Shown here: in pieces, positions 1 to 64,000 of the stretch
Layout of the letters: the number at the start of each line of letters is the position of its first letter
Position numbering within the stretch: position 1 is the first letter of the stretch
DNA from: Bispira polyomma
Lineage: Eukaryota
Assembly (NCBI GenBank): GCA_965649765.1
Contig: OZ287754.1
Location: 27,466,001 to 27,530,000 of the forward strand
Length of the DNA: 64,000 nucleotides
Reading direction: 5' to 3'
Position numbers and translations under genes: made by a program
The notes under the pieces: model-generated
Database searches by the model: none
The model's input: only the letters and a program-made list of their open reading frames with translations
What the model was told of the DNA's origin: nothing

Positions 1-3000
1 GACCTGGAGGCCCTTGAAATGATCCGATTAAGCTGACACCTGTTATGTAAATCATTTTGATGTAGCGAATATATCCACTAAGCTTGGTCAAGTTCCTTCA
101 ATTCTTTTAGAGATATTTTAAGTGAAACAGAGCCATTTTCCCCAAAAAATCTATGTCTTCATCTTCAGAAAATTATCCATTTATGGTTTGGATCTTTAAA
201 TAGCTTAGTGATAGAGCACTTGGTCTGTTGTAAAGATCTGTTCAGTCTAAAAGGCCTGGGTTTGATTCCCAGTTATATGTATTCACGACAGCATAGTTCA
301 GTGCTAAGTCGGTTGTAAAGTGACCCTTCAGTCTGAGAGGCCTGGGTTTGATTCAAACCAACCTGTACATAATTGTTTGTCATGCTGGTGTACATTCACA
401 TGTGACACCTATGCCTAAAAAATTGCACTGACTGCCTATTGAGTTCTGTATTACATTTAAGGTAAATCTTCTAATTTTTGAGACTCATCTCTGCCTTAAA
501 CTCATTGCTTGCCGTCTATGGATTTCCAAAGAACGCAGTATCTTTTAGTAGGTTCAGGGCTTGGCTTGTTATGTAACAAGAAACAGACATGCTGCATTAT
601 TGATATAGCCATATGCAGAATGCTATTTACTTATTGTTGCCAATGTTCAAACGGGCTCACACTGCAGTAATGAGAGGTGCAATCGAAGTATGATATGATA
701 GATTTTTAACGTGCCTAGTTGATGCCAGGCATCTTCTAAAGCCCAACATCATTGACAAAATTGTTAAATTCATGGTCTGTTTCCAATAAAAATTCACGAT
801 CAAAGGGTGACGTCAAGTTCACAGAAATCTATGGAGGGTAAGTGAGGATGAAGAGATGTCACGTGATATGATTAATTGTTATGTAATGGTATTATCTGAC
901 TGGTTTATAGAGATGTTATTATTGAAAACCTTTTCTGGCAGTTCTAATCGTATCAAATGCTAAGGTGTCATGGTATATTATATGAGGCCATTATGGCATG
1001 TAACTTACAAGTATGCTTTGCACACATGTGTCCTGCTGATGGTATATATCTCAAGCCTGGGATGACATCAATTAGACAGGGTTGTATATGACTTTATGGT
1101 AACAATATATCTCAATATCAGTTTTATATTACTTTGCCTAAATGGCCTGAATGAAATGTTTGTTCATGTGACTTAATTTCCTCTGCGATAGTGATTTTGT
1201 TAAATACAGTTGATAATCATAAGCTAAATGATCCACATAACCATCTGACGGCGCTGACTTTGACCTATTTTGACTGTCTACTTTTAGGTACATTGTTAGT
1301 TTAATGAGCTTAACATGTAAGCATTGCAACCAATGCATGGAATTGTAACAAGCAACAAAACATCTATGATTGAAGTTTTTGTCCTCTTTTGACTTTTACC
1401 CTTCCCCTCCCCTTGGTATGGAGGACTTCCATTTCACAGAAAATGAAAGATACTTTCATGTTCAATACTTAATCGGTGGTATCACATTTAACTGTGAAAC
1501 TTATTAAACTCAACCAACCTCTTTATTTGTCCTCACTCATTAAGTCTAGCCTTACCCGGACACACCAACCTCCCCATTTTCTCAACCAGACAAAATATGA
1601 AAATCGGCAGCCTCTGATTAGCTGCGGCAGCTCCTGTTGAATGGAAAATGCTTCCACAAACTATGAGATCACAGGATACAATCCCTGGTTTCAGAGGCCA
1701 TCTCCAAACTAACCTTTTCATACTGCCCTCCTTAATCTCTTTCCTGGTGGATGTTGTTTGTGGTAACAACCCTTTGCTTGACCTTGGAGCATCCCTTCTT
1801 GGATATCATCGTCTTAGTGGATGTTCTCCTATAAATGCTTTAAATATTATAAATATTATAAAATAGGATAAATAAAACAACACGTTTACTATATAAATAT
1901 GACAAGTTTCTTCAACCCTTACGAAAGAGAATTAATTTTAATAATTTGCGAAACGATTTATAAACTCATGTCCTTAATTTTTATACTCACAAAATGCTCT
2001 AATGATTGAATCATCCTTTATGAATTCAGTACAGCATAAACTCCGGAAAATAAAATTTAACAAAAAAGATTGACCTCGATTTGTTTTAGTTTTCACTATT
2101 ACATATTCCTTTCTTATTTATAGAGTTGTGTCATTGTAATGATTTCGTGAATATTCTAGTCAGTAATAATGAATGATAATAATGAGTTTGTTTATACCAT
2201 ATGCAATGAACGTTTACATCTTTCCAAAAAAAACAATATAAAAATGAAACTGATTAAATATGTATTTTATGTTAATTGTGTCTTTGGTACAGGGTTAATA
2301 TATTGTATTGCTTCACTACACCTGTGTTTTTGTCACAAGACTTTGGGTTATCGGTAAAGTTTGTAATGTCGGAACATCAGCAAAACAACTGTAGCCTGTT
2401 TGTGATTGTTGTTGGGGTATATCAGTCTCATCAGTTGTAATGCTATTCTTATGGAGAAGCAATTTCCTGTTGCACCTTTAATTGACCCCGAACTGAGGTA
2501 CCACTGTTCTGTCTTGTCATAAAGTTTTTTGTTTATTGTTGTTTAAACAGTAAAAACTGCTTGTAAATCAGCAATTGGTGACACTCTGTTTTGGTAGGTG
2601 GTTAAATAAGTTACAGTAGAGCAGAACTAACTAACATGAACTGGACTTGATAATTGATATAAAATACACATGAACTACGAATATACAAAGAGTGGTCAAT
2701 AATATAGATTACAGCAAGTGTTAAACGATGAGAGATACTAAGCTAAATTGGCAAATAAAGATATCCTATTTGAGCAAGTATGGAAAAAATGGGAATGTAT
2801 TTTCCTTTCAGAATAAATTTAGCAAAACCCAACTGTATTTGAAAACCTGTCTAAAACTGTTTTTTAAACTATATATTGGAGAAGCTTTAAAAAAAAAAGA
2901 ACAATGATGTTATAGTTTATTAATTTGTAATTATTCCAGAGAGATGCAGGAATAGATTAACTACTATATATTATTTGAATGTAATAAAATGAATTTGGTA

Positions 3001-3135
3001 AAATGATAAATTGTATGTGTAATATCTACGTATATCTGCGTATTATATATATAGTCGGTATCTGTTATGTGCCAGCCAGCAGCGTGCGATAAACATTATG
3101 AATAAAGTTGTTAAACTGTGAATCTGTGTGTTCAA

Positions 3136-3207
3136 TGCTTTGTACCTCAATATAGTTAAAAAAATAACAGTTGCTTTGTACCTCAATATAGTTAAAAAAA
3201 TAACAGT
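3136..3207. repeat. Exact 36-bp tandem duplication next to the assembly gap
   Basis: tgctttgtacctcaatatagttaaaaaaataacagt occurs twice head-to-tail. Confidence 0.9.
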
Positions 3208-3236
3208 ATGTATACTTGAAGATGTATTAATTGTAT

Positions 3237-3498
3237 NNNNNNNNNNNNNNNNNNNNNNNNNNNNNNNNNNNNNNNNNNNNNNNNNNNNNNNNNNNNNNNN
3301 NNNNNNNNNNNNNNNNNNNNNNNNNNNNNNNNNNNNNNNNNNNNNNNNNNNNNNNNNNNNNNNNNNNNNNNNNNNNNNNNNNNNNNNNNNNNNNNNNNNN
3401 NNNNNNNNNNNNNNNNNNNNNNNNNNNNNNNNNNNNNNNNNNNNNNNNNNNNNNNNNNNNNNNNNNNNNNNNNNNNNNNNNNNNNNNNNNNNNNNNNN
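3237..3498. other. Assembly gap (N run)
   Basis: Run of n characters. Confidence 1.
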
Positions 3499-4079
3499 AT
3501 AAATACATTGATATATATATAACATCACTACAGCCCCTTGCTAAAAAATATGGTATTTTCAGCTGTTTGATTTTTTCGTTTTAGATCTATGTGTGGTGAT
3601 GAAAAACTAGCCACATTGGTGGACCACTTTGCAGAAGAACTGATTATAGCACGTTTCAAAGACATCCAAAGACATCCAAAACATAAATCCCTGTTTATCT
3701 TGATAGCACTTAATACCTGCCAGATATGGACAGCTCAACAATCAAAACTTCCTTTCAAAACATTATTGATACTTTAGATATAATGGATTCATATACAGGG
3801 AAACCTGTTCTATGAACATTAATTGCCAATCAATATTCCTGGGTATAAACCTAGAAAGTTGTTATTGTCCTGCTAGCCATTGCCGTCAGCTGACACAACA
3901 CTTGATTGTTCAAATTTCTTTGTCCTGGTGTCAAGTACGTCAAAATCCAGCCATCAGTCTTTATTAACACTGATGACCCTCAACAATGATAAATTCACAG
4001 GGGCAGACAGATTGCTTAGCAGGTGTTTGAACCCTTCATACTATTGTGCCACATTTTCTGATGAACCCTGACATCATTT

Positions 4080-4790
4080 CTGTATATGCTTTAGGTACAC
4101 AGCTTATATTCTATATGCTTCAGTTACAAAGCATGTGTTCTTTTTAATACAATTGCTAAGCTTCTGTTTATACTTTGTATACTTTAAGCACCAAGTTTAC
4201 CTAAAGGCCCTCGTAGTCCATGTTATATATAATGCAACTACCAAGCTTCTGTTATGTTAAGTATACTTAAGTATATTTTATATACTTTAACTACCAAACT
4301 TCTGTTAATATTTATATAATTTAAGTATCAAGTTTATGTTCATGTTTTATATACTTCCAGTACTAATTTTTTGTTTATGGTATATGTAATTCAAGTACCA
4401 ATATTCTGTTTCTGTTCTATATACTTCAAGTATCAAGTATATGTTCTATATAATTTAAGTACTAAGATTCTGTTTATGCTCAAAATATTCCAAGTACCAA
4501 GCTATTGTTCATTATGTTCTAAGTACTAAACTCTTATTTATGCTCGATATGTTCCAAGTACTAAGCTTCTGTTCTGTATGTTCTAAGTACCAAGCTCTTG
4601 TTTATGCTCTATATATTCCAAGTACTGGGCTTTATTCCCTGTGTTCAAGCTTTTGTTTATGTTCTATAAGTTTTAAGTAGCAAGTTTTTGTTCTGTATGT
4701 TCTAAGTATCAAACTCTTATTGATGCTCTATATGTTCCTAATACTAAATTCTTGTTTTTGCTCTATATGTGGCAAGTACTAAGCTGACGT
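4080..4790. repeat. Degenerate minisatellite array, ~30-35 bp unit (tcaagtaccaagcttctgtttatgttctatatact-like)
   Basis: About 20 diverged units with a recurring aagtacc/aagtact core. The same family occurs at 33040-33610 and 36490-36660. Confidence 0.85.
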
Positions 4791-5656
4791 TTATTGGGTT
4801 TCTCAAAAATGTAGGATTTAATCCATGTAGTCCAGTAAGGATACCTGGTTTGTTGCCAAATCGCTGACAAATAAAGGTATACTGGCAGGGTGTACATCTT
4901 CTGCTGTCAGTTTAGACCTTACTATTGATACAATAAATATTGCGCCAAAGCTCCTCTTATTTGTCTGTTAAGTTGGTCACTATTTTGGAATATCAACTCA
5001 TTGGGCCCAGAAACTAATGTTTTAACACAATGTTTCCAGGGAAATGTAAAGTATTTGTTGTTTTACATTATATTCATAGATTAGTGATGGCATAACAAAA
5101 AGTTTGTAAATGTTGATATTGTGTGTAACAGTACCATGAACATCAATTCTCAGTTTGGTAGTTAGTGCTGGAGGGTTTATGTCTTAATCGTCAGAAACAA
5201 TGCCTCTTGCAATGTAGAAAATGTGTATCAGATAATTTTAAGTTAGATGCTGAATAAACTTTTGTATATTGGATGACAACTATAATGTCTATTGTAGAAT
5301 TTGGAAGCCTGAGACCACATTAGTTTTTTTCAATAATTGCATCTAGCTCAAGTACATTTGATATGAATGCTCTTGAGGTTTAGTTTATTTGGTATTGATT
5401 GCCTGTATGTTAAGTTTATTTTTTATTAATAGCCTTTATGTTCAGATTATTTGTGTTCTGAATTGCCTCTCTATTTCTGTTTCTATTTGTGTTCTGAATT
5501 GCCTCTCTGTTTCTATTGATTTCTGTTTCTGTTCTGAATTGCCTCTCTGTGGTTGTATTGTAAATATATTATGTCAAAATTTACAGAGAGCAATACATGT
5601 TCTCTGCACACTTACTAAAAGCTACAGACCGATAACACAAGTTCAGCTCATTCATC

Positions 5657-6802
5657 ATGATGAATGTTTTCATCCAAAAAATTAAAATTGTTAGTGCTAT
5701 GGTTCTTGCATTGACTGGAGTAGGCTTGTATTTTGATAGTCACATGATTTTATTACAGTCCTGGGAGGCTATGATACCCCAAGACAAGAGTGATCACATC
5801 ACAAGGACAAACTTGGCTATGAGTATGGAGTCTATCAACAAGACTGTACATATTGCAATGTTAGTAACTGGAGATAAGTATGTGCACTACAGCCTGATGA
5901 CAATGAAAGCTGTACTGTTTTCTACCAATTGGTTTGTTCAATATTACATTCTATCTGAAGATAATTCCACAGCAAAGCTAAACCAAGAGATCGCCTCCTG
6001 GCCAGCACATAGAAGGACTCAAGTGACTCTTGTACCAATAAAACTGAATTGTCCTGTGTTGTTACGGGAGACACTCTTCAGTGATCTACAAAGCAAAGCA
6101 GTGAAAATCTGTGCATACGAGACACTGGTATATTCACCACTTATTTCTAAAATAACACCCAAGGTGATCTTTATGGATACAGACATGATAGCTTTTGATG
6201 ACATCAGTGAGCTGTGGCGTGTCTTCCAGCAGTTTGACGAACAACATACCATGGCTACATCGATAGCTGTCATATACAAAGTACGAAAGAAGTATATAGA
6301 GGCTGAAGGGGAAATCATGCAGGATGGCCACGGCATGAATTCCGGTCTGATGCTCATGCACTTACAGAATCTGAGAGAAGCAGCATTCATAGATGTTCTG
6401 ATTGCAAGCAGCAACTTGCAGATAAGCGGTCTGAATCCAGTAGATGACCAAGATCTGCTGTGTCTGTATTTTCACCTCCGTCCTGAGCAGCACTACCCCT
6501 TGAACTGTGAGTGGAATTTCCTCCGACCAATGTTTCAATGTGAAGACAAGGCCCGTGTCAACTGTAGCAAGGCCGAGGTACATGGCATACGGATGTACCA
6601 TGCAACATCAGTTCTTAAGTTTAAAACAGGGCCATTTACTGAAATCTTTTCCTGTTTTGATAACATGAATTTTCATCAGCCGTCAAAATCAATGCAGTGC
6701 CTCAAAATTCATCTAATGAGATATAAGAACTGTAAATGTACCGTTGAAAATAATAACTTGCTAATAAAGCTTGAGAACATGCTTTCACTGAATCATCAGT
6801 GA
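5657..6802 (+). CDS. Glucoside xylosyltransferase-like (GXYLT-like) GT8 glycosyltransferase, single coding exon, paralogue 1
   Basis: Intact 381-aa ORF with an N-terminal hydrophobic anchor, DxD motif (FMDTD), W..F..F, G.NSG.MLM, DQDLL, C.WN and NC..AE..GI...H, all typical of GXYLT/GT8. Candidate acceptor gctacag ~30 nt upstream of the ATG and AATAAA at 6946, both conserved in the paralogue. Confidence 0.85.
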   Translation: MMNVFIQKIKIVSAMVLALTGVGLYFDSHMILLQSWEAMIPQDKSDHITRTNLAMSMESINKTVHIAMLVTGDKYVHYSLMTMKAVLFSTNWFVQYYILSEDNSTAKLNQEIASWPAHRRTQVTLVPIKLNCPVLLRETLFSDLQSKAVKICAYETLVYSPLISKITPKVIFMDTDMIAFDDISELWRVFQQFDEQHTMATSIAVIYKVRKKYIEAEGEIMQDGHGMNSGLMLMHLQNLREAAFIDVLIASSNLQISGLNPVDDQDLLCLYFHLRPEQHYPLNCEWNFLRPMFQCEDKARVNCSKAEVHGIRMYHATSVLKFKTGPFTEIFSCFDNMNFHQPSKSMQCLKIHLMRYKNCKCTVENNNLLIKLENMLSLNHQ

Positions 6803-7996
6803 CAAATATTTGCGTCATTCATTTAAAACATCATAATGTAGTTTGAAGCACTGTTTATAGTGCATAATATTTTGAGGCACATGTATGCTGGAGTGCTTGC
6901 ATTTCAGGTATAACTGGTCCTAGAGGTTTAGAATGTGACATCAGTAATAAAAATATCATTGTCATGAATCATTTGAGCTATGTGGATTTGATACTACATC
7001 CTTCGTTCAAGGTCAGAGGTATAACATGACACATAAAATTCCCAGATCATTGATCCTGAAGTTGGAAAAGTGAAAACACCTGGGGATAGGTCCAGAGTCT
7101 ACTGAACTGAAGTCTTACCATTAAGGTCAATTGTACATCAAAACTCCTGAAATAACAGAATATCAACTTGAAGGTAACAAGTTTAAAGTAAAAACTCCTC
7201 AACATCATTGGACTGTTATAAATCAGCAAATGAATAAATCTAAGTTTAAGCGGGTGTAGGTTTCAAGGAATACCATGTAGGACCTGTCCTAATGCAATGA
7301 GGTAAACCATTCCACATGTACAATTCATTTTAAATTAACCTTTCATCTGTGTATCCTTGACTTATCAAGGAACCTTAAGGAATTTATTTTGTCTCATGGT
7401 AGTAACACTAGTTATGTAGTATTGTAAGTATGGATCAAAGTATGTAGCTAGCCCAAAGTCAAACACTTATACACAATTGTAGTAATCTTAAAAGCGCACC
7501 AGTGTCTAACAGGGAGCCAATGGAGAGACTTTAGAATGGGTGAAACATGCGAAATCATTAAAAGCATTAAACACCACTAACTGGCAAGTACCTGACAAAT
7601 TTTCCCACACGAAGGAACAAATGTGATTCCAGTTGACCTATTAGTGAGAGGCCAGTAATTGTGAAGCAATAATACTATAAAAACGATGGGATATTTATAC
7701 AAAGGATGCAATCTTCTGGGCAGTTAATTTTATACTGCTAGTTATCAGAAGATATACATTTTGTGTTCCAAAAAGGCTTATCCTTAAACCATATACGGTT
7801 TACAAAGAGAAATAAATAGAAGATACTTGGAACAAAAAATGTTGTTCACAATGAATTTTCTGGAAGATAGGTTGAATTTAAGGTGAAATTTTTTTTTGAA
7901 AACATCTTCATAGGAATCTAGGTTTCCTATGATATCCTGATTCACATAGTTCTTTCCATCATCTATACAAATATAATTTATACTTGATTTCTTCAA

Positions 7997-8678
7997 GGCT
8001 TTAGTAACGTCAACACATGCGGCCGTAAATTGTACTGCACTTTCAAAAATATTTTAATCATAAGTACCCACTATGGCAGCCTTAAAATATGTCTTTACTG
8101 ACAGTTTTAAACAGTTTTACATGCAAATACCATTCAAAAGTTTACTATTTTGTTGAAAAGTGGTTAAAACCCACATATAACAATTTGTGTATTGTGACGT
8201 CACACAATTTGAAACGAAGAATACAAAGTATCTTTCTATTTAGAAGAGTGTAACTTTAAAGTTTTACTAAAATTATCCCCGTTTCTGTGCTTTTATTAAA
8301 AAAACGGATTCATTCAAATTATTGCTGATGTGTTTTTTTTCTAGTCAAGTACAATACTTCAGTATTGATCCCTTCTTAGTATATGAATTGTGTCACGTTT
8401 GTGAAGCATGTACTTTGAAAATATTACCCATTTTAGTTACAATTTTACATACTACTATATGCATTGTATGTCTTAAAATATGTATTAAAATGACATGTAA
8501 AATATATGAATTAGTATATAATTAAAATGCTTTATTATTTCTACCCATGAAAATGTAAATATGTTATCCATAAATCGGAATAAAAGTCACAAAGAAAAAG
8601 TTGTGCAGTTTCCGAGAAGCTTCAGCACACATAACGTGGTTATCGGCAATCGTTTTTTGTGTTTACGTCACTAAAGCC
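7997..8678. mobile_element. Non-autonomous TIR element, Kolobok-like (GG..CC ends, TTAA-type flank)
   Basis: TIRs ggctttagtaacgtcaacac / gtgtttacgtcactaaagcc, flanked by tcaa and ttaa. Confidence 0.6.
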
Positions 8679-8860
8679 TTAAGGTGTTAGTAACGTAAAC
8701 ATATAAATGCGCTGCCGAGATATTATCCTCCATTTACAAATTTTTATTTTACCACATATACCCACGACAGCGGCTATAAAATGGCTCTTTAATGATTGTT
8801 TTACACATTTTAAAATGAAAATACCATTTAAAATTTATTATGTCATTGTATAGTTATTTA

Positions 8861-9406
8861 ACAGTACCCAGCTCAGTGGCAAGTCCAGAAAGGTAAGTAA
8901 AGGTACCCTCAAGATATAAGACAATTTGAGGGATAAAAAAAAAATTTATTTACATGTTAGTAAAATATTACATTTACTAGTTTTTTAGAGTGACTACTTT
9001 TATATACAGTCTGTGGTCATCGTAAACTAACTAAGGTGAGCAGATTAAGTTTCTACTTCAATACGTTAAAGTTAAGGTCACCATTTGAGCAATCTTAACT
9101 AAGGTGACCTTAAGTTAAGGTGAGTTACAGTTTCTAGATTTTACATGTTTAAGTTAAGGTTACTAGCTTTACTAAGGTAACCTTAATTAAAGTTAAGCTT
9201 ACGTAAAACATATACATGCAATAAAAGAGTATAATTACAGAACGTATAATTGCAGTAAAACAAGATTAATTACAGATGAAAGATAAGATCAGAATGATCT
9301 GTTATTCTGATATAAACTGCATTATATATTTACCATACTGATTATTTGTGTAAATATACCTTTTTAACCAAATGTGATATTTACTGTTAGTGTATAAAAC
9401 CACCAA
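8861..9406 (-). repeat. Ngaro split direct repeat B2 (3' terminal)
   Basis: Near-identical to 10302-10850; two substitutions and a 3-nt indel seen. Confidence 0.95.
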
Positions 9407-10132
9407 TTAAAAACAACATATAAGGAAGATGTAAAAGTTTATACTAAAATACTAAGAAAATTTAAAATATTGATTTAATTACAGAAAAGACTGCATGCAC
9501 ATGCGGCACAGGAAGATCCCCTAGCTCAGCTGGAACAGTCCTGTGTGGCTGAACAATACGACCCCTTATGGCCTTAGTTACAGAAATCTCAGCAAACAAA
9601 CGATTGGGATCAGTGCACTATCAGCCCCTCTGTTGTAAACCTTAATATGAATATCAGCTGGGATGTACCAACACCAACGACCAACGTTCACAGGAGGTGA
9701 TGAAACCCCACGAAGATGACACACACTTGCACCCCAGCTAGTAGGATCAGTCATGATTGGTAAGGATGCACCCCAAATCTACTGGGTGATCCGATCGCTG
9801 CATGAGCGACGAGAAAGCTGGGCATTACTTGCCAGCAGCCATGAACACACTAGATTCATCCACACAACATCATACTCAATTGAGCATTTGATTTTGACAT
9901 TACACCCTTTAAGCACAAGCATAATATACGAGCCCCAGGGGGCGATTTGAGGAACAGAACCTGGGTTGGCAGTATTGTGCTGAAAGCCACGTCCCTTTTC
10001 ATCCTGCCTCTCTGAAACTACATATACTGAGTTAGAATGGGAATATACTTTTCATACATTAATATTTTTAAACCACCTATCTGGAACCTGCATAAAGCGA
10101 ACTTTAATAGAAAAGAGGGGTGGGAGGGTGGG

Positions 10133-10301
10133 AAATTCGATGTGCATTGCTGAATGTAAATATGAAAAAAAAATGGTGGAGTTTGGCGCCCAACTGTGGG
10201 GGCCAATTAGAGAAGAGGTTAACAGTTCATGGGAGGTACTAAAGAACAAAAGTGGGTGAGGCCGTGTACTGAGATCCTTGACACCCGCTGTGTCAAGGTA
10301 C
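10133..10301 (-). repeat. Ngaro split direct repeat A2 (internal)
   Basis: Near-identical to 15529-15704 and directly abuts B1. Confidence 0.95.
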
Positions 10302-10850
10302 ACAGTACCCAGCTCAGTGGCAAGTCCAGAAAGGTAAGTAAAGGTACCCTCAAGATATAAGACAATTTGAGGGATAAAAAAAAAATTTATTTACATGTTA
10401 GTAAAATATTACATTTACTAGTTTTTTAGAGTGACTACTTTTATATACAGTCTGTGGTCATCGTAAACTAACTAAGGTGAGCAGATTAAGTTTCTACTTC
10501 AATACGTTAAAGTTAAAGTCACCATTTGAGCAATCTTAACTAAGGTGACCTTAAGTTGAGGTGAGTTACAGTTTCTAGATTTTACATGCAATTTAAGTTA
10601 AGGTTACTAGCTTTACTAAGGTAACCTTAATTAAAGTTAAGCTTACGTAAAACATATACATGCAATAAAAGAGTATAATTACAGAACGTATAATTGCAGT
10701 AAAACAAGATTAATTACAGATGAAAGATAAGATCAGAATGATCTGTTATTCTGATATAAACTGCATTATATATTTACCATACTGATTATTTGTGTAAATA
10801 TACCTTTTTAACCAAATGTGATATTTACTGTTAGTGTATAAAACCACCAA
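10302..10850 (-). repeat. Ngaro split direct repeat B1 (internal)
   Basis: Near-identical to 8861-9406; begins 25 nt after the YR stop. Confidence 0.95.
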
Positions 10851-10875
10851 ACACCAAGGCAAAGTAGGGGTAGTC

Positions 10876-11858
10876 TCAAGGTTTGTGCAAAAGGGCTTTA
10901 AAAGCTAAGGCCACTTGCTGTCCTGCAGCTTGGTCTTGTACCAAGTATGAACGGACTGCATCCGACGTCCAGGTGCCGTGTTCTTTGATATGCTCCAACT
11001 CAACATTAGAATTGTAAGCCAAAGACGCACCTGAACGCCGGAAAGAATGAAACGTTAGGCCTGAACTACCAAGGCCCGCCAGATGGAGGACTATTCCCAG
11101 ATGACGCCTGATCTTGCTATCAGTGAGGGGAGTCCAGGCTTGACCCACTTTAACTTGAAATAAGGCTGCATTGGGACCCCCAGGGGAAAGCCTTAAAACA
11201 TTTCTCAGGGCAGTCACAGGGCACAAAGCAGAGGAGCCGAGGGAGGGAATCTTTATAAGTCTCACTGAGTTTCTAGACTGAATGGTCTTTGACCATTTGA
11301 TTAACAAGTGAATGCCCGGAGGCTTGAAAAATATATCACCTTTACATAAATGTCTTGATGGGTCAAACATTGAGGCAACATGGGGTGCCAGATTGGACAT
11401 GCGAAGAAAAGAAAAATAAGCTGTCAAGTACACAGCTTTATAGATTTGCCCCATGTTAGTACTATCACAAGTCAATACAAGCTGAAGTAACATATGCGAA
11501 TCCAAAACAGGTTTAATCTGAGCCACCAAGGGCCTATTATTGAGGGAGGCCTTGTTATACAGTTTAATGCGAGGTTCATCAAACATGGCAATCGACAGGC
11601 CATACATACTGAAACAGGCTTTAACAGCTGACACATGATTAATTACCATAGAGGCAGATGTTTGATTTTTTGTCAAAAATTCAAGAAAAGACAAGAAAAC
11701 CGGAACTGTTACCTTGGAGGTGGGACAACGCAGGAAACACAGGTAGGCCAAGAAGGATTTAAACATGGCCAGGTAATTTTTTGTAGTGTTAGGCCTGAAC
11801 GCTGTCTGCAGCCTAGCCAAGGCATCAGAAACCAGTACACCTGTAACTTGAGGAATTT
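10876..11858 (-). CDS. Tyrosine recombinase (YR) of the Ngaro element, reading frame intact
   Basis: Catalytic set R (FLRMSNL), K (KWSKT), HxxR (HSFRRSGA), H/W (HGTW), Y (AVRSY). The frame is open from just after the RH stop, and the first ATG lies inside the region shared with the relic YR. Confidence 0.93.
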
Positions 11859-11870
11859 CTGAAAGTACAG

Positions 11871-14301
11871 CTACAATGAGAAATCTACATATAAGTATTC
11901 TTCATTTACCGCTAGCCATATTGGATTGGGTATGTAACTTTTAAGCTGAGCATGGTTGGCTTTTCTGTCCTGCCATCTAGACAGCAGGTCAGCCACATTG
12001 TTTTTGACACCCAGTACATGAGCAACTTTAAGCTCAATATCATGAATAGCAGATAACATTAAGATGTTTCTTGCGCAGGCCTCGAGAAAAATGTCTTTTG
12101 TTCTTGCAGAATTGAGTACACTAACTACGGCTTGATTGTCACAGTATATCAAAACTTTTTTACCCGCCCATTGCTGGGCTCATATTCTGATTGCCACTAG
12201 AATGTTTAGCATTTCTAGCTGCACAATTGCCAGAGATAGAAAACCTATGGGAATAGTGCAGGCATAGACCAAGTTTCCCCAATGACCTCCCAGGCCTGTC
12301 AGACAGGCGTCTAGACTGATTGTTTCCTGTACAGATCTATGCGAGAAAAATGAGACCCCATTGTAAAAGGGGAGAAAATTTTGAAACCATTTAAGGTCTT
12401 TTTTAAACTCATCAGTTATTTTGATACTTCTACTGTTTTTGTTGTCCCTTAGCAATTGCAACATTCTGTTTAGGAAGCATCTAGCCACTCTGACATATTT
12501 TGCTACATACAGCAGACTGCCTAAGAGAGACTGTAATTGTCTTTTGGTACATGTTTCTTTCTCACCCCAAGTCATGTAATTATTCAGAACTTGCTGCATT
12601 TTTCCTTTAGGTATTGATATAGTGAATGTCTCAGTATTTATGTCTACCCCTAGACATGTGACCTGAGTGCTAGGGGGAATGAGTTTCTTACTACTGATTG
12701 TTAAACCTAGCTCCTGCAGGAGGTCATAGAGGGTATGATAGGACTTTTTAGCTGTAGTGGTTAGTCCAAAGCCTATGAAATCATCAATGTAATTGATAAC
12801 TGGGAAACCTAGCTCTTGCATCATGTATCTGACTGAGTCACTTAGCTTTTGAAAAATAGTGCTACCATGCTTGTACCCAAAAGGTAGGCAAGTGTCTAGA
12901 AATACTGATTCTCCCAGAAAAGACCCAACATGTGGATATCCCCCGGGTCCATTTTCACATGCCGAAAAGCTCTACTAATGTCTATCTTTTTAAGCTTAGA
13001 GCCTCGTCCCAATTTGACAACCTCATTTGTTATTAAATCAACAGAAGGAAAAGTAAGTATAAAAGGAGTACCCAAATATATTTCCGGACTCACATTTGAA
13101 TTGACAGCATGTTGACTCGGCCAGCTCAGGTCAATGATGACCCTGCGATTATCTGAGTTGGGTTTCTCCCTGGTCATGAAAGGGGATGAATGGAAGTTAC
13201 TTACTGGTTTTTTATCAAAAGGACCCATAATTGCTTCAAAATTCTCTTCTTCCTTTAAATAATGAGTGACATGCTTAGAGAATTCTGTGGCAGACTTGTG
13301 ATTTTCACCCGTGGCTACCATATTTGATTGATCTTTTACATCAAGAGGGAAACCACAGCGAATTAAACTCACTAATTGTTGGTTCCAGTAATTTTCCAGT
13401 CGTTTCTCCCATGCTTTCACATTTAGTTGAGAGGGAATACATAGATTCAAGTGTATGAAGTTATGTAAACCCGTATGTCTTATTTTGGTATTTGCTAACA
13501 AAGCATTACTTTCAACAACACTCACAGCTTTTGGATAACCGAGATTTAGATCCCCCAATGGAATATAACCAAATTTTGCCTTCATTTGTGAGTTCCAAGC
13601 CATGTGAGTGGTGTTGTCTTTTGCTATTTGTAGCTTACGTTTGTTGTTTTTGGAAGTACTGAGGCCCAATAGATACTTATCAGTCTCCCTGTCAAATTCT
13701 AGACCTTTATTACTTACATTGGGATCAGAATCTTCAATTGCTACAGCAATCTGACTATTCTGTGAGTTTTGTTTTTGTTTTTGTAGCATCCTGAATGGCC
13801 GGTTCTTCGTGCTCCTCACATGAGAGGGGAGCAAATTTGTTTCGACAAGTTATGTTGAAACACTCATCCGATTTTGTTATATGGCCAACATAGCCCTTGT
13901 GCAAATTTTGGTTGGTATCCTTTTTTGGGCCAGAACAATCACCCCGACGCTCAACAAGGTGTGAAAACTTTTTGATGCCCCCCTTAGTAGCTCCCCTCTG
14001 TGTTTGATTTATGTTTTTTACTGCCAAACGATTTTTTACACTTGTGAGAAAAACTATTCCTTTTGACAATATCACTGAAGAGGGGACTGTCGAAGGGGTC
14101 ATAAACATGCTGTGCCTTGTAACTACCACATGCAGTACTAATAGCAGCCCACTCTGAGCGCCAATTTACATTAAGACAATTGTTATTATATGAACTATTT
14201 ACAAAAACACGTGTATTAAAACATTTTTTAATCACATCCTGCTTACTGTTCTGCACTGCTGTACTGCAGTGCTTCACTAGTTTTTTGCCGATGCAGTACA
14301 C
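11871..14301 (-). pseudogene. Ngaro pol (RT + RNase H), disrupted
   Basis: RT motifs: GPF, RVIIDLSWP, KIDISRAFRH, LPFG, YIDD. RNase H motifs: DACLTGLGG, LEMLN, YCDN, HVLGVKNNVADLLSR. One-nt frameshift at ~12897, probable TGG>TGA at 12180-12182, and further frameshifts upstream of 13834. Confidence 0.92.
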
Positions 14302-15449
14302 TGGGCCATTCTGTGGCCAGCAGTTTTACCTTGTGCTAGACATTTCTGACAACAGTGTTTAAATAACACCCCCGCTGTGGTGTGATCTTTAGGATGGGAA
14401 CACGTGCCATCTTGAAAGTATTTGCAAATTGCAGATTTTGTTTTGTTGAAATTTTGACTGCCAACAGTGCCATTACTGGCACTATTGGAGTGGTTTGTGA
14501 TCCTTTGAGCAGTAGCTCTTCTGATACGGTCGATACGGTCAGTTTGGTTCCAGGCGACCTTGCCTTCCTCCATACGACATAGGAGCAAGGCATGGCTGGC
14601 TTTAGCAGAAGTCCACGAGAAGTCATTTGCATCCTCAAATAATTCTGACATATACTCCAACATGAAGTTTTTTGTGTCAGCATTTGACTCCTCGTGAATA
14701 ATCCAGCTGAAGCCAGCCACCCATTGGAATACATTCAGACTATCATATGACACACGTGACTTCCTAGAACCTGAGAGAATACTATTTTGAGGCCATGGAA
14801 CTCTTTGAGATTTTAAGTTACCTGTTTTTTCTTTCTCATTTAGCTGACGCAACTCTCTTAATCTGCTCTCTATTTCTACTTGGTATTGTGCTTTGACACT
14901 AGATAAAGAGGGAAGCTGACTATCAGGGTTATTGCTAGCACAGCAGCTTGTAGTACTTCTATTTTCGGAAGTACAGCCATTGTTTTGTGTAAGTGGCACA
15001 TTAGGGTTGTTGCTAGCACACATACTACTACTACTATCAGAACTACGGCCTTTGTTTACATTAACGTTAATGCCAGCACAGCAGCTTCTAGTACTAGTAC
15101 TTTCAGAACTATCGCCTATGTTTACATTAGAGTTATTGCCAGCACTTCTAGTACTAGTACCTTCGGAAGTACAGTGTTTGTGTACTTTTTTGTCAGCTTC
15201 AGTACTGGCAACCTTGCCTTCAATAGAACCTATACGAGAACCTAATTGCTAAAGTTCAGACAGTATTTGTAAATTAACCTCCCTTTGAGAGACCTCACTA
15301 GTACTTGTCCCAGCTGTAGCCTGAACATGTGGTCCTCCGTCTGTATCAGCCACATTCTCGGAATCAACTACCATATAAGGGCACTCCTCGTCGGCAGGCT
15401 TGCTGTGTTTCTGGTTACATGCAGTGCAGTACACCTTTCTCGGAGCCAT
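14277..15449 (-). pseudogene. Ngaro gag-like ORF1 (~390 codons, one in-frame TAG at 15249-15251)
   Basis: ORFs 15249-15449 and 14277-15023 share a frame. N-terminal CxxCxxxHxxPxxxxC motif; C-terminal CKYFQxGxC..H..HxCxxC...H...C zinc-finger region. Confidence 0.85.
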
Positions 15450-15528
15450 GTTTATACTTGGTTAATATATATGTACCTGTAGAGTACAAATAAACTAAGA
15501 TAGAACACTAAAAAACCAAGTAAAATTT

Positions 15529-15704
15529 AAATTCGATGTGCATTGCTGAATGTCAAATGTAAATATGAAAAAAAAATGGTGGAGTTTGGCGCCCAACTGT
15601 GGGGGCCAATTAGAGAAGAGGTTAACAGTTCATGGGAGGTACTAAAGAACAAAAGTGGGTGAGGCCATGTAGTGAGATCATTGACACCTGCTGTGTCAAG
15701 GTAC
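15529..15704 (-). repeat. Ngaro split direct repeat A1 (5' terminal)
   Basis: Near-identical to 10133-10301. Confidence 0.95.
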
Positions 15705-16313
15705 AAAAGCCCTATAACGATCATAGTATTGTGACATCACACAATTTGAAGTCTATAGAGAAACGTCATATTTGTAAACAAATCTTAAAAAGAAGCCTTT
15801 CTATTGTGACATAATACAGTATTAATCTAGCATGTATGAAGCAATTATATACGCTACACAACTTTAAAAAACGTGTTTGTTATTTTAAATGATTAACATT
15901 TTAAATAGGTTTCCTTATGTTATATAAACTAAGAATACAAAAGACTCTTTCTTTTACAAAATACTTCAGTATAACGTGGTTATCAGCGATCGTTTTTTAG
16001 AAACTAAAGGCTTGGTCCTTATTTATCTCAAAATCTTTATCCGGTTTATTGCAAAATATAATTCTAGAATTTGTCAAAATACAAACAATGGTTTGCAAAG
16101 AATTTATTTTGAGAGATTAAGTTGTTTTAAAAGACTAAGCTGTAAAATTTGTTTAAATCTGAATACGTTCAATGTAATCCATACATTGTGTTTATGTAAA
16201 GTTTAATTTTTATTTGTTAACTGTCTAAAATGTTTAAATGTACTTGTACTTTGTATTACCATGTATAATTTATGTGTTGAGTTCCTGTCATATAGTGTAC
16301 TTACTTTTTAATG

Positions 16314-16354
16314 AAAAATATATATAAAAAACAAAATTCTTGTGAATTCTTAAA

Positions 16355-16445
<91 letters not shown>

Positions 16446-16497
16446 CCTGTGCAAATTTTAAGAATTCACAAGAATTTTGTTTTTTATATATATTTTT
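16314..16497. repeat. (TA)~42 microsatellite enclosed by a perfect 44-bp inverted repeat
   Basis: 16314-16357 is the exact reverse complement of 16454-16497; the TA run spans 16359-16443. Confidence 0.9.
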
Positions 16498-16654
16498 TCC
16501 ACCTACAATTTATGAATTTCCTTAAATCTTCGAATTTAGTGTTGCAAACTAAAAAGATGGTATCCCCAGTGAGCTTATTGCCAAAGAACACTGCAAAATG
16601 ACACCATCTTGTCCCCTAACTAATTAATTATTTTATAACGAAATACTACTATCA

Positions 16655-18565
16655 TTTCCTAATATAGCTTTTATGTTGGAGCCATCCAACCCATTGGCCA
16701 ACGCAAAGATGCGTTTTTAAAAAGGTATAGTACTACCTTAACCAGCCAATGGGTATATACAGTAGTCCACCCTCCTGCCAAAAGGGTCACATGACCCCTT
16801 GTTTACCTCTTTATTTTTGTTGGCCACCAACAGTGAGGTCCATATTTCGAAGATATTTGGTTTTTGTAGGATTATTCTGTTTTTTTTCCTAAGTTTTCAA
16901 ACTTTTACAGTGACATCTTTAGATACTTCTGATGTGTCTTCTGATGCTCCCAAATTTCAAAAAATCATCATTTTGTGGGCGCATGATGTCGGGTTTTGAT
17001 AACCATAGATTTTGTTTCAAAAGTCCTGAATCTAGCAAGGGGGATGACCTTTGTTCACTGAAAAAAGACTTTGGTGCTTGTAACTCTTTAACTCCAGAAC
17101 AGAAAAAGAAGTTGCAAGCTGGACATAGATCAAAAAGAGGTAATTAAGTCCCTGAGAAAGATAAGTTTGATGATTCTATCTTGGACTTATACGATGAAGC
17201 TGTTATGATGAGGGACAAGTCTGTTTCAAGTGCTGACCTAAAAATTCAGCAATCCTTGGCATGCAGCAATTATCCCGCCCAAATGCTACACTCGCAAACC
17301 AGTATCGCAAGTTCCGAGTGCAGGAAGGGAAGTGCTAGTGCTTCTATTGCCAGTAATTCGAAACAGGGCACGGAAGATTTATCTTCCTCTACTACATCTA
17401 GCCATTACCGTCCTAGCTTGTCCAAGGGCAAGGCCATGGATGAAGTGAATCGACAAACCATACCCCCTAAAAGATGATGGTGAATCCGGGGTTTCTGATT
17501 ATATTGATCATCCTGTGCCTCATTATGCAGAGACTTTGTCAGCAGTTAAAAACTGGTTAGATATACAAATGTGGCTCCATCTGTGTTTTCTCAGAGATCT
17601 CAAATAAAAAAGACAGCTCAGGCTTCTCTGGCATTACCTCCAGCAGAGAATTTAGCTAAACTTTGGGATTTTAAGGAGTTTGAGGCTTCAGGAGTCCCCA
17701 AGGAGGGTGATATTGCTGCTACTAGAGGACAGAGAAAAATGCTTTGATTAGAGATCACTTCATTAAGTTTGATAGGCCTGCAATGAAGTGGTACCAGGTC
17801 TCTCCTCAACCACATGCTATTGTCGCTCCTACTGTCCAGGATGCTTTTAAGAACATTGCTACTTCACATTTTTATTTGCTCTCATCTTTTGCTACTCCTA
17901 AGAAACAGTATCATATGTGGGAAACTGTGACAAGAGAGAATCTAAACGTCTTAAATCACACTTACTGGTTTAACTCTGCAAACAGCAAAGCCACTTCCGA
18001 AAAATTACTGAAGTTCAACAGGACTCTATTCAATGGTCTCATGTGACTAGAGACTCCTCTTCATCAGCTCACATACAGAAGAGAGATTCATCTTATAAAC
18101 AGTCAGACAATGCTTAAGATGCTAGAGGTCAGGGTAGAGGGTCTTTTCGTCCCTATAAAGGTTACTCAGGCTTCTCAGACTCAGCACTTAGAGGCAAAGT
18201 TTTCTTTCCTTCAACCAGAGCTTCCTTTAGAGGTTCAAGCGACAGTAGAAGGAAGTGACAACCAATATCCAGGAGGCCGTTTGTCCACATTTTGGCAGGT
18301 GTGGCAGGATATGAATGCTCATCCAGGTGGAAACAAAGCTTCATATAAACATTTTGGAATTAAAGGCAGTGTTTCAAGCTCTAAAAGCTTTTTAAAGCCA
18401 GATTCTAAATCAAAACATATTGATTTCCACTGACAACTCCACTGTAATATCATACCTCAACAAACAGGGAGGAACACTTCATGGAAATGTGTGTTCTTGT
18501 TTGGAGGATTCTGGCATTGACGAATGCCAGGGGCATCCACTTCAGAGCAAGACACATTCCAGAAA
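16655..18565 (+). mobile_element. Internally deleted, degenerate DIRS1-like retrotransposon (gag, pol start, RNase H)
   Basis: The gag N-terminus reads CGRMMSGFDNHRFC..GDDLC..C..LTPEQ. The pol start GGRLSTFWQVW is joined directly to RNase H motifs HINILELKAV, TDNSTVISYLNKQGGT and ARHIP, so RT is deleted. Confidence 0.75.
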
Positions 18566-19261
18566 TATCAAGGAGTAGAATACTCAATGAGATCAGCTTA
18601 ACAGGACAACTTCTGCTGTGTATATTTTGGTATATTTTATAATGTCAACCAATTATATCAATAGCACATCATACCTAATTTATCAAGTGCCTGGCAGAGA
18701 CAAATCCATTGATCAATAAAAGTTTTATTCATACCTTGTTATTATGAAATTGCATTAGAAGCTCTATTATTGGAATAGGTTTAGACAACAAAAGCCTCAT
18801 CAATTAGAAGAAGTTTTTTAGTAATAAACAATAGGAAAACGTCACTCAGTGAAAGTAACAATAAGTTGATGAAAAGAATTTTTGGATAACAAATGGTCAC
18901 ATCATACAGGTTGTACTGTACAATACAACTTTATCATGTTTTATCATCCTTTTTATGTGCAACATTTTATAACTAAATTGAACTGCTAATTTAATTATAC
19001 TTCTTTAACCAAAGACATGACATAGTGGGTGGTTATTACCTCCAGTGGTAGATTGCTGCTCATCCTGACATCTTTGCTGAATGTTACCAGAGAATGATTC
19101 ACCCCATTGTTTCTGAAACTAACACAAACAGAAAAGTCTTAGCAGTAACAGTCACCTGATTCATCACTGAAGTTCATCTTTTATTAGGTCAACCTTGAAG
19201 ACTAAAAAGCATTATACGCCCCCCTCTAATTATGAGGTGATGGGTTTAAAAAGGTTTTGGG

Positions 19262-19410
19262 TTTGGAAAAGTTGGCAGTTACTTGCCAATGGTTGGTGGT
19301 TTACAGTGCAGAATGTAGTATGCACTGCTTTCCCCTAGCAGTAAAACTGTCCATCATGATATGACCTAAATGGTGTTTTAAAAGTGATGTTAAACCCAAA
19401 ATCAAATCAG
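19262..19410 (+). mobile_element. 5'-truncated SINE, related to the 41795 family
   Basis: ggaaaagttggcagttacttg..ggtggtttacagtgcagaa..gtatgcactgctttcc..gatatgaccta..gatgttaaacccaaaatcaaatc parallels the body and tail of the 41795 SINE. Confidence 0.6.
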
Positions 19411-19857
19411 AGTAAAAATCAGGGGTTTACCTGGGGAAATTATTTAACGTAGCTCTCAACCTTTTCTCAAAGTCTTCCTCTTTCTGTCTGGAGTACCTCT
19501 TAACTTCTGCACCTAAAACATAGTTTTCTTACATCCGTTTTTATAATAATACTAGCCATTATAGTTGACACAGATTCTTAATTTTCAGAGCATAATACAG
19601 AAGAAGATCCCTGTATGTACATATTATCAAGTAATTACATTATTATTTATGTCTATTGTCTCTGACAATAAGATGACTATTATTGCACAATTAAGGATGA
19701 TATACACTTAAAAAAAACTAAAAGTGCATGGCAACATTAGCATCCTCTTTACACAGTTCAACATGTAAACCCTCAAATACTTTAGAAGATTATTGCTGAG
19801 CATATTTATCAGAAATTTATTATTTAAGCCTTTCTACAGCTTGATCACTATATTATA

Positions 19858-19990
19858 TTATTGTAATTGTAATTAGACTTTTATTGGGCTTAATCTCCCC
19901 TTAACAAAGGGGACTCTAAGGCGCACCAGCACAAAAGACAGTTATCCAATTTCCAAAATCAAGGGACAGAAAAGGGTCAGCACCATAGAG
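19858..19990 (-). mobile_element. 3'-end fragment of the same L2 LINE family as 40228-43613
   Basis: The reverse complement matches 43497-43613, including the (attaca)n tail. Confidence 0.8.
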
Positions 19991-20589
19991 CGTGCATCTA
20001 TACATCCTATACTGTGTAGATGCGTAGTACACATCCTATACTGTGCACACTCTTCAAAAAAGGTTATAGTCCCTCAACATAGCATTGGTAATCATGAGAA
20101 TGATGTTTACACCTTGCCCAATGAGGTGGTCTCACCGTTAAACTACCACCTTAAATACAAGACCAACAACCACCACATTGTTTAATTCACAATGTACTGA
20201 ATAAAAGAAAAACAGGGTCGTAAATGGAAGCATACTACATGAATCAGATATCAATACAAATATGTAGAGCTCGCCACATAAAACTGAAAAAAAAATTGTA
20301 AACATAATGCCATGTAAAATTATATTTTGAGAAAAGATCCAGACCAGATCTTTTAAATCAATGTTACTAATTTCAGAATATTCTTTCTACGGATCCATGT
20401 GGTGGTGAACCCTGCTGTTTGTCTGTTGTGGTCAAAAGTCATTTCAAAAAAATATTTTTGGACAATATGGTTTTAGGATAATGATGAATATGTTGATATC
20501 CATGTTCGAAATTCAAGACCATGTTCCAAATTCAAGATTATTAATGAAAAACAGTATGAAAAGAAATAGACATCCCTAGAAACAAATAT

Positions 20590-21040
20590 AACCTTGAAGG
20601 GTTCACTTGTTTGAGGAGGGTGCCAAATATCAGCATTGAGGTTGTCAGCCGACTCGCAGGAGTCTACAGTTCCTATTTCAAAACAGGAATAGCTCAAGGC
20701 CTCTTTGAGACTCATACACTCAAAAAAGCTCATCTATGGCAATAGATGCTCCTGCCTGCTCCGCATCTTCTTCTGTACTCTCAATGATCTTTTCCTCGTA
20801 GCAAGCCATTTCTATGATGATCTTGATTAGGTTCCCCGACTCACCCTCTTTCAAGACTATGCAATTTGGGCACAACACTACCAGATTGATAATGGCCCCT
20901 GGATTTTCTGGTTCTATGACATTATTGGCTAGAATGTCAAACTCATTCACAGTCTGCCACATGTTTGATACAGCATAAAATGTTGCACTAGCCTTGAAGA
21001 TTGCAAACATGCTTTTTTCTATTATCAAAAAGACGTCGAG
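20590..21040 (-). pseudogene. Frameshifted coding fragment, possibly the C-terminal part of a ROCO COR-like domain
   Basis: Two abutting ORFs joined by a frameshift at ~20725. The pattern W.....IL...I...PG.....VLCPNC resembles COR C-termini. Its 5' side abuts a MITE. Confidence 0.3.
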
Positions 21041-21044
21041 TGCC

Positions 21045-21310
21045 TACTGGGTAAGCCCTTGGCTAAATTAAAACTTAGGTTTAGCTTTTGTGAATTATGC
21101 TAAGATAAGGACAAAAAACTTAGTCCTTTTTACCAAAAGTTAAGACAAAAGTGTTGGATTTAGGCCTAAGCCCAGGGCCCGTATTCACTAATGGGCTTAG
21201 CCAAATCTTAGGCTAAAATCAGTATACTTTTGTGCTCGATTTAAGCCTAAGACGAGTCCCTTTGTGAATACAGGCCCGGGCTAAGACATTTTGTGAAGCC
21301 GGAACCAGTA
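21045..21310. mobile_element. Nested MITEs (inner Harbinger-like element ~21175-21277)
   Basis: Inner TIR gggcccgtattcac / gtgaatacaggccc; outer ends tactgg / ccagta. Confidence 0.55.
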
Positions 21311-21944
21311 CATTTCCGTAGCCATGTCATAAAATCGACATTGTATATATCAAGATACATGTGCAACATTAACTGAGAGAGTACGAATTAATGATTATAA
21401 TGGTTGACTTTATTTTATCTACATGCAAATAAATATACGCCAAGTACAAGCCTAAGTACACGTGTACTTCAATGTAAGCTTTTCCTCCGTTGTTCATAGT
21501 ATTGATTTTTGGATACATGAGCCACGTTTGACTGAAAGGAAATATACTTCTCTTATTTAATCTGAAAGAAAGATAAGCATCTCTCACTGTTCGTCTGGTC
21601 CATATTAAAAAAAAGTTAAGTAGAATCTATCAAAGCTATACACATGTCTCGCTGGTTAACTTTCTAAATAAGTCACGTGACCAGCTAATGATAGGTTTCA
21701 GTGGAAAGCACTCTTAAGTATTAACTTCCATATAAAGACATTTAGTTGTCTTCGATTTTCGACTAGGCAACCACTGTGTGTTACATTTGATATAATGATT
21801 ATAATAAAATTCAATATTTACTTAAATGTACACATATTTGCTTGAATAAGTATATTATATGGATGCATAGTTTACCAAATAGGTTAGCATTCTCCAAAGT
21901 GTTGTTTTTTATGTGAAATATTGCTATAATTTTTTAGGATCCAA

Positions 21945-23099
21945 CTTACCCTGAAAATGTTTCTGTGTAGCCTAAGTGAGCGTTTCCATGCAGGCAACTT
22001 TCTGAGGCGACCAGCCGACGTATAGCAGGCAATTTTCAATTTTTATGTTTCTATACAATTATTTGAGAAAATAGATACCTGCATTTAAACCTGAATATCT
22101 CAGCCATTTCTCAACTGATTTTGATGCAACAAAAAGCACAATATACCCGATAACATAAGCTTTCTCACCATATTTTCAGAAAATTTATACCTTCAGTATT
22201 TTTTGAGTTATTTAAATAAAACGGCAATGTTTACAAGGCGACGGGCAATGCCAGGCGATTTTTTTCGCTCCTAGTACCGAAAAAATCGCCTGGCATTGCC
22301 TGTCGCCTATTGGCGTTGCTCACATGGAAACACTTGGTTATAAATCAATGAAACTGATAGAATCGCCGTCGGCCGTCGCCTGATCGCCTCAGAAAGTTGC
22401 CTGCATGGAAACGCTCACTAAATCGTATAAAGCCAGCCTCTGGTTGACCTTCCCTTGAATGAGTGCTGACTGTCTGAGAACATCAGTGGTAGGTACAATG
22501 GACTCATGCATGTCATGTGGTTCTGCTGTTTGTGCAGCACTGTTTGGAAGAGTTTGAAGTGTGTGCGCTTGTCTTTTAGCCAGTCCTTCTGGCGAGGTAG
22601 CACCTAGCGTTGGCTGTAGCGGATTCAACCTCTGTGTTGTGGTAGCCCTTGACATCATGTAGAGTTGGTGTTCTGATAGCTGAGTATTTCTCTTGTATCT
22701 GGGTGCAAAGACAGGATGCGTCCTTAGTCCATCTGCTGTGTTAGCAAGGAAACCGTGGTTGACTGGTGAGCTGTTAAGTGACAGGTGAGATTGACTACTA
22801 ATGCTGTCAGGTTTCCTAATGTCTGACTTGTCTTTTTCTAGCTTCATCACAGTTTTAAGTAACGACTCCATCATTACTTGTTGTCGTTCAAAGAGGTCTT
22901 TATATATGTCACCACTACTCACGCCCTTTTGCATTGAAGTTGTCGACTCTGTGTCCGTATTGAGCTATGAGTCGGTCAAAGTTACCTCTGGTAGAGTAGC
23001 TGCTTGTCTTGTGCATCTTACACCCACAGGTCGGCTATGTGATATGCAGCATCTGGAACATGCTGCTGTATCAGGAACTTTCTTCTTACCTCTCACCAT
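21945..23099 (-). pseudogene. gag relic of a second Ngaro-like family
   Basis: MVRGKKK..CSRCCISHSRPVGVRC carries the same CxxCxxxHxxPxxxxC motif. Also IVPTTDVLRQS..VNQRL. One stop codon and a MITE insertion. Confidence 0.7.
21976..22418. mobile_element. PIF/Harbinger MITE with TAA target duplication, inserted in a gag relic
   Basis: Perfect 35-bp TIR gtgagcgtttccatgcaggcaactttctgaggcga, taa on both sides, and a long internal hairpin at 22237-22308. Confidence 0.9.
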
Positions 23100-23441
23100 T
23101 TTCTGAGTAATCTTGTTGGTTATAACCTTATTCACTCTCTAATATGTATAAATCATGATATTTGTTTTCAACACAATATCTTCCAGTAGATTCACGTATA
23201 TAAAAAATGCTAAAACCAATTGATAAAATATCCATGTAAAGTAACTAAAATCTTAAAAGCAATTCTTCTGAATTGAATTTTCCATATATATTCAAGATTG
23301 CTTCCAGTTTAGAAAAAATTATGTATGTTTCTCCTTTGCCATCATATTACAACAATACAGTCAATAAGAAATTCAAAAATACCAACGAATTGATAATAAC
23401 TACTTTGTTGAATAAGCCTGTAGAGAAACCTGCCAGATAAA

Positions 23442-23970
23442 TTGTTCAGTATTAGTAATTGTTTAAGGGTATTGTTTGCGAATTGTCAAGGTTTGAAAAT
23501 AATGGAAAAGAGACGCAAAGTATTGTCATATTTTAAAGATAAAAATATCAACATCTTATGTTCGCAAGACACACATTTTGGTATTAAAGTATTATTAGGA
23601 GGAACTTGCTTTGTGTATGGTGTTAAAACAAACTCTGGAGGAGTAGCCATAGTCTTTAAAGAAAATTTTGAATATTATGTACTTCAAGGACACAGAAGGT
23701 AATTATTTACACTTGCTGGTTAAGATAAGTAAAATGACAATCAATTTGATAACAGTTTATGGTCCTAATAATGATAGTGCAACATTCTTCACTGAAATAC
23801 AAAGTATGTTGACAAATAACGCAGCTCATACCATCATTTGCGGAGATTTTAACTTAGTTTTAGATCCCAAAAGGATACCCAAAATTATAAACATATAAAT
23901 AATCCAAAAGCCTGTAGATTTGTCCTAGATATGATACAACAGTGTGGTTTAATCAATGTCTATAGACCCT
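23442..23970 (+). mobile_element. L1/Tx1-like LINE APE endonuclease fragment
   Basis: ANCQGL, ILCSQDTH, GVAIVF, TVYGPNND, IICGDFNLVLDP, with frameshifts. Confidence 0.8.
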
Positions 23971-24029
23971 GATAGTCAACGGAAATTCAGAATCCAGATA
24001 ATATTTTTTTTTGTGAATTGAAGAGTTAA

Positions 24030-24950
24030 CCGATTTACCATGGGGAAAGCTGAGATCTATAATTACTCCCCTGTGGGTTGCCCCAGACTTTTTTTCTGGT
24101 CATAAATAGGGATATGTGAAGATTCTTCTTTGAAAGGGCCCAAGATGGCACCAAACTGTTTTTCTTCTTTCAAGTAAGCTTTAACGTCATTCTCACATGC
24201 ACAAACTGAATAATGATAGGGCATTTTCATTTTGTTGGAGCACATTAGTTTGGTCAAAATCTAGGGGAAATACATATCGAATGAGATATGATAATTAATT
24301 CTAACATGACACTGCTGTGTCTGCGATTCTGATTGGCCGACAGCCTCGGTAAAAATAACCGTATACCCATAGAGGGAAAAAAGACTAATTTCGTCCCTAA
24401 CATACTGGATGCCATGTGAATATAGTTCCTTCAATAACGCAATTATGCAGTAAAAAAAGCTAGAAGCAGGAAATAATTTTAATTTGTCATATTAGAATAG
24501 GAATAATGCATTCCAAAACATGATATGCAGTAATTTTTATCACTCTTGGAGCACAGAAATACTATGCCTCCAATTGTAGTAAAAATTACTGTATACCGTG
24601 CCTTGTCATGGGTTGTTCCTATAATATCCAAATAATTGTTCAGTAGTGAGTCTCACTTCTCATGCTTGAGTTTGATTGAACCCGCAATTGTTTCAACATA
24701 AATTAATGTTTTTGCTTTGTATAATTTCTTCATGTAATTGCAGGATGGAAAGTTTCTGGGTAATCGCTTTGACGTGTTCTGGAATTTTTAATTCCCCAGT
24801 GGGATAAATCTGAACTTACCATTGCTTTCGTTTATTCCATTTTTGAAATACATATACTGAATTACACATGCTTTTTCCACTATGTCCTTGGGTCGAACTT
24901 TGACACACAGTTCTAAATCATATTTGTCTTTAGTATTACCTTGTATAGGA
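24030..24950 (-). pseudogene. Ngaro-like pol N-terminal/RT relic, interrupted by an insertion at ~24295-24600
   Basis: KFRFIPLG (compare KFGYIPLG), DVKAYLKEEKQFGAILGPF and DLSFPHG. Confidence 0.65.
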
Positions 24951-27295
24951 GATTAGTCGAGAATCAGGTGTTTCTTTAAAATTTATTATCCGAGCTGAAG
25001 ACTTAAACTGCTGAAAGCTAAGGTGACAGTAACAAATTGTATTTTTGAGTATTGTTTAAAGTCCTTTCGAATTTCTAAATACACATACACCCATTATAAA
25101 TATAAACAAAGGTAAGGCGATACAATTTTATGTTAACATAATTTTATATCATAATTTTGATGAAAAAATGTAAAAAATATTTAAACGTTACTGAATATAA
25201 TCTTCCAATGTAAACTTGAACTGACTAATATATTAAACAAGATCATTCAATAATGTGGCCCAGAAAGGGAACAAGACATTCTTTAAAAAGAAACATCTGT
25301 TTTAAACAATATGTATCACACAAACAAGAGTTTATTTACTATGAATGCCATTGATTCTTTCAAGTTGATACCTGTGTTTAGTATATGGTGGGGTAAAACT
25401 ATTCACGTCACTTTGATCCCCCAAGGGTGTGAACCTGTTGTGCGTGATAATAGTAAAACTACTACCCGAGTGGTGTACATTAACCAAATATATGACGAAA
25501 GAAGATAAACAGTACAATACGGGCCTGGTTGGGCGAGTGTTTTATATTTATTAACCACTTATATAATTATTATGTTTTTTTTAGATCAAAATCTAACACA
25601 AAACAGTCAGAAAGAGCACTAAAATAATGAAAATTCACGGTAAAGTATATATTACAACCAAAAGGTATTGACTGGTCACTTCAGAGAATGAGCTTGAAAT
25701 ACAAACCTCTAGAACACTAAAAAAAATCGAGTTTTGTGTGCAATGTCATCGCATAATGCTTATTTTTCATACAATACAGAAGTTTGAAACATTTTATAGA
25801 TTAGTTTGTTTAGTATGACAATATTAAAACACCCCATAACTCTATATGCCGGTAGTTTATGTTTCAAAACCTTTCATTATGACGTCCCATTGCAAATCTT
25901 AAAGCCAAGAAGTACACAGTTGGTGCCATAAATAATTACCTTAAAATTCGTAGGGAGCATGAAATGAACTGGTTTGACTACATTTTTCACCTCTAACCTG
26001 TGCAGGGTTGCTGTTAGGGATGCCCCGTTTCTTTTTTTGGTCAGCATAGGTTCTGTTGTTAATCTTGCTCAATTAACCACTCCAATTGTGGGTGGCTCAC
26101 ATTCATGTGAACAACTTGACTATGCAAAAAGGTTATTGTGTATATTAGAAATGGCCTGTGGGTGACCATAATCTTTTTTATATCATTTGACTAACTTTAC
26201 TGCAGTCCATTGCTGCATATTGGTTGGATCTATGTAACTCTAGTCACATAGCACATATATGCGTGTATGAAGTACCCCCGGGTTTCATGGTCCCCATTTC
26301 TGAGGACACGTACCCTTTTTTTAAAAAAAACTGACACAGGGTACCTTTCTCATGATTTGATTTTTTTGTTTTAGTCAAACAGTTGCTTGACTTTTGAAAT
26401 TTCCCCCAATCCACTTTTGGGCATGTGTCCTTCTCATCCTATCAATTTTTGTGGTTTCCCCCATGTGACTTTGGCCTCCTCCATCCTACAGAGGAGAACT
26501 GTGTAAAGTGCAGAGTCCCAAGTAAAATCATGGCTGTGTTCCATCATCTCGGGCCTAAAACTCAACCATTTGATTCCTGGTTTCCATGTCTTTGTCTTCT
26601 CTTATGATACTGCCAAAGCCTGAGACTCACTGGGCCATGGAATGGCCACCACACAGCATTCTATTTGTTGATTGTCCACCTAGGATAAAGTTCTGCTACC
26701 ACATGACTTGCTTCTTAAGCCAGACAGTCTCCCTACCCTTTGTGATTTAAATTTAACTGTTTCGTTCAGGTCCTGCAGCTCCTACAGCCAAAAGTCCACT
26801 GCTGACTATAACTGGACTGTCTAAGTATCTGAAGGGATGGCATATGACATCATCAGTGCCACGTAACTATCTTGTCTGCTGCTCATTTACTCTGCTAGTA
26901 GGAAACTTGGCTGCTAGTGGCAGGTTGACTCATTGCCCCACAGCTTACATAATTGTCTTTCCGCAGTAGACACATTGGTGGCACACTTTTCACCCACGGT
27001 GTAACTGATAACTGACTGTACAAAGTACAACCTGTCATCAAGTATAACATGTCATCCCACTGCCTTCAATTATTGTAGGATACGTAAGATGATCTCAGCT
27101 GGTGAGACTTAACTCGCCTCATCCGATACAACACTGTTCAACGAATTTACATTTGTTCATTTATGGGCTTCTTATGACTCGCTATTGATCTAGATAAAAT
27201 AGTAAAACTAACCTAGTGGTGTACATTAAAAAAGTAATTGACGAAAGAAGATAATCAGTACAATACAAGGCCGGTAGGGTTTCGGTGAGTCATAT

Positions 27296-27998
27296 ATTTT
27301 TTTAATATACACTACAATGGTTGTTTTACCTTTATATCGACTTATAAAATACCATTATTATGCTTATATAGGTCAAAATATAACATAAACATGTAAATCC
27401 TCCATACACTAAACCAAGACATGGAAAAGATCTGCTAGCAGATACTGCGTTTATTACATAATAAATCTAAATCTATAATTTATATACATTTCTATACGGT
27501 TATACATGAGTATATTTTACATTTAACATCAAGTTGACCTTGACAACAGGTCTGATAGTATTTGTACAATATTTGTTACATGTTTAAGTTGACCTTAATC
27601 ACAGGTCAATACTGTACACTTTAAGTGGACCTTAACTTGAGTTACTACAATCCAGCAATTTAAGGTTGCCTTAAACAATGGCCTAAGGTGGCCTTAATGT
27701 TTACGTATATCTTGACTTACATTCATCAAGCTATACTTTACTGTCCACTGTAAAGTTACCTTAACCTTTGGCCTAAGGTGGCCTTAACTTTTTATGCACT
27801 TTAAGTCTAAGGATATAATTTAAGTGTATGAGTACATAATTGAATAATAAAAACATAAAACTGGCATATACAAGACCCTCATATAGTCCTATATTTTTTT
27901 AATATACACCACAAGGGTTGTTTTACATTTATTATCCACTTTTAAAATACCATTATTATGCTTAAAAAGGTCAAAATATAACACAAAACATGTAAATT
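27296..27998. repeat. ~105-bp diverged direct repeats (27296-27398, 27891-27997) flanking a TAAGGT/ACCTTA-rich segment
   Basis: Both repeats contain aatatacac.acaa.ggttgttttac..aaaataccattattatgctta..ggtcaaaatataaca. The interior carries many gaccttaa / taaggtggccttaa motifs. Confidence 0.7.
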
Positions 27999-29183
27999 CC
28001 GAAAAACATTGGAAATTCGCGACAAATTGTATCTACAAACAACAACTGACTTGTCACCTTGAAGAAGTACCTTCAAATACAAACTTATACAGCACTAAAA
28101 ATCGAGTTCTGTATGCAATAACATTGAATAATGCTTATATTTGTATATGTGAAATTTTTTAAACAGTTGGTGGATTAATTTGTTAACTCTTACAATATTA
28201 AAACAATCCCGAACTATATAGTGTTTGTTTACGTTTTAAAACCTTCCATTATGACGTCACAATGCAAGTCTGGAAGCTAAAAGTAGGGCTTTTATAGAAT
28301 TAACTTCGAATTCGTATTTATATAGCACTAAAAATGGCATTTTAATATACTGTTAATACACTGTTATGTAGTGTAAGGTTTATATTTGATATTAACTACA
28401 CTTTTTAACAACGTTCTCTGTCTGCAATATTGCGTAAAATTGACACTAAGAACGTTGCAAATTTCTGTAACCACTGCAGATTTTATATACACATTTACGG
28501 GCGCCGGGTGATATGAAAATGTCATACTTACGTCACAGTGGATAATAAAATATTACAGTGTGCTTTGATGCCTGCGTTCATTGTAAAAGAGAAAGCAAAA
28601 TGGTTTGTAAATGAAATAATGGAAAATATCTACATTAAAACGTTGAAACATATAAAATACTAGAAACAGTCCTCCATTTTGTTCCTCCAACAACCCAGGT
28701 AGAGTTGTATGCGTATGTATTAAAGCATTTGATTAATCAGGGACACTCCAGTCTCCACTCATAAGTCTTCAAGGACACCAATTGTAGAACACAGACTGTA
28801 AAGACCCATGAAATGGAAATGTATTTGCACTTAAAATGGCGTCTTGCCTCTTGGAATTATCAAGGAATGTATAGCTAATTTGGTTAATTTGAACCAATGA
28901 TGTTTGAGGTTATTCGAACAAGAATAGTCTGACTAAACTTTACTGTTTAGCACTAACCATGCTAGCCCCTCCGGACTACCTTGCAAATTATTGGAGCTGG
29001 TCCTTCACCTATGAAATATGAATTACGTGTTGTATTACATATATACTAAGAATATCAATTTATTAATAATTTGATGCCTTTACCAGGTGCAATATATGAC
29101 ATACATGAGTATGGTGATCTTACAAAATGTTTATTATGAGACAAGTTAATGAAAGGTGTAGCTCTCCCACCACAACAGCCAAA

Positions 29184-30420
29184 CTAGGGAGTAGTAGATG
29201 TGGGGGAAAAAGCTTTCTTCAAAGCCAAAACTACCTGAGGACTTGTTTCTGGGTTTTCCATTATGTAACGCCCAACTTGTTGAAGGCGCCCGAATCCGAA
29301 TGATGGAATGCATGGAAAAAAAGATATCCTTAGGGAGACCAGAAAGTGTTTGTACAGTTTTCTGGTGAGCACATACTCTGCCTTCAGTGACTATTTCAAT
29401 TTCAACCTACATCTGACTTCAGCATAAACAGGAGGACAATGGCCGCATAGCGCAGAGAGAAGAGAACAGTTCAAGTAACTGGACCAATTTGACTAAATCG
29501 TGATTTTACATTGTTTTAGACCATTTATGAGTATGTGAGACCCTTGTGGGTGAAATAAAATGTCCTGTCTAGAAAGATGTCTACAAAGATCAAACAATTT
29601 GCTGGATTGGGGGACAAGATTGGACAATCTCAGGAAAGAAAAAAAATAGACTACCAGACAAAATGGATTTGAAAATTTGCCACATGAAAGTGTAATCACA
29701 TAAGTTGAATAATTTAAGGAGGATATCAATATAAATGAAAGCCCTTAACTTTTTAACCAGTGGTATGTTGATGAAGATTGATTTGCGAAACAGTCTTACC
29801 CTTGGCCAGTGACGGCTGATAGTGTCACTCCATACACAGTGAGGAAGGACTTAATAGCTGTCAAGTTATTGGTCATTACTGAGGGAGAAGCTTTGTTATA
29901 GGTAAGTGACTCTAGATATGCTAAAATGTGGGATGCTTGCATAGATAAAAGGTCTGCCTGAATAAAGCCAGAGAATGCAATGAAGTTTCTGAAAAAGCTT
30001 TAAAAAGCTCTATTAGTTGATGGTTGGAATGCTGACAGCAACCTGCGGACAGCTCCAGAGGCAAGCAGCTTACCCACAGGTGTACCTATAACTACATATC
30101 CCAATTTAAATGTAAAAGTTCTTTATAAAGTGGAACCCAAGCTGGGTTGGAAATATTACTATGTAACTGCTGATATTGGCGGGCAGTACCCTGCTAAGGT
30201 GATCACAAATCAGCTGTGTAGTTGAGTTTCCCTAGTATGTGAACCAATTTAGCATCAGTCGTATGCACGACCATTTCCATGGCAATGTTCTAGCACAGGT
30301 GGCTAAATAAGTGTCTCTTGTTTTGCCTGTGGACTGAAAAATGACCACAACCTGATTGTCAAATCTAATAAGAATTTTGTGGTCCTTCCAGAAATTATCG
30401 CATAGACATAAAGCCACAAA
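29184..30420 (-). pseudogene. Degenerate RNase H + tyrosine recombinase of another Ngaro-like element
   Basis: ILIRFDNQVVV..GKTRDTYLATCAR (RH); RRLLSAFQPST, FFSFLRLSNLVP..FD..RHLSRQDI, and C-terminal RYI..QVVLALKKAF (YR). Confidence 0.8.
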
Positions 30421-30874
30421 TATGTTCAGTGAAGAAGATAGCAGTTAATGTTCATGTGCCCATCCACAAAACAGATAATGGTGGTATATATAATCAGAAC
30501 ACGAGAAGACAACCAACAACCACACACTGGTTAACACGAAGATAGAAGTCGACCCAAAGCTCCATCAAATTTGGTTGCAATAACTTGCAGACAGTCCTCC
30601 CAATTGGGCAATTAAAAATGTAGTGTAATTAAACCAGCCGTTGTGGATAATGCGCATGTGAGTTACACAGAATATAATAAACTTTAATTTTGTTACATAT
30701 CAAAGAACCAAGTCTATGAAATTCTATTCTGTAAATACCTGTATATTTTTTATAGAACTTAATACCTGTCAGATATGGACAGCTGAGCAATGCATTCTCA
30801 TTACAGATGTTAAATTATTCTTTAAACAAATTATGTCTTGAGGATATTGGAGTATTATATCTACATAATGTTAA

Positions 30875-32128
30875 TGGTGCTGTTCCACTGTGAACATCTA
30901 TCGGGAGCAGCCCTGATTTTAGGGTACACCGGACGTAATGCCTTAGCATCCTGGTTAAGCCTGATGATCCAGGATTGATGTGGACACAGTCCTTGTGATC
31001 CGAACACCAAATAACATAATCGAGAAGTTTCTGAACATATCCGGAAAATCCCGCGATTGGAGATTTTACCCCCCCTCTGCACCCGGAAAATCGGAAGTCA
31101 CCGCCAGTACCCCCAATGCCAACCCGGTCAATTTTCATGTCAGCCCGAGTAATCGTGGTCAATTTCTCCCTCATTGACCTTAACAAATTGGGGGAGTCTT
31201 CATGATTAATCCACCTGACAATCCGATTGGCCACCGCGATTGCAAAATTAACCGAGTTGCTTTCTCGATTGTTAGGATTACTCGAGGTGACACACAATAA
31301 CGATTAGCCGGGTAGGGTTGATTCTAACAATCAGGATGGTTATTTTTTTTAAGATTTTAGAAAATATTTTATAGAAAAATATTATTATTAATTAGTTAAA
31401 AATGCCATCCAAGGAGAGCAAAGGCTAAGGCAAGAAGAAGAGGATGACTTCAACGGTGGATGATAAAGAGTCCAGGTTTTATGTGGGATTTTCACTTCAG
31501 GAGGGGGAGGAGGAGGTTCGACAGGAAACACCACCACCATCCGAGAGGATTTTTGAAGAAGAAGAAGTAGTGAGGCCATCAGAAGGAGAAGGAGAATGAG
31601 AAGCAGCAGTAATGACTGAATCCGATCCGGACAAGTCCGCCGGCAGGGTGACACCCACCAGAAAATACAAGAGGAGGAAAACAAAGAGTGTCTCGCTGAC
31701 AGTACTGGAGACAGAAGCCCTGGTCGCCTACAGAACACGACTTTCTCTTCAACAAGGGAAATAAGGACTACAAGGACATTGTCAAGAAGGAAGCTTGTTG
31801 GGCTGAAATCGCGGCTAAGATGGGCAGGGGCAAAGAAAGGAGGGCATGACAAAACCCAGGCTGACATATTACCAGACAATCTGTTGATTGAGGGGGTGGG
31901 GGTGGGGGGGCAATTAATCTGCTTATCGGACCCCCTGGGACCCCGGTTAAAAGTAGCAATCTTAATGGAATTGTTGTGTCCCTAGCGATCACCCGGGGTG
32001 TAGCCCCGTATAATCGAGGTCATTTAATAATTTTTGAAGTATTTCCGATCCCGAGAATTCAGCAGGGTGCCCCTAGGATTGTGAAAAATGGGGCTGCCCC
32101 AATCAATCCTCACAGTGGAACAGGGGCG
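30875..32128 (+). mobile_element. Internally deleted PIF/Harbinger element retaining a Myb/SANT-like (MADF) ORF fragment
   Basis: Imperfect ~38-bp TIR (ctgttccactgtga..gcagccc) with taa/tta flanks. 31402-31830 encodes an acidic N-terminus followed by EHDFLFNKGNKDYKDIVKKEACWAEIAAKMG. Confidence 0.7.
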
Positions 32129-33039
32129 TTAGTGTCTGAGATATGACTATTAAATCAATCAATACTAATTTGGTTTTTTGTTGTTGTCAACATTGCAAAC
32201 TAATAAAATTGATCATGTACTATTCAATTTACTTTCCAATTTCTAATTAAATATATGGTGTACATTCTAACCCCCTTACAATAGAATTATCTAAAGTCCA
32301 CTTCTGTTTAATATGGAGAAAAGTCTCTAGTTCCGCGAAGGAACTTCCTATAAAGCCTACCCTATTATTTGTAAAATTAAGGTTTGATTTGAATTAGGGT
32401 TCAGCTTTACTTTGGTATCGAAAAGAAAAGCATGGTTATTTGGAATCCAGTTTTAATCATTTCTACTACCTATAGTTACCGTGACATATTACAGGCATCT
32501 AACGTTCACTGATAATACCTGCATCAATAAAACTTTAGCTAAAAGCCTTTTGAAAGTGTATATAAACAACATATTTATCAAATGCAAATTGTGGGTCAAA
32601 GAAGACACATCCATTTGATTAATACAAATTTTCCCCTGAAAAAATGCAACATGATGAACAACATTTGTTTGTTTGTTGAATCCATAGCCCCTGTCAAATC
32701 CATTAGTTGTGACAATACTGTATTTACAATGAACTGCTTCATGTGCAATGAATTCATACACAAGAAAACCTGTTCTATGAATATCCAGTGCCAGTCAATA
32801 TTCCTGGTTACGAACATAAAAAGTTCTTATTGTCCTGCTAGCCATTGCCGCCACCTGACACAACACCTGATTGTTCAAATTTATTTGTGCTGGTGTCAAG
32901 TACATCAAAAGCTAATCACCTGTCTTTATTAGCACTGATGGCCCCTAACAATGATAGATTCACAGAGGCAGACAGATTGCCTAGTAGGTGTTGAAACCCT
33001 TCATACTATTATACCACATTTTCAGATGAGCCCTAAAGC

Positions 33040-33610
33040 ATTTGTCTATATATGCTTCAGCTACAAAGCTTATGTCCTATATGCTTCAGTTACAAAGCAT
33101 ATGTTTCTGTTCTATATAATGCAACTGCCAAGCTTATATTTATGTTATGTATACTCCAAGTACCAATTTTTTGTTTATATTCTATTATACTTCAACTACC
33201 AAACTTCTGTTTACGTTTATATACTTCAAGTACCAAGCTTCTCTTATGTTCTGTATACTTCAAGTACCAAGATTCTGTCTATGGTATATATAATTCAAGT
33301 ACTAAATTTCTGTTAATGCTCTGTATATTTGAGTATTAAGCTTCTGTTTATGTTCTGTACACTTCAAGTACCAAAGCTCTGTTTATACTCTGTATACTTT
33401 AAGTACCAAATACCCGTCCCAATATAACCTAAAACGGTACTAGAGTGGATGTTAAATATCCAAATTCAAAAAAAATTCTTGATTCTGCTCTATATTTTTT
33501 TCAGTACCAAGCTTTTGTTCTATATGTTCTTAGTATTAAGCTCTTATTTATGCTCCATATGTTCCAAGTACTTAACTCTTTTTTTTTGGCTCTATATGTC
33601 GCAAGTACTT
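33040..33610. repeat. Minisatellite array (same family as 4080-4790) containing a short SINE tail at 33411-33470
   Basis: Repeated tcaagtaccaag units. tacccgtcccaatataacct..ggtactagagtggatgttaaatatccaaattcaaa matches the 3' end of the 41795 SINE. Confidence 0.85.
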
Positions 33611-34417
33611 AGCCAAAGCTTATTTGGCTTTGCTCAAAGATGTGGGATTTGAATCATGTAGTAGTCCAGTAAGGGTGACTGGTTTGTTGCCACATCGCTG
33701 ACAAAGAAAGGTATACTGGCAGGGTGTACATCTTCTGCTGTCAGTTTAGATGTTACTATTGATACTATAAATATCGCCGCAAAGCTCCTCTTATTTGTCT
33801 GTTAAGTTTGTGACTATTGGACTATGAACTCACTGGGCCCAGGAACTGAGGTTTAACACAATGTTTTCAGGAAACTTCTATTATAAAGTATTTGTCCTTT
33901 TACATTATATTTGTAGTTTGTAGTTTATAAATCTTGACATTTTATGTAACATCAATTCTCAGTTTGGTAGCTACTGCTAGAGGGTTTATGTCTTAATTCT
34001 CAGAAAGAATTCCCCTTGCAGTGTGGAGAATGTGTATCAGATAATTTTAAATTAGATGCTGTAGAAATTCTTGTATATTGAGTGACAGCTGCAGTGTCTA
34101 TTGTAGCATTTTGATTGGTTTGTTTCTGTCAATAATTGCATCTAGCTTAAGTATATTTGATTTGAATGCCCTATAGGTTTAGTATATTTAGCATTGATGG
34201 CCTGTATGTTAAGTTTATTTTTTATTAATAGCCTTTATGTTCAGATTATTTGTGTCCTGAATTGCCTCTCTATTTCTGTTTCTATTTGTGTTCTGAATTG
34301 CCTCTCTGTTTCTTTTAATTGTGGTTGTATTGTAAATATATTATATCAATATTTATAGAGAACAATACATGTTCTCTGCACACTTACTTTAAAGCTACAG
34401 CCCGATAACACAAGTTC

Positions 34418-35563
34418 ATGATGAATGCTTTAATCCGAAACATTAAAAGTATTAGTGCAATAGTTCTTGCATTGACTGGAGTAGGCTTGTATTTTGACAG
34501 CCACATGATTTTATTAGAGTCTTCGAAGGCGATGATATCAAAAGACAAGAGTGATGAAATTACAAGGACAAACTTGGCTATGAGTATGGAGTCTATCAAC
34601 AAGACTGTACATATTGCAATGTTAGTAACTGGAGATAAGTATGTGCACTACAGCCTGATGACAATGAAAGCTGTGTTGTTTTCCACTAAATGGTTTGTTC
34701 AATATTACATTCTGTCTGAAGATAATTCCACAGCAAAACTAAACCAAGAGATCGCCACCTGGCCAGCACATAGAAGGACTCAAGTGACTCTTGTGCCAAT
34801 CCAACTGAATTGTCCTGTGTTGTTACGGGAGACACTCTTCAGTCATCTACAAAGCAAAGCGGTGAAAATCTGTGCATATGAGACACTGGTATATTCACCA
34901 CTTATTTCCAAAATAACACTCAAGGTGATCTTCATGGATACAGACATGATGGCTTTTGATGACATCAGTGAGCTGTGGCATGTTTTCCAGCAGTTTGACG
35001 AACAACATACTATGGCTACGTCAATAGCTTTCATGTACAAAGTACAAAAGAGGTATACAGAGGCTAAAGGGGAAATCATGCAGGATGGCCACGGCATGAA
35101 TTCTGGTCTAATGCTCATGCACTTACAGCATCTGAGAGAAATGGCATTCATAGATGTTCTGATTGAGAGCAGCAACTTGCAGATGAGCGGTCTAAATCCG
35201 GTTGATGACCAAGATCTGCTGTGTCTGTATTTTCACCTTCGTCCTGAGCAGCACTACCCCTTGAACTGTGAGTGGAATTTCCTCCGACCAATGTTTCAAT
35301 GTGAAGACAAGGCCCGTGTCAACTGTAGCAAGGCCGAGGTACATGGCATACGGATGTACCATGCAACATCAGTTCATAAGTTTGAAACAGGGCCATTCAC
35401 TGAAATCTTTTCCTGTTTTGATAACATGAATTTTCATCAGCTGTCTAAATCAATGCAGTGCCTCGAAGTACATCTAATGAGATTTAAGAATTGTAAGTGT
35501 ACTGTGGGGAATAATAACTTGCTAATAAAGCTTGAAAACACACTTTCACTGAATCATCAGTGA
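34418..35563 (+). CDS. GXYLT-like GT8 glycosyltransferase, single coding exon, paralogue 2
   Basis: Intact 381-aa ORF with 38 substitutions versus paralogue 1 (hand count, ~90% identity). All GT8 motifs retained; AATAAA at 35698. Confidence 0.85.
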   Translation: MMNALIRNIKSISAIVLALTGVGLYFDSHMILLESSKAMISKDKSDEITRTNLAMSMESINKTVHIAMLVTGDKYVHYSLMTMKAVLFSTKWFVQYYILSEDNSTAKLNQEIATWPAHRRTQVTLVPIQLNCPVLLRETLFSHLQSKAVKICAYETLVYSPLISKITLKVIFMDTDMMAFDDISELWHVFQQFDEQHTMATSIAFMYKVQKRYTEAKGEIMQDGHGMNSGLMLMHLQHLREMAFIDVLIESSNLQMSGLNPVDDQDLLCLYFHLRPEQHYPLNCEWNFLRPMFQCEDKARVNCSKAEVHGIRMYHATSVHKFETGPFTEIFSCFDNMNFHQLSKSMQCLEVHLMRFKNCKCTVGNNNLLIKLENTLSLNHQ

Positions 35564-36489
35564 CAAACATTTACATTATTTATTTAAACCAATGAATGTA
35601 GTTTGATGCACTGTTTAGTGTATGTTGTGGCACATGCTCGAGTGCTTGCATTTCAGGTATAACTGGTCCTAGAGCAGGTTTAGAATGTGACAACAGTAAT
35701 AAATAAATTATTGTCGTGAATTATTTGAGCTACTTGGATTTGATACTAAATCTTTTGTTCAAGGTCAGAGGTACAAGATGACACATAACATTCCATATTG
35801 ATTCTGAAGTTGGAAAAGTGAAAGCACCCAGAGTGACTGCATATATTTAGAGCAAACTGAACAATTCTTTTTTTTTAAATTAACCTTTTATCTGTGTATC
35901 GTGGACTTATTATTAGGATCTCCAAGGAATTTAATTTGGGTATTTAGTCCCATGGTATTAACCCCAGTTATGTAGTATTGTAAGTATGGATCAAAGTATG
36001 TAGTTGGGCCAAAATCAAACACTAATACACAATTGTAGTAATCTTAACAGGGAGCCAATGGAGAGACTTTAGAACGGATGAAACATTTGAAATCATTAAA
36101 AGCATTAAATGTCACCGACCTATGGCAAGTACCTGCCAAACTTTCCCCACATAAAGGAACATCTATTAGTGAGAAGCCAGTGATTGTGAAGCAGTCGCTT
36201 CTAACTAGTCAGAAGAAAATTTCACAAATTTACAATATTCACAGGAATTAATTTTTAACTGTCAGATAGCTATTACTTAAAGAAAATCAATGTAATTTCA
36301 AATTTGCCCTGGCCACTAATGTTTGCTTTAATGATTGTCCATACTTAAAATAGCTAAAGAATAATCCCTTGTAAAAATGTCCACCTATACAGGGGCCTAA
36401 GCAGTGTAGCAGTAACATGTAGCGGTCCTCCCACTTCTGCAGATGTAGGTTCGAGTTAGGATCACAATTTATTGTGGTGTTTCCACATG

Positions 36490-36692
36490 TTTATGTTTAT
36501 ATACTTCAAGTACCAAGCTTCTGTTTATGTTCTTTATACTTCAAGTACCAAGTTTATGTTCTATATAATTCAAGTACCAAGATTCTGTTTGCTCTATATG
36601 TTCCAAGCATAAAGCTCTTGTTCCGTATGTTTAAGTATCAAACTTTTGTTTATACTCTGTATGTTCACTTATTTGGCTTACTCATAGATGTG
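36490..36692. repeat. Short third copy of the minisatellite with the same downstream terminus
   Basis: About five units followed by cttatttggcttactcatagatgtg, matching the array ends at ~4790 and ~33620. Confidence 0.75.
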
Positions 36693-37084
36693 CTAGGTAG
36701 CCCCTCTCGGGGATAACGGGGTCAGTGCTGGACATTAAACCCACTGTTTAAACTATTCTGGTCGGTGTGTGTCTTTGTACATGTTGTGGATTGCAACAAG
36801 AAGCATCTGACTGTTGCTGGCATCTGTTGTTGTGTTATAATCAACTTGCTTGAACATATGCGAATTCTACTCTCTTGTTGGAGCTATCTATGAGGACCGT
36901 ATCTAATTTATCTTGTTTAAAGTGTAATATTTTTTACAAATCATTCTATAACTAAGCCCTTATTTGCATTTGAATCTGCATATACCAAAGCACAGTGTGA
37001 GATTTCTGTTTTCTCGAAAATGCCACGAAAAAACTTTGATTGTTCGGCATGTAGTAACAGACATAAAAAACGAGGAATTTAAAT

Positions 37085-37540
37085 TTGTTGACCATGAGGA
37101 TGTTTCGGACAATACCTAGAGAAATGGACAATACTGACATTTCAAATGCTGTTGTTAATCTACGTATATTCCAAGAACTAAAACAATTGAGTAGACTTAT
37201 GTCTGTAATGGAAGAGCGAGTTAAACGATCGGAGCAGAAGGCTGTAGCCACCTCCCCTCGGGAGATTTTTGTGCAATTATCCTCTCCTGGGACTACTGCG
37301 ACAGAGGCAGCCATTAGCAGCACTGACGATACCTTAGTTCCCTCACTGAGTACCTTGAAGTCATCCCAAAGGCTACAATGGGCAGTTGACTCCAGATTGA
37401 AGAATTTGGTGGACATGAATGAATCAGGTAACCATAGGTCTCAGAGAGACAGTCCTGATACTGGTTGGGCTAAGCAACAAGTCGCCTGGCCTCAAAACCA
37501 TATTCTTGGTGAGACGAAAGTAATGTTGAAGTAAAAATTT
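37085..37540 (+). pseudogene. gag relic of a third Ngaro-like family
   Basis: VNLRIFQELKQLS (compare VNLQILSEL*QLG), LVPSLSTLK, VDSRL..L, GNHRSQR, VAWPQNHILG. Confidence 0.75.
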
Positions 37541-39519
37541 GTATGCTTGAATATATCCAAAATTTAATGGAAGACAGCCATGATTTTTCATGAAATGCAG
37601 CCAAAGGCAGTCCTGCCATCTTGCTGTGCAAGATGGAGGAGGGTAAGGTATACTAGCATGAAACCCACAAGTTCGGGCATGCCCAGAAAGTATCACTTAC
37701 TAACCATGGGTCGTACTAGCGCTAGCACTGCCTTCTCTTTATTGTCTTTAAGTAGCACTGTTCGCGTGTTTCGCCTTTTATGTCTTTTTCTGAAGCCAAC
37801 TACTTCACTGTCCCCAGCTGTGTCTAACAGGGCCTGGGTCCCTTCATCATGAGTCCCCTGTGACACCTCCGGTGTTTCTGCAATTGCCACATCTGCCATG
37901 TTAAACTCCCGACTCTACTCCTCATCTACTGACTCCATGCTCCTCTTTATGTGCCATTATAATTTCTAAGTTTAACTCACAAAAAACTTTCTCACTAATA
38001 ATACAATTCTATAATATCTTTTGGCAGTTGAAGTGTACTCTGGAGATACTGTAGCTGAATGAAAAAATAATACTGGCTCGCCCACTTTTTATATATTCCT
38101 CTCCCCTCCCCAAATTTACTCGTTAGCCAATCTGATTCTGAGCCTGAGCTATCTTTTGACACCCGCCATATTTTTTATTCCCCCCGACCTTTGTTTTGTT
38201 TCCCCGAGTTATCTTTTCACTCGGGCGGCTCCAACAACCTATCTTCTGTTGGCCCCAATTTTCAAACAGGACTTCCATAACAACCTATCTTTTGTTTGCC
38301 TAGTTATCTTTTCAATAATGGCCCTCATCACGACTTATTTTTTGCCCTATCGTAAGAGCTGGAAAGATAAGTCGGAATGTAGAGTGGTGAATTTTCAAAC
38401 GATTTTGGTCCTGGGAGGGGCAGACTAAAAAGATAAGTCCTTGGATGGTATCGATAAATCAGTGGTAGATTAAGATTGACCCCGAGTGACCATGACTGGA
38501 GAGTTGAAATAATAAATAATGACATGCATTTTAACTTTGTGCGGATTTATACATTTGAGGTGTCATTTTAATATAGGAATGAAAAATACAAACGAGTGTT
38601 TTATGCGCATTTTAAATGATCAAGGTTAGTGTAATGCACGAAGCCAGAAAGGCTGAGTGTATTAATTCAACCCCAGAGAGTCTTTTATATTCCTTTTTGA
38701 TATACATGTGCAATAAGGCAACCTATTTAAAAGTGTAAATCATTCAAAATAATATTCTCGTTTTCTTAAGTTATATAGCACATATAATATCTTCATATAT
38801 GCTGGATGAATACTCATATTATGTCACCCTAGAAAGCTTTCTCTCTCATAATTATGTACAAATATGGCATTCCTAAATAGATTTTAAATTGTGTGAATGC
38901 AAGAATCATTCTATGGGTGTTTTTATAGTGTTATAGCAAAGTATTAAAGTTTTAAATATAACAATTGTTAAATACCTTACTAAAGTAACATTTCAAAGTC
39001 ATCATAGTTGTTATACAGATTAGAAATGACTTTTGTAAGTAGCATGCTTTATCGACAGCACATTTATGTGTTTACGTCACTAGCCCCTGTAAGTGCTTCA
39101 AGATTAACAATTTGCTTTCAGCCTAGGAAACCTCAACTACAGCTCACTACAGATTGTTCATTTTGATCAAGAAGTTAACACTTATCATTGATAGATTTTT
39201 GTGATTAACACTGCAGCTTTCACAATCACATGTTTTGCGTGGTGTCACTGAAACACAATAACAATGTGTTTTATTACATGCATTTTATAATGAGGGCACG
39301 TTTGTAAATAGAATTAAATAGAACAAGGTTTCAAAAATAACTTAAGGTATTTGACCAGAATAGGTGTATGTGGTGAGACGGTGGTACTTCATTGGTTTAG
39401 TGTGCACTGGGGGAAGATCGTTACGGGAAAAATACCTTAAAATTTTGTAAAAGATCGTCCGTTTGGCTACATCTCTACATTCTTTTATTACCATTTATGA
39501 TTTTTCTAACCCTTTTACA

Positions 39520-39860
39520 TTGATTTTGTCATATTTTGATGTTCAATATTGTAAATTTAGTCTAATATTATATATACCATATTATCGTCCACTCCATTTG
39601 GCGGGAGTGGGCTGTACCCCATTTAGCTAAATAGTATAGTGATCTCTGCATTTATTTATTTTTTCTATTACCCCTGTTACTTTGATTTTGTCATATTTTG
39701 ATGTTCTATATTGTAAATTTAGCCTGATCTTATATATACCCTTTTATCGTCCACTTCGTTTGGCAGGAGTGGGCTATACCCCATTTAGCCAAATAGTATC
39801 GTGGCCTCTGCATTAATTTATTTTTTTATTATCCCTGTTACTTTGATTTTGTCTTATTTT
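39520..39860. repeat. ~162-bp tandem repeat, ~2 copies, upstream of L2 ORF2
   Basis: ttgattttgtc at 39520, 39682 and 39843. Each unit contains a ccact..agtgg hairpin. Confidence 0.85.
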
Positions 39861-40227
39861 TATATAAATTCAGTTAAGATCTGCTCTGTGTCCGCATACT
39901 TGGCACTCAGTTTTGCCATATCTTTGTATCTATTTTTATTGTGTATCCTTTCCAATCACTTCACTTTCAAATTACTGTCATTTTTATGTTGCTACATGCT
40001 GGTGTGGTTGTACTTAGCTTAAAGATAGGCTATAGTGTGGGGTGCTAGGGTGCCCGTGCGACGCCCATGTGACGAAGAATTGTACGGTGAGTTATAGGGA
40101 CATATTTTTTGAGGCTCCCCACTGTTGAGTTCAGTTGAAGGGCTTCTTCTTTTCTACAACCTTGCTAGTCATGTTCTCCTTCGGGTTGTCCTTTTTTCGC
40201 CACTGTATTGCTCATAGGTATGAGTGA

Positions 40228-43200
40228 TTGCATCCCGGAGTAGCTCACATATCTGCTACCTCATTGGCTAAAGTTGCAAAAAAAAATTCATACTCTTGTT
40301 CATGTCGTAAATTTCCAACCACTGTTAATGGTAGAGGTCTTGTGTTGTTGCTCTTACTCGGCAGTGATGTGTCCCTTAACCATGGTCCTGTCATGCTCGG
40401 GGTGCTAAATGCTAGATCTGTGAGAAACAAAGGTCCATTTCTTGCTCATATTGTGACATTGCATGACCTCGACCTCCTCTGTGTTACTGAGACCCATGTC
40501 CGTCTATATGATACAGATAGCTTTCTACGGTCTGTTACTCCTCCTGATTTTGTGTTTTCTCAAATGCTTTATCCCTCAAGTATTGGTGACGGTGTTGGAT
40601 TCTTCGTCAGATCCTCCTTCAAACCACATCAAATAGAATCTCCTGTCTATCAGTCCTTTGAAAACATGATGGTGTCAATTGGCCTTCATAGCCGCTCGCT
40701 GTTGCTTGCCTGCGTCTATCGCCCCTCCCCAAGATCAAGTACTTGTAATTTATTAGAAGAATTCATGTGTTTTGTTTCCTGTCATACATTAACAGTTTGT
40801 ATCATATATGTGGTGACTTTAACATCCATGTTGATGCACCATTTGGTGACAGCCATAAATTTATGATCTTCCTTGATTTGTGTGAACTAAAACAGTCAGT
40901 TAGACAACCTATCCATCTGCATGGTCACATTCTGGACCTCATTTTATCTCCTTGTCATCAGGATACTATTGTAGATGTCAAAGTCTGCAATTTTATATCG
41001 GATCATGCATTAGTCAAATGCTCAATTGCTTCTCCCTGACAGGTGGCTCATATTCCTAATACAGTGCATTATAGGAGGTACCACCGTATAAACATGTCTC
41101 ACCTCCACACTGATCTCAAGAATACTTCCTTCGTTAAGTCACCAGCCAATTCTGTAGCCAAACTTTATCAACAATACATACATGACCTGGGCGATGTACT
41201 AGATAAGCATGCACCACTTGTATCTAGAATGTCAAAGAAAGATTCTGTGCATTGGCTTTCTGATTCATACCAACGGGATAAGTCTCTCAGGTGCCAATAT
41301 GAAAGAACTTGGCGAAGGGCCAAGAATCCATTGAATAGAGGTAGACTTCATTGCAAGATTGCCTGGTGCAATGTATTTGTTAACGAGGATAAGTCAGAGT
41401 ATTATAGCAAATCTATCTCCGACAACAGTCACAACTCCAGCTATGGCACGAACTGCACAAGACCCTTAATATGGTTACCAATGTGGCACTCCTGTCCAAT
41501 GAATCTAATAAGTCACTAGCTGACAAGTTTGCTTGCTTTTTTTCAGACAAAATTAAGAGAATTAGAGATACTTTTGTTGTTTCTGGAACTAAAATTGATG
41601 TTTATCCTCTTTCTGATCCTCCTGAAATTACTGCCATTACCAGAGTCTCTGTAGATGATGTTTATAAAATAATTAGTAGCTCGTCTACAAAATCCTGCAT
41701 GTTGGATCCATGGCCAACATCTCTCATCAAAGAATGTTGTGATATATTACTCCCATCCATTACAAAGCTTGTAAACTGCTCACTTACTGAGGGAGAGGGC
41801 CACGGTGGCCTAGTGGTTAGCAAGCATTGCACTTCACAATCACTGGTCTCTCACCTCTGGGCGGCGTGAGTTCGAATCCCGTCGGTGCCTATGTGGGAAA
41901 GGTGGTAGTTCTTTACTGTGGGCCGCTGGTTTCAGTGCAGAACCTTGACCGGCTGTATGCAGTGTTTCCTCCAGCGTTTCCAACTACCCGTCCCAATATA
42001 ACCTACTAAAAGGTACTAGAGTGGACGTTAAATATCCCAATTCAAAATTCAAAATACTGAGGGACATGTACCTGATGGTTTTAAAACAGCTGTGGTTACT
42101 CCTCTTATTAAGAAGGCTTCTCTTCCAGTTGACGACCTTAAGAACTATTGTCCTGTATCTGGTCTTGGTTTCATATCAAAACTGGTTGAACGTGTGGTTG
42201 CTAAGCAACTGTTAGATCATATCCTGGTCCACGACTTAGACAACCCATACCAGTCTGCCTATAAAACAGATCATTCAACTGAGACAGCTCTTCTGTCCAT
42301 AAAAAATGAAGTTCACCTATCTTTGTCAAGAGGCGAACTTACTGCGCTGGTATTGCTTGACCTCTCTGCTGCCTCTTACACCATTGATCATTCCACTCTT
42401 CTCAGTTGTCTTCAGACTTGGTTTTGGCTCTGTTCTTAAATGGTTCACTTCCTACTTAACTGATCGTTATCAGTCGATAAAAGTTGGCTCTACTTTGTCC
42501 GATCTTTGTAAACTCTTGTTTGGTGTTCCTCAAGGTTCAGTTTTGGGCCCTCTGTTGTTTTCATTGTACAATGCCCCTCTCAGATTGGTGATTGGCAAAT
42601 ACAAAGGTATTTAGTTCCATTTTTATGCAGATGATACCCAAAGTTATGTGCACCTATCCCATAAGAACACATCTACTGCCTTTGAACAGTTGAACAGGTG
42701 CCTTGACGATGTGAAAGAGTGGATGTCAACTGGTAAACTCAAACTTGATCCTGACAAGGCTGAGTTCATAATCTTTGGCTCAAAATGACAGAGGGAGAAG
42801 TTGAAAGCATGGTTTCCGGTTGACATCCTGCCCAGCTGATTCTGTAAAGAACCTGGGTGTATGGTTTGACTCTGACTTTTCCTTCTCTAAACACATCCAG
42901 AGTGTCTGCAAAAGTTGTTTTGTGCAACTCCATGATTTTGGACGTGTCCGGCGGTTTCTCACTTATGATGCTTCTATACTTGTGACCAATGCTTTTGTCA
43001 TTAGTAGACTGGATTACTGCAATTCACTTATCAGGAGTCTCTCAAAGTTTAATTTACGTAAATTACAATGCATTCAAAATAGTGCAGCTAGAATTGTGTC
43101 AAATACCAGTCGATACACCAGTATAACTCCTGTTCTTAGGAAATTGCATTGGCTCCCTGTTGAACAGCGTCCAGTGCTTAAAACAGCTACACTTGTATAT

Positions 43201-43613
43201 AAGTCTCTTCACACTGGGTTTCCAACTTATTTTGCCCCATATCTTTCCTGTTACAGTAGTTCCTATAATACCAGACGTAGTCAGAGTGCTAGTAATTTCC
43301 TTGTAGTTCCAAAGTACCACCCATCTACTCAAAAGTCAGTTAAATAGTTTGGTCACAGCTTTGCTTTTGATGCTCCCATTGTTTGGAATGCTCTTCCTGA
43401 GGTGATTCGTTCTTCCCCTTCACTAGCCTCTTTTAGAAAGCAGCTTAAAACCCACTTGTACACCAAAGCATACCCACCTTAGTCTCAATCATCCATATGG
43501 TGCTCGATTCTTTTCTGTCCTTGATATTGGAAATTGGATTATTGTCTTTGTGCTGTTGCGCCTTAGGGGAGATTAAAGGGAGATTAAGCGCTATAAAATC
43601 TAATTACAATTAC
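40228..43613 (+). mobile_element. L2-clade LINE ORF2 (APE + RT), frameshifted, with 3' UTR and (attaca)n tail
   Basis: LNARS, VTETH, CGDFNIH, GHILDLI, SDH, QSAYK..HSTETAL, LDLSAA, GVPQGSVLGPLLF, YADDTQ, SRLDYCNSL, LHWLPV. Confidence 0.93.
41795..42054 (+). mobile_element. Full-length tRNA-derived SINE with 10-bp TSD, inserted in L2 ORF2
   Basis: A box tggcctagtgg, B box gttcgaatcc, (aattca)n tail, TSD tactgaggga at 41785-41794 and 42055-42064. Removing it restores NCSLTEG|HVPDGFKTAVVTPLIKK. Confidence 0.95.
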
Positions 43614-45715
43614 CCGGTTAGGTTTTCTCACAACACCCCGTGGACATATTATGGTGCTTACCCTGCCCCGCACCACCTAGTACCCGCAGGAGTTCGACCC
43701 TGCCGTGGAAACTTACTGGTGGCCGGTTGGTACTCTACAACCCGATAGCCCCCTTGTCAGGGTCTTGCCATGGCCTATTTACTTAGGCCAAACAATCAAG
43801 TGTAGAACTTTATAGTCAAGTAAACTGCCACCAGTTTAAATTTGGGCTCAACCAACAATTATAAATATATGCCCTCATCACCTGATTTCCGTAGTAGTAA
43901 TACTAGTTTAGATGTTCAAGTAAATGTGGTAGTTTGATAACTGAACATCGCCTGTTCTTTACACCTGCCGAGATAAACTGTAGAGTAGGAAAACATGGGA
44001 AAGATGAGACTTTTACAGCTTGTAATACAGAGCATAATAAAATACGATAATTTAGGATAAAAACCTATATTATTGCTTTTAATAATGTGGAGAGAAAGCC
44101 AAGCCTGTGCTTGGTCTGCCCTGATACCACATACCTAGTCTTGAAGTGTGGTCTGAACCATATCCTAGAACTCTAAGGTTAGAATGTTATGGGGGCATAT
44201 TTACATATAGGTTACCAATCAATCTAATGATCTAGTGATTAAAATAATTGTCGTAAAATTATCATACAGACCAATATAAATAAACATTACATGTATGTAT
44301 AGATTAAAATATTACAATATACGTGTCTACAATATGTACAATAATGTCACAAAATATAGCCCTGTGGTACCCAGCCCTACTGTTACCATACACCTTACCT
44401 AACCCATCATAATCGCTAATGATACTAGCGGTAATAATTCCACCAGGAGTGGTGACATTGAGGACATTACAGGAAGCTGAATCATGGCTGAAGCTGAGAT
44501 GCAGTTTGCCAAAATTTACCTGACTGTCCCAACTCAGGAGTACCCACCGCTAACGCTGTATCCCACCCGTGGATTTTAGAAAGGGAGAGAAAAAGGAATA
44601 ACTCAATGAAATGAATGTTTAATTAATGAATGATGTATAACTTTTCAATGGGTGCAGTGTTCCCTCCTGGCTACCTTCCTCAGAACCCTCACAGAAACTG
44701 CTTGTGAACAGGGGCTACCCTGGGTGAACTACCCCAGCCCAAGGACCCCTATCCCCAGTAAACATGGTAACAAATCACATATTAAAACTGATCAAAATCC
44801 AATAACTAACTTTATTTATTGCTGAATGGCAGATAATGCATTGGCTGCAGCACATTGCCCCTTGGCATCAAACCATTTATCAATCCATTTAAAAGGGCTT
44901 TTAATTAAATTCTTTGACAAAAGGAGTAGTGTAGAATGAACAGATGCCCCAAACCCCTTTTGGTATTTGTCTGTTAAATGTTCCATCAAACAATGAAAAA
45001 TGGCACTAAAGGGTATCATTATACCAATTCACCTTTATTTGAAAAAAGTTATATAATTGGGTCATCATCATAGGTTTGAATTCCATAAAGCAGACCATTT
45101 GCCCAAAGTCCCATGCCATTTGTCCAGAGCAGTTAGTGGCTATTGGATTCTAATACTTTCTCAGTGCGAACCGTTTGACAACGTACTCGAATGACACAAA
45201 AAATTCTGAAAAAAATTTTCTGACAATATTATTTCCCTCTGAAAGTTTGAAGAAATGAAGACTTACGAAATAGATGCTACAGATGAGAAGAAGGTGGAAG
45301 TGCATTCTGTCGGTCCTTTAGGAAATGGCAAACAGTTTGTATTTCCGATCAAGAGAATCTGTCCGGAGTTACACAGTAACCAAGATGACAACATGACTTG
45401 TCCTAACTGCTGTCGGCCTAAGAGGAACAAGGGAGAAGAAAAGTACAAACCGTTGAAGAAGAGGCTGTTTGACTCGGAGAAAGATTAATTTCCTTTTGAC
45501 TGACAATAATTTTTTTAATTTTTTGTTGTTGTTTTTGTAAAACGGTCATATGTTTTTTATTTGTAAAGAGACTCTTGGTATATAAAATATAAGTATTAAT
45601 TCTTGCAATATCTATTAAAAAAAAGCTCTCGAGCTTTGTTCGTTTAAACCCTGTACTTAAAAGCGAATAAAATTGGTGTGAATAATCATTTTTTGTTTTG
45701 ACTTGAAAGCGTTCA

Positions 45716-46322
45716 CTTGGCTTTAGTAAAGTTTGAATCACCCTCTACTTGGATTATCTTAGGTATTACCGGTTGTATAAGTTGTTGCAGTGCAAGGACG
45801 AGATGTTTGACGAACCTCCTTATAAAATCATTTATTGCTTTTCCGTGGGGACAAAACAAAATGTAAAAAAATTTAAACATAGATTTTTTGCAAGGGATGC
45901 CAACACCCAAAAAGGTCAAGGAAATATTTGACGGTCGTCACCACTTGATCTGTCTAGATGATTTGCAACAGGAAGTAGCCAATAGTAAAGAGGCTGAGAA
46001 ATTATATACCCAACTCATTCACCACAATAACCTCAGTGCAATTTATCTAAATCAGAATTTATACTATCAAGGCAAATTTGCCCGTACACTCAACCTAAAC
46101 ACAGCTTACAGCATTCTATTAAAAAATCCTAGAAATACCAAACATATAGCTCTGTTGGGACGTCAGTTGGGAATGGGAAAAGTCTTAAAAGAGGCTTATC
46201 GGGATGCCACGAGTAAACCGTACGGCTACCTGATTGTTGACATATCGCCCAAAAGCGATAAAAGCTAAAAGTTAAGAACTAATATTTTTCCCCATGAAGA
46301 CCCGTCGCTAGTATATCAATAA
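45716..46322 (+). pseudogene. Polinton packaging ATPase (A32-like)
   Basis: Walker B LICLDDL, HHNNLSAIYLNQNLY, TLNLN, KNPRN, LGRQ, AY.DATSKPYGYL. The Walker A GKT is missing after PSTWIILGIT, apparently through a small deletion. Confidence 0.88.
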
Positions 46323-46363
46323 GTGTTCTAAGCTCCCTCCGTTAGTCTCAACTACTGGTAGCT

Positions 46364-46980
46364 ATGAAGAAACAAGTCTCATAATTTGAAAAGAGATAAA
46401 ACCTTTTTTACCTTGTTAGTAACTACGGAACTTAAACAAGTGAGAGCATTATTGGATACCATTACTGTTAAACAGATGGAGGCCATTATCAAAGTTGTAT
46501 ACAATTTGATGAACATTTCTACTTCTAAACAAGACAGGGCTTTTTTTTTCGTAAAAGCAGAACGTTCCTGAAACAACTAGTGAATAAGAAAGTCAAAATA
46601 TCCAAAAAGAAACATCTGCTATCTAGACACAGAGTAAAATTATTGAAGACGCTTTTACACTTCAAGCGAAAAATTTTAAGCGTGTTAAAATGAAAAAACT
46701 GGTTTTGATCCCTTTTGAGAGATACAAAAACTTGATTTCTAGAGAGCCCACAAGCCGAAGATTTTAATAATTCTAAAGTTGAAGAGATAACTACCGGTCT
46801 TGGGGAGCCTACAGCCGAGGAACGGACAAAGCAGGCACAAGAACCAATTCTTTTGAACAAAAATTCCACCACTGCCCGGGGAACCCGATCTATCAACTCA
46901 AACCTGTAGTGGACTCTCCCAAAAAAGAAAAAAGCCGAGGTTGAAAGATATATTGTGGAAGGAAAAGTGGAAGCCATGTT
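46364..46980 (+). pseudogene. Polinton small accessory ORFs between ATPase and integrase
   Basis: KQVRALLDTIT..AIIKVVYNL..KKVKISKKKHLL, then MKKLVLIPFERYKNL; position and motifs are typical of Polinton small ORFs. Confidence 0.55.
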
Positions 46981-46992
46981 AAAGGATTCGTA

Positions 46993-49900
46993 ATGTTAAC
47001 TCCTGACAAAGAAAGTTATTTGAAAGAAATATATTTCAATCCCAAGCAACCCACTTTGTTTGCCGGGGCAGATAAGCTGTATAACTTTGTAAAATCCCAA
47101 GGACAAGATTTTTCTAAAGGAGATATATTAAAATGGCCGAGCAAGCAAAGCGTATACACTATTCGGAAATTATTCGGAAAGAGCTATTTGAACCTTGAAA
47201 GGAAAAATTGGGAGATATATGGTCTATAACAAGTCGAGATCGACGCTCTCCAGGATATTACGGACAGTTACAATAACACACACCATAGAACAATTAAGAT
47301 GTCTCCAAAAGAAGCCCTCTTAACTGAAGACCCGATTCTCTGGGAAGCTCAGTATGAGAAACAAGAGGAAGTGACCTTGCGGTCACAAATCTCGGAGACA
47401 TGAATCTATTTTTTAAGCTGTCTGCCTAAGAATTGAATATATTATACACTGTATTATTATGCCATGTTGGTTCAATGGCCGCGTACCAGACGTTTGCTGT
47501 GGATTCCGAAAATAGTGACCCAGACACTAATTGGCGGTCAAAATGGATTCCGAAAACGATCTATACTGCTTGTGGTCATAATTCGGCCGCCTGTCATAAA
47601 TCGGCCATCATACAAAAAATGTCATAAATTAATTAATTTTTTTTGCCTAACAATATTGTAATTTCTTCAATATTAGTATTGTAATGGTTTTACTTGAATC
47701 TTATAGTCCATTTTGTACTAAGATTGTCAATAATTACCACTTAAAATGTGACGGCCAATTTAAAACTGGCAGCCGAATTATAACCAGAGGCAGTATGTAT
47801 AGTTGCTAGGAACTTCCGTTATCGCCCATTACATTGTATTATTATGCCATGTTGGTTTAATGGCGGCGTACTAGACGTTTGCTGTTGATTCCGAAAATAG
47901 TGACCCAGTCACTAATTGGCGGTCAAAATGGATTCCGAAAAATTCCGTTATCGCCCATTACTCAAATCTGTGGTAGCAATATATAAATAGAAACGAAACT
48001 TTGCGAAGCTCATTTTACATAAACCATTGAAAAGTGTGACTTCAAAATTCGATGCATTTCAATATGATTCATATTTTATTTCTAATTTTATTTGATGTTT
48101 TCGCCACCATAAAGTTGTGGTTATATATTGCTGGGAAATCCCGACCTACTGCGCACACACTTATGCATTTACTCATGCGTATTGAAGACGTCCCCAAATT
48201 TCAGCCAATCCCAACTCGCCTAAGATTAAATTAAGTCGGACACCATATTGGAGTATTCTTTACTACTATTTACAAACAGAGATCGACCAATAGAAATCGT
48301 TGTTACAGAATAAAGTTTCAGATGGGGCGAGTTCCTGATTGACGGATTAAAAAATCAATTAATATCATGTGAGAATCTGTTATTTACCACAAATATGGCG
48401 GTTTCGGAAGCAACTGAAATCTCGCAAACTAAAGAAATTTTGATGGAATAAAGCCACTATATGAGCAGGTAAGGTGAGATTCTGTCAAACTTTCAAATAA
48501 TAATAATGTTTTTATTAAATTAAGACAAGTTCTTGGCTTTTTGCTACTTCTCGCCCATCGTTTTAAAATATAGAATTTATCTTCTGTTTAAGGTTTTCCT
48601 TGTACACAAATAAAAGACTGTAGGGATGGCGTCGTCTAGCGGTCGAGACCAAAGTTAGAAAGTGTGCGTTCTCGTAAGCTAGAAGCAAAATTAAAAGAAA
48701 TAACTTTTCCCGTCAGTATGGGTGTATATATATCGTATATATCTATCCCAAACCCTAGTCTTTGTCACATATATATACCTATTGAAACCTACGAATCTGA
48801 CTGGCCCCATGGAAAATGGACATAACAAAATATGCGGTAATTGGGAGGTCAAAAGTTAAATCTTATTTTACAAATAAAATGAAAAATAGATATATTAATG
48901 CTTCTGACTCGTCCTTAGTACCAACCACATGTAACTGCAGAAAACTGAATTAAAATAATGGACAAAACTGGTAGAAAGTGCTGTCTACAGACGAAAAAAC
49001 TTCCATCTCCTACATGATCTTGGCGGGCTCCGCCCTCCGACATAACAACCGAAACAAATTAAAGAAAAAAACAAGAGGAGAATGGCCTGGCGGCCATATC
49101 ATGATAATGCCACCACATGACTACAAAGCAAGTTACTGACGAGTCTGGAAATAGTGAACCAGTCACTAGTGAGCGATCGAAATGGATTTCGAGAACCATC
49201 TACTGTGGGTACCCAGTTAGGTAAACCAAAGGCAAAATTCAAAGTAAAATCTGAAACATATGTATAAACAACCGAATTGCCTTAAAAAATGTTTTTATAA
49301 TTTATTTTTCACATAAGTTTGGTTTAAAACCTGATAAAAACAATTTTTTATATATTTTGGAAGCTTACAAAAGTTGGTTTGTTTACCAACCAAATTATCG
49401 GGTTTTTGACAGCTCTAGAAATGACCAAACCATAATTTATTTTCCAATTTTAACATTTTCATTTTTAGCTGTTATAGCTTGCAAAACATCCGAAATTAGT
49501 CCGAAGTTAGTGTACCACTAGTTACTATCCCTATAGACAAAAGAAAGTACTAGTCATCAGTACAGAAGCCACTATAGCACCCAAGTTTAATCCAATTACA
49601 GATTTTTTTTACTAAACTGTCACTGTTCTATGCACAAACATTTTACAGGTATTCATAGATTAACTATTTTAGTCACACTTTTAGTCATTTTATAGTCTTT
49701 ACAGCCACAACTACCCATTAACCAAAGTATGTATATATATGTTATATATCTTCCCAAACCTAATGTTTGTCATGTATATATATTTTCCTTTTGAAACCAT
49801 TTGAAATGGGTTGTGATGGAACCTTCAATCAAATCTGAGGACCCCAACATTTAAAACTTGAATAACTTCATCTATACTGCATATAATCACACCAAATTAA

Positions 49901-50290
49901 TTTTGGACAAACTAGAGACCAAAAAGTGTATATGTACGAAATTTAAGAGCACAATTCTTTACAGATTCAGAGATTACCCTGTGGACACGTTGTAACCATG
50001 CGTAACCAAGGTTCTTTCACTATTCCCTTTCTCCAGGAAAGCATGATTATGCCAATAAGCATTGGCATAATCATGCAACAAACCAAAATCGTCTAAACAT
50101 GAAAAATAAAAAAAAACCCTTTTGTTTGAAAGTAGGCGACGTAGTGAGGCTATCGAAATTACCAGGCAGTAACCATAAAAAACAGATAAAAAGTGGACAA
50201 ATGAATTGTTTACAATGGCATCGAGAAGTATCAATCAGGGTTTTCCTAAATACGAAGTCAAACACTTTAGCAACGAGCCTAAAAGAGATA
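46993..50290 (+). pseudogene. Polinton retroviral-like integrase: core deleted, split by ~2.7 kb of inserted repeats
   Basis: N-terminal LKEIYFNPKQP..FAGADKLY, then LQDITDSYNNTHHRTIKMSP (~47270), then C-terminal KVGDVVRLSK (~50130). Confidence 0.8.
47566..47793. mobile_element. Tc1/mariner-type MITE with TA target duplication
   Basis: TIR ctgcttgtggtcataattcggc / gccgaattataaccagaggcag with ta on both sides. It lies between 107-bp direct repeats at 47450-47556 and 47835-47941. Confidence 0.7.
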
Positions 50291-50309
50291 AATTTTCGGA
50301 CGTTCTGAT

Positions 50310-50960
50310 TTTTTGAACGTTCAGAATGCTTGGATCTATCAAGAAGCAGATTAAAAGTCAAATTGAGAATTCTTGAGAATGACAATACCCCCATCACCAA
50401 AGACAACAGTGTAGGACTGGTGAACCTAAGTCTAGCTTCAATATTTCAACAGGTAGACGTACAGTTGCAGGAAAAGCTAGTTAGTTCCGACATAGGCATA
50501 TGCTATCCATACAAGGCGATATTAGATGTTCTGCTCAAATACTGCTTTGATGTGAAAGAAGGACTACTACAAAGCGAACTGTATTACAAAGATATTGGTG
50601 ACATGGAAGCAACCCGTCCAGGTAACAATGATGGTTTACTAAATCAGACAGCATTCAGATCTATTCCAACAAGAGAGGCTTATCCTGAATGGGGTAAAAG
50701 TAGCCCTGAAATGTCATTCCTCTGCACTGATGACTCGTGACTCCGAGGATTATAAAATTTCAAAATGTTTTTAAAGCCTGTCACGTGAATGTCAGTGATG
50801 CGGTAATACTTGCTCAGAATGAACTTGTGAAGATATCTCCAGCACTCTATCCTTACTGGATCTTATCCTCTCTCAAAACAATATCGTTTCCTAGCAGTGT
50901 TTCTTCTGTGAACAGTGACATCTTTAATAGTCAAGTTCCTAGCAGAATATGCAGCAGGAT
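50310..50960 (+). pseudogene. Polinton major capsid protein (double jelly-roll) fragment
   Basis: LDLSRSRLKVKLRI..VGLVNLSLASIFQQVDVQL..YPYKAILDVLLKY..LQSELYYKD; later ALYPY and DIFNSQVPSRI. Confidence 0.82.
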
Positions 50961-51009
50961 ATTCTCTGTTTTGCTTTGTTGTTCAAGGCGAGGCAACGGT
51001 TTTTTTAAC

Positions 51010-51480
51010 TTAATGTCTGACTTTCAAAGCACTCACCCTTTCTCCCAATATATTTTGTCCAGGATAATTTTTACTTTTTAATAAAACAACCACGTCGTAA
51101 TCTTCTCCCCAACCTAAGTACCAGTCTTTAGAGGCATACGCAATTTCTTCAAACAGGAAACTGTCTAACAGTTCGTTAAATTCATTACATTTGACGTATT
51201 TATCTTCCAGCGCCTGTTGTAATAGTTCTGACAATTCTACGTACCACGACACTTTAATTTAAATGTTCTTTTGAAATTTGCGAATGTTAGCCACAGAAGT
51301 CTCTCTATGAATTAGTAAAGCATCGGCTTCGCCCTGGTGATATTTCACTTAGTTGTAAGCTAAAAAATGTTCTACAGATCCAAACTGTAACTTGTCGTAA
51401 AATAATGGATACAAATACGAATTGCAAATGGGATTCACGCTCTCATCTTTGAATATGTAACGGTTAAAGTCGGGCTGAAG
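51010..51480 (-). pseudogene. NADAR (YbiA-like) domain, in frame with the C-terminus of the Polinton pPolB
   Basis: F..NPICNSY..F.SVEHF..W....L..AL.DKY..F.ELL..IAYASKDWYLGWG..YPGQNILG, with two TAA stops. Confidence 0.78.
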
Positions 51481-54400
51481 ACACAGAACCAAATCTAAAG
51501 GCGAGGTATGGATACCGTTATTTGCTACTTTTTTCTTGCAATAAAAACAATTGAAGCCAACTTTTTATTGACTGTAAGTATACATGGTATTGTCTTTGGC
51601 TCTAAAACCTTGATTGATACCAGCCTGCTGCATTTGGGTTTCTAGTACCTTATTCAATATATTCATAGGCTGAATCTCTTGTTGATACCCTTGCATGACA
51701 GCTTAACTTGACCTTGTCTTTCAATCACGTACGGTTTGGAGCACAGGGCGACCATATTACTTCCCGTCATTTCTTTCTTAAAAAGCCTTACCGTACGGCC
51801 GTCAAAGAGGGCGTCTGCATGACAACACTGGCGCGGGAAATATGTTTCTCAGTCCGCTAAATGCTTTTGTCCGCATTTAAGTAAAATTTTATTTTCAAAT
51901 TCTTCTCTTAAATGGGATAAACCGCTTCTGCAAGAGTTTTGTGAGAAAGAGCAAAATACAAACTGTTGGTGTCCATTTGTACGCATTCAAATTTGTTTCT
52001 GGGTATGTACTTGCACAAATTGTCGTAGTAGAATGGAGCATTCTCAACTTAGCTCAGCTCAAAATGAAGAACCCGATTTGTATAGGGACATTCAGGTTTT
52101 TCTACCTTTTTGCACATTCAAACTCGTACATATCATCTCCTAACCAAGTAGCTTTGCGAAACTCAGGCTTGTTAATGGCTATTTTTGCTGAGGTATGACC
52201 GTTGAGCTAAGATATTTGTGAAAACTTTTCTTTGTTCATAATAGTACTACCATATCCGCTATTTGCAACATTCTTAAAAGTATCCCGCACAGTTTCAGAT
52301 CCGAAGATTAATCCGCCTTTCTTCTGGCGTTAGAACACTTCTCCACAAAGTCTGAAAAACAAGCCACCGGGGTAAATTCGATGATCTCATACAAGTTACT
52401 TACGACTAAACCGAGATTCAGATACCACTACAACAGAGGCGTAGTTAACATAATTTTATGGGCTTTCCTGCCTCCTACTAATAAATGTCTATCTTTGATA
52501 GACAAATCATGAAAGATAGTGTGTTGCAGCATATGTCTGCCAATGATGCCCATTGGTACGCCAGTTGTACAAAACAAAAGGGAACATTCTTTGAAATAAA
52601 TGAATGGTGGCAAATCACTGTCAAAGTCTCCACTCCACTCATTTCCAACAGCTCAATCTACTTCAGCGATTCCAAAAACTTCGCCCGAGCGAATAGCTTT
52701 TAACAAGGTATCTGTACGCAGTCCGCTTTTATGCTTTGAGTATAAGTTGGGTAGATAGCGATCGCTTATATTTTCAGTAGTACTTTTAAAGATACTTTTG
52801 AACTGACATTCCCAAATTTCATGCATGGTGTAACCCAAACTTTCTAAATGTTCTTTTCGTAAAATAGTTCTCCTGCATCTACCTTCTTGCTGTTTGCACC
52901 ATTAGGGAAACTTTTTTGCTTTTAACGGTGACCGTACAGGAAATACATGCGTGAACCGACAACCTTAACTATAAAGGTCCATGCCGCAAATCCCGTTGAC
53001 GTAAAAGCCCATAACGTAATGCTCTTTGCCCAAATTTAACTATTTTTTTTGAGTTTGATATTTTATTCATCCAGATATACATGTCCAAATATTTGGTTTG
53101 GATTTTAGGTTTGAAATTATAACGGGCTTTTCAGCAAACAACGGCTCTGCACGGTTGATCGGACGCGAGACAGAAACTATAAAGACTATTCGCATCAAAG
53201 CCAAAAATTCTCTGACAAAATTCTTCGCCATTTTTTAAAGTTCGTCCAACTGACATCTTTCTTGTTAAAACTATGGAAGACCCCCCTGTGATATTTTGTT
53301 TTATTTTTCTGTACAAATCTTCATTTCCTTATTGAATAAAGCAAATTTTGCCTCTTCGGAATGGGAAAGCATTTCCCTTGCAACGCCTGGAACAGATATT
53401 GTGTCCTTAAACAAATCAACGTTATTGTCTATATAGAATTGTTGAAGGTTAGTAACTGCTTCCGTAAAAGGGTCGATATCTTTGAGGTTGTAGTAAATGA
53501 GAAAATCTTTTATTGTCTGCATGCGCTGATCCTTCCATACTTTTAGTAAGTCTACATAGTTTTCAAGTCCGCTGAGGGGTTTGCCACTACAAACGCATGA
53601 TATCTTTCCACAATAGTTACATATTTCACTTTCAGATACGGATAAATCTAAATAAACCAAATGACAATATTTCTCAACTTTTTCTTCTTTACATTATATA
53701 TATGATTTTCCTAATCTTGAGTTTTCAGTTTAATATTATGATTTTCATGCCACAAATGGAGTTCCTGCTCTCAAACATTACATTTTTTTAAACTACTGTA
53801 AAAAGTTTCATAAGGCAGCAATTAAGTTTCTTCGAGGACGGAGGGCTCTCAAAAATATTCATAACAGAAGAAGCTTTTTGAGTCTTTTGCCTTGTAGCTT
53901 TTTAAAAATTGGACGTAAGAATACCCGGGAGCGATGTACTGACTAATGTCTTAAAAGTTGAGAGTTGATGTACTTATAGTCAAATAGCTATTGTTCTTTT
54001 TCACTGTAAATGACTTTGTTTCAGGGTCGGATAAACCTAAATGTTTACAAAGTTTAGATTTGATCAGATTTAAAATGTACTTGGAAGAATTAAAGCCCAG
54101 AACGGGTACATTGCTGCAGTAGAATTCCAAACGAGCTTTTAGGGTCTCAATTGTTTTCAATATAGTTTTTCTAAACCTTTCTCTGGGCATTAATAGGACT
54201 TTGCTATCTAAGTTTTCATTGTCCTCAGTCTCGTCAATTTCACTATCCGATTCACCTGAGTCCTTATCCAAACTAGAATTAAAGTCATGGTATTCCAGTC
54301 GCAATTCATTGCAGTTCTTTAAGTGCGTCATCATTTTGACAAAGCTATTGCCCATGTTAACCCTGTTTTTAAATTTTTTCAAAGGCGGTTCATAATCTAC

Positions 54401-54810
54401 GACTTCTAAAGGTCCAATTTGCAATACACTGTCGAAATCAGTCCTTTTATTACAAGATTTGGAAGATATAAAAGGGTTGTCAGACTTTTCCAATGGTATG
54501 ACATCTTTAAATTTTTGACTTACTTGGTCCAGCCTTTCGAATGCCCATGCAAATTTGTGTTTTTCAATTTTAGTAACTTTTTTTGAGATCTTATTCATGT
54601 AAGCAACCATTTAAGTAATGTGTCTAAATTGAAATCGACCAGGCAGACACCTTTTTCGAATTCGAGAACGATTGACCCTATTCCTATTGAAACTGGTAGA
54701 TGTTTGGTCTTCCAGACTAATTTTTGGGTATTTACAGGTTCCTTTCTTTCAAACATTGCCTCAAAATCGAATGTTATAAAGTAAGAAAAAACCTGATGAA
54801 ATATTAATGG
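51481..54810 (-). pseudogene. Polinton protein-primed DNA polymerase B (pPolB), fragmented
   Basis: ExoI FDFE, ExoII GFNSSKY, ExoIII YYNLKD, motif A FDANSLY, VSR-like insert (FYVNG..IWECQF), motif B KNVANSGYG, motif C QMDTNS, C-terminal GINQGFR..KKKVANNGIHTSPLDL. Confidence 0.9.
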
Positions 54811-55073
54811 ATTTTGAATTTGAATTTGGATATTTAACATCCACTCTAGTACCTTTTAGTAGGTTATATTGAGACGGGTAGTTTGAAACGCTGTAAGAAA
54901 CACTGCATACAGTCGGTCAAGGTTCTGCACTGAAACCAGCAGCCCACAGTAAGGAACTACCATTATTCCCACATAGGCATCGACGGGATTCGAACTCACG
55001 CTGCCCAAAGGTGAGAGATCAGTGATTGTGAAGCACAATGCTTGCTAACCATTAGGCCACCGCAGCCCCCCTC
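54811..55073 (-). mobile_element. Full-length tRNA-derived SINE (same family as 41795-42054), no TSD
   Basis: The reverse complement aligns end-to-end with the 41795 SINE. Confidence 0.92.
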
Positions 55074-55074
55074 T

Positions 55075-57271
55075 ATAAAGTACTCAATTATTTTGGTTTC
55101 TGTGAAAATTTCATTACCTGGATAAAACATTTAAACAGAGATATAAATGCATATGTAATACAATGGGGAGTTTTATCTAATCCAATACCGGTAGAAAGGG
55201 GCTGAAGACAAGAGACCCAATTGCTCCGTATCTTTTTTTGTTGGTAGCCGAAATATTAAGCTTTCTCATTCAGAAATCTTCAAACATTAAGGGCCTCCAA
55301 ATTGGAAAAGAGATTTATAGGCTCACACAATTTGCAGACGACACAACAATGATTTTAGATGGCAATGTAGATTCTTTGCAGGCAACTTTGAATGTTTTAG
55401 AAATTTTTGATAATCTGTTGGGCCTAAAAATAAATACTAAAAAAACTCAACTTGTCTGGATTGGTAGTAAAATTGGTTCAAAAGAAAAATTGAAAGTTAC
55501 ATCAAAATTACACTAGGGGAGTCCAAGTTTAATCTTTTAGTAGTAACATTTTCATGTGATTTGTCTGAAATACCATGTTTGAACTATAAAAAAGCATTGA
55601 CAAGAGCAAACACACACTCCAATCATGGAGATTCGGATACTTGACACCGACTGGAAAAATCACAATTATTAAGACACTAATATTATCAAAATTTATCCAC
55701 TTGTTCTCATCAATCCCAACACCAGTTGAGATTCTAAATGACATCAACAATCTTTTATTTAAATATATATGGGATGGGAAACCAGACAAGATAAACAGAA
55801 AACAACTGTGTAAAAACAATCTACAGGGGGGCTAAGCATGGTTAATATATATAATTTTGAAAAATCTTTGAAAGTAAGTTGGATAAAGCGTATGATTTCA
55901 GTAAGAAAAAAAAAACTGGTTCATCCTCCTTAAACATGTAGCTGGAGATCTAACAAAATTATTTACTCTAGGGGTGAGTGGTGTACTACTATAATATCAA
56001 GATTAAACCCATTTTGGAAAATAGTTCTTACTTATTTTAAAGAACTTTGCAAAATTTCAAAAGTTCACACTACTCAAGACATATATTGCAGCAGTATTTT
56101 GTTCAATAGCCATATTGGTACGGATAAACTTTTCTTTCCAGATTGGTTTAAGCATGGTATTTATGTTATTGGAGATATTGTAAACTTAAAGGGCTGTATC
56201 TTAACCTTAGAAGAGATCAAGTTTCGGTATAACTTCCCAATGAATATTGTTAACTACATTACGGTAAAACATTTTGTTTAGCCAGTTTTACTGCAAAGTG
56301 CGAAAAATATCGCCTGTCTTTTTCTAAGACCATATATTCCATTTGATATAAGAATTTGAGTAAACTCCCACACCGGAACTAAAAATATTTTTTTAAAGAT
56401 GCAAGAATTATGTAACAATTTACCAAACAATGAAACAAAATGGCATTTTAAATACTGAAAAAAATTCAAACATATTGAGAATAATATATAAAGTTTTTTA
56501 TATTATAAATGATAAAGGATTTATATGGTTCCAATACCGAATTTTACATAGAATTTTAGGGACAAAAGAATTGTTATTTAAAATAAAACTGTCTGATAGT
56601 GATCAATGTAGGCTGTGTAATCCGAATACTGAATTGATGGTACACTTATTTTTGAAGTGCATCAAATCAAACATGTTATGGAATAATGTAACATCCTGGA
56701 TTGAATCAAAACTCGGAATTCAAGTCAATTTGAAAACATCTCTCAAAATATTAGGTACTTTAGAACAAGATTAAAACTTTTGGCCACTAAATTTTATCTT
56801 AACAATTTCGAGGCATTATATTTTTACAAATGCCAAAAAAAAAAAAAACAACAGAGATCTTAACATATATCATTTACAAAAAATTGCTGAAACAAAATAT
56901 TTTGAACAGGAGATGTTGTCAAAAGTTAATAATACATATAAGGGATTTAAAAGAAAATGGTTGACATGGCATGCTATCTTTTCAGAATTATTATTGTAAA
57001 ACTTTTACAGAAATAAAATTAGAAGAATTGTTATACTTGTGTAAGAGTATTGCTTTTTGCCTATATATATAAATATATGTATGTGTGTTTGTAGATGTAC
57101 TTAGGCAATTTGATGTTTTGCTCTTTTCAAATGTAATAAAATGACTATAGAAAATTAGTAATTGGCAATTAATAACGTGATTCTGTTTTCTCACTACGGT
57201 TGAATTTGTGTCATATTTTTGACTTGTATATATGTAAACCAAAAAAGAACAATAAAAAAAGTAAGAAAAAA
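55075..57271 (+). mobile_element. L1/Tx1-like LINE, 3' half of ORF2 with A-rich tail
   Basis: DPIAPYLF, QFADDTT, GLKIN..KT, LT..GKITIIKTL, C-terminal CRLC...E...HLF..C knuckle, aataaaaaaa tail. Confidence 0.88.
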
Positions 57272-59479
57272 CCTTTCCTTTACAGGCACTCGAATGCCGT
57301 ATTTTTCAAGTTTTTTAAAGGTGTTTTAGTTGGCTTGATAAAACCCCCCAGGAAATCTTAACTTGGTCACTTTGGAACTATGCAAATAATGTGCAGATAG
57401 TTGGTAATGTTTCCTAAATAATCTGTTACATTTGCTGCACTGAAACCTCTTTGCGTGAAGATCTATATCCTTAATTTAGGACAGGTGGTTTTCTTGTAAA
57501 TCTAAATACAAACTGTCTTTAAATTTACTGACTGGTTTATAAATACTGGACACACATCGGTTTTCAAGCAACTTGAAAACTGAAATATTAACCTGAAAGC
57601 AGTTTAACCAGATCTGGTAAATCGTCCATACTGTTAACATCAATACGAAGGTCAGATTCTTTTATGAAGGCGTTAAATAATATTTTATAATTTTTTTTTA
57701 TATTTCTTCAAGGCGGTATAAAAATATTAAATATATACAATTTTAAAAAGCTGTTAAAGTAAGTTGGATTAAAACAAATTACTCCATCAAGCTCTTAGTG
57801 GTGAAAATTATTTAATTATTTATTTACAAACATTGACTAAATTATAACCTTTGCTAAAAGGTGGTGTGATACAATTTTTAAAAAAAAATCACAACCAGTT
57901 TTGACACAATGTTCTAGAATATTGTGTTTTTACTTGCATTTGTTATAACTCGCATATTTTTGATAGCCCTACATTTTTTTGGTACAAAAGTAGAATATAT
58001 ATAAAAGGGAATATCACTGATTTAAATAGAGAAATTTTCACTCTTGAATGGATCAATCGTAAATTAACAAAAAAGAAAGCAAAACGAAAATTTGGGGAAC
58101 CAAAAAAACCACTCTATTCAATTAAATTTCAAACCGATAGATTTAATAAAATGTGGGTACTGTGTGAAAACATGTTTACTGGCATAGACATTTAAAAAAA
58201 ATATTAGAAAAAATTTGAGGTTTGAACCAAGGCTTCGTTGTTTTTTTTTAAATAATAATTTCTGCATTTCTTTTGTTATTTGAAAAATTTCAATAAACCT
58301 GTATCTTTTATGAATGAGAATTTTGTATAAATCAATATACAGTGTATTGGAATGTAACTGGGTTAACCTATGCATGACACCAAAATGTAACTGAGATTGA
58401 TTCAGTGACAATTCAAATGTGTACAGATTGAAACTTTTTATATGCTTAGTTAAGTGGAAACGGTCTTTTTATGTATGAGTGCATGGTAAAAATAGACTTA
58501 TCAAGCTTAAAGTTTAAAAGATTAAACCATTCAAATGTTCTTGATCCTGGATATTGCTTAGGTTAACGTTGACATGAAGCAGACACTACAGAAGACACAT
58601 AATAATACTAACAATACATATGTACAAAAATAGGTCAGCATATGTATACATGCCAGCTTCTAACATAGCATGTGAATTATGTTAGTAACATAAATATAGG
58701 CTTAATATATAACATAAAAGTAACTTTAAAAAGTACAATATTTATTTACCTACGTTATTTGGTAACTATGGGTATAAAACATAATATTTCGTGTGTATTG
58801 CATAATTCAAAAGCTAGAATGTATATATTTCAAATATGCAAGCTTCAAGAGAACATTAGATACGAAACTAACAAAAGACTAAAATATAATGCACATACAT
58901 ATAGTAGAACCCCCAAGGGACCACACAAAAGCAATCGACCAACACGGTACATTTGGTCTAGTTGGGACCACAAATTCACTTCCAGTTAATGGGACACTTG
59001 CCTTAACAGTGTTTCATTTAAAGTGGTTCAACTGCAGACAACTTAAAGTGAAGGAACCTTAACAGGTAGGTACTTAAATCTAAACCTGTATAGCCTGAAA
59101 AAGAGTACTCATAAATATTCATTTACCAAGGTAATTCAATAACTATTGGCAACTATAAAGCTATAGATGTGAAGGGTTAAGGAATTGTACTATGTTGTAA
59201 GTATGTATTTGTAGACAACTTTAACTTGAAGGTTAACACATAAAAGCTGTATTTACTATACATTTCAAGGAACAAGGAACTGACATGTGTTTGCAAAATA
59301 TGGTTTTAAAGACACTGTTTTACTTAAAGGGCTATACTGGGTATATTGAAACAAATATGATTATACATAGAATTAAACAAAATTTAAGAACATACATAGG
59401 ATTAAATAGACTGATATAAAACATCAGCGAGAGCTATATTAATAGTCACCATCAAACAGTTTTAATGTTTTCGCCATTT

Positions 59480-61814
59480 CTTCCCTTTTATCATAGCCTG
59501 TATTGCTTTCTGTAAGTTCCGGTGCCATGTGCAATGACATTCCACGCATGGTTTGAAGAATGTCCTCTTCCTCCTTTGTCAACCTAAAGTCAAAGATTTT
59601 CAGCACATACTGGGTGGTCTGGTCATTATCTTTCTTCGTCTCGACCTACAGAAAATAGCAGAGACTGCTCTGTCACTCTGGCCTTGTGAGTAACTAACTC
59701 ACCTAGGAATGCAAATGACCTTAGTTTAATTAAACCCTAGATCCACTGTGTTCCCAAGTTGTTTAACCACTAAGTAATTGTGACAATGGGAAGTGATAAG
59801 TTACCAAGGGAAAAATGTCAAACTGAGGTCAGACCATATGTAGATAAAAACAATATCACTATTTACCTTGTATACATATAGGGCTCATACATATACTGGA
59901 ATCTAATAATTTTTAAGAGGAACATTCAATGCAAAATTTAAATATATAGTCTAATATAAATATAGTAAATAAAGCTTGCTGTTAGTGAAGGTTATTAATT
60001 CCAACAATTTGCCTGATCAATTAATTTGCCAAACAGTTTAAAAACTGAGCCCCAACACCCGTTTTAATTCCAGAAAACCCTTTATATGTTTAGTCCTACC
60101 TCCTAAACACAAGATCACATGTGAACTTAACAATGTGATCTACCTGATTAACTGCAGTCAATGTGGTCTCCAATATATTGGAGAAAGAAAAAGACCCATT
60201 TGACAAAGAATGTATGAACACCAACAAAGTGTCATCATTCAAGATACCTTATTTAGTGTCACCTTATTTCGATTTTTAATATAAATACAGGTTTCTGTCT
60301 GACTAAAAGTTCTTCTTAAGGGGTTAAACTGTATGTTTTGCTGTGAACAGAGAAACACACTCCTCTTCTCATAACTCAACATAATTTTTTTGGCTATGTT
60401 TTGTTTATGATGGTCCACGTCTGTGGAATGATTTACTTCATGATATCTGTTTTGCTCTCAGGCAAAGGCTCAAGTTTTATTTGTTTGACTTGGCCTATTC
60501 GCTGTAATCATGATAAATTTGTACCTTTTTCACACAATGACAGCATTACTTACCTCAGATTGAAATGCTCCCGTCTTATTACCATAGCGCTTTAATGTGT
60601 TAACGACATTTTCATAATCTTGGCCGTCACTTTGGTGGTCTCACCATAGTTGGTTTTCATTGTCTATTTGAACACCGTCCCAAAGACGCCCTCTCCTATC
60701 AGGTCTCCCTGCTTCAAGTTCTCTGGCGGAATGTCATTTTCCTGTATAAAGAAAAATATATTGTTGTATATAGTTTTCTAAATTTAGGTATCCAATCGCT
60801 CCTGCTTCTGCAACTGCTACCTCAATCCTAGTTTCTCGAATTTGAACTTAAATTTATTGGGGTTTTAAAGCAGACGCTCATAACCACTATGCCACCAGAT
60901 TACCAGATTAATACCTTTAATTTTCGTCCACTCAATTGGTGCTTAATTCACACTTTTGTATTTTCCCTCAAATATCATAGGTAAACGCCTATTTTCATGC
61001 TAAACCACTGCATACATATGTAGTATTATGTAGAAGGTAGAACTGTTATTAGAAACTGTCCAACTGTATTTTTGCATTAAAGTTTTTCGGTGACATATTT
61101 GCCCACATAAAAGTTGTATGCTAAATTAGTTAGCTATACAGCAAAGGTATTTAGAATCATATTATCATTAGGGAAATCACAATTAATCAGCTTAATTTAA
61201 ATGAATAATCGCCCAAAATATCAAAGTAGCAAACTATATCAAATAAGCACATTATTTCTTTAGAGGACAAGTAATCATTTATCGGTAAATTGTATGATAA
61301 ACAGCAAATTCAGCTTTTTGTGGCTTGGTTCACATTTTAACGTAAAATCTGAACTAAAAATAAAAACCGATTACTTGCTGTATTGTCACATATATATCAG
61401 AAATGACTTTTTAAATGAAAATTGAAAACTAATAAATGACACAAAGCATATATTTGGCGTTATCAAAACATATTTTTTGTCATCTAGCCTTATAGTCACT
61501 AACTTGTTAGTAATACTGCATTTTGAATATTTAAGGAATATTCAGACCAGATACAAAGAAATATTCTGCCATAGTTTTAGAAAATGTAGAGAATGTATTT
61601 ACATGTATATCGTGCAACAGAAAGTAGTCCAATGTGTTCTGTAGCCTGGAGACTTTTGTTAACAGAGAATTACACTTGTCTTTTGTCTTGCTGTTGATCT
61701 CCTCTTCGTATTCCAGACTCATGTCAGAAAGTAGTTCCTGATCGGCTCTCACAAACTCGGGGATTTTGTTGATCAGCGACATCATTCTCTTCACTAGTTC
61801 ATCCATCCGTTCCT
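59480..61814 (-). pseudogene. Multi-exon protein kinase pseudogene (TK/TKL-like) with an upstream helical region
   Basis: Exons 61603-61814 (helical, ag/gt), 60554-60741 (IGEGVFGTVF*, VTAK, RRE; two stops; ag/gtaagt) and from 59645 (LKIFDFRL, HMAPE). Exons 1 and 2 join in phase 0. Confidence 0.75.
60101..60230 (+). mobile_element. Penelope-like GIY-YIG endonuclease fragment
   Basis: ITCELNNVIYLINCSQCGLQYIGERKRPI*QRMYEH. Confidence 0.8.
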
Positions 61815-62010
61815 CTGGAATTATAACAAACAAAAATGTGTACTTAGATACAAAGCTCTTAAATAAAAACAACATAAACTGAAAACAGAAAGGAATAATC
61901 AGAAAAAATATCAAGATATTTATAATAATAGGATTTGGTGTATTGTATATGTCAGTGAATGTGTGAGTTCAAAACATAACATCTGCAATGAATACAAGAT
62001 CGCAAAATAG

Positions 62011-62472
62011 TCTGGAGTCCATGCTTTTTTCACCAAACACCCACCTCTGAGCAATCACCACCACGCAGTTTTCACAGTGGAGGGCAAGGAATTCACAAGC
62101 TCAGAGCAGTATATCATGTATAAAATGGCTTTACACTTTACAAAGACCAGGAGACGACTGAAAAAGTATGCTCCATCAGATCTAAGAAGGATTAAACAAC
62201 TGTCCAAAGCTGTACAGGTTTTCAGGTAGCCTGCATGGATTCAAGTAGCCTCGGACTACATGTTCGACGCAATGTATGCAAAGTTCAACCAGAATGAGCA
62301 TCTGAAAAAACTCCTTTTATCTACTGCAAGAAATACCTAGGTTGAAACAAATCCTTTCAATACGACATGGCCAGTTGGCTTATCGTTAAGCAACAGGGAT
62401 ATTTTTGATTCAACAAAATGGACAGGCAAAAACTTGGCTGGGAAGACACTTGAATGTATAAGACAGAAATAA
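62011..62472 (+). pseudogene. NADAR (YbiA-like) domain in the ORF1 C-terminal position of an L1/Tx1-like LINE
   Basis: AFFTKHPPLSNHH..FTVEGKEFTSSEQYIMYKMALHF..IKQLSK.V..W..MFDAMYAKFNQNEHLKKLLLST..VETNPFNTTWPVGL..WTGKNLAGKTLECIR, with two TAG stops. Confidence 0.88.
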
Positions 62473-62844
62473 CAGACTGAATAACTGACTGTTTTACATT
62501 TCTGGCTACAATACAGTTTATGTTTGTATTTATAAATCATAACAGAAGGTCTATTAATTTTCTAGATTAAATGCAAGTTAAAGCATATTTTTTGATGTTT
62601 AAGTGTAGTAAGTAAAATGGTTGAGTGCAAATACTGCAAACTACAAAGATAAATTAGACTATTTGGTTTCTCATATGAATGATAAATAAGCCTTTGATGT
62701 GCAAATCACTGTAGTTGGTACTGTTGTTGGATTATAGGAAGATGTAGGTATCTACTGATAAAACATGTTTTATACTACCACCAACTCAGTAAACCTAGAA
62801 GTATAAATGAAAGTATCCATTAAAGATTCTAGAATAGAAAACTA

Positions 62845-64000
62845 AAGTAGTAAAAATTGTTGTTAAAATGGCTTAAACAATAAAGAAAAAACATGCAATG
62901 TACTGAATTATTTAAAAGATAAGCATGCAGATATTGTCTGTCTCCATGATACACAACTTACTGATTTAAACAAAAGTGATGTTAAACAAATTTGGAAAGG
63001 CAATTGTTTTTAAATGGTTTAAGATGAAATGCTAGAGGAGTAGCTATATTGTTAAATAAAACATTTGAATACAAAGTTATCTATTCAAACAAAGATACAG
63101 GTGATAACCTACTAATTTTGGATCCAGAAATTACAGAAATAAAGCTAAGATTGGTAAATATTTATGGCCCAAAAACAGACAATGTAGAATTCTATTTGTA
63201 TATTTCATCATTAAATCATGAAAATGAACAAGATTATAGTCTGATATGTGGTGACTTTAACATGACATTAGATCCTGATATTGATTGTAATAATTATGTA
63301 AATGTGAATAACCCAAGGGCAAGACCACAGTCTTAGAATGTATGGAACAAAATCATTTAAGTGACGTCTATGGGTATTTTAATCCAAAAAAGAAGATATA
63401 CCAGCGAAGACAACATCCCCTGAAACAGGCAAGATTGGATTACTTCATTGCTTTCTCTAGCACTACTGATATAATTAATAGTGTCAATATAAATCCTGAA
63501 TATCAGACCATTCTATCTTGGAACTGAATTTCTTAATAAATAATTTTAGAAGGGGCAAGCGGACATGGAAATTAAACACTAGCTTGTTGAAAAATGAAAA
63601 CTATTTAAATTTTATCAGGAAATGTATTAGAGAAGAACATATTAGATATACAATCCCACTATATCTTAGATTTTCAGTTAACTATAGATTATGATATTTT
63701 TCTGGAAGTACTCCTACTTAGAATAAAGAGGAAACTAATAAATTTGCAAGTAAAAAGAAACATCGCAATAAAGATGTAGAAAAGTGGATCATATCTGGAA
63801 TACAGTTGCTCGAGGAAAGTAATTCACTGGAAGATTTTGACAAACTACAAGCAAAAAATATTAAACTTCAGAACTTCAGACAACTTAACATGCAAGGTCA
63901 CCAGGTAAGTTCAAGACTAGAATGGCTTTCTGATGGAGAAAAACCGACAAAATATTTCTGTGCATTAGAACACAATAATTATGTTACAAGTCAAAAGGAA
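62845..64000 (+). mobile_element. L1/Tx1-like LINE ORF2 N-terminus (APE endonuclease and linker), running off the window
   Basis: NGL, IVCLHDT, ARGVAILL, VNIYGP, ICGDFNMTLDP, ARLDYF, WKLNTSLL, SRLEWLSDGEKPTKYFCALE. Confidence 0.88.

Follow-up and report, generated by a model that had tools for sequence, protein, structure and literature searches.

A predicted splice from gag to the tyrosine recombinase frame in Ngaro-type retrotransposons

RESULTS

A disabled Ngaro-type element in Bispira polyomma

The window analyzed here is a stretch of 64,000 nt of the Bispira polyomma genome (assembly GCA_965649765.1, contig OZ287754.1, positions 27,466,001 to 27,530,000, forward strand). At 8861 to 15705, on the minus strand, it holds a disabled copy of a Ngaro-type tyrosine-recombinase retrotransposon, hereafter the main element, with the following parts.

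15529-15705, minus: split direct repeat A1 (5′ end), 93.8% to A2 over 177 aligned columns
14277-15449, minus: gag, ATG at 15449, matching the Gag profile at 1.8e-116
11871-14279, minus: pol (RT, RNase H), frame broken by frameshifts and stops, stop TAG at 11873-11871
10876-11858, minus: tyrosine recombinase (YR) exon, 327 open codons after the predicted join, without an ATG of its own
10302-10850, minus: split direct repeat B1, 549 columns, 99.1% to B2
10133-10302, minus: split direct repeat A2, from alignment to A1
9407-10132, minus: spacer between A2 and B2, 726 nt, holding two short frames that belong to no known family
8861-9406, minus: split direct repeat B2 (3′ end), from alignment to B1

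This element fits a known kind, Ngaro of the DIRS order: it has the gene order gag, RT/RNase H, YR, the repeat layout A1-ORFs-B1-A2-B2, and a YR in which the R, K, H-x-x-R and Y catalytic motifs are all found. Methyltransferase is absent, as pol ends 40 codons past the RNase H AD.LSR motif and thus leaves no room for it. A DIRS1-like or PAT identity was rejected because the element has neither a methyltransferase domain nor DIRS1 inverted terminal repeats. Aspartic protease and DDE integrase gave no Pfam match in the pieces scanned, which covered the broken 5′ part of pol only in part. The frames of the A2-B2 spacer matched no Pfam family and no Atlas cluster, and no relatives were found in the viral contigs searched. 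Besides the breaks in pol, gag carries an early stop at codon 67; three of the gag/pol breaks are absent from DNA contigs of three public runs and therefore look specific to this copy. The runs behave as DNA, and no 14822-to-11858 joint occurs among the 15 of 43 joints listed for them, an outcome that has no bearing on expression.

Candidate splice sites in the main element

The YR frame lacks an evident start; none of the 36 open codons ahead of its AFRP motif is an ATG. An earlier note on this DNA had pointed this out and proposed a phase-1 intron of about 2.96 kb from a donor in gag to either of two acceptors ahead of YR. All these sites are present in the phase proposed, and the intron computes to 2963 nt.

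14822-15449, minus: coding part of predicted exon 1, 209 codons and one base, encoding a zinc motif, long helix, linker and helix
14816-14824, minus: phase-1 donor CAG/GTAACT (preceded by A) at an invariant Gly, intron from 14821, after 628 coding bases
14280-14286, minus: slippery heptamer A AAA AAC at the gag stop, with a stem-loop a few bases downstream
11859-14821, minus: predicted intron, 2963 nt, containing the 3′ half of gag and the whole of pol
11859-11880, minus: acceptor region ctgtactttcAG/aa, with the pol stop TAG, a short pyrimidine run and CAG, exon from 11858
11841-11843, minus: alternative in-frame acceptor CAG (in gttacAG/gt), exon from 11840

Both joins preserve the YR frame. 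The alternative acceptor starts the exon 6 codons short of the position matched by close homologues, and the pol stop TAG (11873-11871) doubles as a third in-frame AG. A putative branch point, CTCAT (A at 11877), read from the window sequence only, lies 19 nt before the acceptor. The predicted Gag-YR fusion would comprise 209 Gag codons plus 327, that is, 536 aa.

GT-AG introns conform to a MAG/GTR donor consensus and a pyrimidine tract followed by an NYAG acceptor. At the sequence level the main element has a donor, pyrimidine tract and acceptor of this type in matching phase. The donor at 14821 is the best in its gag, yet reaches only 4.9 bits, and the acceptor at 11858 scores 10 against control means of 11.0 to 13.3 on our own scale, the rules and weights of the splice scoring being partly our own. 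Taken alone, the donor and acceptor of the main element are little above chance.

Four relics in the window bear on the same sites.

37130-37689, plus: gag relic, phase-1 donor at 37428
29410-30435, minus: RNase H and YR relic, phase-1 AG, exon from 30085
26184-27126, minus: third gag relic, lacking the donor (GTT as Gly codon near 26757)
21944-23081, minus: gag 5′ relic, with a 443-bp inverted-repeat insertion (21976-22418) inside

Three sites in these relics had been cited as parallels to the main element. The donor at 37428 is indeed in phase 1 at the homologous Gly (3.2 bits). The acceptor at 30085 has the phase claimed for it and lies 20 codons before AFQP, but a phase-2 site there scores one point more. 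The donor at 21949 is a weak parallel: it stands in phase 2 unless an indel is assumed, the insertion parts it from the 5′ part of gag, and no gag 3′ half follows. The third gag relic had not been named before.

The donor codons are constrained among Gag homologues

We aligned the best 120 of 184 Gag homologues with the window sequence, giving 121 rows. The donor column holds Gly in 111 of them and is invariant wherever it is filled; the 10 gap rows comprise 7 that begin downstream of it, 2 that are offset by one column and 1 with a deletion. The neighboring residues vary. After the Gly we found Thr (56), Lys (29), Met (13), Asn (7), Ile (2) and one each of Ser, Arg, Tyr and Ala (n = 111), and before it Thr (47), Ser (22), Ala (16), Lys (13), Gln (9), Pro (2) and Arg (2) (n = 111). 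In terms of codons, the residue after the Gly belongs to the A-initial class in 109/111 rows, and the one before it is compatible with N[CA]A in 109/111, as judged from protein alignments in which the identity of the Gly codon itself is not visible. Both rules were kept after thinning to less than 80% identity (53/53 and 53/53), in a set whose ENA homologues may stem from few host genomes. As background, the first-base rule holds in 1 of 155 variable columns and the N[CA]A rule in 2 others. On a tree built from the columns downstream of the donor, the residue after the Gly changed at least 19 times, and 2 of these changes left the A class. Residues as unlike as Thr, Lys, Met, Asn and Ile thus share the first base A, which argues for a constraint on the nucleotide sequence, with codons that spell MAG/GTA. 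The check suggested earlier, a GGT codon followed by AA, is accordingly too narrow: what is kept is G-GT-A (Thr 56, Lys 29, Met 13, Asn 7 of 111).

An alternative is that YR starts at an internal ATG of its own and that the splice-like signals reflect chance or protein constraint. In a structural model of the homologue P0102 (pLDDT 75), the donor Gly comes directly after helix 122-140; since it closes a helix, it might be kept for structural reasons. Such a constraint does not fit residues that are chemically unlike and have only the first base A in common, nor two distant loci, L024 and L027, whose best donor falls in a Ser codon instead of Gly.

Acceptors, donors and their pairing in distant families

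We scanned 83 loci (L001-L083), including the best 80 of 211 metagenome matches, with YR identities of about 27 to 42%. Subtracting 12 loci in which the YR start or upstream DNA was missing, and adding the window and its relic, left 73 sequences to be scored for an acceptor. The best acceptor ahead of YR, picked blind to frame, was in phase 1 in 61 of the 73 sequences and in 33/39 clusters (60% identity); at least 4 of the exceptions correspond to the same site behind an indel. When each cluster was represented by a single locus, 31.5/38 were in phase 1 in the test window, as compared with 6/35 to 21.5/35 in nine control windows. Two control windows inside YR also showed a strong phase bias (21.5/35 in phase 1 and 27/35 in phase 2, respectively), so conserved motifs inside YR can skew phase as well. 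YR-frame stops within 15 codons of the acceptor were found upstream in 19/34 clusters and downstream in 1/34. A conserved 5′ UTR acceptor was considered and rejected, as its scores of 8 to 15 were no higher than those of controls.

On the donor side, the best site in gag was in phase 1 in 19 of 21 clusters (28 gag frames), with a mean of 6.0 bits. Controls gave phase 1 in 17/33 for YR and 11/19 for pol, with a mean of 3.2 bits (Fisher p 0.003), in a comparison of longer gag frames with shorter controls, any open frame being biased against phase 2. The position of the donor drifts among distant families; in 14/21 it lies 170 to 235 aa from the end of gag. When the best donor and best acceptor were paired blindly, they were in phase at 20 of 22 loci, and the join left at least 300 open codons at 17/22. 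No locus in which gag is joined directly to YR was found among L001-L083.

Recoding at gag/pol and at pol/YR

The slippery heptamer and stem-loop at the gag stop suggest that Gag-Pol of the main element is likely produced by a −1 frameshift. Among relatives, gag ends with a readthrough or slippery signal followed by a long open pol frame in 23 of 28 cases. As recoding signals are present at gag/pol, Pol needs no third acceptor.

A comparable route to YR, namely, that it is reached from pol by programmed ribosomal frameshifting or readthrough, has been proposed for Ngaro: Poulter and Butler (2015), as quoted in PMC13003380, describe YR as overlapping pol in the −1 frame and as probably made by a frameshift. 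YR in frame or shifted is reported for all fungal Ngaro groups in a passage of PMC3783388. The main element itself conforms to the proposal, since its YR frame lies at −1 and shares 28 nt with pol, and in L057 and P0101 a single frame holds both pol and YR. However, in the 21 clusters where the end of pol could be placed and the best acceptor is in phase 1, some pol ends being rough in decayed copies, the YR frame relative to pol is +1 in 11, 0 in 6 and −1 in 4. Overlap between pol and YR is missing in 11/21, and a slippery heptamer occurs at pol/YR in 1/21, within a 599-nt overlap, whereas the same elements do show clear recoding signals at gag/pol. Furthermore, the proposal leaves the constraint on the donor codons and the phase-1 acceptor unexplained. 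Pol/YR frameshifting as a general route was therefore rejected, the −1 overlap seen in the window being found in only 4/21 clusters, and we consider it very improbable as the source of YR.

Gene models join the N-half of Gag to YR

For YR proteins, we pooled the best 150 of 35,021 profile matches with an earlier set, giving 247 proteins. Among the matches listed, 15 of the 247 have more than 60 residues before the YR core: 7 NCBI models with a Gag-like N-terminal part, 4 proteins with pol and 4 run-on frames. The seven Gag-like fusion models come from Branchiostoma (amphioxus) and the acorn worms Glandiceps and Ptychodera. In the amphioxus models P0316 and P0324, the N-terminal part corresponds to the gag of P0331 and P0322, respectively, up to the Gly. 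Past this residue, P0331 and P0322 continue into the C-half of Gag with GKRKLLSG and GKTKIVSG, whereas P0316 and P0324 turn at the Gly into Ala and YR; the junction residue is encoded by a G-initial codon, as a phase-1 join demands. The join of P0316 was found again in 4 cluster mates. P0376 and P0323 read through the genomic acceptor (FTG and IAG) where P0343 and P0377 join. In Ptychodera, isoforms X1 and X3 have two gag joins and a single YR start; as a rule, NCBI gives isoform names only where there is transcript evidence. The likeness to Gag is weak in the remaining fusion models (iE 0.001 to 0.014) or undetected by the Gag profile. A search for longer YR proteins yielded one pol-YR frame and zero Gag fusions, and 10 near clusters contained no named member. 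The NCBI models, which are themselves predictions, support a join between the N-half of Gag and YR.

In five models (P0279, P0322, P0328, P0331 and P0374), it is pol that precedes the same YR start, in place of gag. This is what one would expect if the acceptor were real and used with another donor, be it that of a short intron at the end of pol, producing Pol-YR, or that of a non-coding leader exon. However, no phase-1 donor of at least 4 bits lies past the RNase H motif in 21/21 clusters, and in the RNase H region the best donors reach a mean of 1.1 bits, spread evenly over the phases. With a non-coding leader, translation would have to start at an ATG downstream of the acceptor and the phase would be free to vary; in 15/21 clusters, the core is not preceded by an in-frame ATG. 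Another donor thus appears marginally less probable still than a pol/YR frameshift.

The protein starts also bear on the possibility of an internal ATG. Prokaryote-style gene calls supply a Met to many YR frames, but the start positions scatter, 93/247 beginning past the conserved F among the matches listed. Together with the residues that flank the donor Gly, this scatter makes an internal start with incidental splice signals the least probable of the alternatives to the gag-YR splice.

DISCUSSION

The earlier note had proposed that YR is made by splicing the 5′ half of gag to an acceptor just past pol. Relatives lend this proposal the support that the main element by itself does not: the donor codon constraint, the phase-1 acceptors, the in-phase blind pairing and the NCBI gene models all favor such a splice. 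Judging from these sequence patterns, we consider it very probable that it takes place in cells.

We propose that two RNAs would give rise to three proteins from a Ngaro-type element. The unspliced RNA would encode Gag, would yield Gag-Pol through recoding at the gag stop and would also serve as the template for copying; recoding would occur by −1 frameshifting in the family of the main element and by UGA readthrough in others. In part of the RNA, the host spliceosome would join the phase-1 donor in mid-gag to the phase-1 acceptor at the pol/YR boundary, and the spliced RNA would encode a fusion of the Gag N-half with YR of about 480 to 640 aa. Ending at a domain boundary, the Gag N-half may then carry YR into the Gag assembly in which the RNA and cDNA are contained.

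We give this last step, the recruitment of YR into the Gag assembly by the Gag N-half, about an even chance. In the P0102 model, the N-half has a long helix, and the C-half contains a helical domain and a zinc-finger-like end. Fold searches with the Gag models gave no clear match that would speak for or against a capsid-like fold. The N-half had been described as zinc binding and coiled coil; its helices are constant, but the zinc motif is found in only 28/120 homologues, with another start in 44/120. If the splice is real, the N-half might instead provide only a start codon, dose control or a nuclear signal, to which we assign a substantial minority chance. The N-halves range from about 70 to 310 aa, Ptychodera isoform X3 retains only about 72 residues, Arg and Lys abound in many N-halves, and the scarcity of the zinc motif likewise argues against a handle for packaging. 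Nevertheless, the cut retains the long helix and the helix just before the donor, which is beyond what a start codon would need, and a similar P-[ST]-L-x-x-[LI]-R helix is present in 6/8 fusion models. The broadest form of our proposal, that splicing to the Gag N-half is the general and ancient route to the integrase of animal Ngaro elements and that this half is an assembly tag that loads the particle, is tentative, and we rate it slightly below even.

For the start-less Ngaro recombinase, a supposed frameshift is the only answer in print, and a phase-locked intron offers a testable junction. The RNA data already available for amphioxus, acorn worms and further animals could decide whether gag and YR are joined. 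If they are, and generally so in animal Ngaro elements, Gag-YR fusions would account for hundreds of "start-less" YR frames as well as for many host gene models now called "uncharacterized". Current annotations would then truncate the recombinase, whose real N terminus would be derived from Gag, a point relevant to its biochemistry. Ngaro elements would also have to balance spliced and unspliced RNA, as retroviruses do. In the broadest form of the proposal, the Gag half as assembly tag would do for them what a Gag-Pol-integrase polyprotein does for LTR elements.

Splicing yields subgenomic RNAs for env in retroviruses and for pol in foamy viruses. A spliced subgenomic RNA is also reported for Ty1/Copia (PMC5580714). 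As proposed here for Ngaro, these retroelements retain unspliced genomic RNA and use splicing to set protein ratios. Their splices yield Gag alone, Env or Pol, whereas that of Ngaro would yield a Gag-recombinase fusion.

We found no report of a spliced Gag-YR in the full-text literature searched, which comprised passages of PMC9341512, PMC4157794, PMC7192593, PMC3783388, PMC6681497, PMC8547959, PMC9210276, PMC2632668, PMC5890265, PMC3266345 and PMC9940879, and of PMC13003380 with its supplement text; the founding Ngaro papers and Repbase were outside this scope. The main element agrees with the definition of Ngaro in the parts consulted of PMC8547959, PMC4157794, PMC3783388 and PMC9210276 in its order of gag, RT/RNase H and YR, its A1-ORFs-B1-A2-B2 repeats and its lack of a methyltransferase, and differs in its 726-nt A2-B2 spacer. 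It also differs in the route to YR, for which Poulter and Butler (2015), as quoted in PMC13003380, propose a frameshift and we propose splicing to the Gag N-half. The element is of a known kind, and its predicted and widely conserved mode of expression has apparently not been described so far.

A close parallel is the SD′ RNA of murine leukemia virus, which encodes P50/P60. According to a passage of PMC10496198, this RNA is spliced from a donor within gag to an acceptor close to where pol ends, so that an N-terminal part of Gag is fused in frame to integrase sequence, and P50 is packaged in virions. The positions of donor and acceptor are alike in the two cases, an analogy of working and not a homology. 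P50 is an accessory protein in murine leukemia virus and has no more of the DDE integrase than its last 116 aa; in contrast, the Ngaro fusion would contain the whole recombinase, for which there is no other evident route.

Probable Gag-Pol recoding at the end of gag

Two types of Gag-Pol recoding signal were found in the window and the related tyrosine recombinase (YR) loci L001-L083: a TGA type and an A AAA AAC type, the latter at 14280-14286 (minus strand) in the window. Among the 28 gag frames scored in this set, 17 have a TGA with at least 200 in-frame open codons and seven have A AAA AAC with an open -1 frame. Six of these -1 frames are long, and that of the window is 98 codons. The Gag proteins themselves end in KN in 91 of the 120 homologues listed out of 184.

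Other signals in the element and its relatives

The window copy lacks approximately 11 codons shortly after the gag donor (14801-14804, minus strand) that are present in DNA contigs and homologues. Further features of the element were noted:

15477-15500, minus strand: acceptor-like tttatttgtactctacAG, 27 nt upstream of the gag ATG
9779-10051 and 9578-9778, minus strand: two short frames, divided by one stop, in the spacer between direct repeats A2 and B2 (9407-10132)

The first showed no clear conservation among relatives. The spacer frames, which had no match in Pfam or Atlas, are possibly a decayed fourth gene; the sequence gtagtttcAG at 10012, also in the spacer, resembles a phase-1 acceptor.

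In locus L057 and protein P0101, pol and YR form one single frame, which may reflect either mutation or a genuine variant. Despite this organization, L057 has retained the phase-1 acceptor.

Surrounding sequence and taxonomic context

Several decayed YR retroelements cluster at 18 to 38 kb of the window, where a MITE-like insertion of 443 bp (21976-22418; 46-nt inverted ends, TTA duplication) interrupts a gag relic. Two additional relics were noted:

23968-24297, minus strand: pol-like relic
18047-18464, plus strand: pol-like relic

A duplication with a spacing of approximately 29 kb contains two glycosyltransferase family 8 genes (5636-6802 and 34409-35563, plus strand), each in a single frame and similar to one another. 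Judging from motifs, 40228-43347 (plus strand) is a putative endonuclease/RT-like LINE relic, and frames in 45867-54610 are candidates for the ATPase and polymerase of a Maverick/Polinton.

L081, L082 and L083, from a bacterial MAG, are Ngaro-like elements that are complete or nearly so and carry spliceosomal signals; they are probably contamination from the host animal.

Follow-up and report, generated by a model that had tools for sequence, protein, structure and literature searches.

On balance, with a probability only a little above even, it seems that the two NADAR domains in the analysed DNA (a 64,000-nucleotide stretch of the Bispira polyomma genome, hereafter the window) are chance neighbours in two dead element copies, and that the NADAR of the LINE ORF1 protein would be a catalytic eraser working on the element's own RNA, with the NADAR of the Polinton being a non-catalytic part of its DNA polymerase. 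What has been demonstrated are the two fusions, the NADAR fold, the purifying selection, the states of the key residues and the different places in the tree; "active" and "inactive" are read from alignments. The features concerned are (in window coordinates):

45711..46319, plus strand: Polinton packaging ATPase, A32-like (54% to a sister ORF, which itself matches Pox_A32)
46993..50298, plus strand: rve integrase of the Polinton, split into 46993-47361 and 50078-50298 with ~2.7 kb between them (tblastn)
50321..51009, plus strand: conserved Polinton gene, truncated to aa 57-304 of 429 (homology to a sister ORF)
51010..51474, minus strand: NADAR-1, the degenerate NADAR-fold domain with which the Polinton polymerase pPolB ends (C-terminal; 2 in-frame TAA stops in the window copy)
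51475..57604, minus strand: remainder of the Polinton pPolB2 gene, decayed by frameshifts and stops and with a LINE piece inside (tblastn)
54812..55068, no strand given: interspersed repeat of 257 nt that lies within pPolB and recurs in inverted form at 41797-42053
55070..57200, plus strand: LINE ORF2 of Tx1/L1 type, 3' part, which interrupts pPolB (boundaries approximate)
62011..62472, plus strand: NADAR-2, the NADAR domain at the C-terminal end of a LINE ORF1p (2 in-frame TAG stops)
62849..64000, plus strand: ORF2 with APE endonuclease, decayed, from the Tx1/L1-type LINE to which NADAR-2 belongs (runs off the window end)

NADAR-1 continues the reading frame of the Polinton's protein-primed DNA polymerase and forms its C-terminal domain. 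The Pfam NADAR match of the window copy (51013-51447, minus strand, stops read as X) falls under the cut-off with an E-value of 3.5e-6, and its open-frame relatives match with E-values from 6e-6 to 3e-20. A stop-free segment (51352-51564) spans both the C-terminal motif of pPolB and the start of NADAR-1, and residues 1592-1809 of an open pPolB gave one HSP over 51669-51016 of the window (tblastn). At 5 loci pPolB-NADAR is present as an open frame of 1799-1823 aa with NADAR at the end, the extra NADAR-fold domain being about 155 aa long. The idea of NADAR-1 as a stand-alone cargo gene was ruled out by its frame, shared with pPolB, and by the open fused frames at sister loci. The tail was also present in 20/20 further pPolB matches picked by hand and, as none of these 20 was without it, the gain of NADAR is not placeable on the polymerase tree.

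The fold was derived from a model of the NADAR domain of one Polinton relative (pLDDT 80.5), for which Foldseek gave a TM of 0.70 to E. coli YbiA (2B3W) and 0.69 to the Phytophthora NADAR (8BAU). VIA comparison of the same model resulted in a Z of 13.0 (rmsd 3.4 over 142) for 2B3W and 12.8 (rmsd 3.1 over 145) for 8BAU. Membership of the NADAR superfamily was also obtained from the Atlas (0.96), and a PDB sequence search that used one Polinton domain as its query did not recover the NADAR structures. A larger model, covering the 853 C-terminal residues of pPolB-NADAR (pTM 0.32), is usable in the NADAR part only and, the polymerase part being unusable, docking or DNA contact of NADAR is conjecture.

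Of the Polinton/Maverick hallmarks, pPolB, rve integrase and A32 packaging ATPase are present in the decayed copy, and no terminal inverted repeats or target duplication were found in 40000-64000. The pPolB pieces at 51475..57604 have 42-78% identity to pPolB-NADAR proteins of 1812 and 1634 aa (tblastn); the LINE insert contains Pfam RVT_1 (55181-55513) and zf-RVT (56397-56771), after which pPolB homology restarts at 57209. The sister ORF of the integrase has Pfam rve and chromo domains, and the conserved ORF of 429 aa may be the double-jelly-roll major capsid gene, a candidate label for an ORF without a Pfam or PHROG match. The pPolB family carries a VSR insert (profile A5 matches E. coli Vsr with E 5e-4; PHROG endonuclease match, E 3e-8), and the Atlas clusters nearest to it are DNA_pol_B_2, without NADAR.

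NADAR-2, in turn, is the C-terminal domain of an ORF1p of a Tx1/L1 LINE, a probable clade label which is taken from the zf-RVT domain. Its Pfam NADAR match (62011-62469, plus strand, stops read as X) is over the cut-off with an E-value of 4.9e-29. The upstream part of ORF1 is absent in the window copy, family homology beginning at ~62009; relatives with 79-90% identity continue upstream into ORF1, and in the tree NADAR-2 clusters with the L001/L025 ORF1s (support 100/96). The ORF2 at 62849..64000 was recognised by Pfam Exo_endo_phos (E 0.0024), by tblastn to sister ORF2s and by 50% identity to the L004 endonuclease, and the Tx1/L1-type layout was found, i.e. ORF1 followed by an APE-RT-zfRVT ORF2. 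Both window copies, Polinton and LINE, are pseudogenes with two in-frame stops each. The sequence-only reading had claimed two NADARs, one in a Polinton and one in a LINE context, and both claims are borne out: the former by Pfam matches at both places and the fold match for the Polinton relative, the latter by the ATPase, integrase, capsid-like gene and pPolB on the one side and the APE endonuclease downstream on the other.

Its further claim that unrelated mobile elements repeatedly carry NADAR also holds, as at least four carrier types occur in this genome. Two NADAR sequence groups are found on two ORF1 architectures (a coiled-coil type and a CCHC-knuckle type), and NADAR also precedes an endonuclease of another, dissimilar type and is carried by Penelope-like elements as well. 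Because the genome holds 2147 first-look NADAR candidates (this figure and that of 497 are first-look candidates, not copy numbers), the closeness of the two NADARs is expected by chance: if placement is random, 0.5-22 neighbouring pairs within 11 kb are to be expected per genome. The 11-kb co-location was ruled out as a signal on this ground. That each copy contains stops, that both domains are fused and that their closeness is expected by chance had been left unstated in the sequence-only reading.

NADAR-1 and NADAR-2 sit in different tree groups. The Polinton domain groups with the NADARs of CCHC-type Tx1 ORF1s and of Penelope-like elements, not with NADAR-2, in a tree of about 170 columns with long branches, whose first version left out 11 rows (including three partly deleted Polinton tails) and whose second left out 31 more. 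Uniting the Polinton NADARs with those of L1 type was rejected only marginally when the second retroelement group was included (p-AU 0.034), and was not rejected when that group was left out (p-AU 0.20). Given that the Polinton domain groups with other animal element NADARs, element-to-element transfer explains its origin equally well, and the argument that independent capture implies a host enzyme does not follow. The same grouping weakens a quite improbable alternative, in which both NADARs are active erasers, independently captured to counter the ADP-ribosylation of mobile-element DNA or RNA by a host enzyme. The range of carriers (at least four element types, versus a Macro domain for which 76 candidates in the genome gave no more than 41 matches of exon size) would fit such a conflict, for which phage AdfN is a precedent as an element-borne eraser (available text of bioRxiv 2024.07.11.602962), and the available parts of two further sources describe CARP-1 homologues as mainly bivalve (PMC12945103) and the pPolB2-VSR type as mollusc-linked (bioRxiv 2023.08.22.554363). 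However, the N1-guanine mark made by PARP15 was not removed by the NADAR assayed in bioRxiv 2026.03.31.715305, and the residues of the Polinton domain point the other way.

Residues were mapped onto 8BAU, with roles as given in the available part of PMC11543638, in 34 Polinton rows (29 from the own genome and 5 other; rows P0036 and P0058 were left out of the residue count). At the position of the catalytic glutamate, E125, Glu occurs in 0/29 own and 0/5 other Polinton rows, and Glu, Asp or His in 0/34, with Phe or Tyr in 30/34, compared to Glu in 19/21 outgroup rows. The phosphate-binding K50 is Lys in only 2/34; with K50 and G78 the domain has lost its contacts to pyrophosphate and adenine, Leu replaces W133 in 20/34, and an aromatic residue occupies the ribose-binding position. 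Part of the pocket survives, since E43 is still Glu in 19/29 own rows and most rows retain W89 and D130. In the LINE rows of the own genome, which are the top Pfam scorers and hence biased toward conservation, E43 (30/30), K50 (30/30), E125 (29/30) and D130 (30/30) are kept, and in the other LINE rows E43 (57/58), K50 (56/58), E125 (50/58, with 7 gaps) and D130 (46/58). The NADAR-2 copy of the window is itself decayed, with K50 and D130 changed.

Following these residue states, the Polinton NADAR domain is likely non-catalytic, and the absence of E125 (34/34) and K50 (32/34) argues against an eraser role for it. The E125 site does tolerate change, since phage and DarT1-linked NADARs are functional with His or Asp there (PMC11125620); an equivalent of K50 is needed in phage AdfN (bioRxiv 2024.07.11.602962, available text). 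The LINE ORF1 NADAR, of which the catalytic set is kept in sister copies, is likely an active hydrolase, as predicted from the alignment. The earlier proposal of an anti-defence eraser is partly supported, in that the LINE copies keep the catalytic residues, and is not supported for the Polinton domain; active erasers in both elements are also disfavoured by the His and Gln at the E125/K50 place in two Penelope-like copies.

The dN/dS of the Polinton NADAR was 0.13-0.23 in 8 of 14 pairs (4 were saturated, and two close pairs gave 0.43 and 0.88), the set consisting of 9+3 of 13 planned pairs and 2 added ones, which share lineages and are not independent. For the polymerase part the ratio was 0.10-0.14 in 5/5 pairs. 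Judging from these ratios, the Polinton NADAR domain is under purifying selection, as are, by pairwise divergence, the retroelement NADAR domains (LINE pN 0.21-0.31 with pS saturated, 7/7 pairs).

Whether a non-catalytic domain could serve as a reader or decoy, binding ADP-ribosylated bases or a host transferase at the fork and aiding polymerase bypass, is a rather unlikely option. Purifying selection on a domain tethered to a polymerase, the retained W89, D130 and (in part) E43, and the escape of a phage from DarT2 via polymerase mutations are consistent with it, but the lost K50 and G78 contacts, the Leu at W133 and the aromatic residue in the ribose-binding position are not, and in several Polinton families the N-terminal helices of NADAR are deleted while the tail is retained. 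It is very improbable that the domain is a remodelled enzyme with a different chemistry or substrate: the fold and a set of Ser, Trp, Lys and G-x-N-x-x-G columns are conserved, but the E125 column varies among Phe, Tyr and others, without an invariant polar replacement. In the preferred explanation, one ancestral pPolB2 would have acquired NADAR, probably from an ORF1-type gene of another mobile element, its catalytic Glu would have become an aromatic residue early, and the domain may have been retained behind the thumb as an extension that has a structural role or touches DNA, of which some Polinton families would later have lost about a quarter.

For the LINE, the preferred explanation is enzymatic. 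L1 ORF1p coats its own transcript, and a NADAR fused to it would therefore act in cis, where it would free the element's own RNA of base-linked ADP-ribose, so that N2-guanine or cytidine ADP-ribose might no longer stall reverse transcription. It is fairly unlikely that the retroelement NADARs are active outside defence, processing RNA intermediates or damaged nucleotides as a YbiA-type N-glycosidase, since most LINEs retrotranspose without a NADAR-type domain. RNA processing is suggested in the available text of PMC12477816, and that of PMC11543638 gives riboflavin intermediates as YbiA-family substrates and the physiological targets of orphan NADARs as unsettled. On the other hand, G-ADP-ribose is cut in vitro by all NADAR subtypes assayed so far, and a conflict role fits the finding that unrelated elements and RNA viruses (PMC9503650, available part) have acquired NADAR repeatedly. 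A search of the genome for Scabin-like host transferases, which could have favoured RNA processing, gave 0 candidates with an equally silent control and is hence uninformative. PARP gave 44 matches of 89 candidates in the genome. As to a cognate transferase gene next to NADAR, the mark of a DarT1-NADAR toxin-antitoxin pair, no transferase family was found among the 23 window ORF pieces and the sister-element ORFs scanned, although divergent transferases escape Pfam.

A combined scenario, in which a host CARP-1-like transferase marks element RNA and DNA, retroelement NADARs erase the marks and the Polinton NADAR is a polymerase-tethered reader that allows marked DNA to be copied, is unlikely; if true, it would be an animal counterpart of the DarT-NADAR phage conflict. 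The intact LINE, His-type Penelope and aromatic-type Polinton domains form natural matched pairs, which bear on base ADP-ribosylation in animals against their own mobile elements and on the role of CARP-1.

One Polinton tail searched among proteins of 989-3149 aa gave 0/179 candidates, and a profile search 6 of 7827; 5 pPolB-NADAR clusters came from other assemblies, one of which, compared genome-wide, had at most 53% identity to G000. IMG/VR yielded 26 stretches with 3 weak loci, and both of the loci that were looked at are NADARs standing alone; the pPolB segment gave 0 there and the LINE profile 0/149. JGI metagenomes gave 1/123, a non-polymerase NADAR, and GTDB 1 partial of 73.

In comparison with known systems, as far as the available parts of the cited papers go, the LINE ORF1-NADAR fusion is already known: PMC12477816 describes ORF1-NADAR in Crassostrea gigas Tx1 LINEs (and NADAR in the Pol of an Ectocarpus Gypsy), and NADAR-2 is the same kind of fusion, i.e. 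a YbiA-family NADAR in a Tx1/L1 ORF1. What differs here are the two NADAR groups, the two ORF1 architectures, the second endonuclease type and the Penelope-like carriers. "Polinton" has 0 occurrences in the supplements of that paper and none in its NADAR passages. Both window domains share the YbiA-family fold with E. coli YbiA and the Phytophthora nicotianae NADAR (PMC11543638), which stand alone, whereas the window domains are fused; the LINE copies have the full catalytic set of these enzymes, whereas the Polinton copies are without E125, K50 and G78. Phage AdfN (T4 gp30.3), an orphan NADAR, is likewise element-borne without a cognate toxin, but is active against a known host transferase and needs a residue that the Polinton domain is without (bioRxiv 2024.07.11.602962). 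RNA-virus NADARs are also element-borne without a cognate toxin and share a polyprotein with a polymerase (PMC9503650).

The window Polinton resembles the mollusc and marine-nematode pPolB2 with VSR (Jeong et al., bioRxiv 2023.08.22.554363) in its VSR insert and protein-primed family B polymerase, the latter also found in the TP-vOTU-EXO-PALM architecture (PMC11161782), and known pPolB2-type Polintons in its rve integrase and A32 ATPase neighbours. NADAR has 0 occurrences in the available text of PMC11161782, the Jeong et al. preprint, as far as its text was available, is not among the 2 papers mentioning both NADAR and Polinton, and no published report of a pPolB-NADAR fusion was found. Compared to the known pPolB2-VSR, the additional C-terminal domain thus adds a domain to the pPolB2 architecture. 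What appears to be new is therefore an animal Polinton family-B replicative polymerase with a conserved and, by its residues, catalytically disarmed C-terminal NADAR, as well as, it appears, a single genome in which NADARs of two distinct sequence groups are found on several unrelated types of element.

The window holds two NADAR domains, as the sequence-only reading had it, in the following surroundings:

5636-6802(+) and 34409-35563(+): GT8 glycosyltransferase frames of 388 and 384 aa, both intact and single-exon, ~29 kb apart
10876-15248(-): reverse transcriptase and integrase-SAM-like frames of an element that we take to be likely DIRS/Ngaro-type
40228-43347(+): decayed APE-RT LINE, by eye apparently CR1/L2-like
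51010-51474(-): NADAR-1 (Pfam match 51013-51447(-), E 3.5e-6, under the cut-off)
60108-60231: short GIY-YIG-like fragment from a Penelope-like element
~60600-60745(-): exon-like, encoding a glycine-rich loop of the protein-kinase type, with one stop in frame (by eye)
61534-61968(-): 145-aa frame directly upstream of NADAR-2, no match in a Pfam scan
62011-62472(+): NADAR-2 (Pfam match 62011-62469(+), E 4.9e-29)

Both copies are dead, since each carries two in-frame stops. NADAR pairs no more than 11 kb apart are expected by chance 0.5-22 times in this genome of 1.035 Gb (inputs: 150-2147 retroelement and 150-497 Polinton loci), the lower value being an underestimate because the window copy ranks below the 150 best scorers.

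NADAR-2 is a domain of a LINE ORF1. A genome-wide Pfam NADAR search gave 2147 first-look candidates, and all 150 that were scored exceed the cut-off. The 30 fetched loci have ORF1-type frames (up to ~450 aa) with NADAR at the end, followed by an APE endonuclease wherever the flank shows it. In the L004 family this endonuclease is Tx1/L1-like; that at loci L016 and L018 is dissimilar, has a 2A-like start and presumably belongs to CR1/L2. Relatives in the NADAR-2 family are 79-90% identical; the shared homology begins at ~62009, whereas the relatives continue upstream into ORF1, so the window copy lacks its 5' part. Among 60 ORF1 relatives in other assemblies, 58 have a precomputed NADAR match.

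NADAR-1 is the tail of a Polinton polymerase (pPolB): in a stop-free segment, 51352-51564(-), the C-terminal polymerase motif is continuous into NADAR-1, and an open pPolB aligns piecewise between 57604 and 51016, with a Tx1 fragment breaking it up. A genome search returned 497 candidates (150 scored). At each of five fetched loci, one frame of 1799-1823 aa closes with a NADAR (Pfam match in 4/4 scanned), with an rve integrase and ATPase nearby in the three loci whose downstream flank was fetched. A NADAR-like tail (profile E <=8e-7, six Pfam-checked) also ends 20/20 matches hand-picked, favouring long frames, from 150 listed matches to a polymerase-only segment (39-81% identity); in some of these its N-terminal helices are deleted. 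As modelled, the fold of the tail is that of NADAR. Five clusters from other assemblies carry the fusion too; none of these tails exceeds 54% identity to the loci fetched here, and the one searched across the whole genome reaches 53%, so at least one other genome has it. At locus L064, a 651-aa polyubiquitin-like ORF with divergent repeats, 5339-7291(-), lies ~1.6 kb from a Polinton gene.

Catalytic positions were carried over from the Phytophthora nicotianae structure 8BAU via a LINE copy. According to the accessible texts, E125 and E43 contact the ribose and K50 the phosphates (PMC11543638), and phage AdfN requires the equivalents of E43 and K50 (bioRxiv 2024.07.11.602962). The LINE rows of this genome, which are the best Pfam scorers, keep E43 in 30/30, K50 in 30/30 and E125 in 29/30, and those from elsewhere in 57/58, 56/58 and 50/58 (7 gaps at E125); outgroup NADARs keep E125 in 19/21. 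In the 34 Polinton rows, Glu never occupies E125 (Phe/Tyr in 30), Lys occupies K50 twice and Gly never G78, while E43 is Glu in 19/29 own rows and 0/5 others (Asp in four). Judged by these residues, the Polinton domain is likely non-catalytic, which goes against its being an ADP-ribose eraser. These residue states should not be over-read, because Asp or His replaces E125 in other NADAR subfamilies (PMC11125620, accessible text) and our own LINE rows are top scorers.

Between families, neutral evolution, which had been named as refuting, fits neither domain. Polinton NADARs give dN/dS of 0.13-0.23 in 8/14 pairs (4 saturated) and the adjoining polymerase 0.10-0.14 in five, while LINE NADARs have pN of 0.21-0.31 with saturated pS in 7/7; the pairs share lineages and are not independent. 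For two close Polinton pairs the ratio is 0.43 and 0.88; the higher value is what drift after insertion is expected to produce.

Searching with a divergent NADAR as query revealed further carriers in the genome. Tx1 LINEs with a CCHC-knuckle ORF1 (L159-L163), whose terminal NADAR is intact and belongs to the second group, keep E43/K50/E125 in 4/4 aligned; in L160, ORF1 (413 aa) and ORF2 (1284 aa) are both open. Penelope-like RT-GIY-YIG elements have a NADAR ORF upstream, with Gln and His in 2/2 aligned. At L156 2609-7671 (C11, ~57.20-57.25 Mb), L158 and L164 this ORF has 936 aa, a His where the catalytic Glu is expected and an end that we assume to be esterase-like; six copies are spaced ~9 kb apart, with two more on C19. 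Two ORFs carry two NADARs each, L155 3024-7169(+) (1382 aa) and L157 3131-5062(-) (644 aa), the catalytic set being kept in the second domain of each.

In a 71-row tree, unrooted, with long branches, and from which neither donor nor direction can be read, NADAR-2 falls in a cluster (97/95) made up of the NADARs of coiled-coil ORF1s and ten from bacteria or phages. A 96/92 branch separates this cluster from the Polinton domains, which make up a single group (96/80), and from the Penelope, CCHC-Tx1 and double-NADAR rows, which lie on the Polinton side. A mixture model on 40 rows gives the identical split (SH-aLRT 96 and 90), and constraining Polinton and coiled-coil LINE domains together gives p-AU 0.20 without the second retroelement group and 0.034 with it. 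The split and these tests indicate separate histories for the two window domains, and the Polinton NADAR most likely derives from another mobile element. A stand-alone NADAR in a giant-virus bin of IMG/VR (L092 7824-8453) has Tyr at E125 and Leu at W133, a pattern resembling Polinton NADARs, yet the tree groups it elsewhere.

Both NADARs had been proposed to counter a host transferase modifying mobile elements; for such a conflict, retroelements may be the only remaining candidates. A genome search for the Scabin-like family gave no candidates, the control being equally silent; PARP gave 44 matches among 89 candidates. Three long intron-free frames at C1 70.79-70.86 Mb (1640, 1988 and 2326 aa, two PARP-family matches each) are candidate unusual host transferases. 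Macro is not a multi-copy element domain here, since 41 of 76 candidates are exon-sized matches. In the accessible texts, most CARP-1 homologues come from bivalves and NADARs undo cytidine ADP-ribosylation as well (PMC12945103), N2-guanine activity was detected in six clams (PMC11209040), and PARP15's N1-guanine mark was not removed by the NADAR tested (bioRxiv 2026.03.31.715305).

The analysis establishes the fusions, fold, selection and residue states; beyond these, we infer activities, substrates and a writer enzyme in a scheme that we hold to be somewhat probable. In it, the LINE domain would be a cis-acting eraser, likely stripping base-linked ADP-ribose from the element's own RNA. The Polinton domain would have come from an element NADAR and likely extends the polymerase without being catalytic.

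The literature covered gave no report of a NADAR-Polinton polymerase fusion, which Repbase, subscription papers, de Souza and Aravind 2012 and bioRxiv supplements (including the full-length alignments of Jeong et al.), all outside this coverage, could contain. NADAR is not mentioned in PMC11161782 or PMC8502044, Polintons are not in PMC9503650, and YbiA/DUF1768 was not found in the sampled Polinton literature; texts naming both NADAR and Polinton concern, in their accessible parts, fungal transposons and general TE genomics. The VSR-bearing, DNA_pol_B_2-like pPolB found here agrees with the mollusc pPolB2 in the accessible text of Jeong et al. (bioRxiv 2023.08.22.554363). This VSR-type polymerase and the oyster-like Tx1 elements are mollusc-like features of the host genome. 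NADAR was already known in C. gigas Tx1 ORF1s, the same kind of fusion as our LINE ORF1-NADAR, and in Ectocarpus Gypsy Pol, with RNA processing as the proposed role (PMC12477816, accessible text).

What the first reader, a model, noticed from the sequence alone, without database searches (positions are those of the whole stretch)
51010..51660. Polinton DNA polymerase B fused in frame to a C-terminal NADAR domain
Seen: the minus-strand frame from 51660 reads ILNKVLETQMQQAGINQGFRAKDNTMYTYSQ*KVGFNCFYCKKKVANNGIHTSPLDL, the usual end of a Polinton pPolB. It then runs on with no stop or frameshift into VLCLQPDFNRYIFKDESVNPICNSYLYPLFYDKLQFGSVEHFLAYN*VKY...W...ALEDKY...IAYASKDWYLGWG...YPGQNILG. The ORF track shows only the last 80 aa because of decay stops. 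Established: these motifs (SN, S.EH, KF, D..WG.G, G.N.LG) define NADAR/YbiA, and NADARs are the antitoxins that remove ADP-ribose from guanine in DNA modified by DarT1. Inference: the element tethered a de-ADP-ribosylase, or an ADP-ribose reader, to its replicative polymerase to clear replication-blocking adducts. The conserved E of LVEA is replaced by Y, so catalysis is uncertain. I do not know of this fusion being described.
Basis: partly seen in the sequence, partly recalled or inferred. Interest (0 to 1): 0.9.

Follow-up and report, generated by a model that had tools for sequence, protein, structure and literature searches.

The report
Polinton-like polymerase with NADAR tail
A dead copy of a virus-like DNA element carries a replication polymerase with an ADP-ribose-processing-type (NADAR) domain fused to its end; intact relatives elsewhere show the fusion is a real inherited trait that I found no paper describing, though its active site is altered and its function is unknown.

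Summary
On the minus strand, the tail of a protein-primed family B polymerase (pPolB) runs in one frame, with no frameshift, into about 160 more codons (51489-51010). The stretch has three internal stops.

The window's own pieces barely reach NADAR in Pfam (E 0.05). They match a profile of their relatives at E 1e-18 to 1e-24, and 19 of those relatives match Pfam NADAR (best 1e-28). Three relatives are uninterrupted ORFs of 988, 800 and 624 aa that run from the polymerase motifs through the same junction into NADAR. A model of the 988-aa protein matches phi29 polymerase plus the NADAR structures 2B3W and 8BAU.

Of 110 relatives, 93 stop exactly at the tail and 14 run on at least 90 residues past it. 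The fusion therefore marks a minority of lineages and is not a deletion artefact.

The YbiA-type glutamate survives in 1 of 26 fused domains. The window's clade has also replaced three further ADP-ribose contacts, so canonical de-ADP-ribosylation is doubtful there.

The window copy is thoroughly decayed. No paper in the searched library joins NADAR with Polintons. I rate it a new variant of a known kind with unproven function.

The parts
51010..57604 (-). Remnant of the pPolB-NADAR gene, given as one part from first base to last. It contains a nested foreign insertion. It is broken by roughly two dozen in-frame stops and several frame changes, and its N-terminal part is missing.
   Evidence: tblastn of intact relatives and of N-terminal ORFs of related loci, outer bounds and counts only. 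The KxY polymerase motif can be read directly.
51010..51489 (-). C-terminal extension after the polymerase tail: a short linker plus the NADAR domain, ending at the terminal stop. It is in the same frame as the tail.
   Evidence: One search gives the frame. The C-terminal piece matches Pfam NADAR at E 0.051 in the right register (84-157 of 163) and TIGR02464 at E 0.087. The profile of relatives gives E 1.5e-18 and 6e-23. The best database relative is 45% identical at E 1.7e-12, and 19 relatives fall in PF08719.
51490..52239 (-). C-terminal palm and thumb region of the polymerase, up to its usual end.
   Evidence: tblastn of P0021 and P0025 and of the L003 ORF with motif C, KxY and tail, at 50-78% identity. 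Most listed relatives end at this tail; 93 of 110 in the tally.
54812..57241 (.). Foreign DNA nested in the polymerase gene. It comprises a 257-nt repeat (54812-55068, an inverted copy of 41797-42053) and a LINE-like reverse-transcriptase fragment on the plus strand (55238-56774).
   Evidence: the repeat finder, 91% over 257 nt. Pfam RVT_1 at E 5.6e-05 and zf-RVT at E 6.8e-09. The polymerase match resumes at 57242-57604.
45686..50949 (+). Remnants of the other element genes, convergent on the polymerase: an ATPase-like ORF (45963-46319), the integrase N-terminal part (46909-47163), a chromodomain part (50179-50364) and a capsid-like gene fragment (50321-50949). The protease gene and most of the capsid-like gene present in relatives are absent. 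Unrelated DNA lies between the integrase and chromodomain parts.
   Evidence: blastn to L002 and L004 at 63-78% identity. tblastn of L004 ORFs. In L004 and L002 the rve domain is above the Pfam gathering score.
62011..62469 (+). A second, separate NADAR remnant. It is not part of the fusion: no polymerase tail precedes it and it has in-frame stops.
   Evidence: Profile hit at E 2.3e-07. Its three pieces hit Pfam NADAR collinearly at E 7.3e-06, 1.5e-06 and 4.7e-05. tblastn of P0012 gives 28% identity at E 9e-11.

Best explanation
SHOWN. The window holds a decayed copy of a Polinton/Maverick-like element spanning at least 45686-57604. [quoted passage not shown] The fusion is a heritable trait of a minority of lineages in this polymerase family. 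The junction lies at the same aligned position in all of them, which points to one capture of a NADAR gene. Intact relatives keep polymerase and NADAR in one uninterrupted ORF.

INFERRED. The domain was captured as a working NADAR, that is, a hydrolase that cuts ADP-ribose off nucleobases. Tethered to the replicase, it met adducts on the element's own DNA or on factors at the fork. That would be a counter-measure to host ADP-ribosylation, much as invertebrate RNA viruses embed NADAR or macro domains in their replicase polyproteins and T4-like phages carry orphan NADARs against DarT1.

Since the capture, the site has been remodelled. The YbiA-type Glu is kept in only 1 of 26 fused domains. The window's clade has also turned the Lys, Arg and Trp that hold the ADP-ribose phosphates into hydrophobic residues. 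In that clade the domain is therefore most likely a retained binding or altered-specificity module, not a canonical guanine de-ADP-ribosylase.

The copy in this window does nothing now.

I put about 0.9 on the shown part and about 0.3-0.4 on the inferred counter-defence origin.
For: Frame and junction in the window.

Family assignment:
- Window pieces against the profile of relatives give E 1e-18 to 1e-24.
- Relatives fall in Pfam NADAR: 19 of 23 alignment members, best 9.7e-29.
- P0012 matches 8BAU at E 1.9e-12 and YbiA 2B3W at 7.7e-07.

Continuous ORFs:
- An L003 ORF runs from motif C through the tail into the first half of NADAR.
- P0137 (988 aa), P0139 (800 aa) and P0149 (624 aa) carry the polymerase motifs and NADAR above the gathering score.

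Fold: the P0137 model (pLDDT 81.5, pTM 0.74) matches phi29 polymerase (E 8.6e-09), 2B3W (TM 0.64) and 8BAU (TM 0.61).

Distribution: 93 of 110 relatives end at the tail and 14 run on at least 90 residues past it (13 of these align as NADAR). The fused forms come from at least four assemblies or samples, plus one protein held by JGI (P0027).

Same junction in all fused lineages: alignment A1.

Residue counts: mapped through the 8BAU alignment and the residue roles in PMC11543638.

Precedents: NADAR in RNA-virus replicase polyproteins (PMC9503650), phage orphan NADARs against DarTG1 (PMC11257639), and guanine-DNA ADP-ribosyltransferases in butterflies and clams (PMC11209040).
Against: - No activity was tested, and none can be tested with these tools.
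- The Glu125 position holds Tyr or Phe in all 17 relatives of the window's clade and Glu in only 1 of 9 others. Lys50, Arg93 and Trp133 are lost in the window's clade. Mutating the Lys50 equivalent abolishes activity in the E. coli C7 enzyme (PMC11543638).
- The NADAR part evolves faster than the palm and thumb in the same pairs (19-56% against 41-75% identity).
- No host ADP-ribosyltransferase was sought or found, and the host species is unknown.
- The rough tree does not resolve the fused lineages as one clade.
- Most loci hold broken copies. Whether any element with the fusion is complete is unknown.
Confidence: 0.45

Rival explanations
1. The fused domain is a pseudo-enzyme. It keeps the NADAR fold as a structural or docking module of the polymerase, for example to bind a partner protein or DNA, and has no role in ADP-ribose chemistry in any living lineage.
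For: Four of the ADP-ribose contacts are replaced by hydrophobic residues throughout the window's clade, and the Glu is lost in 25 of 26 fused domains. The domain diverges faster than the polymerase. The fold is kept at high model confidence.
Against: Several fused lineages keep Lys50 (7 of 9), Arg93 (6 of 9), Trp133 (8 of 9) and Asp130. One keeps the complete set. An Asp two residues after the lost Glu is present in 13 of 26 domains. This recalls the shifted Asp that does the catalysis in DarT1-associated NADARs (PMC11543638), so a moved acid cannot be excluded.
Confidence: 0.3
2. The domain acts on ADP-ribosylated proteins or on soluble NAD-derived signals, not on DNA adducts. [quoted passage not shown]
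For: Iyer et al. [quoted passage not shown] Related elements also carry BIR/RING (IAP-like) host-manipulation genes.
Against: The only activities shown for NADARs are on nucleobase N-glycosidic bonds and riboflavin intermediates (PMC11543638, PMC11125620, PMC12945103). The same loss of phosphate-binding residues argues against any ADP-ribose substrate in the window's clade.
Confidence: 0.12
3. The in-frame junction is an accident of decay in this one copy, such as a deletion that joined a polymerase remnant to an unrelated NADAR gene, or the NADAR likeness is chance.
For: The window's own pieces give only E 0.05-0.09 against Pfam NADAR and TIGR02464, and similar weak hits to PipA/GtgA. Most relatives of the polymerase do stop at the tail. 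A separate NADAR remnant lies 11 kb away.
Against: The same junction is found in uninterrupted ORFs from several independent assemblies. The window pieces match the family profile at E 1e-18 to 1e-23. The second NADAR remnant is only about 28% identical to the fused type and has no tail.
Confidence: 0.02

Closest known systems
Polinton/Maverick protein-primed PolB (domain order TP-vOTU-EXO-PALM; PMC11161782)
   Same: A phi29-type fold, with polymerase motifs A, B, C and KxY plus exonuclease motifs. It is encoded beside an rve integrase, a weak adenain-like protease and other element genes. It carries an inserted endonuclease-like domain, a kind of insertion already reported for polinton pPolBs.
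   Different: It has an extra C-terminal NADAR domain of about 160 residues after the usual end. This is not part of the published domain order, and no paper in the library joins it with Polinton terms. TP and vOTU were not tested here.
NADAR domains embedded in replicase polyproteins of invertebrate RNA viruses (nido-, hepe-like and picorna-like; PMC9503650)
   Same: A NADAR domain made as one polypeptide with the replicative polymerase of a virus-like parasite of invertebrates. The proposed role is to undo host ADP-ribosylation.
   Different: Those are RNA viruses with RNA-dependent polymerases and cleaved polyproteins. Here the carrier is a DNA element with a DNA polymerase and a terminal fusion. 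The survey states that outside RNA-virus polyproteins viral NADARs are typically standalone.
DarT1-NADAR (DarTG1) antitoxins and orphan NADARs of T4-like phages (PMC11543638, PMC11257639)
   Same: The same domain superfamily. The idea is shared that a mobile element carries a NADAR to protect its replicating DNA from guanine ADP-ribosylation.
   Different: No DarT-like partner gene was seen in the ORFs scanned. The fused domains resemble eukaryotic YbiA-type NADARs (best solved relative 8BAU), not the BC4488 type. Their key residues are largely replaced.
pPolB-helicase fusions (Tlr1-like pPolB-S1H; Oxyrrhis marina SF1H-pPolB; PMC5499653, PMC12721341)
   Same: An accessory enzyme domain fused to the pPolB of Polinton-like elements. 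The fusion is found fragmented in most endogenous copies and recognised through a few long ORFs.
   Different: The partner there is a helicase with an obvious replication role. Here it is a NADAR domain with no known replication role.
E. coli YbiA / plant riboflavin-pathway N-glycosidases (2B3W; TIGR02464)
   Same: The same fold (TM 0.64 to 2B3W) and a weak TIGR02464 match in the right register.
   Different: The family-defining Glu is missing in 25 of 26 fused domains, and there is no riboflavin-pathway context.

Membership tests
NADAR superfamily (Pfam PF08719) | Significant match to the family profile over the whole domain | tested here: met
   The window's own pieces alone fall below threshold (E 0.051, 14 bits against the 35.1 gathering score). 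They match a profile of relatives at E 1.5e-18 and 6e-23. Those relatives match PF08719: 19 of 23 alignment members, best 9.7e-29, with P0137, P0139 and P0149 above gathering. Membership is therefore by transitive homology.
NADAR superfamily (Pfam PF08719) | NADAR/YbiA fold | tested here: met
   Tested on a relative, not on the window copy. The AF2 model of P0137 (a member of the window's clade) has block-mean pLDDT of 79-97 over the domain. Foldseek gives 2B3W at TM 0.64 and 8BAU at TM 0.61 over 174 columns.
NADAR superfamily (Pfam PF08719) | Catalytic and ADP-ribose-contact residues (8BAU numbering E43, K50, R93, E125, D130, W133; PMC11543638) | tested here: not met
   window's clade, 17 relatives:
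- E125: 0 Glu (Tyr 13, Phe 4)
- W133: 0 Trp (Leu 15)
- R93: 0 Arg (Leu 14, Val 3)
- K50: Lys in 2 of 12 rows with a residue
- E43: Glu or Asp in 10 of 11 rows with a residue
- D130: Asp in 11 of 17
- W89: Trp in 16 of 16 rows with a residue

The window copy has Glu, Tyr, Leu, Leu and Asp at the E43, E125, W133, R93 and D130 positions. A shifted acid (Asp at +2 in 13 of 26) cannot be excluded.
NADAR superfamily (Pfam PF08719) | Hydrolysis of ADP-ribose-nucleobase bonds | not testable with these tools
   This is a biochemical property. Nothing computed here shows it.
[quoted passage not shown] | Exonuclease and polymerase motifs plus a phi29-type fold | tested here: met
   Motifs A, B, C and KxY can be read in P0137, P0139 and P0149 and in the L003 ORFs. 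KxY is readable in the window. Foldseek puts phi29 polymerase first (E 8.6e-09, probability 1.0, about 700 columns). Pfam DNA_pol_B_2 is only weak (E 0.037 on a window piece, 6.6e-05 on an L002 ORF), though it is precomputed on several relatives.
[quoted passage not shown] | Terminal-protein priming domain and TPR insertions | not tested
   The N-terminal ORFs gave only weak zinc-finger hits. No structural test was made.
Polinton/Maverick elements | pPolB together with a retrovirus-like (rve) integrase | tested here: met
   rve is above gathering in L002 and L004 (E 3.9e-09 and 1.1e-09), with a chromodomain. The window keeps an integrase remnant (48% identity to L004).
Polinton/Maverick elements | Adenain-like cysteine protease, packaging ATPase, and double jelly-roll major and minor capsid proteins | tested here: inconclusive
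   Peptidase_C5 is only E 0.0068, below gathering, in L004. The ATPase-like and capsid-like ORFs have no Pfam or PHROG hit. Their folds were not modelled. The protease is absent from the window copy.
Polinton/Maverick elements | Terminal inverted repeats and target-site duplication | tested here: not met
   The only long inverted repeat in 40000-64000 belongs to an unrelated repeat inside a LINE-like element. The window copy is truncated, so this says little about the family.
DarT1-NADAR toxin-antitoxin (DarTG1) | Adjacent DarT1 ADP-ribosyltransferase gene, and BC4488-type catalytic Asp and Lys | tested here: not met
   No transferase family was hit among the ORFs scanned in the window or in L002 and L004. 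The best solved relative is the eukaryotic YbiA-type 8BAU. There is no acid two residues before the Glu position.

The most novel reading that the evidence does not exclude
Marine invertebrates use nucleobase ADP-ribosylation of DNA, by pierisin/CARP-1-type enzymes, as a defence against integrating Polinton-like viruses. A lineage of these elements answered by welding the reversing enzyme to its own replicase. The remodelled active sites of the fused domains would then record an arms race over the chemistry of the adduct.
Probability: 0.12. Interest if true: 0.85.

Novelty: new variant of a known kind. Interest (0 to 1): 0.62.

Why it matters
Eukaryotic NADARs have no established physiological role (PMC11125620). 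Animal enzymes that ADP-ribosylate guanine in DNA, such as the pierisins and clam CARP-1, have no established target in nature.

A NADAR domain kept on the replicative polymerase of a virus-like element across several deep lineages is a natural pointer to DNA or replisome ADP-ribosylation as a battleground between animal hosts and DNA parasites. It also adds a domain to the catalogue of Polinton polymerase architectures, and it gives a sequence marker for a sub-lineage of these elements.

The window copy is dead, so the value lies in the family and not in this locus.

Tried and rejected
1. Direct scans of the window's pieces against Pfam, NCBIfam, PHROGs and PDB sequences. NADAR reached only E 0.05-0.09. 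Equally weak or slightly better hits went to the PipA/GtgA family (E 0.003-0.007). I treat those as chance, because the same piece matches its true relatives at E 1e-12 to 1e-18 and those relatives are NADAR.

2. The word-based protein search with the 82-aa piece found nothing. This reflects its length band. The exhaustive search then found 13 relatives.

3. A second copy of the fusion in the window: none.

4. Terminal inverted repeats: none that belong to the element.

5. PDB sequence search with the 988-aa relative found no polymerase. The fold search did.

6. A neighbour-joining tree of the last 194 polymerase residues does not resolve whether the fused lineages form one clade. I draw no conclusion on gain versus loss beyond the shared junction.

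7. The deletion-artefact reading is rejected.

8. A DarT-like partner gene was not seen in the ORFs scanned.

9. Sample accessions: only one could be placed, in a marine biofilm metagenome. The host of the window remains unknown.

10. Pieces were searched apart.
Full report
**Observation**

A polymerase tail ends at 51490. It is followed, with no frameshift, by 159 more codons and a terminal stop at 51010-51012. The stretch has three internal in-frame stops, so the ORF list shows only the last 80 aa. The window holds no second copy of this sequence.

**Is the extension a NADAR domain?**

The tools take no read-through protein, so I searched the pieces apart.

- The C-terminal piece reaches Pfam NADAR only at E 0.051, though in the right register (profile 84-157 of 163). 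It reaches TIGR02464 at E 0.087.
- Equally weak hits go to the PipA/GtgA family.
- The junction piece hits nothing.

On its own this would be inconclusive.

The exhaustive protein search with the C-terminal piece found 13 relatives (best E 1.7e-12, 45% identity). Pfam places them in NADAR, with P0012 at 9.7e-29. P0012 also matches the solved NADAR of Phytophthora nicotianae (8BAU, E 1.9e-12) and E. coli YbiA (2B3W).

I then built a profile from relatives only and ran it over all 2031 six-frame pieces of the window. It hits the finding's pieces collinearly, at E 1.5e-18 and 6e-23 for the NADAR and junction pieces. Apart from a separate NADAR remnant at 62011-62469, nothing else in the window is hit. 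The domain assignment therefore holds by transitive homology.

**Is the fusion real?**

- Several relatives carry the same polymerase tail running straight into NADAR.
- In locus L003 a single uninterrupted ORF runs from polymerase motif C through the KxY motif and the tail into the first half of NADAR.
- A search with that ORF gave 338 relatives. In the tally of the listed ones, most end exactly at the tail, and a minority run on for the length of a NADAR domain. Among the 110 that cover the region, 93 end at the tail and 14 run on at least 90 residues. One of the 14, P0082, does not align as NADAR.
- A search with the polymerase core found P0137 (988 aa), P0139 (800 aa) and P0149 (624 aa). 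All three are uninterrupted ORFs with motifs A, B, C and KxY, the tail, and NADAR above Pfam's gathering score.
- In alignment A1 the junction sits at the same columns in every fused lineage, and 19 of its 23 members hit NADAR.
- The fused forms come from at least four assemblies or samples. P0027, held by JGI under the name 'ribA/ribD-fused uncharacterized protein', adds a fifth source. One of the samples is a marine biofilm metagenome.

Many do stop there, but a distinct minority do not.

**Fold**

An AlphaFold2 model of P0137, built with 45 aligned relatives, has mean pLDDT 81.5 and pTM 0.74. Foldseek against the PDB puts phi29 DNA polymerase first (E 8.6e-09, about 700 columns). For the C-terminal domain it finds YbiA 2B3W (TM 0.64) and the 8BAU NADAR bound to ADP-ribose (TM 0.61). 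The protein is thus a phi29-type protein-primed polymerase with a NADAR fold at its end.

**The element**

The window matches loci L002 to L004 at 63-78% DNA identity, from about 45686 to 54171. Protein-level matches extend the polymerase gene on the minus strand to 57604. Related copies encode:

- an rve integrase with a chromodomain;
- a weak adenain-like protease;
- ATPase-like and capsid-like ORFs with no family hit;
- BIR/RING genes.

This is a Polinton/Maverick-like make-up, although the capsid genes and terminal repeats were not shown.

The window copy is dead.

- The polymerase-NADAR gene has roughly two dozen in-frame stops and several frame changes.
- It carries one nested insertion of about 2.4 kb: a LINE-like fragment plus a 257-nt repeat.
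- Its N-terminal part is missing.
- The integrase is a fragment, separated from its chromodomain part by unrelated DNA.
- The capsid-like gene is truncated and the protease gene is absent.

**Active site**

I mapped 8BAU residues onto P0012 through the alignment and took the residue roles from PMC11543638. I then counted states by column.

| 8BAU position | Window's clade (17 relatives) | Other fused lineages (9) |
|---|---|---|
| E125 | Tyr 13, Phe 4 | Glu in 1 |
| W133 | Leu 15, no Trp | Trp in 8 |
| R93 | Leu 14, Val 3 | Arg in 6 |
| K50 | Lys in 2 | Lys in 7 |
| E43 | mostly kept | Glu or Asp in 5 |
| W89 | kept | Trp in 8 |
| D130 | mostly kept | Asp in 6 |
| the two Gly (134, 136) | mostly kept | Gly in 7 each |

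The window copy agrees with its clade at the positions its pieces cover.

An Asp two residues after the lost Glu occurs in 13 of 26 fused domains. DarT1-associated NADARs use a shifted Asp for catalysis (PMC11543638), so a moved catalytic acid cannot be excluded.

The NADAR part is less conserved than the palm and thumb in the same pairs (19-56% against 41-75% identity). Even so, it is retained as open frame in deep lineages.

**Mechanism**

Shown: one polypeptide, a phi29-type polymerase plus a NADAR fold, inherited in a minority of lineages.

Inferred: the domain was captured once as a working nucleobase de-ADP-ribosylase that travels with the replicase. That would be a counter-measure to host ADP-ribosylation, by analogy with three precedents:

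- NADAR and macro domains in the replicase polyproteins of invertebrate RNA viruses (PMC9503650);
- orphan NADARs of T4-like phages against DarT1 (PMC11257639);
- guanine-DNA ADP-ribosyltransferases in butterflies and clams (PMC11209040).

In the window's clade the phosphate-binding residues are gone. There I think a binding or altered-specificity role is more likely than canonical hydrolysis.

Rivals are a pure structural pseudo-enzyme, a protein or soluble ADP-ribose target, and an artefact. The artefact reading is refuted.

**Comparison and novelty**

The published Polinton pPolB organisation is TP-vOTU-EXO-PALM, with homing-endonuclease insertions (PMC11161782). Known pPolB fusions are with helicases (PMC5499653; PMC12721341). 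Surveys of NADAR state that, outside RNA-virus polyproteins and plants, the domain is usually free-standing.

No paper in the searchable library joins NADAR, YbiA or DUF1768 with Polinton, Maverick, pPolB or adintovirus terms. The library is incomplete, so this is absence of evidence. I rate the finding a new variant of a known kind.

Left out:

- I did not scan the viral-contig collection or look up further contigs of relatives, because I could not tell whether the bar on fetching animal viruses covers them.

Slips:

- To search the pieces apart, I worked out piece bounds. These coincide with stops. I passed them to tools and wrote two of them into notebook entry 1.
- The script printed stop-to-stop piece bounds outside the finding's region, including those of the second NADAR remnant. 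I then used those bounds.
- Loci L001 to L007 were fetched by protein look-up before I weighed that bar. They are contigs of genome or metagenome assemblies that carry relatives of this element, and their hosts are unknown.

No repaired, joined or consensus sequence was built.

Noticed in passing
window 62011-62469 (+): A second NADAR remnant with in-frame stops, not preceded by a polymerase tail. Its three pieces hit Pfam NADAR collinearly. It is only about 28% identical to the fused type. It could be a decayed host NADAR gene or part of another element.
   Followed up: partly
window about 52650-52840 (-); P0139 residues 167-210; L002 7753-9189: A restriction-endonuclease-like domain lies inside the polymerase between motifs A and B, with a weak Pfam MTES_1575 match (E 0.004-0.006). 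Endonuclease insertions in polinton pPolBs are reported (PMC11161782), but this one was not characterised.
   Followed up: partly
L003 1761-2387; L004 773-1222 and 16524-17132; L002 16835-17248: Related elements carry BIR genes, and in L003 a RING gene as well (IAP-like). BIR is above the Pfam gathering score (E 3.1e-15). No such gene was seen in the window copy.
   Followed up: partly
L007 1-2076 / 2033-4999; L005 5656-7449 / 7468-8802; L006 3182-4549 / 4568-5953; L002 5806-7749 / 7753-9192: The polymerase is split at a conserved place into two long ORFs that abut or overlap: a 44-nt overlap in L007, an 18-nt gap in both L005 and L006, and 3 nt between the listed ORFs in L002. The exonuclease motifs fall on both sides of the boundary. 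This could be a short intron, a programmed frameshift or shared decay.
   Followed up: no
L004 7328-7993 (-) and 10001-10372 (+): Two copies of the element lie tail to tail, with their NADAR ends facing each other and mirrored gene orders on either side.
   Followed up: no
window 51010-51260 (-): The C-terminal NADAR piece gives weak hits (E 0.003-0.007) to the PipA/GtgA/GogA family of Salmonella effector proteases in Pfam, NCBIfam, PHROGs and PDB 6GGO. I take these as chance and did nothing further with them.
   Followed up: no
window 5657-6802 (+) and 34418-35563 (+): Two intact, closely similar 381-aa ORFs of glycosyltransferase family 8 (Pfam E 8.8e-15 and 1.3e-15). They are probably duplicated intronless host genes.
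   Followed up: partly
window 41797-42053 and 54812-55068: A 257-nt repeat, 91% complementary. One copy lies inside a LINE-like element (RVT_1 hit at 42092-42436). The other is nested in the polymerase gene.
   Followed up: no
window 10876-15023 (-): A run of long minus-strand ORFs (214-314 aa) with no Pfam hit at E 0.001. By eye they resemble a retroelement. This was not verified.
   Followed up: no
window about 3100-3400: A run of N (262 in the window) shows as X in ORFs. It was left as it is.
   Followed up: no
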